A DNA stretch of 64,000 nucleotides, taken from Lytechinus pictus. Its lineage: Eukaryota. This document shows, one piece after another, positions 1-64,000 of this stretch. The translations under genes were made by a program, and so were the position numbers. Under the pieces are notes generated by a model, which ran no database searches, was not told the origin of the DNA, and saw only the letters and a list, made by a program, of their open reading frames with translations. Position 1 is the stretch's first letter. Every line of letters starts with the position of its first letter. The DNA lies in assembly GCF_037042905.1 (NCBI RefSeq), contig NC_087251.1, forward strand, positions 3,288,001-3,352,000, written 5' to 3'.

Positions 1-225
1 ACTCTTTGTAAGACGGGCCCCAGGATTAGTTTCTCCATTATCACTGACAGGGAACGTGGGTACATGTCTCTATTTCATCATAAATATAGATGACTTATAT
101 AAATAATGTAGCTAATTGAAATTATATACAAGTGGAAAATAATTTTGCTAAAAATCCTGTCATAAAAATATAAAATAACAAAAATTTAGTTAACTCACCT
201 TTTTGCAAATAACATTACTTCTTAA

Positions 226-807
226 AGGAGAATGAAACTCTTGGAGCAAGTTAGCTTTTGTGAAAGCAGAAAAATCAAAGAATAAGATCAACAAAAGTTT
301 GAGTAAAATAGGACTAGCAATAGAAGAGTTGTGAGCATTTGAATGTCGAGATCACTAATGCTATGGAGATCCTCCTATTGGCAATGCGACCAAGATCTAT
401 GATGTCACAGATGAACAACTCTCCCCTTTTGGACACTGAAAATATACCCCAAAACATCTCTTTTTGCTCATTCTAATCATATGACAAACGATTCATCAAT
501 GATATAATGTTGTGAAACCTCTGTACTTGTCCTCTCATAAAAAGAACACCTCACCTTGTGATAGACTCTATAAAAGTGAGAATATAAGTGAAATAAGTAC
601 TAAAGTAATGAGGGAGTTGTACGTGTGACATCACAGATCTTGGTCGCATTGCCAATTGGAGGATCTACATGGCATTAGTGATCTCAATATTCAAATGCTC
701 ATAACTTTCTTATTATTCATTCAATCTTCCTCAAACTTTCAACAATATGTTTCTTTGATTTTTCTCTTTGATATGGATTCAGCTGGTTTCAAGGGTTTCA
801 TTCTCCT
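226..807. mobile_element. Non-autonomous TIR element at a TTAA site (Kolobok/piggyBac-like MITE)
   Basis: TTAA|AGGAGAATGAAAC ... GTTTCATTCTCCT|CTAA; long internal inverted arms (gcgaccaagatct / agatcttggtcgc). Confidence 0.8.
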
Positions 808-986
808 CTAATGAATGTGCTTTGCTTAAATTAATTTGACAGGATATTTTTTTCACTCATTGACAAATTTTTATCAGTTGTGTGAAAATGAGATTTATCC
901 ATTAAAATGACTCATGAATGTACAAAAGCCAAAAGAATGAGGTCAAGGTTACACAATGTGAATAAAGCAAAACATTGTTATTTACT

Positions 987-1219
987 CAAGGTTCCACACT
1001 AACTTTTCTCGGTGGCCCGATCAGTCAACCAAAATCATCAATTTCATATTTTTGGTGACTCGTAAAGCAAATTAAGTGGCCCTAAAAACAATAGAAAATA
1101 TTACAATTTATCAAAACTTTGGTAGCCCAACCAGGCCACCAAGTATTGACTTTTACAGAATTTTGGTGGCCCAACTCTCATTTTTGGTTGCCCTAGGCAA
1201 CAGCTAATGTCAAGCCCTG
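987..1219. mobile_element. Short TIR element with 7-bp TSD (same family ends as 32963-35098)
   Basis: CAAGGTTCCACACTAAC ... GCTAATGTCAAGCCCTG flanked by ATTTACT at 980-986 and 1220-1226. Confidence 0.7.
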
Positions 1220-3646
1220 ATTTACTGTTATTTTGGCAGAAAACAAAATGTTGAATATTGACAATTTTGGGCTCTTATGTGTGCTCAAGACTTGCTTATG
1301 CATGACTTGACAGATCACTATCATTTCACATAGAAGTTAAACGAGGAAGACTCCTTTCAAATATTTTGATAAAAACTTTATGCACTTTTGAAAAAGGGGT
1401 GTTATTTTTTCAACGTAAAACAGAGTTAAAATGAAATTGCCATGAATCAATAGGATACACCAAGACCAGCATACTTTTTTCTTCACCTTTCTTTATTGTA
1501 AAACTACCACTTACACACAATTTGTTCATGTATGAAGGAAATATAGATGACAGGCCAGTTGATTTACTTGCTTTACTTACAGTTGGAAACTATATATTCT
1601 TTTGCTTGAATGGATATTTAATATAATACTTGTGGATATTTGTCTGCATATTTGAAAGACTCCACTTTCTATTATATCATTATGCAGCAGAGAAGTTCAT
1701 AGAGGTAGTGAAGAATGAGAGGTGGGTAAAAATTCACCCCCTAAATCAATTTACACACATTTCAAATATGACCTGACCAAACTTGCATACATGAATGGTA
1801 TATACTTAAACATCAGCATTAAATCATTTGGTCCTTTGTGAGTACATTTTATCTGGAATTGGTCATACATGAAGTACCAAGGGGAGTCAAAATATAACTG
1901 CCATGGGTGCAAGTTCTCTATTAGTCTAGTTCTAGACTCTTTTTTTATTATTTGTAATTAGCCATATAGCACCAACTATAAATGTAAAGCCAACTGGTGG
2001 TGTGTGTAGTTGACAATACATGCTATAGCTAATGACAAATAATAATAATAATAAAGAATTCAATACTATATAGAGTAGCTCACAGTTGATTACTCAAGCA
2101 TCCAACACATATAATAGAAACATTCATTTTATATACATATGGGTGTAAAACAAAATGATAGCTGATGCATGATTGATTTTATAAATGTGACCAGAATACT
2201 ACACATTTAAGGAAATACAGACAATACTAAATCAAAACAAACATCTGGGAAATAAATAGTTTTGCTTCTTTCTCATTACCAATTTATGAATGTAGACCAT
2301 CTATCTGATAATATATTACTTTTAAAACTCTCAAGTTAAAAACAAGGCTATTTTCCAAACCAAGTACACTCAGTCTATTTTTTTTACATTGCTGTATAAT
2401 ATTTCGGGAAAACAGTAAGTTTAATGTCAATGATAAAAATGCAAAACAAATGTTTATTAACAATTTATTAAGATTGCAACTAACTTCTTATACTATCAAT
2501 CACACAATAAAAATAAGAGAGGCAATTAAAATCATTGAGTTTCAATGTTAAATGAAAATCACCAGTAATCCTGTTGGAAATGACTGAGAAAGAACAGATA
2601 CAGTACCATATATGAATAAACACTACTGTACACACAAAAAAAAAGCCTCAACAAAGAAAAGAATGTTTGATAACGAGATATACATGGAACACTATTACAG
2701 ATCCAACCTATGAAAATTTGTATTGTCAACACAGCACCCAGAATATCTGATTAATACATTTTATTTCAATAACAAATATGAAACACACCATCTATTATGT
2801 TACCTGATCTAGGTTATACATCCATACAAACATATTCACAAAAACACTATTCTACAACTTGAGATATACAGTATGTACAATTGATTCCAACCTTCCAAAC
2901 ACATAGTTTGTCTTGTAGTTTGCTTCTTTTGTAACCAGTGATTGTTAAAAGTTTTTTCATTAAGGCATTAGATATCCTTGTCATTACTGTGTAGATGTTA
3001 ATGGAACCCTATGTTTACCTTAATGTCTTTCAGGTGAGTAGGTGTTTTCAATATTGTGGTTACTTCAAAACATTCTGTATTACTATCTATCCATATTGGA
3101 TTGTAATTTTCCCCAAAACTATTAACTCCATGTGGACCACCAGTAGCCAACTACTGAAGATTACACATATAAGGGATGTCTGAGACTGGAAAAGTTAACA
3201 GTCTTGGTCAGAATCTAGATATTTGGTAGTTTATGGTAATTTCCTCCATATGACTTCAATTTTATGAACATTTATAGCAAACTGATGGTATAAGTACACC
3301 AGCAAGAATTACATACAGATGGAAAAACATTTTTTTTCCTATTTCCCACATGCAAAAATTAACATCAGTGTACAGGTTGAAGTATGAAATGTGGTAATAA
3401 TATATCTGATAATTCATTAGGTGCTTTAAATATAGCATCTCAGTGATAACAGATTATATGTCAACTCAGTAGATGATAACTATACTGTACTCTCCTTTGA
3501 CTAAACACTAATTTCTCATGTAATGTATTTACAAGAAAGAAAGTTTCTAGAATATGAAACAAGTACCAACAAGGTGAACAAGACAAAATTGAAAGTGCAG
3601 ACAATGATTTTGAATAATAATGCTACAAAAGAAAATAAAGTTGCAT

Positions 3647-3775
<129 letters not shown>

Positions 3776-3933
3776 CTACAAACAAATCAAATGAAAAACA
3801 ATACTACTGTTGAAGATGGAATTGCAAACAAAGAAATTCTTTTTCAGACAGACATTAATTTAAAAAAAAAACTAAAATGAGTTGAAGACTGCAATATGTT
3901 TGAGAGAGCAAAATAGTGTTAGAATAACTTTGA

Positions 3934-4525
3934 AGGTCAAGTCCATCCCAGAAAAATGTTGATTAGAATAAACAGAGAAAAGTCAAACTAGCATAACGCT
4001 GAAAATTTCATCAAAATCGGAGGTAAAATAAGAAAGTTATGGCATTTTAAAGTTTCACTATTTTTCACATAACAGTGATATATGCACAACTCAGAGACAC
4101 GCAAATGAGTCAGTCGATGATGTCCATCACTCACTATTTCTTTTGTTTTTAATTGTTTGAACTATACAATATTTCATTTTAACAGGTTTGACAATAAGGA
4201 CCAACTTGACTGAACCATTTAGTATTAAACAATGCTAATTCCACATGTTCAGGGAGTAATTAATGATTGTTTCACTTGACAATGAGAAAATTAGAATATT
4301 TCATATAATAAAATACAAAAGAAAAAGTGAGTGGATGACCTCATCAGTCTCCTCATTTGCATACCGACCAGGATGTGCATATAACTATTTCGTGAAATTA
4401 AGCAAAACTTTAAAATGTCCTAACTTTCTTATTTTACATCAGATTTTGATGAAATTTTCAGTGTCATGCTTGTTGGATTTTTCTCTTTTTATTAAAATCA
4501 ACTTTTGTTGGGGTGGACTTGTCCT
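3934..4525. mobile_element. TTAA-type MITE in an H3.3 intron (family copy also at 28587-29251)
   Basis: TTGA|AGGTCAAGTCCA ... TGGACTTGTCCT|TTAA; collinear with 28587-29251. Confidence 0.8.
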
Positions 4526-4928
4526 TTAAGGACAAAGAATACACAATCGGGTTGTTTACATGTATAACCAATGGTGGCACTTATTCTTCTCTATACATTA
4601 AACAAAAAAATCTACATTAAAATTAATATTCAAACCATATTGTTAGTATTTCAACTTTATACCTCCACAATGTTGCAAAAAAAACCACCAACTTTTCAGC
4701 AACTGTATAATATTATTCCTCCTTCCCTTCTCTTTCTCCAAAAATCAATACCAACTACAAGCTGATTTGAATAAATAGAGAAAAATCACAAAAGTAAAAT
4801 GATAAACTACATTTCATATAAATGTAAATGTTTTCTCAAAATAGTTTTGCTTCATTTAACCAAACAGGTATATGACTTTAATGAACTTAATGTAAGTCAG
4901 ACTTAATACTTTGTAAGACATCATCCAG

Positions 4929-5149
4929 GGGGATGTTTCACAAAAATTTAAGTATGACTTAGAGTTGCACCTGAATGCAGACACGTACATGATAAGCAAT
5001 GCGCAATGCGGCAATCTTATTGATCAATACACAGTAGTGCGTGTCCTCTTCGCATGATCTGACCGATCCGGTCATGTCTTTTATACCGCATGCAACTAGA
5101 CATTTAAGTGCGACTCTAAGTCATACTTAAATCTTTGTGAAACACCCCC
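4929..5149. mobile_element. Palindromic MITE (PIF/Harbinger-like)
   Basis: GGGGATGTTTCACAAAAATTTAAGTATGACTTAGAG ... CTCTAAGTCATACTTAAATCTTTGTGAAACACCCC, flanked by CAG/CTG. Confidence 0.75.
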
Positions 5150-5423
5150 CTGGACTATCAACATTCCAGACTATTAAAGAAATATGCATATAAAGTACTG
5201 TTTCTGAAATATCTTAACTACTCAATGCTGAAACAATGTTACTTCATTTAATATTAATAGCATACTTTCATCAGCAGAAAATCATTCATCATTTAACTAA
5301 AATAAAATCATATTAAAGTTGCTATGCAATTGCCAATTTTTGACACCTTCATGGTTTCATCCATAGATAAACCACAATTGTAGACCAGATTTTGAATTAA
5401 ACCAGAGTTCAGAAAACGGGCTA

Positions 5424-5645
<222 letters not shown>

Positions 5646-6061
5646 TTATAGTAATAATAGTAATCAGGCAAAAAATTAATTTTGTATTCTTAAGGGCTAC
5701 TTTTCACAACGTACTGCCTAATTCTGCTCGAAAAGCATGAAAGGTTGGAAAAGAATTACCAGTAGGGTCCTATACTTAGATTTCGGAGCAGCTCATGCAC
5801 CATGGGGAAGTTGGATAAAAAAAAACACAAAAACTGGATATACCACCATTGCTCCTGCAGCCCTAACTGTAGTATCAATTGACTCTTTTTTAACATGGCC
5901 CTAAATGGATGCACTCATGTACATTATTTAACTAACTCAGATAGATACAGTTTTTTCATTCAAAGTTAAGTTATACTGATTTTAAAATAAACACAAGTGT
6001 GGATATTTTATTACATCATAGTAGAGCTCTTAATTGAATAAGTAGGCCTATATCCCCTTAA

Positions 6062-7849
<1,788 letters not shown>

Positions 7850-8113
7850 TTAGGATTCTAGGCCAAATAAATACCTGTAAATAAAAAAAAAAGGACAATG
7901 TAGAAACCATGCATCTGGGTATCTATCACTGTAAATACTTTAGCACATTTCATTGAGGAAAAATTTAAAAAAACAAAAAAACAATCCATATAGTTAGAAC
8001 CCGAATTACTATCTATCTGCTAGATTAAATCAAACAGACAAGCTTTTTCATGCAGCCTATTATGAAAAATAATAATAGGCAACATTTACATAGCACTTAA
8101 AACTTGATTATAA

Positions 8114-9845
8114 TAAGTGGGCTATAAATGGGTGATTTTTTGTTTTACTGTGGCAACAGTTTTTTTGTATTCCTTTTACCTTATCTCAACATGAAATGAC
8201 AATATTTTTTGTCTCGGGTCCGAGAAAAAAGTGTGCCGGGCCAAAATCCAAAATGGCCGCCCAAACCCCCCAAAATCACAGTTTAAGCCACAACTTCTTT
8301 ATTTGGTGGTCTTTTTCTCGGGTTTTGGGGTCTATTCATATGTTTTTGGGGGCAAGAAATTTGTTTTTCCTAAAATTAGTACTTTTAAACCATATTTTGT
8401 AGAGTTAAGAGGTGAATTTACTTAAATTTACCAATTTTTAGACCCTTTTTTTTAGCCCAAAATTATGTTCCATCGTCTCGTGGTTCTTGGATATCAGACA
8501 ATACTAGTTGACCAGTAGTAAGCAGCTTTATATAGCTATATTGCTTTTATTCCTCTAAAAAGGGTTGGCGGATATTTGCGAAATACATCTTATCAAATAA
8601 AATAAAATGTCATTTATCCATAGGGGCTGTACAGTATACAATGTACTGTACATACTACTGTACACTGCATATATCCATGCAGTGTACATAATACTGTACA
8701 CTGCATATATCCATGCATTGAACACCATGACATAACAAGTCCTGTCTATAGTGTCATAGTAGTGAGCTCCTGAGGTTTAGAATTAGATTGTGACTTGTGA
8801 ATTTGATTGCTTGTTCGCTGATGTTAGTGATGTACATGATGTAACCCAATGATAAACATAAACTGCACATAAGCATCATGTATGTGTACATGTACGTACA
8901 TCACATTTTAAGCCATATCTTCTTCATTTGGAGGCTTGTTTTTACCTGGTGATCTAACCCTCTGTTTATGTGGTCAGGTAAATACCATGGTAATGCTGAT
9001 CAATGGCAAATCAGAATCAAGGATTCCATGCAAGTTACCATTGGATGGCAAAGTTACCGTAATCAGAATAGCCACAGTGTAAATGTCATAATTTGGCCGG
9101 GGTTGACTATATTGTTAAAAATATTTTCCTCTCTCCACCCCCTGAATGAGCATAATTGAAAAAACATGTCTTCAATTTCTGAGACAAAACATACAGTATC
9201 TTCAATTTCTCAATAGCTCATTTCTATGACACTATAGTTTATATACAGACCTTGTCATGGTGGTCAATGCATGGACATACATGTATGCAGTGCAGTATGT
9301 ACAATACAATGTATACTGTATGGCCCCTATGGATGAATAACATTTTTTTATTTAATATTATATTTTTCGCAAATATCCGTCAAACCCAAAGTAGAGGAAT
9401 AAGAGCAGTATAGCTACATGAAACTACTTGCTATTGTGAAACTCGTATCGTCCAATATCCAAGAACCACAAGACGATGAAACCTAATTTTTGGCTGAAAA
9501 AAAGGGTCTGAAATGTGTAAATTTAGGTAAAATCACATTTTAACTCTACAAATAATGGTTTTTAAGTACTCATTTCAGGTAAAACAAATTGCCTGCCCCC
9601 AAAAACATATGAATAGAAACCAAAACCAGAGAAAAAGACCACCAAATAAAGAAGTTGTGGTCAAAACTGTGATTTTGGGGGTTGTGGCGGCCATTTTGGA
9701 TTTTGGCCCGGCACACTTTTTTCTTGGACCCGAGACAAAAAAATATTGTCATTTCACGTTGAGATACATTACAAGGAATAAATAAAAACTGTTACCATAT
9801 TAAAATGACAAAAAAAGTATTTTTGACCCACGTATAGCCCACTCC
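8114..9845. mobile_element. Foldback element with ~650-bp inverted arms
   Basis: 8116-8775 is the diverged reverse complement of 9208-9843 (agtgggctata / tatagcccact; gtgtgccgggccaaaatccaaaatggccgcc / ggcggccattttggattttggcccggcacac). Confidence 0.85.
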
Positions 9846-10800
9846 TTAATTATTATAAATAATTATTATTACAATACTGATTATTCATAATCAAGTTTTA
9901 AATTTTATTATTTGTTAAATAATAATTTTTATCTATAAATTGTTCTTCAAAATTGCATTTTCTAACATTGCTTATCGGAGCTACGTACATGTACGTCATA
10001 ACGAAGCGGTTCAAGGTCAAGCATATTGCATTTGCTTTGTTGACAAACGGATCAAGGAATCTACACGAGATCGGTCTGGTAAGAAACCTTCAATTTTTCA
10101 CCTTTTTATTAACCAATATTTGAAACCTTCATACGCATTAGGTGTATGAAGGTGTAAAAATAAATAACATCACTAACATTTACGTGATTTCTATCTTCAA
10201 AGATGGATTTCCTAGGGAAATCGGTATTATCGTGCTTTCTGACTCTGGAGACAAAAAAGATCTGGGGGACAAAATTTCTTACAACGCTTAGTCTCGACAC
10301 TGGGTCTGAAGTTCCATCCGCGCTCGAGTTGGCTCACGATCAAAATCTTCCAGTGTGTGCGCACGAGGCTATACTTTCTTATCCTCTCTCTCTCCCTCAA
10401 ATCTCTCTCATTTGCTTTTTCGCTTTTCGAGTGTTGGCTTGGACTAAAATAAAGAAAAACCTATTGGAAACTAGTTTGTTTGATTCTGCTCTTTTTTTTT
10501 CTAGAACGTTGTTATCATTGACGGGATAACTGACTAAAAAATAAAATTCATGTATATGAGGTAAATGCCTCACACTTTGTCAAATTATTCTTGAACTCCA
10601 ACATTCAACAAACTAAATGAATATCAATAATCCCTGCAGCTCGATACACAGCTTTCACAAACTAATTACTTTCCCCAAAATGATATCTACATGATACTAG
10701 TAATTATTACAAGTGTGCAGGAATGCCTAATTCAATAGACATGTTAATTTCATGGCTCGTTATGTGTGTGTGCCACATGCTTGTTAATTTCTCACACCTG

Positions 10801-11239
10801 GGGTGGTATTCTGAAAACGTTCTTATCTTAATTTTGTTCTTATCTACGTCACGTTCTCAAATTGGTATTCTGAAAACGTTCTTATCTTTTTCTTATCTTT
10901 TGTTCTTATCTTTTTCTTATCTTGCTTTCCATCGATGCTGAGCGCGTAAATTTATAATTCGCGCATATGATACAAAAGCGCGCTAAAAGATAAGAACAAA
11001 ATAAAGATAAGTGGTATTCTGAAAACGTTCTTATCTTTTATCTTTCTTATATTTTTACGATATTTATGATAATATTTAAGATAGCTAGAGGGTTATCACA
11101 TCTTACGATGTCCGCATTCTTTCTTGCTAAAAATCGATGGCCACTGGTAGTAACAAGTATTCCTCCCACCCTTTCTTTCATTCACCCTTTATTTTGCCCA
11201 TCTCTTTTTTCTATCCCTTTTTTCTTTCTTTCTTTTTTG

Positions 11240-11272
<33 letters not shown>

Positions 11273-12576
11273 ATTCTTCCTTTCGTTCTGTCTTTCTTTA
11301 TTTCATTTATTTATTTTCTCTTTTTCTTTATTTTTATCTGTTTGTCTTTCTTCCTTTCTTTCATTCTTCATTTAAATCTTTTAACTTCTTCCTTATTTTT
11401 TGCGTTATTTTATTTATTCTTTACTTTTCTTCCTTTTTTTATTTTCCCTTTTAAATTTTTCCCTTTTTTTTTCTTTCCCCTTTTCTCTCTTTCTTTCTTT
11501 TCCTTTTCTCTCTTTCTTTCTTTTCCTTTCTCCCTTCACTTTATTTTTTGCAATCTTTTTATTTCTTCATTCTTTTTCTTTCTTTCATTCTTTCGTTTTT
11601 ATATATTTTTTTGTTAATTTTCTTTGTTCCTTTTTTTCTTTCTTTCCTCTTTCACTCAATTTTTTTAAATTTTACCCTCATTCTTTTTCTGTTTTCTTTC
11701 TCTTCTAATTTCTTTCATTTTATTTTTTGGTTCTTTTTATTCGCTCGTTCGTTTGCTCTTTCTTTCATTTTTTTTATTTCTGCTTTATCACACTAAATGT
11801 GTGCCTCATTTAGGCCTACTTTCTTTTTTCTTTATTTCTTTCTTTATTCTATTTTTCGCTCATTCTTATTTCGTTTGTTCTTTACTATTTTTTCTATTAA
11901 GTTTTAAAAATCTTTTTCTTTATTCTTCAAGTGTCTTTCCTTTTCCTTCTTTATTTTTCCTTCAATTTTTTATTCCTCTTTTTATCATTGATTATAATTC
12001 TATTCATTCCTCCTTTTTCTTTCTTGTATTCTTTCCTTTTTTATATTTTCTTTTAAGTTCTTTTTGCTTGCTTTCTTTCGTTTACCTTTTCTTTCTTTCA
12101 TTGTTTTCCGCTCTGTTCCTTTTATTTTTTTAATTTCTGCTTCATTCTGACCCTTTTCTGTCTTCTTACTTACCTACTTACTGTCTTTCTTCCTGTTTTA
12201 TTCTTTATTCATAATTGCTTTCTTTACCTTTTTCTTTACTTTCTTTCTTTATTTTGTGCACGTGTCTCGAAATAATAATCAGTCGTTGTTGCGTATAAAA
12301 TGCCTATTTCGCGCAATGCGCCAGAATCAGTGTACGCGCAGTGTCCATGATATTCTCTTGACATAAGGAACGCTTCTATTGGTTAAACTGCCAATATAAA
12401 GCGCATTTTGATTGGTAATCATAAAAATGGGCGTGTTGAAGATAAGAAGGAGGCAGTCCTTACAGAGATAAGAACACGTTAAGAAGATTTTCAGAATACC
12501 GATTTGCAATGATTTTAGCGTCTTCTTATCTCAATGAGATAAGAACAAAGATAAGAACGTTTTCAGAATACCACCC
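10801..12576. mobile_element. PIF/Harbinger-like non-autonomous element containing a pyrimidine tract
   Basis: CTG|GGGTGGTATTCTGAAAACGTTCTTATCT ... AGATAAGAACGTTTTCAGAATACCACCC|CTG; 3-bp TSD CTG. Confidence 0.85.
11170..12255. repeat. ~1.1-kb low-complexity polypyrimidine (CTTT-like) tract
   Basis: Almost entirely T/C; produces the F/S/L-rich spurious ORFs. Confidence 0.95.
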
Positions 12577-13029
12577 CTGTTGATTGACAGAAAACAGAAT
12601 TTGCATCTGTCTTCTTTATTTAGTCAGTGGTCGACAATCAGATTGATGATCTTCCCAATTCAAAGTTCTGTCTTATTTTGTCAGCCAAGTGGAAATCTAT
12701 AAAGGCCTCTCATGACTGACTGACTTAACTGACGAAATCTGAATAAAAATAATGATCGGCCTATTTATTTAGTCAGTGCCACAAATTTTGTTAACCTAAT
12801 AACAATCTCTCTTTAATAAATGTCACAAAGGAAAAAAATTACAAAATACCCTGTAATGTCATATATGAATCTTACATGTTATTTAGTCAGCGATAATTCA
12901 GCCACGTTTACATTTTTTTACTCAACTGTTTTCAAAGAAATTTCACTGTCGTTTAAGTAACCCATCGTTTGTCTCTTCTTCACTCTGCAACTTTTTACTG
13001 TCCACAAAATTAGTCACAGTATCAACTGT

Positions 13030-13500
13030 CTATATATTTATCGTTCTGTTTTACTCCACTTTTGCAACAAAATTACGTACGGTAATTAACCTGTATATTC
13101 CATCAACCCCTCTTTTCCCTTCTCTTCAAAACCACTCTGCCACTTTTAGACAGTAGGATATCCACTAAATAAATCAATTCAAACTCTATATATTTATCGT
13201 TCTTTTTTACTCCACTTTTCCAACGAAATTACGCACGGTAATTAACCTGTATATTCCATCAACCCCTCTTTTCCCTTATCTTCAAAACCACTCTGCCACT
13301 TTAAAACAGTAGGATATCCACTAAATAAATCAATTCAAACTGTCTATATCTTTATCAGTCTTTTTTACTCCACGTTTCCAACGAATTACGCATGGTAATT
13401 AACCTGTATATTCCATCAACCCCTCTTTTCCCTTCTCTTCAAAACCACTCTGCCACTTTTAGACAGTTAGCTATCCATCCAATACAATTTCAATAAGCTT
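13030..13500. repeat. Tandem repeat, ~157-bp unit, 3 copies
   Basis: ggtaattaacctgtatattccatcaacccctcttttccctt recurs at about 13081, 13237 and 13394. Confidence 0.9.
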
Positions 13501-13504
13501 ATTA

Positions 13505-13668
13505 TTTATCTTCCTTTTTGACTCCAGTGCGTGTTATCGCGTTGCCAAAACCCAAAGACGGAGCCAAAAAGAACGATAAAGTTAAGATTCTAGGTTTTAT
13601 CCTCCTTTTTGGCTCCGTCAATGGGTTTTGACGAGATAACATGCTCTGGAGTCAAAAAGGAAGATAAA
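13505..13668. repeat. 164-bp inverted repeat (hairpin)
   Basis: tttatcttcctttttgactccag / ctggagtcaaaaaggaagataaa are exact reverse complements; pairing continues inward. Confidence 0.9.
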
Positions 13669-13888
13669 GTGACTGTGTGTGATATGATATCATCTAGAAT
13701 GATCCATTATGATTGGGGGGAGTGTGATGATGCCACAGTTAAGTTGCTGCGCAATGTCATGTCAACGCAGAAATTGTCCCATGTGCGAGTCTTGTCCAGT
13801 GAGAGAGCTAGCTGAATTTCTCTCATCATCTATTGAAAATCAACAAGGTCAAGGCAAGACTGGTAGTGCTTAGCCTTAGCAGTAATGG

Positions 13889-14362
13889 TAGTGGATCGTA
13901 TTACCGAACACTTTTCATGAATTCAATCATATCAAGCACGTTATTCTCGTAAAATTCACCAAACTTTCACCATAAATACACAATTACCTACAAAATATAA
14001 ATATGTACAATTTTTGCCGAAATCGTTTTTCCTTTTTACGATTTTTGCTTCCAATCGGACCCCCCTTCGCATGTCAAATATTTTGGTCACTTGAAAAAGG
14101 TATCGTATTACCGAACGTGTGTTTTCTATGGGAAAAGTTGAGAAAACAACAAAATCACTGATGAGCTATTTTGACCATATTTTATTGTTTTTAGAATATT
14201 AAGACTTTGAAAATGTGTTTTTGACCATTTTTCATCATCTTTCTATTCAAGTTCTCTTTGGAAGGATGTTGCGAAATTTTGAATGTATGAATTTTTATTT
14301 CTGATGCGTATGATGCGCGCGTTCGGTAATACAAGGCCGGTCGGTAATACAATCACTCACTA
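13889..14362. mobile_element. Degenerate MITE
   Basis: tagtggatcgtattaccgaac ... gtcggtaatacaatcactcacta; the TIR motif is repeated internally at about 14103. Confidence 0.6.
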
Positions 14363-14367
14363 TAATG

Positions 14368-14868
14368 TATGGTAGGGGGTCCTAAAGCTACGCACCACTT
14401 ATCGCGCATGCAGTTTTCAATGGCAAATGCGCACTCTGTGGAACTGTGACTGCAGAGTGACGAACAATTCCTATTCATTTTTTTTTTCAACAGAGGCTGC
14501 AATAAATCTCTAAATGCAGAGAAAACCAACAACTGTTTGGAATTTCAGAGTTATATTCACTTTAATTTCATATATCCTATAATAATGTGAACATATTTTA
14601 GAAGTTGAGGCACAGGAGATAATATTTTTTTGCGTGATAAATCAAGTGCGTAGCTTTAGGACCCCTTCTACATCGGGCGGCGAAAGAGGGGTTCGGAAAA
14701 CACGGCGGAATTTTCGTATTACGCGAGTTTTGCGTTATTTTCGTCTGGGTTAATGATCTTTAGAATATTTGCCACAAATTGGTGAATGATAATTTGTTCA
14801 AATATTGAAATTGGCATAGTTTTTATCGTTTGAAAACAAAGTGCGTAGCTCTAGGTCCCCCCATCATA
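14368..14868. mobile_element. MITE
   Basis: tatggtagggggtcctaaagctacgcac ... gtgcgtagctctaggtccccccatcata. Confidence 0.7.
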
Positions 14869-15374
14869 TACTTTATGACTCTGGAATCAGCAATCACGAT
14901 ATGGCCGGGAAATCCATCTTTGTTTACATGTGTCTCTTTATGGGAGGCGGTTCAAAAAATCAAGGCTCTATGATCAAATGACAATATCATAATCATAAAA
15001 AAAATATGATCACGGAGTCAAGCCTTGAATAGGTGTTTTTGCGGCTAGGCCTATGCTATGCTAAGGAGAATAACTATACTAGTCTGTTTGAGTATGTATG
15101 GATATCTCTCTTTAGACTTAGTCTTAGATCTAGTCTAACTTAAGTTAAAATAATCTTTTTGATTTTGAAGCATGTAACTTTGGGAACAACTGCAGAATAC
15201 CCGGACACTGCGTTACCTTATCGTTGGAGAGCCAACGCACAACAATGTACTTAAGCTATCAAATCAGAAAATCAGCTATAATAAATAATTGAATGATTTA
15301 CAACTTACAAGTATTTTTTGAATAGATTCTAAGTGTTCAGACTGCACTGTAACGCTAACGATGCGAGCGCGCGC

Positions 15375-16985
15375 GATTAGTATGTAGACCAACAGTGTCC
15401 GCGATGCCAACGATGTGTATATTTTCGTAGTACGTGTAGGCCAACACAGTCCGCGATGCTAGCGGTGCGTTGGTGTCCGTAGTACAGGCCAACACTGCCC
15501 GCGATGCCAACGATCTATATATATATCTGTGTGCATCTGTAGTATGTAGGCCGACATTGCCCGCGATGCCAACGATGTGTATATTTTCGTAGTACGTGTA
15601 GGCCAACACAGTCCGCGATGGTAGCGGTGTGTTGGTGTCTGTAGTCGGTACAGGCCAACACTGCCCTCGATGCCAACGATCTATATCTGTGTTCTGTAGT
15701 ATGTAGACCAACAGTGTCCGCGATGCCAACGATGTGTATATTTCCGTAGTATGTGTAGACCAACATTGCCCGCGATGCCAACGATGTGTTGGTGTCTGTA
15801 GTACAGGCCAACATTGCCCTCGATGCCAACGATGCGATCATATCTGTAGTTGCCTATGTAAACCAACATTGCCCGCCATGGCAACGATGTGTTGGTGTCT
15901 GTAGTACATGCCAACAGTGCCCGCGATGCCAACGATGCGATCATATCTGTAGTTTCCTATGTAGACCAACATTGCCCGCGATGCCAACGATGTGTTGGTG
16001 TCTGTACTGTAGAGTACAGGCTAACATTGCCCTCGATGCCAACGATGTGAATGTATCTTTAGTAGGTATATATAGGCCAACAGCGCCCGCGATGCCAACG
16101 ATGTGTTGGTGCCTGTAGTAGATGCCAACAGTGCCAACGATGCCAACAATGTAAATGTATCTTTAGTACGTATAGGCCAACAGCGCCGGCCAGGATGCCA
16201 ACGATGTGTTGGTGTCTGTAGTATAGGCCAACCTTGCCCGCGATGCCAACGATGTGAATGTATCTTTTGTATGTATAGGCCAACAGCGCCCGCGATGCCA
16301 ACGATGTGTTGGTGCCTGTAGTAGATGCCAACAGTGCCAACGATGCCAACAATGTAAATGTATCTTTAGTACGTATAGGCCAACAGCGCCGGCCAGGATG
16401 CCAACGATGTGTTGGTGTCTGTAGTACAGGCCAACCTTGCCATCGATGCCAACGATGTGAATGTATCTTTAGTAAGTATAGGCCAACTTTGCCGGCGATG
16501 CCAACGATGTGAACGTATGTTTAGTATGTATATACCAACAGCGCCCGCGATGCCAACGATGTGTTGGTGCCTGTAGTAGATGCCAACAGTGCCAACGATG
16601 TGAATGTATCTTACATAGGCCAACATTGCCGGCGATGCCAACGATGTGAATATGCCTGTAGTAGAGGCCAACATTGCCGGCGATGCCAACGATGTGAATA
16701 TGCCTGTAGTAGAGGCCAACATTGCCGGCGATGCCAACGATGTGAATGTATCTTTAGTAAGTATAGGCCAACTTTGCCGGCGATGCCAACGATGTGAATG
16801 TATGTTTAGTATGTATATACCAACAGCGCCCGCGATGCCAACGATGTGTTGGTGCCTGTAGTAGATGCCAACAGTGCCAACGATGTGAATGTATCTTACA
16901 TAGGCCAACATTGCCGGCGATGCCAACGATGTGAATATGCCTGTTGTAGAGGCCAACATTGCCGGCGATGCCAACGATGTGAATA
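15375..16985. repeat. Complex minisatellite built on GCCAAC / GCGATGCCAACGATGTG motifs, with higher-order duplications
   Basis: Dozens of motif copies; near-identical 203-bp duplication (matching ORFs at 16103 and 16306); motif continues in both orientations at about 17365-17660. Confidence 0.95.
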
Positions 16986-17160
<175 letters not shown>

Positions 17161-18273
17161 ATTGAATTCAATTCCCATTGAATTCAATTCCCATTGAATT
17201 CCTTCAATGGGAATTAAAACTTTATTTCATATTTTAATGAAGAAAAAATGAAAATATTTCATGTATAAAAAATACAAAAGAAATAGAGAGTGAATGACAT
17301 CGATCACCTCACTAACCAGGATATGCATATATTAAACTGTTTTGTGAAACCATACTTTGAAACGCTTGCCAACGATGTTTTGAATGTTGCATTGCACGGT
17401 CACATCGTTGGTCGTTGGCTAGCGGCGCACCCAACGATGTATAGCAATAGCTAGTAGTAGTAGGTAATTTAAAAGAGTGTATTAATCTTGTACTATTGCA
17501 CCTTCACATCGTGGGTCGTTGGTTAGCCAACGATGTTTTAAATGTTACATGGCACCGTCACATCGTTGGTCGTTGGCTAGCGATGTTTTGAATATTATAT
17601 TGCACCGTCCGTACCGTCACAACGTGGGTCGTTGGCTAGCAGCGCACCCAACGATGTTTAATTATACTTATAGCTCTAGTATAGTAGTAGTCAAAGGGCA
17701 AAGGTCATTACGTATGGCCTGGATGCATTGCTCGTACGTACCGTCATACGTACATACGTACGTAGTATAGTAGTAGTAGTAGTACCAGTAATGCATGTAC
17801 GTATATAATAGTATGGATATATCTAGGCTATATTAGGCAGGACAACAAGAATTTCAAAATGTGTTTGTTGTCGAGAGAATGATATCAAAATATTCCTTAA
17901 TATCTAATTTATCATGTGAAACCACTTAAAACTTACGTAAAATTCATTTAAACTGTAAAAAAAAGCAAATTCATAGCACCAACATGGTCCGAAAAAGCCA
18001 TAGACATCGCGGTACCTTTTTAATACACTGTACGTACTATCGATAGTTAAAACGATCACGATGTGCTCGCTAAATGCGCGCGCCCATCGGCGTCTGCTAG
18101 CCGTCATCTGCTGTGACTCTCCAATAGCCCCGCATGTGCAATTTTTTGTAAGATCGTCCCATATGCTGTTTTTCATGTTAGTACATACATGCGTGCACGT
18201 TATTTGCGGACGCAGATAATGTACGCATCTCCGTCGTCTGCTACGGCTCTCTTTATCAGTCCCAAGTGTACAT

Positions 18274-18850
18274 GGTGTATGTTCATTTGGTCTACATGCA
18301 GTTTGCCCACTTGTCATTTAGTCTAATGCCAAATGGGCTAAACCCATTTGGTCTACTGAATTGCCATTTGGTCTACACTACACTTGGTCTAATTCTCATT
18401 TAGCGAAATGTCCAGTTGGTCTAATTTCAGCATAACCTACATAATTACAATTTTTTTACTTTGTCAAATACCGGTACATAAAATTGGCTTTATATCATGC
18501 AGTTCCACAGTGTGAAATATGTATATATTCGTTTGGTCTACATGCAGTTTGCCCACTTCTCATTTAGTCTAATGCCAAATGGGCTAAACCCATTTGGTCT
18601 ACACTTGGTCTAATCCTCATTTTGCGAAATGTCCAGTTGGTCTAATTTCAGCATGACCTACTTAATTATATTTTTTTTACTTATATATATTTTTTTAGTC
18701 TTTATACCAAATGGGCTTGACCATTTGGTCTATAAATTTTTTTTAATTGCCATTTGGTCTACACTTTGTGTAATTTACATTTGGTCTACACTACACTTGA
18801 TCTAATTTTGAGTCCAGTCCAGGGTCTAATTTCAACATGACCTACATCAT
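18274..18850. repeat. Degenerate CCATTTGGTCTA-motif repeat array (probable subterminal arm of another TE)
   Basis: Repeated (cca)tttggtcta motifs; block 18285-18460 is duplicated at 18530-18680. Confidence 0.7.
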
Positions 18851-19784
18851 TATGATTTTATACTTTGTGAAATTTTATTTTTCTTTATATAATTTCATTT
18901 CACCTTATAGTCTTAGCATTGGTTTCAAATAAATAATACTTGAACAGTGGCAAAGTCATGATAATGGAGCCAAAAGTTTTGAAAGGTCCATATATGGTGT
19001 ATCAGGTAAAGTTATAAAGTTGTAAGCAGGAGAAGCAAACAACAAAAAATGTTGAAGCGGGGGGGGGGGGGGGGGGGGCGGTGTTCATTAATTTCCTTTT
19101 ATTTTCCAATGCCAGATCAATCTTTGTTTTTGCTTGTCATTTTTTTTTAATGATATGTTCTGTTCACTCTACAATTTTTACTAATGATCTTTTTTTTTTG
19201 GCTTATCATTTTTTTCAGACACATTCGCACCCGAACCGACTCTACAATTAAGGGAAGAGAAGGAATTATTGAACCTCTTGAGAGAATATACTGGTCAAGG
19301 GCTGTAATAGTATACAGGGGCACTTCCTGAGAGAAAGTTAATTTTATTTTAATCATGTGTTTTCAGGATTTCTAATAGTACTATTGAAATGGCGGTGAAA
19401 ATTATTGCCCCTGCTGATGAGATTTTTCAGCTGCACCCTTCCTTTATTTTAGTGAATAAGGTGTGGCACTGCCCTATATGATTCATTTTGAATTTTAATG
19501 GGCTCCAAAATGCAGTAATTTATAAATTATAGCATAATCTTATTTCGATAAAGCCTTTGACATAAACAAAGCATATTTAAAACAGATTTAGTTATTGCAT
19601 ATCAGAATGTTATGTTTGCCTGATGTTTTCTCAATAACTCTAAGCTGTTATTAATGAATTCTTTCTAGAAACAAAAATAAGCAATTTATTCAAACATGTC
19701 AGTTTCATTTTGTAGACATATGCATTGAATTTACCAATTCAGTATAAGGTACGTATGCCATCTTTCACAAATGTTGACTTTTAT

Positions 19785-19980
19785 CACTGGTGGATCTGGG
19801 GGAGGGCACATCTGGCTCACCCCCCCCCCCTTAGAGAGCCTCAGTCGAGATTTGTAATGAAAATATGCCATTTTCACCAAAGTATGCCCCCCCCCCGGAA
19901 AGCAAGGCCCTTTTTTTGCTTGACAAATTTTCATCATGAAAATGTGCCCCCCCCCAGGATAAATCCTGGATCCACCCCTG
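19785..19980. mobile_element. Short poly-G/C hAT-like MITE
   Basis: CACTGGTGGATCTGG ... CCTGGATCCACCCCTG; TSD not preserved. Confidence 0.6.
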
Positions 19981-20560
19981 GTTTCCATTAAGTTTAAATG
20001 TATTTTCATTTTGAAAAAAAAAGGTTTCCTAGAGATTTATAAACAGCATGATTTACACTGAGCGTGTCATACACTTCTGTGCAGAAGAATATTATCTTGA
20101 GAAATTTGGTTATTAAATTATGGAAAATATCTTTTGCAAATGAAATTACTTGATTGCAATTATTTCTTACATTGTATTGTCATTTTACTTGATAGAAATT
20201 CATTATTTTTTATAACCATGACAGTGTTCTAATTTCATATTTGCTAAATTGTAATAATTCTTTTGATCTTCCTTCATCTTCATGAAAGTATGAATTCTAG
20301 TCATCTGCTTCAAAGTCTGCCCAATACAATGGTTACAAAGGGCCTAAGCATCACTTGTCATTTTTTAATAAGTAGTTAAGTCAGTAGTCAAGTAAGGGGT
20401 CAGACAGTTTGGCTGTATTATATTTGTTTAATTATCTTACTAGTGTCAATTTACTAAACTTTTGCTGTTTGTGATTGAACCCCCAAATTGCTCGATAGTA
20501 CCATTATGTTGGACAGACGTTAATATTGACTAGAGGACTATTATTACTTTCCAAACCAAC

Positions 20561-21114
20561 CTGAAGATAATATGATACTTCACGTAGTACAGGGGTATAT
20601 TGTCTCCCTTCCATTGTTGTGATGTATGGGCTGGGTAATATCATCTAACTTGTCCTGGAATAATCATTCTCTGCAACAAGTTCCACTTCAGCGACTCTCA
20701 GTTGAACATCATCATTCCTGGCATTGGCGGCGGAAGCCAAAAATTTTAGGGGGGAACCGCCAAAACTTTTTGACAAAAAAAAAAAAAATAGTGACAAAAA
20801 ATCTTAGGGGGGGGGGGACACAGGAAACAAAAGTGAAAATTGACAAGCAAAAAAAAAAAAAAAAAAAAAAAAGGTTATCAACAAAAAATTGAGGGGGGGG
20901 GTCGTCCCCTCCCCACCTAAAATTTAGGGGGATACGTCCCCCCCCCCACTTCCACCGCCTATGATTCCAGGTGCTTGGAGATCTTCGAAAGGCATGCTAT
21001 AACATCCACTTAAGTTCCAGTTCCTTTCATGTTTTTTCCTCATCTTAGTGAGCATCTCCAAGTGTTCATATTTTTAGTGTCCTTTTTTAGATTTACCAAA
21101 CTCAGTTTTATTAC
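20561..21114 (-). pseudogene. Decayed exon-like coding relic inside the 7.7-kb element, interrupted by a MITE
   Basis: After removing 20722-20963, frameshifted pieces read ...DDVQLRVAEVELVAENDY / QDKLDDITQP / YITTMEGRQYTPVLREVSYYLQ, bounded by tttatcag and CAG|gttggt; identity as a transposase is inference. Confidence 0.35.
20722..20963. mobile_element. hAT-like MITE
   Basis: CATTGGCGGCGGAAG ... CTTCCACCGCCTATG; 8-bp TSD ATTCCTGG/ATTCCAGG. Confidence 0.85.
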
Positions 21115-22744
21115 CTGATAAATGAAATTACAAAATTCTATCCCAAAAATTGAACACTTTGATCAAGTTTGGTTACTTAAACTTAATGTTAAATAAACTG
21201 AAAATATGTAATAAAAGGCAAAATAATGATAATGATGAAAAAAATACCGGTAATAAAAACAAAAGTTACTCAAATTCACTCAAAACCATACACTTATCTA
21301 CTCTCCTCAAAAATCAGTTCTCACTTTTAGGTATTGATCATTCATTCAGTCAATGAAATAATAAAAAGAGACAGGAGATCCTCATCAAAATAAACACAAA
21401 CACAGTGTCTCACACACACACTACACATTAATAGTAAAATCAGTTTGTATCTTTCGTGGGATTTGTTTTTATGTAAATCTGGATTCTTCTTGGTAGTAGG
21501 GCCTTAGGTCGCTCTGACTTGAACTTAAAACTTCCAATCTCAAGAAGGCAAGATATATCTCGGGAGATAGTCATCATCAAGATGTTTAGGAGTTCAACCT
21601 GGTGGTGAGGTTATTCATGATGGCATCTGGTATTCTGGCAGAAAGAATCAGAAATATCAAATGCATAAATACAATTGTTTATTTTTTTCAATACAAATTA
21701 AATTACCCGAGTCATTCAAGATAGTGGGTATTTTTTTTCTGGGGGGGGGGGGGTGATGGCATGACAAGTTTTTAGTCAAAAGTATTTTTATCTTCATTTA
21801 TCTTTTTTTTCCCACTTTGTATTACCATTTATTCAAAAATTGCAATAAACATATCAATAAATGAGTTTTTAATCTAGTTGGCAAAAGAAAAACCAGTGCA
21901 AAAGTAAAGCCAGTATTGGCAGTAAAACACTGACACCACGGCACTGACACTGACAGTGAATGTTCATTTTCCAGTGCATGCACATCACTGCCCCATCATC
22001 TTCACTCGTTTTCAGAAAATATTTAGTTATTTCTCAAATATGACCATGATTATCTTATTCATGTCATTACTCTGGTGTTTATTCATGATTTTAAATTCAG
22101 GAAATCATTCAGCAAACGAAGAAAACAAAGCATTTCTTGACTGTGATTCCGTGTGATTCAAGTTCAATTTCATTTCTGTGTGTATCACAGGTACGCACGT
22201 ACGTGACGTAATCTTAATCTCTATTATGATGTAAATTAATCATCCCGCGCGCGATTAAAATGGCTCGAAATTCGACCAAATTCAAGGGCAGCTCAGCTTG
22301 CAAACCTCACTGAGAAGGGCTTCCCCAGCCCTTGCGATTCCCCGCGCTGCAATTTCACTGCAATACACAGAAAGGAAATCAACTCAAGTTTCACAATCAA
22401 CGGAAAATCCGGAACCCTTCGAGACCCATTTTACAAGAAATACAACTAAATAAGGTAAGAATTGAAAGCAACTCAAGACATTTTCGACTTACCGACACTT
22501 TCATGTTTATTTTCGGAAGATTTCATGGAATTTGGGGCACGAAAATGACATCGGTAGCTCGCGAAAGTCCTGTGCAATATGATGACATATTTTTCATCGC
22601 ACGGGATCGGACAAGCACAAAGAGAAAATATCATGTTCATCCGCGATAACAGGGGCTTAATTTTGACGATATCGCATCGCTATGCGATTGCAATGATTGA
22701 CATGCGAACGAAGCTTGCGTACAAATTTTGAGCACTTCCGCGAC

Positions 22745-22759
22745 AGCGCCATCTAGTGA
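22745..22759 (-). promoter_or_regulatory. CTCF-like motif
   Basis: Reverse complement TCACTAGATGGCGCT versus consensus CCACYAGRKGGCRS. Confidence 0.45.
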
Positions 22760-22959
22760 CTACGGCCGTGCCTAGCTATATACCATTGAATTAGTATATA
22801 GCTATAGGTCTTGACATCGTTGTGTTGGCTGACCAACGATTGGGTAGTGAGCAGTGTCGGGGTATTCTGCAGTTAAGCCTAACTTTGTAAGTGGAAAGTT
22901 TTTTGGGGTAGGAGGGTGGGGGCTGTTGGATATTTTTTGACCTCATATTGTTAACCTCC

Positions 22960-23850
22960 AGCTCCAGACTTGTCCGAATCCAGACCCCTGACTGGCTGAG
23001 CTGAGCTCCGCCAATTTCGCTTCGAAGTTGTTGTTGTTGTTTCGGCGGAGGAGCTGCCAGAGTTTCCTCCGAGTCCGACCCCTGCGCTGTAGTGTGTAAC
23101 GTTAGACGTAGTGAAATAGTAAACTAGCCGACTTGGCGACTATAAATTAGTATAAAAAGTATTACGAAACGAGTGTTATTCTCTGTAAATTTTGGTGATT
23201 TAAGATCCCAAAATTTTATCACATAACCTCTGTAGTAGATTCTATATACTCATAAAGCTAATTGCAGCAAACCTGAAATTTTACAAGTAATTTAAGCCAT
23301 TCAAATATGTTCTCACCTTTCGGGATCTGCGTTGCGCCTATCTAGTATTACGTTGTATACTAGCTTTTCTATCTATAAGCTATCGTACATGCATGAATAG
23401 ACTTTCGCCCGAGGCTAGCGCTAGCGCGCCGCTAGCCTAGCCTTTGCATTTCAGCCGATCGTTTCTCCTACCTCGTCCATAATCTGAGAAAAATCAGAAA
23501 ATGTTTTTGAAAAAAAAAACCGAAAAAAAACTCCTCCGAAACAGCTATCATTACTTTTACCCGAGATTCTGGAAGAATGCTGATGATTGTGTGATTCACG
23601 GGAATCGATGGATTTTCTGTGCGAGGTAGTTTTTTTTTTAATAGTTCAATTATAGGGGCGAGGGGGGGGGGTGTCAGAGGCGTCAACGCCATATCTCTCT
23701 CTCGTTTCAGTTCCTCCGCTGTTCGGAGATCGGCAGGTATCACTGCAAAAGTTGAGTCAATGAGTCTGGTAAATGTCAAGTCCAGGGGGATTGAAAGGCA
23801 GGCAGGTTACTGAGAGTTGACAGGTTTACATATGGGTCGTTTTAGGGGCG
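22960..23850 (-). promoter_or_regulatory. CpG-rich candidate promoter / first exon (possibly H3.3)
   Basis: CpG-enriched unique sequence; minus-strand donor AAG|gtgaga at 23317/23316; hairpin aggctagcg...cgctagcct at about 23412-23438. Confidence 0.4.
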
Positions 23851-24364
23851 CAAGTATAATTAATATATGGTAGCTTTAACAAGCATAGGTACATACCGTA
23901 CTGCATGGTTGGCTTATTTATATCACGTTGATTTAATTCGTAATCGCGTAAATCACTATGATTTAAAAAAAATCATTGATTTAAATCATTTCCACTAAAG
24001 TATTTACTAATAAATTTTCTTTCCTCTCTTTCCTTTACTTTTCTATAACTGATATGCATTTAACAAAGAAATTATTCTGTTTTGAAAAAAAAGGAAAGCA
24101 AATAAGTAGCACACCTAATTTTGTCTGAAGGAGAGCAGCAATAGACATTCTACTTTGATCGATGAACAGGCTTAGTCCTACAACATCGTTGGAATAAACT
24201 AAACTAAACTACTCTAAATTAACAAGGCAACAATAGTCAAAACTGACTAATTTGCCTACAAAATAACAACAACAAACAACAACATTTACAAAGATTGATG
24301 ATTTTTGTTTTGTGGCAGTTTTTTTTATTCAAAATCAAAAGAAGATTTTGTCAATTAACTTTAT

Positions 24365-24537
24365 CAGGGGCCGCGGAACGGTTTTCAAAGTGGGGGGGGG
24401 GGGGGCTGAGCCAAAAGTGGGGGGGCTGACCATGCAGAAAATCATAATCATTGGGTCATTTTTACGTTTTTGTACACGGTTTTCGAAAAAAGTGGGGGGC
24501 TGAAGCCCCCCCAGCCCCCCCGCTTCCGCGGCCCCTG
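24365..24537. mobile_element. Poly-G MITE with 5-bp TSD
   Basis: CAGGGGCCGCGGAA ... TTCCGCGGCCCCTG flanked by TTTAT on both sides. Confidence 0.8.
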
Positions 24538-24731
24538 TTTATATCATCCAAACATGAATAAAACCTTCATATCGGGCTATACTCAGGATCAAGTTAATCT
24601 TGAAAAACCAAAATAGATGTGACTACATGTAGCCTATAGGCCTATGTAGCGGTTATACACTTACTCCACTTTTGTAAGTGGACCGTTACAAAATTTTCCC
24701 TGTGGAAATTTTCTTTTATAGTAGACAATTA

Positions 24732-24893
24732 TACCTCGGTCACATTTGCTCTACGGCGGCCGTACGGCGAGTCGAAAACAGCCGTTTTATTCATGTTTGT
24801 TCAAATCACCCTTTAGCTGGTACAAAAAAAATGTTGAAAACGACTGTTTTCGATTCGCCGTACGGCCGCCGTAGAATAATTGTGACTGAGGTA
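24732..24893. mobile_element. Palindromic MITE (deleted copy at 53254-53361)
   Basis: tacctcggtcacatttgctctacggcggccgtacggcga ... tcgccgtacggccgccgtagaataattgtgactgaggta. Confidence 0.85.
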
Positions 24894-24942
24894 GGCCCTA
24901 TTAGTCCTCGTTTATGTCAAAATCCAAAAAAAATGTTTTTAA

Positions 24943-25537
24943 AGGGGAATCCAACCCAAATAAAAACTTGTTTTTATAAGGAAAAGAAAAACCAGACAAG
25001 CTGATAGGTGAAAGTTTGAACAATATTGGACAAACAAAAAGAAAGTTATGAATTTTTAAAAGTTGTAAATATTGGTAATCACTATATCCATGGAGACTTC
25101 AAATTGGCCGCATATGGGATGTCATAGTGGTGTAAGGCAAGGACTACTCTTCCATGTACTCCAATACATATTATGGCTAAAATGTCATTTTCCCAGAAAG
25201 TTTTATTTCAAATTATATTTTTCTTTCATGAGGACATAAAACAATATACTACCTGGATTATATTTAGATTACTGCCCCAGGGGAATGGTTACTTAAAAGA
25301 AAACCACAAATCCCTGATAATAAAGTACATGGCCTATGGGAAAATTGTCCTTGGCCCTTGTCATAATTTACTTACTCAGTTGCCAATTTGAAATCTACAT
25401 AGTATTAGTGATCTCAATATTAAAGCAGCTATAACTTTTTTATTGCTTGTCCGATTTCTTTCAAACTTTCACCATTCTGTTTAATTTATTTTTCTCCTTC
25501 CCAACACAACATTTTATGGCCAAGGCTGGATTCCCCT
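24943..25537. mobile_element. TTAA-type MITE related to 226-807
   Basis: TTAA|AGGGGAATCCAACC ... GGCTGGATTCCCCT|TTAA; shares attagtgatctcaatatt with 226-807. Confidence 0.85.
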
Positions 25538-26082
25538 TTAAGTAAAATATAAGTTATTCGCAGTTCTTCTATTCTGATCATTCACATAAACTGTAGGCCT
25601 ATACATTGCTCTCCAGCACTAACAATTTGTCATAGCATTTCAGAAAAAAATATATATATGTAAGAGAATTTAAAAAAAAAATCCTGCTCTCCAGCACTAA
25701 CAATTTGTCATAGCATTTCAGAACAAAAAAAAAATATATGTAAGAGAATTTAAAAAAGAAATCCTGAACTTATAAAATTGGCTGAATTCCATCAAAGAAT
25801 TTTACCAGGATCTGTTTGAATTACCACCTGTTCAGATTTGCTTCATGCAGCATGCAGGTACACTGCATGAGAAAAGATTAAGTAAATCCATTTACATGCA
25901 TAAAAAATGCTCATGACACTATATATAGACCATGACAACAACCATATATTTTAGTGCCCTGTGTCAAAAGTGAGCATTTATTTTTGTACATTTCTCAGTG
26001 AATATGTTGAATTGAGTGCAATAAAAATCTGCATTAGCCCCTGGTAACCCATGTATAACATTATATTATTTTGACATGGCAC

Positions 26083-27020
26083 CAGGCGCGTAGCCAGGGG
26101 GGGGCGGTGGGGGCGGTCACCCCCCCAAAACATCCCCAAAAAGAAAAAAAAGAAGGGAAAAAAGGAAAAGGGAAGGGAGGAAAGGGAAGAAAGGCAGCTT
26201 TGTCGGGTTTTTTTTCTTTTTATTCTTTATTTTTTTTCTCAAAAGAAAAACTCCTTCACTCTTGCTCTAAATTTATATATGAATTTTGCTTCCGCGCTGC
26301 GCGCGGTTAATTGACAATATTGAAGTTCTCCATTGTTTCCCCCACCCTTTCTCTAACCCTGCTTTCCACCTCAGCTATATGTGTTTCTTGCCAGTTCAAG
26401 AAGTTCAATAATCTTAGGAAATCAATTGAATTAGAGCCGATGGGGTATTAGAGATATCTGCATTTGATGAAACGTCCGCCCTTTGAAATTTCAGAGTTTT
26501 ATTGCTCTGCGCGGGGAGGAATATCTTCCTCCCGGCATATACACTTCTTCTCCTCTGTTTTGCAAGTTAAAGATATAATGCACTGTCGCTAAATTGTTTG
26601 TATTCAAATCTGATCTTTCCAAGGGAAGTATTCAATATATCTTTGAGAATACCCTTTTCTCGGGACCCTTTTCATGGCAAAAAAAAATATAAAACGCTTT
26701 AGCTTCCGCGCTTCGCGCGGGGTTATGATTTTAATTTCCTCCATTGTATTCCTTTTTGTGCGTTCACAATCACCTTTGAAAACAACGTTCAAAATCACAA
26801 TATAGTCAACTGAATTGGAGCTGATATAGGTACTAGAGTCAAGAGAGACGGCTCCTTTTCATTTTAATTTATGAAACACCAAAAGCTTCGCGCGGGAGGG
26901 GGAAACTCCCCCTCCCTGCACCCACCCCCTAGGGAGCGCGCTTCACGAGCTCTGTAAGTGTTGGCACGCTTCGCGTGCATTTACCGCCCCCTCCAAAATG
27001 AAATCCTGGCTACGCGGTTG
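26083..27020. mobile_element. hAT-like non-autonomous element
   Basis: CAGGCGCGTAGCCAGG ... CCTGGCTACGCGGTTG; perfect 8-bp TSD CATGGCAC. Confidence 0.9.
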
Positions 27021-27243
27021 CATGGCACGTACGTACTACATAGCTGGCTACACTCGAGTTATTTTGTAGCTAATATATACAGCTGCATGTATACAGAAAA
27101 TTGGTTCTATAGAACCAATTTTCTAATTTAAAACTGCCAAATATTCAGGTTTATTGTAAAAGAAATAATTTAGATGAACTTGCAACTTTTTCCCAATCGC
27201 GGGTCAGAGCTTTGCAAGTCCGAATGCCTTAAATCGTGAAAGA

Positions 27244-27445
27244 CAGTAGCGTACGCAGGATTTTTGAAGGGGGGGGGGGGGGGGGGGGGTTCGAGTTGAA
27301 TGAAAATTTTACAAGCAAAAAAAAGGTGTTCACCCCCCAAAATAGGTCTTTTCGTAAACAAAAGAAATTGACAAGCAAAAAAAAAAAGGGTTTTCAAAAA
27401 AATCTGAGGGGGTGAACCCCACCCCCTCCTACGGACGCGCGGCTG
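27244..27445. mobile_element. Old poly-G hAT-like MITE
   Basis: CAGTAGCGTACGCAGGA ... CCTACGGACGCGCGGCTG; degenerate TSD GTGAAAGA/TTCAAAGA. Confidence 0.6.
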
Positions 27446-28586
27446 TTCAAAGAGTTCCGACTATTATGGCTCAAAGACAAAGGAGGTTTAAACATATAAA
27501 AAACAAATGCAGTTTTCTTTAAATATGCAGTCCTTGGCTTGAAAAAAAAAAAACCGGTTTCTCTTTGGAGAATGTGAGTCTCAGAGTCATGGAATTCTTC
27601 CACTGATCCTCATTTCATGTTAACAGCAACTATATGCAGCATTAGTATATATCCATCAACTTGGATTGAACCAGTCAGTAATAGGAGCTCCCTATATGAC
27701 GCAGACACCACAGAAATTGTCAGCATCTTCATGAAACGTCGTTAATATATTTTTTATAATCTTTATTCAATTATAAAAATAAAAAGCTTAGAATGAAATG
27801 TATGAATTCAAAGTTTATGCCAGCGTAAAGGATTATATATTTTTGGGGGGCATTATTTAAAAAAAAATTGTTTAAAAAATTCAGATTAAAAGAAAAATAT
27901 GATTTAAATGAAATAAATCATATTTTTTCAATAAAAATTTTTAAAAAAATCGCCAGCCCTGGGTATATAGATCTATGCGAGTCACGAAAAACGCGAGCTG
28001 AATAAAAAAAAAACACACACACAGAAACTGAGGAATTTCTTGTCGGGTTCAGGGGTAGGCCTATTTCAATATTATTATCATTTCTTTTGTATGTTCTACA
28101 TTTATTTTGCATCATAAACCGGGACAAGAATACTTTTAAAGAATGAGTGACCGTTTCAAAAGGGTGGTAATTAAAATAAACGAGATGTCATGGTTGAGGG
28201 GAGGATGATAAGAAAAACAATATGATTATGTATTCTATTTCATCCTTCTTTATCCATTCTAACCGTTATCTGAAAGGATGGTTCCATTCAATAATATACA
28301 TAAGGAAATTATGAGGGGGGGGGGGGGGAAGGGATCACCAATGCTTATATATACGACAATCAACATGTACTGTTATGATCATGATCATCATGTAGGCCTA
28401 TTTCCTCTTTATCATCATAATCATACTTGTCATAATCATAAATATCGTGATGTTCGACCCTAAATTACTGCGGGGAATAATAACATGAGTGTGTTATTTT
28501 CTTTTTTTTTATCTATTTTTTTTTTATATAGTGTTGATTGTTGGTTGCCCACTTTACCTTTTTTTTACCTTGAACTTTAAACTTAA

Positions 28587-29251
28587 AGGTCAAATCCACC
28601 CCCCCCAAAAAAAAAATGTTGATTTGAATAAATAAAGTCAAACTAGCATGCTGAAAATGTCATGAATCGGATGTAAAAGTCAAACTAGCATGCTGAAAAT
28701 TTCATGAATCGGATGTAAAATAGAAAGTTATTTTTTATGACATTTTAAATTTTCGCTTATTTAAAAAGACAAAAAAAATCAGTGATATATTCACAACTCA
28801 GTGACATGCAGATGAGACAGTCAATGATGTCCCTCACCGTCACTATTCTTTTGTTTTTTATTGTTTGAATTATACAATATTTCATTTTTTTTATTATAGA
28901 TGTTACAATGACCAACTTGACTGAACCATTTATTATAAAACAATACTAATTCCACATGTTCAGGGAGGAATTTATCGTTGTTTCACTTGAAAATGAGAAG
29001 AAAATTAGAATATTTCATATTTCATATGATAAAGTACAAAAGAAATAGTGAGTGGATAACATCATCGGTCTCCTCATTTATAAATACCGACCAGGATGTA
29101 CATATCTGTTTTGTGAAATTAAGCGAAACTTTAAAATGCCATAACTTTCTTATTTTCATCCGATTTTGATGAAATTTTTAGTGTTATGCTTGTTGGATTG
29201 TTCTCTTTTTGTTAAACTTCAACTTTTTTTTTGAGGGGGTGGACTTGTCCT
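28587..29251. mobile_element. TTAA-type MITE, same family as 3934-4525
   Basis: TTAA|AGGTCAAATCCACC ... GGTGGACTTGTCCT|TTAA. Confidence 0.85.
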
Positions 29252-29939
29252 TTAATTTGCTTTCTCCAGGTCATATTACCACCATTGTATTTTGTATGAA
29301 TTTCTTTTGTCAGTTTGATCGTATTGTTTTCGTATTTGATGGTCAAACAAATAAATTGAACTGAATTGAATAATTGAAAATTATCCATAAATTTTACCGG
29401 TTAGAGTTTCAAAAGTATGTGAAGCAAGACTAGTCAAAGTGACTGAAATTACTGAATACATATGATGCGTAATCAGAGACCGTAAACTAGTTACTAAGTA
29501 AAAACCATAATCCACCTCTACGCTCAAAACTGTCTTTAAAAATCAAATTTCAAATAAAATATATCACTGTTAAAAAATATGACAGAAAATTATTTGCAAT
29601 AATTCAATTTTTTACTTAAAAAGGAATATAGAAAAAATTCTATTACCAAATTTTACAACGATGGGGATAATACACCTCTAAATCGTGTTGATCTAAATTG
29701 GTTCCTGAAAGTTTAGATAAGCTACATGTAAATCTTGGCTAAACTCAACATTTATACGTGTACATATGGGATTACTGGCACTGACCACTGTCAGGTAAGA
29801 TCCTTTCCAAATTTTAGTATTGTTTTCTAAACTTTTCTTTTGTTTAGAAATGTTCTTTACCTTCACTAAAAAGCCAAAAGCAGCATTTAGTTATCAATCA
29901 TAATAACTTGGAAACGTCAGATGCATTGCCATTAGTGCA

Positions 29940-30680
29940 ATGTGTAAAGAGCAAGGCAACCAACCCTCGGCCTGCTCAGGCTCCAGCCTGTCAATGTCAT
30001 CGAGACGTCGCGTTCGGCCTGGCCCGGGCCGGCTCGGGTCAGCTCGGGCTGAGATTCGGCTCGGGCGAGGCACTGCGGTAGCTAAGCTAAGCTTGCCTCA
30101 GCGAGCAGCTCATCAGAGATGTTTGTGACTTTTATTCTGTTTTATAATCCTTTCGCCGTTGTTGGAATAACGCTTCATTTTAATTTAGTCTTTACTTTAC
30201 TTCTTTTCGTAGCTCGGAGTCGTAGAACAGACAGCTGGCAGCCGTCTGTTTCGAGGAGTTTTTTAACATTTTTTTATTTTTTTTAATTTTTCCTCGTACA
30301 CAGACGGCTCGCTATCGTGCAGCCACCATTAGGGGTTAAAAATGCAAAATCCCCCTGACGGGGCTCATCGATTTTTGTCTTTATTTCATAAAAATATACA
30401 AAAAGATCTGTACCAAAAAAAAGATTATCGTTTTGATTTGGCCTGAAATGCACCAAAACGGGGAAAAAACAGTGACTTACTTCGGTTGAAGCGCAACTTC
30501 ACCTGTTTTATCAGAACTTAATACATAAACATATGGCCATTGAGTCCCTGTAGAAAGGCTGTACAGATCGAGCTAGAACTTCGGTCTCTATATTTGGTGA
30601 GTGGAGCCAACGGAGTTCAGCGGAACAAACAACATAACAGAGACCGAAGCTTTTGGTCTAGTAGAACAGGAGTTCCAAAA
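29940..30680 (-). promoter_or_regulatory. CpG-rich candidate promoter / first exon on the minus strand
   Basis: GC/CpG-rich island; donor GAA|gtaagt at 30481/30480; inverted pair cttcggtctct / agagaccgaag at about 30579-30649. Confidence 0.4.
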
Positions 30681-30699
30681 AAAAATTAAAATCATGAAA

Positions 30700-31060
30700 T
30701 TCAAATGAAACTTTAATCAAGGTACGGTCGGACGGTTAACATCCATGACCATGTGCAGTGAGTTGCCATCCTTCTTCTTCCAACCTACACTGACTGCCTC
30801 CTTCAATCCTGAAGATTCTTGCAGTATTGTAGTACCGGGGGCCGGCAGGTGCAATACACCGGGTGAACACCCTACTCTTTGACGAATAGTGTATTGGTTT
30901 TAACGTGCATAGGTTGTGACTCTCCTATACACGGGACCAACATTTGCGTCCTTTCCGATGGACGGAGTGTTTTCCAACAGCATACACACCTGCACTGAAT
31001 ACCGTGGTGAGGCACGCTAACACACAACGCTGTAGCATCAGATTTTTTGTTAGACGCGTT
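30700..31060 (-). mobile_element. Deu-domain SINE fragment
   Basis: Reverse complement of about 30845-30966, CCGTCCATCGGAAAGGACG...GGTCCCGTGT...GCACGTTAAAACC...CACTATTCGTCAAAGAGTAGGG...CCCGGTGT, resembles the DeuSINE central domain as recalled; no clear tRNA head. Confidence 0.65.
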
Positions 31061-31208
31061 TAGGCGGTCTTCAACCTTCAATTTTGCAAAAAATAAAAAT
31101 TCTTACCCAAATCTTTGAATGAGATGAAAGTATCCACAAATCCTTTTAAATATATGAAAAACTTTTCTCCTGAAATTGCTACATTTTTAAGTAAGAACGT
31201 CATGAATT

Positions 31209-31352
31209 ACGGACTTCCTGAACGGCGACACAATGTCAATGATGGGTAAATTTGAGTCACCGATTCGAAAAATCCAATACATTTACTACACAGACATATC
31301 GCGCATGCGCACACACACGCACCGATCGTACACAAAAGTGCATTGACTCAGC
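31209..31352. promoter_or_regulatory. Motif cluster: NRF-1/P3A2 palindrome, two AP-1 sites, one ETS core
   Basis: GCGCATGCGC at 31301-31310; TGAGTCA at about 31253 and TGACTCA at about 31344; ACTTCCTG at about 31213. Confidence 0.4.
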
Positions 31353-31574
31353 TGCGTTGTTGAAACCTCGAAAAAAGCTGAAATTTTTGCCCCCGAGATT
31401 TCTACTTTCCTTCTATTAGATCTAGCCATAAATCATCATAGTAAATGGGATAGGCCTACAACTTCATTTCGACATTTCTACAATATTGAATTCATATTTC
31501 AACAAGAATTCATTAAAAAAAAGAGAAAAATATGAAAAGACTGAAAAATTCCCACGATGTTTACATCGCCATCT

Positions 31575-32350
31575 AAATGGTTCCGTAGTTCTGCTCCCAA
31601 ACATTCAAAATACATGTCATTTTCATCATACTCTCTAGATTTGTAGAGGAATACAGTGTATATTCTGAAGACATTAAAATATTGAAAATATGGGGTCCAT
31701 GTGCTGGTTTTTTAAACTATCCAAAGTGTTGCGAGTTGGCTTGAAACAGTCTAAAAATTCTGTCCAAAAATGTCTAAAATACGAATGGTTCTTTAGTTCT
31801 GCTCCTAAACATTCAAAACCTATGTAATTTTCATCATACTCACAAGATATGTAGAGGAATATTTTCTGAAGACGTTAAAACATTAAAAATATGGGGTCCA
31901 TGTGCTCGTTTTTAAACTATTAGTGTCCAAAGTGTTGCGAGTTGGCTTGAAACAGTCTAAAATGCTCCTAAAACGGGCAAAATTCTGATACCGTCCAAAA
32001 TGTCTAAAATACAAATGGTTCCTTAGTTTTGCTCCTAAACGTTTAAAATCCATGTCATTTTCATCATACTCTCTAGATTTGTAGAGGAATATATTCTGAA
32101 GACATTAAAACATTCAAAATATGGGGTCCATGTGCTGTTTTTCAAATTATCAGTGTCCAAAGTATTGCGAGTTGGCTTTAAACAGCCATAAAAATGCACC
32201 GAAAACAAGCAAAAGTCTGATAATACTGTCTAAAATGCGAATGGTTTCGTAGTCTTGCTCCCGAAATCCATGTCATTTTCATCCTACTTTGCACATAGAT
32301 ACTTTAGCACATGAATATCCCAAATATGCAAAAATTAACAGGTTCATGTG
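31575..32350. repeat. Tandem repeat, ~210-230-bp unit, ~3.5 copies
   Basis: aatggtt.c.tagtt.tgctcc starts at about 31576, 31784, 32014 and 32240; gttgcgagttggctt recurs. Confidence 0.9.
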
Positions 32351-32962
32351 CTTGATTTTTTGCTAGAGCTTCAAAGTTTACCCAAATGGATGTTATTAAG
32401 AATTGCGTATTCAAAAGAAATTGACATTTTTAGACCTCGCGAGATCACATCACATCACACCAGGTACGGAAATGAAGGACTTCTCCTGTAGGTTTTCCGG
32501 TCTTTACTTCTGGTAATTGACGATTATCTTGACAGTTTAAACTTGTGAGACTTTACGTGCGTTGAGAAATTGTTAACACCAATGAGTTTAAAGCTCTATT
32601 ACTCAGTCAAAATCCATGAAAGTTTCATCAACTTTTTCAATATAATTAATAATTGTATCCTTAAGATGGATAATCTATTTATTTTTATATTAATCGTTTG
32701 CTATTTTATGTCTAACAGCACTCTCAGTTCTTAGAAGTAATAGTAGCTGGATTTATAATGCCTTTTTTGCCTGAGGATATAAAGCGCTGCTATTATTACC
32801 CCGGCTTTAGCTCGAAATTGCGCGAAAGATAACAAAAACTCAACCTCAAAATGTAAAATTTCAAAAACAAACTTGAGAAGTACAAGAAATACTGCACTTT
32901 ATTTAAAATCCATGTCAGTTTCACCAAACTTTGCAAAGTTGTAGAGGAAGGTACAGTATACC

Positions 32963-35098
32963 CAGGGCTCCACACTTACCCTTTTTTTCTACTGGTCCAA
33001 CCTATTCATGTCGGACCAGTAGATACCCAGTTTTTCCATTTTTTACTGGTCCGAACCTAAAATCTACTGGTCCCCAAAATAAAGAAAACATTAAAAAAAG
33101 GCGTGAGTTTATTTTGCTGTCCTTTCTTGTTACCCCCCCCCCCAAAAAAAAATGAAGGAATGAAAGACAAAAAGAAAGCAAGACAAAAAGAAACAAAGGA
33201 AGAAATAATAAAAGAAAGGAAGGAAGAACAAATAAAAGGTAAAGAAAGGATAGATGTGAAGGAAGGAAAAAATAAAGAAAAAAAGAAAGAACAAAAGAAA
33301 AAAAAGGAAAGAAAGAAAAAACAAAAGACAGAAAGTAATGAAAAAAGGAAAGAAGCAATAAAATAAGAAAGAAAGGGTATAAGGAAAGATGGAAAGAAGG
33401 AAAAAAGATAGAAAGAAAGAAAGAAAGAAAGGAAGAAAAGGGTAAAGAAAGGATAAATGTGAAGGAAGGAAAAAAAGAAAGAACTGAAGAGGGAAAGGAA
33501 GGAAGGAAAGAAAGAACAAAAATAAGAAAGAAAGAACAAAAGAAAAAGAAGAAATAAAGGAATGAAGGAAAGAAAGAAAGAAGGAAAGAAATGAAGCAAG
33601 CAATATAGAAAGAAAGAACAAAAGACAGAAAGAAGGAAAGAAGCAATAAAAAAAGAAAGAAAGGGTAAAAGGAGAGATGGAAAGAAGGAAAAAAGAAAGA
33701 AAGTATTGAAAGAAGGAAGAAATAAAGAAAGGTAAAATGATAGATAGAAGGAAAAAAGAATGAAGGAAAGAAGGAAGGAAGCAAGCAAGCAATAGAAAAA
33801 AGAAAGAAAATGTAAAATAGATGAAAGTAAGAAAAAAAAGAAAGTCCAAAAGACAAAGAAAGGAAGGAATGAGGGAAAAAAAAGAACGAAAGAAGAAAGG
33901 AAAGGAAGCAAGCAGTAAAAAAAAAAAAAAAAAAGGTAAAAGGATAGATGGAATGAAGGGAAAAAAGAAAGAACAGAAAGGAAGGAATGAATGAAAGAAA
34001 GAGAGAAAGGGCTGAAAGAAGGAAGAAATAAAAAACAAGAAATGGTAAAGAAAGGATGGATGGAATGAAGAAAGAAACAAAGAATGAAGGAAAGAAAGGG
34101 TAAAAAGAAGGAAAGGAAGAAAGAAAGAAAGAAGAGATAAATATAGGATGGATGGACTCAAGAATTAAAGAAAGAAAGAAATCAAAAAAGAAAGAGAAAA
34201 AGAAATAGAGAAAAATGTTAAAAGGACAGAAAGAATGAAAGAACGAAAGACAAAGAATAATTAAAAAAGAAAGACAGTAACAAAAAAAATTAAAGAAGAG
34301 AGGGAAGAAACAAAGAAAGATTGAAAAGAAAGAAAGAAAGAAAGAAAACAGAGGAAGAAAGCTAAAACTATCATAAATAAATTATCAGTTTCTTTTTGGC
34401 TCAATTAAGATATAGCTACGAAAGAAACCAAGTGTATCAACACACACACAAATGCATATGTGGGGCTATCATGTATTCAGACGATATCACTCGAAACCCG
34501 ATCTCTTTGAACTAAAACAGAAGTGAAAATTTCTCCTTTTACTGCTTACAAATGACAGTTACCCCAATTTTTAGGAAATATGGACATTATAAGAGCTTTT
34601 CATTAGTGTGAAATGTGAATTTTGACCGTTCTGTGAGAGATTTCTGCCAGAGGTTTGCCAAGCTTCGCCAAGCTTCGTTCGTGCAGCCAGTAGAAAATTC
34701 ACCATGTGGGCTGTGTGGCTGGCTAGCCATATGTACACTGTATGTTACCGTAGTAAAAATTGCATGCGATTCATTCTGTGTGTATTCTGTGTGTGAATGA
34801 CCAAATTTAACGGGAGGAAAATGGTTTGCAATTTGAGTCATGGAATATTTTTTATGTTTATGTTGGACTAGTGAATTTGACCATTTCTGGAAAAGTTACT
34901 GGCCCAACAATGGTTTTTATTACTGTTTATGTCGGACCCATAAATCTTGCTATTTTTGGAAAAATTACCGGCCCGACAATGATATTTTCTTACTGGTCTT
35001 GTCGGACCAGTAAATCTTGCTATTTCTGAAAATCTACCGGCCCGACAGTGATTTTTACCGGTCTGGGACCGTCGGACCGGCGCTAGTGTCGAGCCCTG
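32963..35098. mobile_element. TIR element with 7-bp TSD containing a purine tract
   Basis: CAGGGCTCCACACT ... AGTGTCGAGCCCTG; GTATACC at 32956-32962 and 35099-35105; subterminal actggtcc/ggaccagt repeats. Confidence 0.88.
33150..34360. repeat. ~1.2-kb polypurine (GAAA/GGAA) tract
   Basis: Almost entirely A/G; source of the spurious F/S/L-rich minus-strand ORFs. Confidence 0.95.
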
Positions 35099-35469
35099 GT
35101 ATACCTAAGAGGTGCAAACATAAAAATATATGTGTTCATGTGCTTGTTTTCAAACTATCAGTACTTTTATTAGAGTAAATGTGCTTTTTGAAATGCCCCC
35201 AAATGCGCCAAAAGCTTCATGAAATAACACATCGGATCTGCAGTAAGTGCAGATAAGGAGAAAAATGCTTATACCTACAGCTGATTACCTAATCACCTGT
35301 TCATCCAGTGTGAGGTCAGCGTGCAGAGTGTTAAATATGCACAGATCATGATGCGCACAAACATAACTGTGGAATGTCCTTAAATTGTACAATATTTCAA
35401 TTCTAGTCAGTGTAAACATATCAGGTTTCATAGCAAGATTATTGGAAGATGGCTCAAGACATAATTTGT

Positions 35470-36300
35470 CTCACAAAGTTTGTCAAAGTATAAGAGTGCA
35501 GGACTGGATGGCATCCACCCATGTGTTTTGAAGGTAACTGCTGTTTCTATCGCAAGGCCCCTTGCCTTGATCTACAATTCTACAATGCATCACTAAAAGA
35601 GGGCAAACTACCAAGTGTCTGGAAGGTCAGTCATGTAGTACCTGTGCACAAATACAGGCAGCAAGGTGGATGTTAGAAATTACAGACTAATCAGTTTGAC
35701 CTCTGTACCTTGCAAAATCCTAGAATCACTTATTCGGGATGAAATAGTTAGCCACCTTATAGAAAATGATCTTCTGTGTGATGAACAGCATGGCTTTTTC
35801 CCTGGACGCTCATGTGTGACAGAGCTCTTTATGGTTATGGAGGAATGGACAGAGATGATGGATGTAGGAAATCCTATTGATGTGATCTACCTGGATTTCA
35901 TAAAAGCTTTGATAGTGTTCCTCATCTGCGTCTCCTCTCCAAACTTGAGGCTTACGGTATAGGTGGTGAAATCAAAGCCTGGATAATTTCTCCAAGAAAG
36001 ACAGCAAGTCAATAATGAATTATCTGACTGGACAAGGGTAAGGAGTGGAGTGCTGCAAGGCAGTATCTGTGGCCCAACAATGTTTGTACTTCGCATCAAT
36101 GACCCACCAGACAGCCTACAGGGGAAAGTCAAGATATATGCCGATGACACTAAATGACAGATGCTTGACAGAGATCAGATAAGATGTATTCAGCCAGCAT
36201 GTCATCAATGACTGGAATTCGCTCCCAGAAGAGGTAGTCACTCACAGCTCAGACAGTGAACAGTTTCAAGACAAGGCTAGACAAGGTGTGGGCGGACTAG
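35470..36300 (+). mobile_element. CR1-clade LINE reverse transcriptase fragment (decayed)
   Basis: KSAGLDGIHP, NYRLISLTSVPCKILE, QHGF..GRSC, YLDFIKAFDSVPH, SGVLQGS, YADDTK, WNSLPEEVV, FKTRLD, with stops and frameshifts. Confidence 0.92.
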
Positions 36301-37245
36301 CGGTACCGGTACTGCTAACCATGTGATAAATAAACCCTACTAATGAAGAGGACGTTGTAGATTCCAAGCTACCGGTAGACTGCCGTGAAGATACCATCTA
36401 ATGAGAAGGATGAAGGCCTTGAACTGGAAGTAAGGATGCTGGTATCATCTGCACTCTTCCAGAATCTTGGATAAAGAGTAAAGATTGGGATATCCTTGTT
36501 TTCTGGTACACTCCCAGTTTTTAGACCAGCTCTCTCTTGCCTGTAGTGTAAGAGGGTCTTCCAGGACCAAGTTCAATATTCTATGATTTTTTTATGTCAG
36601 TCATATGAAACTATGACTGAGAGAACTAGATAGAGTTAGATGATATTTTTGTATTATTTTTTAATTTTTTATTTCTTTTATTTTTATTTCTTTTATTCTA
36701 TGTCTGACAATTTTAAGCGCTGTGATACTTGTGTGTCTAGGGCATATATAGATAACCATTATTATTATTATTATTATGATACCAAGCTCTATTTTCTACC
36801 GACACCAATCAAATGTGCTAGTATTACTAGTCATGTAAACATATCAGATTCTTAACAACAGCCTAAGAGGAAGAAGGAAAGTCAGAAAAAAAATGGAAAA
36901 GGTGCAAATTGTCACAGAATCTATACTTATAGGCCTACATGTAGCACTCTAAATTTCTATGATTGCCATCTATGTCCTGCAGGGGAAGTGAAAAAAAACT
37001 GTACCTGATCCTCCTTAGCAAGGACAGAAATTTATTAAGACGTGATTTGTTTTGGTTCATGAGGATATCTTTGTTTTCTGGGACAGTCATTATTTTTGAC
37101 AAGTGCCTCTACTACTAATTCAGCCAACAATGCCATGCCAGCTGCTTAAACCCACCTGTACTTTGATTGATGAACAGGCTTAGTCCTCCAACATCATCGG
37201 AGTGAAGTAAATCAAGTTTTCCCAATTAAATAGTAGAGTTTCTTG

Positions 37246-38758
37246 TTTTTGTCTCGCCTGCATAGCAGAGCGAGACTATAGGCGCCGTTTTTCCGACGGC
37301 GGCGGCGTCAACATCAAATCTAACCTAAGGTTAAGTTTTTGAAATGACATTATAACTTAGAAAGTCTATGGACCTAGTTCATGAAACTTGGACATAAGGT
37401 TAATCAAGTATTACTGAACATCCTGCCTGAGTTTCAGGTCACATGACCAAGGTCAAAGGTCATTTAGGGTCAATGAACTTTGACCATGTTGGGAGAATTA
37501 TTTTCAAAATCTTAACCAAAGGTTAAGTTTTAGAAATGACATCATAACTTAGAAAGTATATGGACCTAGTTCATGAAACTTGGGCATAAGGTTAAGCAAG
37601 TATAAGTGAACATCCTGCTCGAGTTTCAGGTCACGTGACCAATGTCAAAGGTCATTTAGGGTCAATGAACTTTGGTCAAGTTGGGGGTATTTGTTGAATT
37701 ACTATCATAACTTTGATAATTTATGGATCTAGTTCATGAAACTTGGACATAAGGTTAATCAAGTATTAGTGAACATCCTGCCTGAGTTTCAGGTCACATG
37801 ACCAAGATCAAAGGTCATTAAGGGTCAATGAACTTTGGCCAAGTTGGGGGTATTTGTTGAATTACCATCATAACTTTGAAAATTTATAGATGTAGTTCAT
37901 GAAACTTGGACATTAGGTTAATTAAGTCCCACTGAATATCCTGTGCGAGTTTCAGGTCACATGACCATGGTCAATGGTCATTTAAGGTCAATGAACTTTG
38001 GCCGTGTTGGGGGTATTTGTTAAATTACCATCCTAACTCTGAAAGTTTACCGATCTAGTTCATAAAACTTGGACATAAGAGTAATCAAGTATCACCGAAC
38101 ATCCTGTACGAGTTTCAGGTCACATGACCATGGTCAAAGGTCATTAAAGGTCAATGAACTTTGGCCGTGTTGGGGGGTATTTGTTGAATTACCATCGTAA
38201 CTCTGAAAGTTTATGGATCTAGTTCATAAAACTTGGGATATAAGAGTAATCAAGTATGACTGAACATCCCCTGTGAGTTTCAGGTCACATGACCATGGTC
38301 AATGGTCATTTACAATGTAAGGTCAATGAACTTTGGCCGTGTTTTGGGTATTTGTTAAATTACCATCCTAACTCTGAAAGTTTATGGATCTAGTTCATAA
38401 AACTTAGACATAAGAGTAATCAAGTATCACTGAACATCCTGTACGAGTTTCAGGTCACATGACCATGGTCAAAGGTCATTAAAGGTCAATGAACTTTGGC
38501 CGTGTTGGGGGGTATTTGTTGAATTACCATCGTAACTCTGAAAGTTTATGGATAGAGTGTATGAAATGTGGACATGGGTGTAGTTGACAGTCTTAAGTCT
38601 CCGTTCAAATGTCATTCATGGTCAATGAACGTGGTATTATGTCATTATATGAATGATGTTTTTGTGAATGATTATTTTATAGTAGTTTTCAAAGTTAGCA
38701 CTGCTGCTATTTTAAATTGCGTAATACAGGCGAGACTGCCAGAGGCGTTCCACTTGTT
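37246..38758 (+). mobile_element. Non-autonomous Helentron-like (HINE/DINE/pearl-type) element with an internal ~164-bp tandem array
   Basis: T-run, subTIR GTCTCGCCTG, adjacent IR GCGAGAC, (GGC)n, 7-8 core repeats (gaaacttggacataag), 3' subTIR CAGGCGAGAC at 38727-38736, short GCC-AGA-GGC stem, TT end. Confidence 0.8.
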
Positions 38759-39604
38759 ATTGTCAAGATTCACTATTGACTATTTTAAATCTGATTTCAG
38801 GATTAAATTCACACCCATCCATGATAGTGAAGTGTAACTGTAGACAGGAGATCTAGTCAGTTATCTAGAGGACTAACCTTTACCTATTTTAGACCATTTG
38901 ACCATGAGCAATTTACGGCAGAATCGAGTGTTCTAGTTTTTCTACCTCCACTCATTATAGACAATCTATCTAGTGCTCTATATTTTTTCAATATCCTTGG
39001 TAAGATTCTTTCCAGTTTGAGGCTTGTGTGGGTAAGTGTGGGTATATTTTCTAATATATCTGTGTACTTTTCCACAAACCACTCATTATTTTTTTCTCCT
39101 CACCCCTCTCAAAGTCCTAGTTCATCCTTCCCTCTACCCCCTCCCCCATTCCCAAGTTATTCCTTTTTCCCTTCTTTTCCTTTGTCTTCTTTTTCTTTGT
39201 CATCTTTTACTTCTTCTCTTTCTTCATGTTCTTTTACTTCATCATGTCCTTTTTTTCTCCTCTGTCGTCTTCTCCTCCCTCAAAGTTTCAGATGTATATC
39301 GCCATCTTTTCTTTTGTGTATGTGTTGACAGTGATGACTGGGAAAAATAATGAAACCTTACATTGTTTCATTGTCTTGCTTCACCAGCTGTCAAAAAATA
39401 TTGCATTTAAGTTTACTATACGAAAATGCTAAGCTTGAAGCCTGGAGTAAATTGGACCTCCTCGATGGATTTATCATATCTGTATTATGCATTACAAATC
39501 CAGATTTGCCATCACCTATTAAAAGAGATGTACAACATCATTCTCTATAGTGAGAATTTTTACTTTATTTTCTTTCCCTTTTGATATCCAGAATTATAAA
39601 AAGT

Positions 39605-39759
39605 ATGATGAATTTTCACCAAGCATCATTACATGGTCTCTGTTTAGCCATCTCTATGGTGATGTTATTCCAACCAGTTTTTACAGAAGAGGAACACCAT
39701 ATCAAAGTTGGTCCACCTGCTAGCCTCATCAGGGACAGGACTCATATTCAAGACAGAGA
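39605..39759 (+). CDS. MCFD2: MCFD2-like protein, signal-peptide exon (MMNFHQASLHGLCLAISMVMLFQPVFTEEEHHIKVGPPASLIRDRTHIQDR-D)
   Basis: Polypyrimidine acceptor ...tccag at 39590-39591; hydrophobic N-terminus; IRDRTHIQDR resembles MCFD2 LDKNTVHDQ; phase-2 donor GA|gtaagt. Confidence 0.85.
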
Positions 39760-40899
39760 GTAAGTTACATTTGGTAAACAATGCTACTAATCAATATGAT
39801 ATACCTACATTTGTGTATATATTTTTTTGTGTACATTTTTATTTAAAAAAAATAATAAGTTTGATTTTTTTTTTCAATTTTCATTTCAGTTTATTTTTTT
39901 TTTAGGTATGAATGATTTTATGACTGATTTGAAATAATACATACTCAATTCAATTCAATGTTCTCTTTATTTGCATAAAAACCATTCAAAAGTATATTAT
40001 CAAACAATATTTTACAGAATGCAAGCATGTCTAACTAAGCTTATCTTTAGTTTTGGTTAATCCCCCCAAACTGCAAGTCACTATTCCAATTCCAATTTCA
40101 TACTAGATTATATGAATGTGTGTGCCCTAAAATGATTATGATGTGAATGATACAAAAATAAAATGTATTTTATAGCATTAATTTACCATGATTTACATAA
40201 AAATAAGATGTCTCTTTATTTGTAAACCCTGTAAATGTAGGGGCCAATTAATCCATCCTATGTTGATAAAAGTTTATTTGGATGAAAGGTTAACAGAACA
40301 GTATAAGCAGAACCATTCTAGCAAAATTTTGATAAAACCATGAAGGAAAAAATGAAATTGTGAATTGTTTTGAAATACCAAATCACAAAAAAGTGCCAAA
40401 ATGTGGAATTGTTGAACAAAGTGTACATACATGTATCTGATCAAGGATGCAACTTTACGTTCAAAAGAAGGAACTAGTACTACTTTTTCCACATAATTTT
40501 GCCTGTAAAAAACACCCTTTTTTCTGGAAAAAAATATCATTCAAGATGGATTTCTACTTTTAATCAAATCTGAGTGGCATTCCTGTTCATTGAATGCTTC
40601 ATCATATAAGCGTTTTATCTAGTGTATGCTTTATAACCACTATCCAGGATCTCAGTGTGCTGTAAATAGTGTGATCATCACAACGTAACATTGGAGTAGA
40701 TGTACTATATGTACTGAAGATCTATTTTTAAAAAGGACTGTTGATAGAAATAACTATTGCTTGATTTTAAGTGTACATGTATGATGCTCTACTTCAAAAC
40801 CTACAATAAGTCACAATGTGTAACATGTAGGTTTTCTGTTTAAACCAAACTATTAAGTCGGTCTCCAAAACTCCATATTTGGAAATTAGCTAATCCTAA

Positions 40900-41433
40900 G
40901 GCCCCCATTCCACAGAGGGGAGACCTTTGAAGGACAATTCAAAGACCAAAGACTGGCAAGGTCTTACAGCAGTCTCCAAGATCACTTAAATCTGTCATCT
41001 GTGTGGAATGGCTCAGAAAGACCCCTCAAAGAACTCTGAAAGACTGATGGATATTTCTTGTCTTACTGGTCTTAGAGTAGTCCTATAGAGATATCTCAAT
41101 GGTCTTTCAGAGATCTTTTATGCGACGAGTGATCTTTCAGAATTTTTTCCATGGACTTTACCTGGTCTTTCAATGATCTCTCATGAGTCTTATAGTGATC
41201 TCCACAAAAATCTTGAGAGACTGCCGAAAGATCATGGAAAGACTAGAGAACTTTGAAAGTTCATTGAAAGACCACTTTAAGTCTGCTGAAAGACCATCAA
41301 AAGAAAATTTTCCTGTAACACCACTGAAAGACTGTTTTGAACCGTTTCAAAAGAAAGACCCTTGAAAGTTCAAGCAAGTTTCATTGTCTTACAGCAGTCT
41401 TTCAGAGGTCTTGCTGTCTGTGGAATGGGGGTT
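40900..41433. mobile_element. PIF/Harbinger-like MITE
   Basis: TAA|GGCCCCCATTCCACAGA ... TCTGTGGAATGGGGGTT|TAA. Confidence 0.85.
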
Positions 41434-43565
41434 TAAAGAATAACTTTTTTCTCCATTCTGTCATTATTTGACATGGTTAAAAGTTAAAACTGTACATGTA
41501 CAAGAGTTTCTTTAACACCACTTTTTCCACACTGCTGGGCATTTATCCCAGCTTGTAAGTATAAATGTGCCATTTTGGGTAAACCCAATATTCAAACTTG
41601 TTCCTCTTTCATATTCTTTAAAGAACTCTGAAATTCTCCTAAATATTGGAAATCAAGTACATGTACTTTTGTACTGTATTGTAGATCAATTTTTACAAGC
41701 TAACTTTGTTTTAAAGCTCAAGAATTTTTAAAACTTGATAAAAATCTCACCTATATTAATATTGGGCAACTTACTGTGGGCTTGAAGTGGAGGGTTATAA
41801 ATAATGGATTTTCATATAAGAACCTTGATTGATGATTATTGCATGTTAATACAGCATGGTGCATGAAACATATTTTAACATACATGTAAACCTCAGTTGT
41901 GGTAAAAAAACACAAAGGGATTTCTAACAAAATGCAACAAAGATGACTTCCAAGCATGACTGGTGTTACATGTACAGTATGCACAACTCTTGTAAAAAGT
42001 AAATAACGGCTTCTCAGTAATTATCATAAATACGCAAGTAACTTTGTCACGAAACACTTATCAGTGGTATATGCATTTCCACTTATGGTACTTGATTGTT
42101 TAAATCTAGTTTTACATACTGTATATGTTTGGCTTGCTTTTATCATGTTTATTGTCATACAAACTACATGCATGTTCTTAATAGAGCTTCCCCCTTTTTT
42201 ACACTATCCTTCAGTTGGATACTTCAGGAGGACCTTTTGAAAATATGTCAATCAGTAAAAAAAAACAGAGGATATTTTGCAAGTACAGTAAATTAAAATA
42301 AAATTTGTGAATATACACTAGTGTTAGAAAAGGAGAATTTTAGATCAAGGTATTGATCAATTTTGCAGAAATTAACTGAAACAAAATATGTTCCCAACTT
42401 CCACAAATCAGCAAGGGTTTGATTAAAAAGATCACCCTGATATCAAGTTGCTTAAAAACAATGAATGTTTTGATAAAACTCCACCAAAGATATGAACTTA
42501 ACAAATTTGTGAGGTCACATTTGACCAGCTGTCCACATGTCATGTGATACATCTTTAATTTCAAGAAATTCCCATTTGGGATGGTTCCTGGTGAGTAAAA
42601 GTACTTTCCCTTTGAAGTTTGAAGCTTGTCTGAAATAATGTGACTAATTTATTGAATTTTCTGAGAAATAAAGTATTTACGGACTGTATGGATTTTTATT
42701 CTCATGATGCAATGAGCGGCTCCTGTGTGAATAAAATCCATAACTTTGTTATTCTTTGATGAATTTCTGTCGAACCTTTAATACTCAGTTTCTCTTCATA
42801 TTTTGCTTTTAATGTCAAGTTGAATTAACCTTTAATGTCTAGCAGGTGTTTGAAAATCAATACAATCAATTTAGCAGATATTTTTCATAGAAGATAATGG
42901 GTATGTTGTATGTAAACTAGTTTTGGAAAATAAGTTAAAATTGTCTCATTTGTTGGAAGGTTAGATCTACGTGAAGTGAGATTTCTGTTTGTTGGCCAAA
43001 AGAAAAACATTTAAAGATATAATAGAGAGAGTAATTTATCTTAAATAGCAATTTGAGGAATTCTGGAAGCAGACTGAGAAACATGTAGATGAAGAAGTCC
43101 TTATTTGGTAAAAGTTATCATTCTCTAGCATACTATAGGTAATTATTATTGACCAAATCAGAACAATATATGAAAGTACACTTTACTGACTGACTGTGAC
43201 AGCTCTGTTCAACTAAGATTTTCCCCAACTAATCACATCCAAGGAATGGGCCTCTTTAGTTTAGGAGAGAAAATATAAGTGGAAAGACGTTATCCGATCA
43301 TTTCAAGTTTTAAACGTGTGGATTATTGAACCAATCATCTTTCCTTTTTTTGCTGTTGCCCAAATAAAAGTTTGATATGATTACGAGCATGTGATTTTAA
43401 AAAGACTGCAGTTTTTAGTACGGTATTTGGAATGTATTTGAATGACACATCAAGTTTATTTGTAACTTGTTAATAGGATGTGCTCATTATGAATTAAGAA
43501 CTTGGATGATGGTGTACAATGATGAGTGAGGAATCCTTTCTTTCATTCATCATTCCACCATACAG

Positions 43566-43941
43566 TCACATCAGATCCCATCTTCAAGGTACATTAGACG
43601 TTGATGCCATTGACATGTCTCCTCAAAGACTGCAGTTTCATTACTTCCACTCCCATGACATGGACCACAACAGGAAACTAGATGGTCTGGAATTGATGCA
43701 GTCCATTCTACATGTGGATGAGGGATGGAAGAATACCAGAGGAGGAGGAGGACATCATGGTGGGGTGATGTCAGAGGAGAGGATCATTGAGATAGTTGAT
43801 GTAATCTTGGAGGATGATGATATCGACCAGGATGGTTATGTGGATTATATAGAATTTTCTAGAGGACTTGATGATGGATCAACAGATGAAGAGGAGGATG
43901 ATTATGATGAGGAACAGGATTACTACAATGATGAGGATTAG
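43566..43941 (+). CDS. MCFD2: MCFD2-like terminal exon A: two EF-hands plus acidic tail (predicted 176-aa isoform)
   Basis: Acceptor ccatacag|T CAC ATC in phase 2; HIRSHLQG...MSPQRLQFHYFHSHDMDHNRKLDGLEL...DDDIDQDGYVDYIEF; AATAAA at 44224. Confidence 0.88.
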
Positions 43942-45456
43942 TTAGGATGAATATATTAATTATTGAGTGCGGAAACTGCAAGCAAATAGGCCACATTTGC
44001 TGGTTTCCCTGACAATGGTTTTCTCATTGGAGCATGTGATGAAGAAACCTGACCATAGAAAGCAGGGAGTTCGGTACTTGCCTGTAGGCCCTATATACAT
44101 GTATACCACCTTTCTCGTCTTCCTTGGCGGTCTTTATCACACAGGACTCAAAATTCAGCATCATGTGGGAGAACTGAAGGAGATGCAAAGATGGATATAG
44201 TAGCAAGATCCTAAAGTTATAGAAATAAACATGAGAATACTCCTGGATTCAATATTTTGTGAAGATTACCACAATCCAGAAAAAAATGTAACTAATGAAG
44301 AATTTAGGATTCATACATGAATGATATTGATATGTAGATAATGTGTGCTTATTGTGTGAAATGTACTGAAAATCCTTTTGACAGTAGATATCACAAAAAC
44401 CAGTATTGTATTTTTCCTTTGTAAATAAGAAGATATTGTGTTTTGTCGAGTGAATTTGGTTTTAGGGACATAAAAAATCCAGCCTTATATACATGTATCA
44501 ATCTACCAATACTGTACTCTTATAACTTTCATATTTCAATTTTCTTATGTATAGAATGCCTTTATGTATTTTAATTGTATTGTTATTTATACATCATACA
44601 TATTGCTACATTTACTCTAATAATTACATGTATATACATGTAGATCATAGATGTAAATACTGTAAAAGCTTAATTTTAATGGTGAATTTATTTTCACATA
44701 TTTGGATCTACCAATATCAAATTTCCACTTCTGCATACATGTATATATTGCCATTTTACACATGAAAATAACACCAGAATCATTAAAATCATATATACTG
44801 AATGTGTCCAAAATAGTCAAAATATAGTACTCAAAACATTACCTGAATACAAAAAGTAACACCTTTCCCTTTGAATGTAAAATTTGTATGTACAGTGTAA
44901 ATGTAATATTTATCTTCAAATGTTTGGTGTACATGTATATTGGGTTTGTAAAGCATGTTACCAAAGTCTGTGATGCGTTTTTATCAGGAATCCTGCTGTC
45001 GTGATGATCTAGTATCCAACTTTCTCATTCATTGTCTGACTTCTTTCAGACTCTCTCCATTTCGTAAAAGCATCTTTCCTGCATTTATCATTGTTTGTCT
45101 ATAATGAAATTTAAGCACTGATGATGAAGTATGCTTTTAGGAATCCCATGTTTGTCTACGATTGAAAGTAAGAATTAGTGATGAAGAAAATATGCTTTCA
45201 AGAACCCCATTCGAAAGACATGGCTCTGACTTTAGGTGTAGTGGACAGTGCACTTGACTTGTTTTTCCAACAAGTTGAGATTCTGTAATTCACTATCTGA
45301 AACCCTGAACATTGAACTTTTCTCTAATAAATATCAAGAATAATATTTCCTTCATATGTTTCCCACTATGTAGATTTAAGGTTCTTTAAGTTGTGAGTCA
45401 AGAATATTAAGGCTGCAATTGCATGTTTTCTTTGTCTCCGTGTCCTTTTAATGTAG

Positions 45457-45754
45457 CCACATACGAGAGCATCTTGATGGTATAATAGACATTGATGGCA
45501 TCCAAGAGAGTGAGATGACAGAGAAACAACTCCAACTTCACTACTTCAAACTCCATGACTATGATCATAATAACAGACTTGATGGTCTAGAGCTCCTCAA
45601 TGCTATGACACATTATCACCATGACGGCGCCCCCAATGCCGAGCCACTTAAGGAAGATGACCTTATGAACCTGATTGACCCTATTTTGAGAGATGATGAC
45701 AAGAATAAAGATGGGTATATTGACTATATAGAATATGCTGCGACACAGTCTTAA
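45457..45754 (+). CDS. MCFD2: MCFD2 terminal exon B: canonical two EF-hand domain (predicted 150-aa isoform)
   Basis: Acceptor ttttaatgtag|C CAC ATA in phase 2; HIREHLDG...[28 protein letters not shown]...[17 protein letters not shown] closely matches MCFD2. Confidence 0.93.
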
Positions 45755-46128
45755 AGAGAAATTCCAGTAGTTGCAGTAAACACTGATTTCATGAGAAAGT
45801 CTGTAAAACCAGGCTTCATTGTCAGTATATCATCGAGGATCTAGATCTGGTACAGTTACATAAACTGAACTTTGTGAAATCTTGAAATCTACGCTGAAAA
45901 ATGTTCAGACTGAACTTCCCCAACACAGATAAGCGCACGTGGGACAGTGTATAATTATTGCTTTGAGCGAATCCTGTGCTTATTTGCTGATTTCTCAGCA
46001 ATTACTCAATTTCTTCCAGAATTCTTTGGCACATGCGTTTTATTTATACAAACAGACACTTTGGTGGTCATTTCATTGGATTCTGTACGAACTCATTTTG
46101 ATATCGTTACCAAAACTAGCATTTACCT
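45755..46128. mobile_element. TTAA-type element inserted at the MCFD2 exon B stop codon
   Basis: TTAA|AGAGAAATTCCAGT ... ACTAGCATTTACCT|TTAA; imperfect TIRs. Confidence 0.65.
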
Positions 46129-48071
46129 TTAATGATGACAATAATCAGGAAAGAGACAAATTTTATTTTAGGTTCAAAACTTTTGATTAAATATCATTCC
46201 TTTTCATGGCTGGGCTTACTTTTATTGGTATTTGTCAATGACATGTAATAAGCTGAATTAGAATTAGGGAAATAATGGCCCCTATTCTCAAAAGTGGTTT
46301 CAATTGTACCAGGGTACCGAGCCATGGACTGCAGATATCTTGTATTATTGTGCTTCAATTATGTACCATTTGCCAGAAGTAGGCATTTATAATTTGACTC
46401 TTCTTTATAGTGTATGTGATGAAATGAGCGTATTACATTGTATGTACTCAAAAGTCTCAAATCTGCATATTCCATGATTTTGTACCATGAAACAATTGAA
46501 GCCTCTTGAGAATACGGGTCTACATGTATATGTAGAATCTAACATTTTTTGTGGTATGGTATATTTTTGGCACCTGAAAATGTAGTCTTTTATTTCTAAA
46601 AAGAATAATCATTCTAAACGTATCCAACACAAAGCTTTTCGAATTTGATAACCATAGTTATATTTATTTTTATGTGGGTAGATATTAATTGGAATATGTA
46701 TATGTTATTGATTATACTTAATGTATGGTGCTATTTTTGGTTGGTGAACTCAATTATTATTTTTTTTTTTATAGCCTACATTTATCTTTAGTTTTGGTAA
46801 ATCCCCCTATGAGTACATGCCACTATTCCATTTCATTACTAGATCATATTAATGCATGTGTCCTAAAACAGTTGTGATGTGATGGATATAAACTAAAAAT
46901 GTTTTTTTATTGGATAAATTTACCAAATTTACATCAGAGTTAATTTGATTTGGTGCCCAATCAAAAGAATATCTGTATTTTGTCATGTTTATATAAAATA
47001 CCTCATCAAGCATGGAATGGGCTGAAATTTCAGGATATAATCTTAGTTGGTTGCTTTCTAATATCCAATTACAAAATATGTAAAGTGTACACTCAAAATG
47101 ACATTCCATATAAAATTATAAACATTACTTAGAGAGGATGCTAGATTTGAATTAAAATCATAGACATAAGTCACATCATAACAGCTGGAAAATGCCATAC
47201 TTAAGTTCTAATGGATATAATATGTATCCATTGACTACCAAGCTCTTGTTATTTGGTTGATGATAATCAAGTATAGTTCACATTACTGACGATTTACTAT
47301 TAAAAAAAGCTAAAGACATGCTTTAATGATGAACAATTAAGGCTTTGTGATAGCATTACGCATTATTACAAGATGGATACATTCTTTTCTTGTCTTCTTT
47401 TACCAATATATTAATCACTATTCAGTATTTTGCCTTTGTTAAGATATGATATTACTGGTTAAATTTTTGAACAATTTAGAATTGATTAATGCCAGAATAG
47501 ACAGGGAATGAAGATATATCATACATTGCAATAATGTAAGTCAAAAGCAAGATATTTCATTCAACAGGATATTGTATTTGTACCATTCTTAAGTTTTTTT
47601 TTTTAAGGTCACATATTTTCAATAGCAATTCCCAATTTTCAGTGACTTGTATCAAATATTGAAGAGTCATGTATAGGGCATTGATATGTGTTTTGATAGT
47701 AAAGCTAACAGTACCGGTATATGAACATTTATATAAGAGGTGCCTTTCAAGTTTAAAAGTGCTTAATAGAGTTTATTTTATTTAATGAATATCTGTATCT
47801 TTTCTTTACAAGTGAAGCATTTTTCTTTTTGCTTCAGTTATAATGTGCATTTGATCATCTTTTATGATTTTAATTACATTGTATAAATAATTTCAATGTT
47901 ATATGTATCTCTAGTTTCCTCCTTTCTTCATGTTGTACTCTTACATGTTAAACCAGGTTCCTGTTCTAATACAGAGTTAAATAAACATCTAGTAATTCCT
48001 TGTAATACAATGAGAAGCATCTGTAAACCATTACATCAGCAAAGAATTCTATTTTGAATGGGGAAAATCAG

Positions 48072-48229
48072 GGGCCCGTTTCATAAAGTACTTGCAACTG
48101 TTTTAACTTTGCCATTATTGCATCTACCATGGTAACAGGACTCAGCAGCCAATCATAATCAAGGTTTCCATGGTAGTTGCCGTTATGGCAAAGTTACAAC
48201 AGTTGCAAGTCCTTTATGAAACGGGGCCC
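48072..48229. mobile_element. Palindromic Harbinger-like MITE
   Basis: CAG|GGGCCCGTTTCATAAAG ... CTTTATGAAACGGGGCCC|CAG. Confidence 0.85.
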
Positions 48230-49603
48230 CAGATGATCATTTAATAATCAACAATTGTTCTGAGCGCATATATAGGTTAAGTTTGCATTTTCAGATATTT
48301 CCTGATTTAAATTACTTTTTTTTTTTTTGGGGGGGGGGTGTATCGTCTCTCACACTTATGTATGTATCAATTTGTGTGTAGATTGCTATGAAGATGTTTT
48401 TATTTCAATAATGATTGTGGTGGTGGTAAAAAGTTAAAAACTAGTACTTAATACCAGCTTTTGTATCAAAGACAAGTACAGTGTATTATGCTTTAAAGTG
48501 AAGAAGATATTCTTCCATATTGTAAGTGCCTTTTGAATACATTATGCATTATCAGTGATTTCATCTGTTATATAGTCTTAGGAGATGTTGCAAGATACTT
48601 CTTTGCACTTGATTGCAAATTTCAAATCTGCAAGTGATAAAATAAATAAAAGATGAATACCTGCCATAAAACACAAATTTGCATTTAATTGCAAGACTAA
48701 TAATTAACACACATTTGGCTAATGACGACGCCCACCGATCAGAGCCTACAGGTAAACTCATATCTTCCATATATTGTATAACTTCCGAGACAAGTTCTGA
48801 CTGTATGATTATTGTATATCTTTACAGGCTCCTTAAAAGGGAATCGCATGACATGATTTTTTTTAAGGTTTGAAGTTTGATAAATTTACAAAAATTACAA
48901 GTCTGTAGCCAATTGCCTATAGCAGATGGCACTGCATGATCATTGTACATGCACTGTAGGCTGTGATGATACATGTAGGTAGACAATGTCGTAATGGTAT
49001 GATTTTGGGTAGAGGGGGGGACTCCATAAATTGTACCATTGTATGATATCTGTAAAGACTGGATGATTGTCAGATATCCCCAATAAGCACACAAGTATGA
49101 AATAGAGACTTAGAATTGATTGCAATGCCCATTAATTTAAAACTTTATCTCTGTATTAAACCTGTGTGTGAATCACCAAAGAGTAATGAATACAATATCA
49201 GTTATTTCTTTTATTTTATGTCCAACATATATGCTGAATAGTCTTGCCCAGTTGAAATATCAAATGTGATTTTCACATGTGTATTCAGTGTGATGTTCCA
49301 ATACAAGAAGAGGGAAACTACAATTGTTAAAAAAATAAAGAGAAAGGAGGAAATTGTATTTGACCTGTCCATTTTGTGATGATTACCTGTATGCCTTGAT
49401 ATTATTGTATAACATATCTCCCACTGATTTTATTTTATTTTTATTTTGACAAGATTATAAAATAAAGATTTGAATCAATAGTCCCATTTGATTAAACTTG
49501 TTAAAATAATACAATTATGATGATCGTTATCTGGAAACGAACTGGACACTATTTAATTAATTGAATTTGTCAATACTGTTGATTAGATTGACTAAGAAGC
49601 CTG

Positions 49604-49760
49604 GGGAGCGTTTCATCAACATTTTCGTCCGACAAGTTGTCAGGTCTGACAACTTTCCTTCATAATGATTGGATGAGAGGCACTGTTACCATAGTAATTG
49701 TCGGATAAAACAGTACTTGTCGGATAAAACGTTTGACAAGTCCTTTCATAAAACGCTCCC
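49604..49760. mobile_element. Harbinger-like MITE
   Basis: CTG|GGGAGCGTTTCAT ... ATAAAACGCTCCC|CTG; same family as 53200-53446. Confidence 0.85.
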
Positions 49761-52700
49761 CTGATCTCTGACTGATACTACAGGCATGTGCTATCATGGT
49801 AATTTCAGATAAAGACTTCTATCTTAAAGCTGTCACACTCGGTCTGATTTTTTTTTTTCAATTCAATGTAGTCAATCTTTTTGTTTGCAACACACTTTTT
49901 TCGGGGAGGGGGGGGGGTAAACTTGGGGGTTGTTGGGAAAAGAATTGCATCCCATACATGTAACCACGCAAATCAAATGAAACTTATATTATTACTTCAG
50001 AAATGTGACAAAAAAGTTAAATGCAAATCTTTTTGTCATTACCCCTGTTATATACTATTGTTATTTTGGTGCTACCATGGATCTGGCTCCCCTTCCTTGT
50101 TTCTAATGTAAGACACAAAAACAAAAACATATTTAAATTGAAATTGTTTTCATATATTTATTTAACAAATAGTATTGATCTTTTATCATGATTATTTATA
50201 CATTGTTTTTATGTATTTACATATCATCACTAGTTAATGTAAATAGAAAAAAGGGGAATTCCATTACAGGAAAAGAGAAAGAGAGAATATTACATTGAAT
50301 GAGGAGAGAATGAAAGGGGATTCAATGGGTACTGACTATAGGGAGGGGGTACTTAACATACAATAGTACATCACATGAATGGGCATAGTCAAATCAATAG
50401 AGAAAGCAGTGTATATACATGCTGTTTCAAAGAAAATGAATGGTGCTTAATAATTCAGAACAAAAGAAAAGAAATCAATAAAAGTTACTGAATACAATGC
50501 CATTCAGTTGATCCTTATATCCATATTTGCAAATTATGTCTCTTTAACATGTAGGTTCAATTTCAGCAAAGCAGATCAAATGTTGTACACCTACAAAAAT
50601 AAAACAAAGCTCAAAATCAATATCGCATAAATCATATCAACCTATGAAAATGTGTCAATACTGCTTGACAACTGAGTGACAATGATTAATGAATACAAAT
50701 TCTTGCAAATGTGCCCTTTACATTTTTCAAAGAGAGAAAATGAGGAATATTTTCCTGTCCATAAAGGGAAAGGTTCATCTAAATACTACTTCCTTAACGA
50801 TTAGAAACAAATTTTCTAGTACTTTGGATTCTATCATACTTCTTCCATCAAAATTTCCCTATATAAACCACACATAACACTCAATACATAGTTTTCATGA
50901 CAACTCACCAGAAGAGAGAAGTTCAAACACATTTAGAATGTGATTTTGTATAAGCTGAAGGGAAAACAGTATTACACAGAAGAAAAAGCAATATGTGAAC
51001 ATGCTCACCAAGTTAAAGCAGTTGAAGACATTATATACATACTGTACATGTATATTAAGTGTTTCCCTTCGCAGTTATTTCAACTACAATAGTTGTTTTG
51101 TTTACAAAGAGTGTTGTATATCGAATCTGTTACTTATTAACTCTTTTAGTGATTAAGTGTAATTTTAGGGGAACTGATATTTTTCAAACAACCTTGGCAA
51201 AATCACGCATCTGGCTTATGAAAAGTAATAATTAATTTATTCCAATTCGGTGGATACGCAATATGGTGCGTCATCTATCAGTTGCAGCAAACATACCAAA
51301 TTTTAAACTTCAGGGTCGACATGGCGCAAGTAGCACACAGTGCTAGTGTCCTGTATTGTGACTGTGATGCTTCAAAAATGACAACCATATGGCAAGAATT
51401 CACAAAACACGGTCTTAATTTTGTAAAGAAATATATGGGCGAATTTCTATCCCACCTCCTGTATCGGCCAGCGCTGAAAATCGCATGAAAGCATGCATTT
51501 TAGTACTAGCGTGCCCAACAGATGTCAACTTTTTCCCATGAGGCATTGTGAATTTTGGCCTGTCCGCTGCAGCTGATAGATGGCGCACCGTATTGTGAAT
51601 CCACCAAATTGCAAGAAAATTGCTTTTTTGTGAACCTAAGAAGCCCATCATGGACTTGTATTACTAAAAAATAAAGATGAAACACTATTCGAGGGTCAAG
51701 TAGAGATTTGAGCAAAAATAAAACCATGTCTTTACACTAACCGATTGAACATTATTTCTTTCTCAAGATTTCAAGGTTAAACCAGGGAGATGAGAAGCCA
51801 TTTTGAAATGTGTCAGCATTGATGCTTGTGAAAGCTCTCATGTTACAGATATCAGACCACATAATATAACCTATGACAACTCTTGTGCCAATGTGGGTAA
51901 TGAATCAATAATGTATTGGTATCAAGACATTTTATGAGATCAGTATGGACAATATACATGTATACTACATTCTCAACATTTGTTTACATCACAGAATGAC
52001 ATTATGTACATAATGCATTTGATTGAAACTTTTCACAAGATAAAATCACTGTCTTATGCATACATATTCAAATTGAATACATGTTGTGATAGAAAACATA
52101 TTCTTCATAGTACTTTTTGGTGAAAAATTAAGGAAAATAATCAAAGGTACACTTAAATGCTTGAAAGGTTTTGTATTATTTGAAAAAGCCACAAGAATAG
52201 AAACCAAGTTTCAACTGATATGTTTTTTTTTAACAGTGATGATAACAATGATCAAGTAGTCTGAATACAATAAACATGGGCATGCTGGGACCAATGAATA
52301 CTTTCAATCTGCAAGAAATGCTAACCAATTATTAACAGGTACATGACACAACATTGATCACTATTTCTTCTGAATGAAAGTATGTAAAACTGGAGATCAC
52401 ACTGCACACATCAACTGAAAACAAATAAATCCTTGCACATTAAATTAAAGGGAAATTATATACGCCAGCATTAAAACATACATGCTCATGTTTCATAGCA
52501 AATGAAAAGTAAAAGAATATATATATATGTATAAGTGGGTCATAAAATAAATCTAATATATACTTTCTATGTATATTTTTCATACATAACACTGTACAGT
52601 ATATGTAAACCACATCTTATCTGTTAAAGATGAACTTCTACACACCAACAGTAGAGGGTCAATATGTAAATATGATGTGTCATTGGCTGCATCTTACAAA

Positions 52701-53199
52701 TATTTCTTGCAAGACACCAAACTCTTTGATATTCTATGAGCCTCTACTTATTTAAAAATGTCAAATAGTCATCAAAAACTCAAAGATCTCAGTTAGGACA
52801 AAGTTAACTGCTAAATGTGAAAGATCACAATACAATCCTACTTTCATGAACAATCCTATGAAAAACACCATAATACCAGATTTTCCATCAGTTCCATAAC
52901 TTAAATCTCCCTTTAAACTAATTCACAAATCAATAACATAAATTATAAGGTAATAAAACATATACAATTTTTAAGATGAAGCAGCGTACAAATTAAAAAC
53001 GGTTAAAACATTCTGATCTTTGTAGACATGTATTGTAGCGATATCCATACATTAAAAACAAGATTGAATACATCATTTTTTTTTCTATAAATTACATAAG
53101 CATCTATGCACTTTTCCTTTCACAATGAATTCAAGTGAACCCCTCAGTTCACAATCATATGACCCCCAGTATTATATCTTTGTTACTATGTGACATCTG

Positions 53200-53446
53200 G
53201 GGAGTGTTTCATGAAGGACTGTCAGACATTTTATCTGACAGTTACCACAGTAATACCTCTTTTTTTGTACCAGCTACATATAGGTGGTTTGAATAAAAAT
53301 GAATAAAACGGCTGTTTTCGATTTGCCGTACGGCCGCCGTAGAGCAAATGTGACCGAGGTATAACAGTGCCTCTCGGCCAATCAGAATCAAGGAAAGATG
53401 TCAGATCCGACAACATGTCAGACAAAAATATTGATGAAACACTCCT
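53200..53446. mobile_element. Harbinger-like MITE with a nested MITE (53254-53361, TAA TSD)
   Basis: CTG|GGGAGTGTTTCAT ... ATGAAACACTCCT|CTG; inner TAA|TACCTC...GAGGTA|TAA. Confidence 0.8.
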
Positions 53447-54701
53447 CTGATGTTGTATAACTAAAAAGTGTAATTTTCATGAAGTGAAGCATTCATACCA
53501 TACATGAGCTAAGAATAACAATAACAATCGATTAGTACTGCCACCCATGGATTTAAACAAGATGATTTCAATAAACTTATAAATAAATAAGATTACCTTT
53601 ATCATTGGCATTTCACATGTGACATACTGAATACATCTCTTCGATTCAATATCAACTGGGTACTGCACCAAACACTGGAAGTTTTCTTTATCCATTTAAT
53701 GAAATTAAATAATTGATAATTTTTAGAAGGCCAATATTTATACTTAATCAAGACTGTTTGTATTCTCTTTTTATTTCATTCAACTTTTCAATAGTGTTTT
53801 TTCTAATTCACAGGGTACATACTCTGTATGAAATGTGTGAAATAAGGTGTACCAAAATGAGCAAAAATAAGAACAAAAGAATTATCTGAAGTATTTATCT
53901 TTGTCATGGATAATGAATGTAAGCCCAGCATTCTATAAAAATGCAAACGAAATTTTTGTTTAATTTGGTATTAGTCCACACTCGAAGAACACCAATAATC
54001 ACCTTTTCATACTTTTCAGTTTAAAAGGGGGGATAAAGTAAAATGTATTTGTACTTTATATGAATGAATACAAATTGCTCTCATAAACTGCAAAACCTTG
54101 CATTGTAAATATTTGTACACAGCATACTTTATGCTCTCTTGACGTTTGAAGTTCCTATGATAAATAGAACATCTATGCAGAAATAGCTAATTAGGATTAA
54201 ACTTGAACATTTTCTCTTTCATGAATTTGCCTATCTCCTCATCATGCACAATGGAAAAGTGATATTCAGGGCATATAATGAGCAATTTGTGCTTTAAGTT
54301 TGATTGCAGACATCTGATATCAATACAACAATATAAAAGGAATTCCGAATAGTTAAGACTTACTTTGCTTTTAGTGTACTGCTCTGTTATCTTATAATTA
54401 ATAATTTAAATATCTCTCAAAATTTCCATTTTTCATTTATGAATTCTATGGCAATACCACAGTGATGAGGGTTGTCACCAGCCAAAGATGGGTCAAAGGG
54501 ATGTATTTCAAGCATTGATAACAAACAGTACTGAACAGTTGTTGGTATAAAGGTGGAATAGAAGCTAAACATCAAATGCATTGATTTAATAGAAAATTCA
54601 CTTCTACTGTGCCCAGCAATGAAGACACACTGTCCATATGCATCTGTAAGGCAGCAGGTCTTTCTTGTATGTGCTATGTGGGATGTTATTCTTCTACATC
54701 C

Positions 54702-55285
54702 TCATAGGTTGATTTCAAAGGTTTTGACAGCATTGTTAAATGGATTATTTGCAGGCGGCTGTGATGGTTGGTTGGGTTGAGGGCCAGACCAAGAAGAAGG
54801 TTGTTGATTTGTAGAATACACATTTTGTGGTAAAGTCCTTGACAGATCGGCTGTCCATGTTCCACCGATACCTCCAGCTCCTTGGTTATACTGCTGTTGC
54901 TGGATAGCCATGTTGTTGGCATTGTTGAAGTTAGCAGACATTGGCTGAGGCTGCATACCGACTCCATTTTGGATAGGCATGGCTCCTCCATGTACCTGGA
55001 CAGATGCTACCTGTTGACCATTGACAGCAGCACCTCCATACGGAATAGGGTTGACCATGGGTGATGATGACCATTGGTCATTCTGCTTACTAGATGGATT
55101 GAGTGAGGGAGGGGTGACTCCTGCCCAAGGGTTGATGGCTGTACCTGGCACTGGTGCAATCTGGGTGAGGCCTGGTGCTGGTTTGGGGCGGGGTGGAGGG
55201 GTTGGTTGTCCTGTAGAGCTTGCCATTGGTGATCCTTCCCAGGGGTTCTTCTGTTTGATAGGGCCTGGTTCAGGTCTAAGTATAC
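54702..55285 (-). CDS. numb: Numb, last coding exon (GILRPEPG...NNPFNNAVKTFEINL*)
   Basis: C-terminus matches Numb NPF...KTFEIEL; acceptor cattag at 55286-55287, phase 1. Confidence 0.92.
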
Positions 55286-56846
55286 CTAATGTAAGCATAA
55301 AAGAGATTGGTTTCAATTTGTCTTTGAATGACTCACAACTCATCAAGTTGATTCTTTGATACATGAGATAATATAATGAATTGCTATCATGCCATCAGCC
55401 ATTTTTATTAAATGCTCAAAATACAATATCAAAAGAGACTGAGTTTTGATAAAGATATGAATTAATCATTTTCATGTTAATCTGACAAAACACAACGGAA
55501 AACAAAAAGCACTAACAGAAATTAAAGAACATTTTATGTGGCTGGTCCAAGCAGAGGTTGGTTTCTCAAAGAATCATACTCAATTCTTATACTGCATTTG
55601 AAGAAAGGAAACTGTGCCAACAAAAAAGAAATCAATGTGATTTCTTTAAATGTCAAAAGAAAATGAACTCATAAATAAAAGGCATCATACACTCATTGCC
55701 AGATATCTTTATAAATAATGTCTGAAAACCCCTGTTCTACTATCCATCAGAGAGTGAGTAGAAAGTGAGGGAGGGTAGTAGCAACAAAGTGAAGATGGAG
55801 TAAACATGTTAAAAATTCTTGCTGACCTTCCCAATAAGAAACATGCCAATTTTTAATCCAAGGTAAGTGAGAAGGAGAAAAACCAGAAGGTTCACCATAC
55901 AGCATGAAAGTTGCAAAGTCTTTCAAGTCACACTTACATGCAAAGCAGCACTAAAACAGGAAGTAAACTAGACATCAACAATTATTCTCCTATAAACTTT
56001 TGTAACTTTTTTCCAGATGAAAAGCACATGTTTTATTTGATCCTATCCACAATGAGAAATTCTTTTGCATTCTTTTTTAAGATTTTCTCACTGATCCCTG
56101 AAATGGGAAAGGATTCAGATTCATACGTGAATTTCTGCGCAAATTGTTTCTGATATGCCTCAGTATTTATTGTTTGCAATCTGCCAACCTCTGGGAATTA
56201 AAAATTGTATTCTGTGATAAAAAAAAATGTATTTTTCCCCAAAAAAAGTGTATTTCATAATAAAATGCGTGGCGCACTCGCTCATCGCGGCGCTCAAACT
56301 GCCAACATTGAAACATGTGTTTATCTCACCCTGGTTTTAACAAAATGATTGGAAAAAAAACAAGTTACCTGAAATTACATTGATCTAATAACCATATTTG
56401 TGTAAGTTTTATGAAATAGAGACATATAGAGATGAATTTTCTCAATAAATTACGATTTTGTAAAAAAAAAAAAAATTTGGTTGCAAAAACATACTAAATA
56501 TACCAAAAACGTAATGGCTGGCAGGTCTGCATGTGTGGACAATTTGCTAAGCTGCTGGTTTCAAATTGCCAAGAGTATCAAATTTATAGTAAAAACATAT
56601 TTAATAATTGTGAAATCTATCTCTGAAAACGGGATTCCTTTTTTTGTAGGACGCACTGTATAATATTCAAACCACTCTTTTTTTTCAGGCCACAGTAAAC
56701 TAGACATCAACAATTATTCTCCTATAAATTTTTGTCACTCTTTTACAGATGAAAGACACATGTTTTACTGGATCCTATCCAAAATGAGAAATTCCCTAAT
56801 CATGTCAAGAGCAGCATAGTGGAACAGGGGCTCAAGGACAATTTAC

Positions 56847-57110
56847 CAGGTTGAGGTAGAGGATGAGTCCTGCTCTCTGTGGGTATCCTCTGTGATACAT
56901 TAGGTCTTTGAGGGACTGGTGGAGGAGTAGCAGCAGCAGCAGCTTCCTCATGTTCAGAGAGTTGGTATAGACCAGCAGATAGCTGAGCACATGCTGTTGA
57001 TATAGATTCTTGGTTCTGCTGATCCACTTGGCTACCGTTGATCAGAGTAGAGTGACCATTGGTTGTTGGTGTTTTGGTTGGTGTTTCTTGTGGTGATGTG
57101 GGCGGTGATA
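56847..57110 (-). CDS. numb: Numb, internal proline-rich exon (VSPPTSPQE...ESISTACAQLSAGL...PLPQP)
   Basis: 264 nt, phase 1-1; acceptor ttttag, donor G|gtaaat; ESISTACAQL resembles Numb ESISSLCSQI. Confidence 0.88.
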
Positions 57111-59090
57111 CTAAAATAAACACATTAAAAAAAGGAAAAGATCGATATAGGGTTAAACATTAAAAAATATATATTAATTTGAGGCTAAAGTGAGATAATC
57201 ATTTTAATTTTTTTTGTGTAGCTTTTTTTGTGTAGCTTTGCCAGATCCATCAGAGCACTACAAATGGCGACACTAAATTTGTTCCTGGGACAATTGATCT
57301 CGCCTATACAGGTACAGTCAGGGAAAGGGATTTGAGAGGACTTTTAGTTTAAGAAAAATGTGAGGATTAAGATTAGGGTAAGGAGTTTGAGTTTAAATTT
57401 AAGTTTTGTTTGATGTACAGATTTTGTGAATGCCATGGATCCTAAACAAATGAAGAAAAGATAGCAAACTCAATAGATAATAATGCAATTGCTATTTCAA
57501 AGACATAGTATCCCGGTACTGGTATTTTAAAATATTTTTTTACAAAAGTGTGAAACATCATCGAAAGAACCTTTTTTGAAAGCATCATTAACTACAAGCA
57601 GTCATTTCTCGTGTTATGTGCTATGTGCACATGTACCTGTTTTTTTTTTTAACAGTCTACATTACTATCTATTCATCAAAAATAAACAGGTTACAATTTC
57701 AAATTGTATTACATCAAATTATTTAATCAAAATATAATTATTGTCATCAAATTGAAGTAGGGACCCATGAAAAAAAATCAACCTAAATTGGGTACCTCTT
57801 ACTATGTCTCATTCATATCATTATTCTGATCATCATACATTTTAAGAAATATAAGGGGCTATTCATGCTTTGAATAACAATGTGAGAATTATTAAAGCCA
57901 AAGTACAGTATTGGCCTGCAACCAAAATAAATTTATGTGGTTTCCTTCAATCTTATACTAGCCAACAAATTAGCTGTAAACATAACATTATCACAGAATC
58001 GATGCTCAAATCTACAAACAATAATACTGTCAATAGTCAAATGAAATAGAAGCAGCAAACAATATACTGAAAGCTGCTCTGTTAATCTGAACATTCTTCA
58101 GTCCAAAATCATCATATGGGGCAATCAAGGTCATATTCGAAATGGGTCAATTGGATTTTACTGTTTGTTGAAAATTTATTTCCAAGTAAAAAGGTCTTGC
58201 ACCATCCTATCTTCCTATTTTCTGCAGCTTATAATCTCAAAATTTAGGTAATATCATTTATGAAAACATTTTCTCTAAAAGCAAATATTTAGGAATACAA
58301 CTGGTAATATGTGCATAGCAGAGTCACTATTTAAACAGGTGGTATTTTTCTATTTATATACATTTATAGCAAAAAAAAGAGGTATTGATGAATATTTTCT
58401 TTCCATCAGCGTGTGATGTCATGTCTGGAATGCAATCCATTAGGGGAAATGGGTAGTAGCCCATCAATGACTTCCTTGAAATACTATCCAGGATATGGTC
58501 TGAAAAATTGTTTCCAGCTCTCATTACAAAGAGAAAAATATATCAAAGACTGAAAGTAGATTTGGCTTAACTCCCATTTATTTACTTTTTATGGGCTTTT
58601 AAATTCATCATTCCCAGAAGAGAGGCAAGGCTAGGATGGGGTAGTACATTAAATCAGAAGAGAGTAACATCGGAGTACTGGAAAGATACAAATGCTCCCC
58701 CCCCCCCCATCTCTGTAGAAAATGAATTAATAAATTCACCCATAATTAACGAACAACTAGAGAGAAATAAAGACAGATGGAGAAAGAGGAGGAGGGACAG
58801 AGAAAGATGGAGATACAGACTGACATAGAGAGATAAAAAGAGGAATAGAGGGAATGTGTATGGGAGGAACAAACAAAGAGGAGTGGATAAAATCAAAGTT
58901 TGAGCTAGGTATATGGTAAGAGTTATGGCTAGAATTACTTCAAACATAGTTCAAATTAGAATAAGCAAAGACAACAAAATTGAGAGAGCTACTTAAACAT
59001 AATTTACATAAAACGAGTCAATGTATGATATTCAAACCACTTTTTTATTTCACGGTGTACCATCACATCACTTTCTATTTTCAAAATTAC

Positions 59091-59297
59091 CTTCTGGGTG
59101 AGTTTGTAGAACTTGCTGTTGGCGCTGCAACGTAGAAGGCAATTCATTAAGCCTGAGGGAGAGTTGACGCTTAAATGGTGTAGCTTCATTGATTTTACCA
59201 AGGCGTACAGAACCTTGCCTGATCAACATATCACTGCTAGCATGTCGTCTTGGGATAGCATGAGGCAATGGAGCCTTGTCCTTTTCTGTAGGAATTT
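59091..59297 (-). CDS. numb: Numb, NumbF-domain exon (PHAIPRRHA...RQGSVR...PFKRQLSLRLNELPSTLQR)
   Basis: Strong match to the Numb family motif; 207 nt, phase 1-1; acceptor tttcacag, donor G|gtaatt; PTB exons not in the window. Confidence 0.95.
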
Positions 59298-60486
59298 CTG
59301 TGAAATTAAAAGACAGGATTCTTATGTGCTTACTTCAACTTCACCTTCATATCAATCTTATTTCCATCATATCTTATCTTATCTTGTCTTTCATACTTTA
59401 CACATCATTCATCATTGAATAATTTATGTTACATGTATAGCAACTGATAATAATATATCAACATGTGGTGAGTTTTTGTATGTTATATAGGCTACATGTT
59501 TCATGATGTAGTTCAGTTTATTTGGACCTTTTCAGATTTTGAAAATAAACCAGTTACTCAATCAATCAAAACAAACAAAATAAATGTTCGATTGAAAATC
59601 TGTGATTAAAGATTGCAGTTATTAAACCATGCAGTCTGATGTGAGTTTATACACAAAAAAACCTCAACAATTAAGAATAACTAACAATGACAATAACCCC
59701 TTAAAGGAAATCCTGAAAATCATTCCCAGTTACATTATTTTTTTTTAAAGGTAAGATACAATGGAGTGCCTCATTAAAACATAATTTAGCAGTATTAAAG
59801 ATGGTATACATAATTTCTGAAGATTTAAGGTCACTTGGGTGTATTAGATTCCAAATAATCATTTTCCTTCCCCAATTTCTATTTCAAAATACATGTAGGC
59901 CTACATGTTCCTGGCAGAAATATTTCCAAAGAAATCTAACAATTAGAGAACATGTCAATATTGTCCATTATAAAATATAGTTATCAATGTTGTTTCATAC
60001 TTGTGTTGGCTATTTTGTTCTTCATTATGAAAAAAGGAGAAAGAATGGACAAATTAATAAAAAAGATAGATAATTATATTGCAACATGGATAAAAGTTTC
60101 ATTTACCTAACATAATGTATCAGCCAACAATATCCTAACAATATACTGTAATGCCCTTTAATTATTAAGCAGGTGTTATTCATCTGTTATGACAGTATTA
60201 TATAGCTAGAGGGAGATTCCTTTTCTACCTGTCAAATATGATTTTCCATACAATAATCACTTGAAGTAAGTATGGCTTGTTTAAATGAGACAATTAAAGG
60301 GTATGGTCAAATGTGTATCATATGATCACTGTGATGAATAAAGTATGAACCTGCACAAATTTATTGGGCTAAACTTCTATTGTAACTTTTATATCAACAG
60401 CTTTGGGTATTATGGTTAGTAGCATTTAGATTTTTTTTTTTTTTTTTACAATTAAAGAACCTTACAATAAAAGAAAATAAATTTTA

Positions 60487-63323
60487 AGCCTGAGTCGAAT
60501 CGATTTTAAAATCGGTGTTCGATCGATGTCATCGAGCGCCGGTGCAGATTTTGCAAAATCGGTGCATCGAAGAAAAAAAAAAATACGTCGGCCGGCCGAT
60601 TCGTTTGGTTCACACAATCAATCATCAAAATAAACAGAAATGTCCAACTTGACTTCTAGTACTACTTACTTGATTTTTACATGTATTTCCCCCAAAATGA
60701 AACCGATTGTGTAATTATGATGCCTATTCACCATTAATTTGAAGTTTATTTCGATCATAGATCGAGTCTTACTCGTCTGCTCGTGCCGAGATAATTTTTG
60801 CATGATGAATTCATGAATGGAAATCATCGATCGTGCAGCGCATGCGCTGTACTGTGCTTTAATCAAAACAGAAAATGGCCGGAAAATTGACGCAATCAAC
60901 ATAAAATAAACCTTGCTATCATGAACAATATTAATATGATGACCATAGAACATTATTTAATCGTAATATTTGACAATAATTTGCATATGATAATCATTAA
61001 TATGAATTTAGAGCTTGATGTGAAACGTTTGTATTTCGTTTCAATTTTCAATGACGGACATCACATGACGATCGACTTGAGCGAGTGAACTTGTCTAAAA
61101 CAAAATTATCACGTTAGGATTGATTCTCGAACATTGTCAACATGCAGAAACTTTTTCAAGATCGTAATATCTCCATATAATAACATTTTACATGACAAAA
61201 CCAGGGGCGGATCCAGCTTTCGCCAATAGGGGGGGCCGAAAAATTTTCATTAACATTTTTCTCGATTGGCCGCTATAATATGATTTTTTTTCAAGGTGTA
61301 GTCCTAACTAAAGACTGAAGTTTTAAGTATATGTTAGTTTTTATTGTTATAAACAAGATAGGGTAGCTCATGTGGTCTTAATATATAATGCGAGCGCGAA
61401 GCGCGAGCTCAAATTCTTTGATATTTCTGAAGATTCAGAGGAGATTTTATAATCATGAAAAAAAGATAAGTATCCAACTAAACAATGCGAGCGCGAAGTG
61501 CGAGCCGAAATTTTATGATATTAACATGAAAAGGGACTCAATTAGGACTGTTTTCTTAGTGATTAATGGAGAGGATACAAGTATCACCAATTAAATGAGA
61601 GTGCGAAGCGCGAGCTCAAAATTTTTGATATTCCGACCTGAAAACTGGAAAAGTCTAAGCGCGTTTTTATTTAGATGAACAAGCTGTGTGTCTCAAACAA
61701 TTAAATGCGAGCGCGAAGCACGAGCTTAATTTTTGATATACTGACATGATAAAGGAGCATTTTGACAAATTTTGGTAAGAATTTCCAAAGAGGATAGGTA
61801 ACTCACAAATCAAACAATGCGAGCGCGCAGCGCGAGGTGAAAATTTTGATATATATAAACAATTTCTGTAAATCAAACAAAATGATGAAAGCTTGATGTG
61901 CGAGCTAAAATATTGTGTGCAAATTGATTTCAGAACTAGATATATAAGTGCCATTTAATCCTCTTGAATGGGATTCACTACACAGGCAATGCGAGCGCGA
62001 AGCGCGAGCGAAAAATAGACTATATAAAGTCTATTTTCCAATTCTTCTCCTCACTTTTTTCTTGTTTCTTTTCGGGGTCGGGCCGGCCGTTACGAGGCTG
62101 TAAATTACACATCATGGGCATGATATACCTCTTTCTTACTTTTCTTTCTGTTTTTCATAGTTTCTATCAAGTTAAAGAGTACATTTTTTCTGCAGGTTGT
62201 CAAAAAATAGGGGGGGCCGGGGCCGGCTCGGCCCCCTCCTGGATCCGCGCCTGAAAACAGAGTAAATTGCGTGATATTTTTTTTCCATCAATTTGAAGCT
62301 AATTTGTGCCCAACTTCGGGCTCTGATTTTCATGAATGGAAAATATGTCCTACGATACGTCAACGAACGCGCATGCGCATTGTGCTTCTTTTTCTTGGAG
62401 CTAGCTAGCTCCGGAGACGTCCAGGCCAGAGATGGAATTAAAAAAAAAAAATGCCAGTATAATACTATAAATATTTCCATATGAACATGACATGCTTTGC
62501 TGACATTGTCAGTATTTTTAATATGGCCATAACATCTTATTAAATCGTAATTATTTAACATCCTATAATAATTTATATGAATTTAGTGCTCGATCCGAGA
62601 CATATTTATTTCGATCGCATGCTCGTGTCTTAATCTTGTGTCTAAAATTTAAAAAATATGGATTATCATATCAGGATTAATTCTCGAACATCGTCATTAC
62701 TCATATTCCACAATCTTTCCTCACAATCGTTATATCAGCATTGAATACCAATTCAAATGACCATCCAGAGAAAATTACGTATTTATTCCCGTCAATTTGG
62801 AGCTCATTTTGGATCTAACTACACAATCTCAGGCAAGTTACAGTGCTCCCGCTGTTTGCACTTTTTTGCTGGCGCTGGCCTGGGCTGCGGGCCGGGCGGG
62901 GCTGGTGTGTGCGAGTCTGGACCGCGAATGCTAGTTGACCGAAAATCGTTCGGATCGACTCTGCGTGATTCATGTCTTTGATATTGTTTCATTTTAAACT
63001 TATATATTGTCATCTTCAAATATCATTGTTGATGATATTTTGGGAAGATTTCTGCATTGGTCCCAGGCTTTCTTGGGTTTTGTGATCATAGAAAATACAA
63101 ATGAACTTTGCTCTGTCATCTGCTTGTGCAACGCTCACCCAGCCAGCGCATACCGTCAGTGCATGCAATGCGTGCATAGCGCATCGACGCGACGGCGCGG
63201 CCGGAGCAAAAAAAAGATTGACTCGATTTTCCCCGCCGCGCCTTCAAAATTCGATTCATCGATGTTCGATCGAATTAAAGCTGTCGAACACCGGTTTTCA
63301 AAATAATCGATATGACTCAGGCC
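60487..63323. mobile_element. Large TIR element in a numb intron, containing a nested element
   Basis: GCCTGAGTCGAATCGATT...GGTGTTCGA versus TCGAACACC...AATCGATATGACTCAGGC; diverged internal direct repeats at about 60940-61170 and 62520-62735. Confidence 0.7.
61202..62253. mobile_element. Poly-G element with 5-bp TSD and GCGAGCGCGAAGCGCGAG repeats
   Basis: CAGGGGCGGATCCAG ... CTGGATCCGCGCCTG flanked by AAAAC; ~100-bp-spaced motif repeats at 61389-62010. Confidence 0.85.
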
Positions 63324-64000
63324 AAAATAAACTGCCAGACAAGGTCTTTCATTTATTAAAAATGTTTGGCTAGCTGTTGCTATGTCAGAACTTTGTATGG
63401 TGAATCCTTGCATCTGATTGACTTAAAACAAATAAGTCAATAAAAATCACTGAAAAAATACTTTATGAAACCCTGACATGAAGTGACCTAAAATGAGGAT
63501 AAAACCCTTGAACACATCCCATAGAAACAGTATCTTGTGTTTGCATCTTGATTCATGATTATAGCTGAAGAGAGTTGCTTGAAATTAAATGCACCCTTCT
63601 TGTGGCATATATGTTACAGCCTTCATTTGAAATGGCCCTAAGACGTGAACATTCAATCTCCCATTGGAGGTACTCTGGGGAAACATAATCTAACATTTTT
63701 ATTACCATGCTTGGAATGTTCAATCTTGCTTCCCTGAAAAAAGGATGTTTATCATTTCTCTTTAAAAAATATTTCAAAACACTCAGTGACAATGGCTTTG
63801 AGGCAAAATACAATTTTAGTTTTAAGAAATGAATTTGATGAATTTGTCCTAACTTTGACTTTGATATTTTATCCCTCCATGATCTTTCATGGAATTCATC
63901 ATCAAATCAAAATTATTCTGATAACTGAATAATTAAATGAATAAAACAAACCAAAGGGGATTTTTTTTTTTCTATCAGTGAAATATTTTGACTTGAAGAG

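Follow-up and report, generated by a model that had tools for sequence, protein, structure and literature searches.

Alternative terminal exons give the Lytechinus pictus MCFD2 gene two versions of its EF-hand domain

The coding region of human MCFD2 is split over three exons, and to our knowledge no alternative EF-hand domain exists for MCFD2 in vertebrates. The human protein (PDB 2VRG, 3A4U, 3LCP, 4YGE and 8JP4), the soluble subunit of the LMAN1/ERGIC-53 cargo receptor, has a signal-peptide-like N-terminus and a single EF-hand pair with canonical calcium loops. It is reported to stay in the ER-Golgi intermediate compartment only through LMAN1 and to be secreted when LMAN1 is missing (PMC10317151). 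According to PMC10119632 and PMC10317151, it has yet to be established which signals LMAN1-MCFD2 recognises, and MCFD2 is the likely primary partner in cargo binding. His51, His55, His99 and His101 are reported to bind zinc, and these latch residues have recently been proposed to gate cargo binding (PMC10944485). Human disease mutations at D81, D129 and Y135 are reported to abolish LMAN1 binding (PMC10119632). A second point of comparison is provided by tandem homologous alternative exons, which share a phase and of which one or the other enters the mRNA; such exons are described as uncommon, in many cases ancient, and important for function (PMC9013439, PMC9741552, PMC8373072).

The MCFD2 locus of Lytechinus pictus differs from the human gene in holding the whole domain in two alternative versions, encoded by exons here called A and B. 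It lies on the + strand, and all coordinates refer to the 64,000-nt window, that is, the whole stretch of DNA analysed. Sequence, translation and RNA contigs define a shared leader exon at 39592..39759 (+), which comprises a 13-nt part of the 5′UTR, the ATG at 39605-39607 and 51 codons plus GA, and is translated as MMNFHQASLHGLCLAISMVMLFQPVFTEEEHHIKVGPPASLIRDRTHIQDR plus GA. The donor reads GA|gtaagt in phase 2 after 39759, in agreement with the initial annotation, which had the leader ending GA|gt. RNA contigs span the exon exactly (39592-39759; depths 196 and 101). Their starts place its 5′ edge at 39592, directly after an AG acceptor, and not at the ATG at 39605; one contig also adds 37 letters of an exon that lies upstream of 38700, so that at least one further 5′UTR exon must exist. 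The N-terminus is signal-peptide-like, with a hydrophobic stretch, GLCLAISMVMLF, recognised by eye. Six-frame searches of the 812-Mb assembly returned the copy at 39592-39759 as the only leader-like match, in keeping with the initial annotation, which had found no second leader exon between A and B, and A and B as the only EF-hand exon matches. Neither Rfam nor tRNA scans matched anything in 36000-50000.

Exon A (43566..43941, +) follows the acceptor ...ccatacag|T at 43565/43566, completes the split codon as Asp (GA+T) and continues with HIRSHLQG; its 124 codons end at the stop TAG 43939-43941, giving a total of 176 residues. Exon B (45457..45754, +) follows ...aatgtag|C at 45456/45457, likewise completes Asp (GA+C), continues with HIREHLDG and has 98 codons before the stop TAA 45752-45754, for a total of 150 residues. 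Acceptors, Asp completion, HIRxHLxG start, EF loops and separate stops had all been claimed before and were all read in the sequence. The 12-residue calcium loops are canonical in both exons. Those of A are DMDHNRKLDGLE and DIDQDGYVDYIE, with D/D/N/D/E and D/D/D/D/E at positions 1, 3, 5, 9 and 12; the corresponding residues of B are D/D/N/D/E and D/N/D/D/E. The two products align with 42/101 identities (about 42% as protein) and an E value of 2e-26, so the likeness of A and B is not due to chance. In the Pfam EF-hand_7 model, with a cut-off of 30 bits, B scores above it (36.6) and A just under it (28.1). Exon A has a longer Gly/His loop (GGGGHH) between α3 and α4 and an acidic, Tyr-rich tail. 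Neither translation ends in a KDEL-like C-terminus. Being homologous, in tandem, in the same phase and behind one donor, A and B are tandem-duplicated alternative terminal exons; in contrast to the usual members of that class, the swap covers nearly the whole mature protein and not a segment of it.

Comparison with PDB sequences upheld the assignment to MCFD2. The best E value against human MCFD2 structures is 2.9e-31 for the B product and 2.1e-22 for the A product. B matches four MCFD2 sequences at 1e-26 to 3e-31, with the next family at 3.6e-05, and A matches only the same four, at 1e-18 to 2e-22. In the AlphaFold model of A the four EF helices have pLDDT values of 86-92; the mean is only 68.1 because the N-terminus, loop and tail are disordered. 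The best 20 Foldseek matches listed for this model are all MCFD2 chains, and its target-normalised TM-score against LMAN1-bound MCFD2 crystal chains is 0.88-0.94.

Splicing was followed in two raw RNA runs bearing the same species label (X19 and X20) and in two contig runs (X1 and X15), which are not on record as RNA but hold spliced joints. The junction from the leader to B, 39759>45457 (GT..AG), is crossed by nine raw reads, five in X19 and four in X20, and has contig depths of 182.2 in X1 and 120 in X15. The junction to A, 39759>43566 (also GT..AG), is found in one raw read in X20, in none in X19, and in one contig in each of X1 (depth 11.7) and X15 (depth 10.3). The B junction is therefore seen in four of the four runs and the A junction in three; judged by the crude measures of junction reads and contig depth, A is rarer than B by a factor of 3 to 16. 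In every one of the four runs B predominates; it is also the canonical orthologue, and A is the minor form. Since both junctions share the donor at 39759, the locus is a single gene whose coding sequence has two alternative ends. We are highly confident of this description, one MCFD2 gene with a shared leader and alternative A or B terminal coding exons. The suggestion in the initial annotation that alternative last-exon choice at one locus encodes forms of 176 and 150 residues is supported by RNA-derived data, and the splicing of B to the shared leader in all four runs speaks against a separate leader for exon B, which that annotation had named as the alternative.

The A/B isoform pair is already in databases as RefSeq models and is not new there. 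Such models, mostly labelled isoform X1 and X2, exist for L. variegatus, Strongylocentrotus purpuratus and the sea cucumber Apostichopus japonicus; they are automatic and have no published description, and they show the same sharing of the leader and the same switch point before an HI(R/K/M) motif. Literature searches on MCFD2 in sea urchin and on MCFD2 alternative splicing or isoforms gave no paper on the A/B switch by title or abstract. In L. variegatus, X1 (178 aa) shares with X2 (150 aa) one and the same leader, to which that of L. pictus is identical over 51 residues; L. pictus A is 95% identical to X1 and B 98% to X2. The S. purpuratus entries are XP_030855342.1, isoform X1 of A-type (179 aa), and XP_011681629.1 of B-type, without an isoform label. 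The A. japonicus isoforms X1 (212 aa) and X2 (202 aa) are the same up to ...HIQDRE and diverge at the same switch point, and alternative exon ends occur at the same position in two holothurians. Holothurian A-type ends, known from protein models, differ from that of L. pictus in having no acidic tail and in having lost the His55 equivalent as well. Only B-type proteins were found in Diadema setosum and Amphiura filiformis.

In all nine A-type sequences found, the reading frame stays open across the EF-hand domain. Those of echinoids are 62-99% identical to L. pictus A and keep both EF loops canonical. Between L. pictus and S. purpuratus, 87 of 99 residues are identical in A (88%) and 93 of 98 in B; the sequence comparisons indicate that A-type exons are conserved and evolve faster than B. 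Third codon positions of A and B are just 40% identical, near saturation, and a repeat scan of 39700-46200 showed no DNA-level similarity between the two exons, from which it follows that the duplication is old. The presence of the pair in relatives, the 88% identity of A to S. purpuratus and the state of the third positions together bear out the earlier claim of an old duplication under selection. In the same scan neither acceptor region showed a long stretch complementary to the donor region. How the A exons of different lineages are related was addressed with two trees. For the first, 119 proteins were chosen and 110 rows kept after removal of eight split matches and one short sequence; it places the A clade within an unresolved polytomy. 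The second, of 35 rows chosen from 633 and 532 matches, joins echinoid and holothurian A exons with support of 79/85 and carries a long-branch warning. Lineage-specific duplications were not rejected by AU tests (p 0.057 and 0.068), and raw identity does not point to orthology among A exons, L. pictus A being 42.9% identical to A. japonicus A and 41.1% to its own B.

The two exons differ at the zinc site. In the protein alignment the four zinc-site histidines are present in 17 of 17 echinoderm-type B and vertebrate rows, L. pictus B thus being like human MCFD2. The six echinoid-type A rows all have D at the fourth position (H,H,H,D), and in the three holothurian A rows both the second and the fourth residue are D (H,D,H,D). 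The four-histidine site is thus found in B and not in A; Asp can ligate zinc too. Relative to the human protein, L. pictus A has Asp for His101 in addition to the GGGGHH insertion between α3 and α4 and the acidic tail. This change bears on regulation and not on the usual definition of the MCFD2 family. The equivalents of human D81, D129 and Y135 (chain number +22 in the PDB alignment) are conserved in A as well as in B. Searches of the L. pictus genome detected one lectin gene of the ERGIC-53 type, on contig C3 near 25.84 Mb, and one of the VIP36 type; the LMAN1-type gene is split into exons. By eye, the motifs DDYDEE and DYYNDED in the A-form tail of echinoids resemble tyrosine sulfation sites.

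Three other accounts of exon A have to be weighed. Its rarity, with one of ten raw junction reads and a contig depth about 1/12 to 1/16 of that of B, together with its faster evolution, could be taken to mean that the exon is decaying or noise-level, the proximal acceptor being used occasionally without any selected protein. A noise exon is at odds, however, with echinoid A frames that are open, with canonical EF loops and 62-99% identity to the L. pictus exon, with the occurrence of an alternative exon at the matching point in two holothurians, and with 88% amino-acid identity to S. purpuratus, third positions relative to B being near saturation; the A form is also modelled by the NCBI pipeline in three species. 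We consider this account very unlikely. Still further from probable, to the point of being almost negligible, is a pair of separate genes, nested or tandem, with their own first exons. Low contig coverage in X1 and X15 over 42432-43565, upstream of exon A, is compatible with it, and in-frame intronic ATGs at 43519 and 43522, just before exon A, could hint at an internal start. Both exons are nevertheless joined to the donor at 39759, the genome has no second leader-like sequence, raw RNA reads have zero coverage at 42432-43364, and a product begun at an intronic ATG would lack the signal peptide.

Harder to dismiss is the proposal that form A is no longer an LMAN1 subunit and acts, for example, as a secreted calcium-binding factor. 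MCFD2 that does not bind LMAN1 is reported to be secreted (PMC10317151). A is far diverged from B (about 41-42% identity), it has a longer α3-α4 loop and a tail of 21 residues that is disordered in the model, and the ends of both forms are not KDEL-like. On the other hand, A conserves the equivalents of D81, D129 and Y135, which are needed for LMAN1 binding in human, and its predicted structure superposes on LMAN1-bound MCFD2 chains at the TM-scores given above. On this evidence we regard a secreted factor as unlikely, though by no means negligible.

We return to a gene that switches between A and B and whose variant A is functional, which as a whole is the best explanation of the locus and, in our judgement, a probable one. 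A 5′UTR exon and the leader, encoding the signal peptide and the start of the N-terminal segment, are spliced to either A or B, and each terminal exon supplies the rest of the protein, namely the HIRxH motif with the two ‘lid’ histidines, the EF-hand pair and a stop of its own. Use of the distal acceptor at 45457 removes exon A within a 5.7-kb intron and gives the canonical 150-residue MCFD2, and use of the proximal acceptor at 43566 gives the 176-residue minor form. Form A may be functional and under selection, as a variant of the soluble subunit that pairs with the single ERGIC-53/LMAN1-type lectin. It would keep calcium binding and the residues mutated in human disease, and would be altered (H,H,H,D and the GGHH loop) in the zinc histidine cluster that in the human protein latches the lid of the cargo site. 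The altered zinc cluster and the acidic tail suggest that its cargo range or its metal control could be changed and its function not abolished. This role as a selected LMAN1 partner with changed cargo or metal control is tentative, and we would place its chances slightly below even.

A gene that encodes its entire cargo-binding domain in two forms offers a matched pair, with the same leader and probably the same partner, that differs at exactly the zinc-latch residues proposed to gate cargo binding. It is conceivable, though we think it doubtful, that the switch arose once, before the split of sea urchins and sea cucumbers, and has been kept since. One LMAN1 receptor would then have two cargo-binding subunits, one with a zinc-latched lid and one with a His-to-Asp latch, serving different cargo sets or responding differently to Golgi zinc, and the echinoid tail would carry the motifs that resemble tyrosine sulfation sites. 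Were that so, the pair would be a natural experiment on MCFD2 cargo selection. The practical value is modest, as events of this kind are known and RefSeq already contains both isoforms.

From sequence and raw-read depth, the probable 3′UTR of the A form extends over 43942..44250 (+; end approximate) and contains AATAAA at 44224-44229. The proposal that this signal marks the 3′ end of A is supported in part: raw-read depth is 0.97 and 0.77 in the bin 43987-44297 and 0 in the following three bins, but contigs in X1 and X15 run unbroken past the signal to 45486, into exon B, that of X15 which spans exon A to exon B being 1951 nt long. A de Bruijn contig is no proof of a single molecule, and the RNA data at the locus list no site where many molecules end. 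Given contigs that join A to B, exon A may not be a genuine last exon with a separate poly(A) site, and the A transcript may either end near AATAAA 44224 or read on. The B form has a long 3′UTR, placed at 45755..48000 (+), with depth to the end of the examined stretch and AATAAA at 47980-47985; the depth comes mostly from first mates on the minus strand, that is, from + strand RNA. A multi-copy, high-depth repeat lies in this 3′UTR at about 45751-46132.

The leader exon (39592-39759) opens its reading frame at the ATG at 39605, which starts MMNFHQASLHGLCLAISMVMLFQPVFTEEEHHIKVGPPASLIRDRTHIQDR in the translated window sequence, and ends with GA at 39759, followed by gtaagt. Two acceptors on the forward strand, each preceded by a polypyrimidine tract, complete the split codon as Asp and lead into a frame beginning HIRxHL: cag/T at 43566 (GA+T) starts exon A, with 124 codons and a TAG stop at 43939-43941, and tag/C at 45457 starts exon B, with 98 codons and a TAA stop at 45752-45754. 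The initial annotation had described this layout, with products of 176 aa (exon A) and 150 aa (exon B) and an AATAAA at 44224; all of these elements are present in the window sequence, the codon counts agree with both predicted sizes and the AATAAA occupies 44224-44229. The intron immediately 5′ of exon A (43510-43565) is open in the frame of the exon, reading MMSEESFLSFIIPPYS into HIR. A near-identical intronic translation, MSEESFLSSITPPYS, runs into HIR in database ORF P0278 of an S. purpuratus cluster; conservation between genera therefore extends over the 45 nt that precede acceptor A, which may serve splicing control.

Four public runs were compared with 38700-48000: X19 and X20, raw stranded rRNA-depleted RNA reads with the same species label as X15, and X1 and X15, contig runs whose kind was guessed, from two further studies. 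X15 is among the runs that contain this stretch. The junction 39759>45457 (GT..AG) to exon B is crossed by five reads in X19 and four in X20, with a contig depth of 182.2 in X1 and 120 in X15. The junction 39759>43566 (GT..AG) to exon A is crossed by no read in X19 and one in X20, with contig depths of 11.7 and 10.3 in X1 and X15. The first mate maps to the minus strand in all junction reads, which in usual stranded libraries denotes plus-strand RNA. Form B (leader plus exon B) is the major form and form A the minor form in these four runs. The excess of B over A is 12- to 16-fold in contig depth and 9 to 1 in junction reads; in raw depth per bin, which is sparse and was rescaled, it is about 3- to 5-fold. 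Since both junctions leave donor 39759, exons A and B are joined to one leader; there is one transcription unit with one donor, two acceptors and two coding ends. The isoforms predicted from sequence are therefore found in RNA-derived data, and the sharing of the leader argues against A and B being separate genes. Searched in six frames, the 812-Mb assembly yielded no MCFD2-like exons besides A and B and just one leader-like sequence. Leader contigs start exactly at 39592, after AG, and one carries 37 additional letters without a match anywhere in 38700-48000, which places at least one 5′UTR exon upstream of 38700. Low contig coverage (depth 1.4-9.4) was also noted in X1 and X15 over 42432-43565, 5′ of exon A, where X19 and X20 have no raw RNA reads; no X1 or X15 contigs cover 41499-42431. 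Possible sources of this coverage are intron retention, carried-over DNA and an internal start.

Form A had been expected to end near 44245. Raw-read depth is 4.08/2.48 in bin 43676-43986, 0.97/0.77 in bin 43987-44297 and zero over the next three bins (44298-45230), a drop that fits an end near the AATAAA. No molecule ends are listed for 38700-48000 in the four runs tabulated, and contigs continue further: a single 1951-nt contig in X15 starts at the leader junction, crosses exon A and reaches 45486, and three X1 contigs (depth 5.2-11.7) span most of the same interval. The expected end is partly supported, by raw depth but not by the contigs. Contigs trace paths of shared words, not molecules, and unspliced RNA could fill the interval between the exons; A transcripts may read through into exon B. 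As exon A has its own stop, the A protein would be identical either way.

Both exon products match human MCFD2 chains and little else, bearing out their assignment. The best structure matches of B are four human MCFD2 sequences (2.9e-31 to 1.1e-26), the next family being guanylyl-cyclase-activating proteins at 3.6e-05 or weaker. Exon A matches the same four (2.1e-22 to 1.4e-18) and no other solved structure below 0.001. Against Pfam EF-hand_7 (cut-off 30 bits), B scores 36.6 bits and A 28.1. The exon A product was modelled with AlphaFold from an assembled 34-row alignment, and the model has four helices with pLDDT 86-92; the first 14 residues, loop 58-65 and tail 104-124 are of low confidence. 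The best 20 Foldseek rows listed for this model are all MCFD2 chains, and target-normalised TM-scores against LMAN1-bound MCFD2 crystal forms are 0.88-0.94.

Alternative MCFD2 ends are already present in RefSeq models of three echinoderms. A word-indexed protein search with exon A returned three proteins, among them L. variegatus isoform X1 (178 aa, 95%); exon B returned 377, the best among the 120 matches listed being L. variegatus isoform X2 (150 aa, 98%). The A-type and B-type isoforms of L. variegatus both start with the 51-residue leader of the window, letter for letter. In S. purpuratus, XP_030855342.1 (isoform X1, 179 aa; cluster look-up) is A-type and XP_011681629.1 B-type; they have two leader differences and diverge at the same switch point. 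A profile from A-type sequences (633 matches, of which 120 were listed) located isoforms X1 (212 aa) and X2 (202 aa) of the sea cucumber Apostichopus japonicus on one contig, the same through ...HIQDRE and different thereafter. A-type domains also occur in a Holothuria leucospilota model, in the four database proteins P0006, P0127, P0287 and P0289 and in other S. purpuratus cluster members. For Diadema setosum and for Amphiura filiformis, a brittle star, the listed matches include B-type proteins only; the lack of an A type here concerns gene models rather than genomes. Overall the observation and interpretation of the initial annotation hold, and the swap is an instance of tandemly duplicated alternative terminal exons, a class already described (PMC9013439, PMC9741552, PMC8373072). 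Judged by titles and abstract openings, no publication on alternative MCFD2 ends in echinoderms was found. As far as these searches reach, three points are unpublished: the swap involves the entire cargo- and receptor-binding domain of MCFD2, sea urchins and sea cucumbers share it, and the variant differs at zinc-latch residues.

The A and B products align with 42/101 identities (E 2e-26), and in 95 aligned codons identity is 54.7% at position 1, 70.5% at position 2 and 40.0% at position 3. A repeat scan detected no repeat shared by the two exons at the DNA level, which with the codon identities indicates that the duplication is old, as had been proposed. In the EF-hand domain, A and B match L. 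variegatus at 101/102 and 96/98 positions and S. purpuratus at 87/99 (87.9%) and 93/98 (94.9%); the farthest echinoid-type A, P0287, has 61.9% identity to window A, and Diadema B has 84.5% to window B. By these comparisons the evolutionary rate of A is two to three times that of B. Inclusion of exon A as splicing noise is an unlikely rival explanation; form A is the minor form, and echinoid-type A, though faster, stays open with both EF loops kept, in line with the suggested selection on both exons. A tree of 35 chosen rows (100 of 111 columns) supports echinoid A (100/98), holothurian A (98/93), echinoid B (97/87) and echinoid B with A. japonicus B (93/78). Echinoid and holothurian A group at just 79/85, where the program warns of long branches meeting. 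A constraint joining echinoid A to echinoid B lowers the log-likelihood by 11.6 units (p-AU 0.057), and one joining holothurian A to A. japonicus B lowers it by 9.6 (p-AU 0.068). Raw identity is uninformative on A orthology (42.9% A-to-A across classes, 41.1% A-to-B within the window). We lean modestly towards a single origin of the two A exons; parallel duplications would be a curiosity in their own right.

In human MCFD2, text in PMC10944485 gives His51, His55, His99 and His101 as zinc ligands, a cluster that hooks the N-terminal lid across the FV/FVIII-binding site. Human numbering was mapped through the alignment of B with the MCFD2 structure (chain number +22). By this alignment, His51 and His55 correspond to the HIxEH motif opening both urchin exons, and His99 and His101 to THVH. 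All four His are present in 17/17 echinoderm-type B and vertebrate rows of the assembled alignment and in most other rows, the exceptions being Lineus and Dimorphilus. Echinoid-type A has H,H,H,D (HIRSH...LHVD) in 6/6 rows, then a longer loop with GHH or GH; holothurian A has H,D,H,D in 3/3. The equivalents of D81, D129 and Y135, mentioned in PMC10119632 as human disease or study variant positions, are unchanged in A and B. The echinoid A C-terminus is DDGSTDEEEDDYDEEQDYYNDED; the A proteins of L. variegatus and S. purpuratus have a comparable acidic tail that includes two Tyr sites, in our reading putative sulfation-type sites, and the tail is absent from the holothurian A proteins compared. 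The genome has at least one ERGIC-53-type and at least one VIP36-type lectin gene; with one ERGIC-53-type gene detected, forms A and B would meet the same partner. We infer that form A is an MCFD2 variant that is under selection, folds and binds Ca, and whose altered metal latch, loop and tail would change cargo handling. A less probable reading makes form A a secreted derivative.

Several repeats surround these exons. In the first intron, a multi-copy MITE-like repeat of ~570 bp (40882-41451) has 35-nt inverted repeats at its ends (77% complementary) and is covered at high depth by reads of both strands that show many differences. In the exon B 3′UTR, contig-run depth over 45751-46132 reaches ~25,000 and raw-read depth 140-330, and loose ends accumulate at 45751, 45968/45969, 45983 and 46132; the segment, a highly abundant repeat or transcribed element, has no match in Rfam or tRNA scans. 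Just 5′ of the gene lie a tandem array (37316-38575; 163-192-bp units, ~6 copies, 87-91% matches) and a stretch of very high depth in the public runs (38700-38758). Further upstream are a retrotransposon remnant with a reverse transcriptase fragment (35639-35959, plus strand; RVT_1, E 8.1e-06) and a degenerate GAAA microsatellite of ~1.2 kb (33154-34347). On the minus strand, an open frame at 7400-7849 starts with a histone H3-type tail (by eye) and then departs from histone, the pattern expected of an H3 variant gene with an intron; in Pfam it gives a weak PAF match alone. A NUMB domain in an open frame at 59071-59334 (minus strand; PF06311, E 3.8e-21) indicates a Numb-like gene downstream on the opposite strand. 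Two near-perfect long hairpins found by reading, at 48060-48235 (GGGGCCCGTTTCATAAAG...CTTTATGAAACGGGGCCCC) and 49600-49770 (GGGGAGCGTTTCATCAAC...TTTCATAAAACGCTCCCC), look like MITE-type elements.
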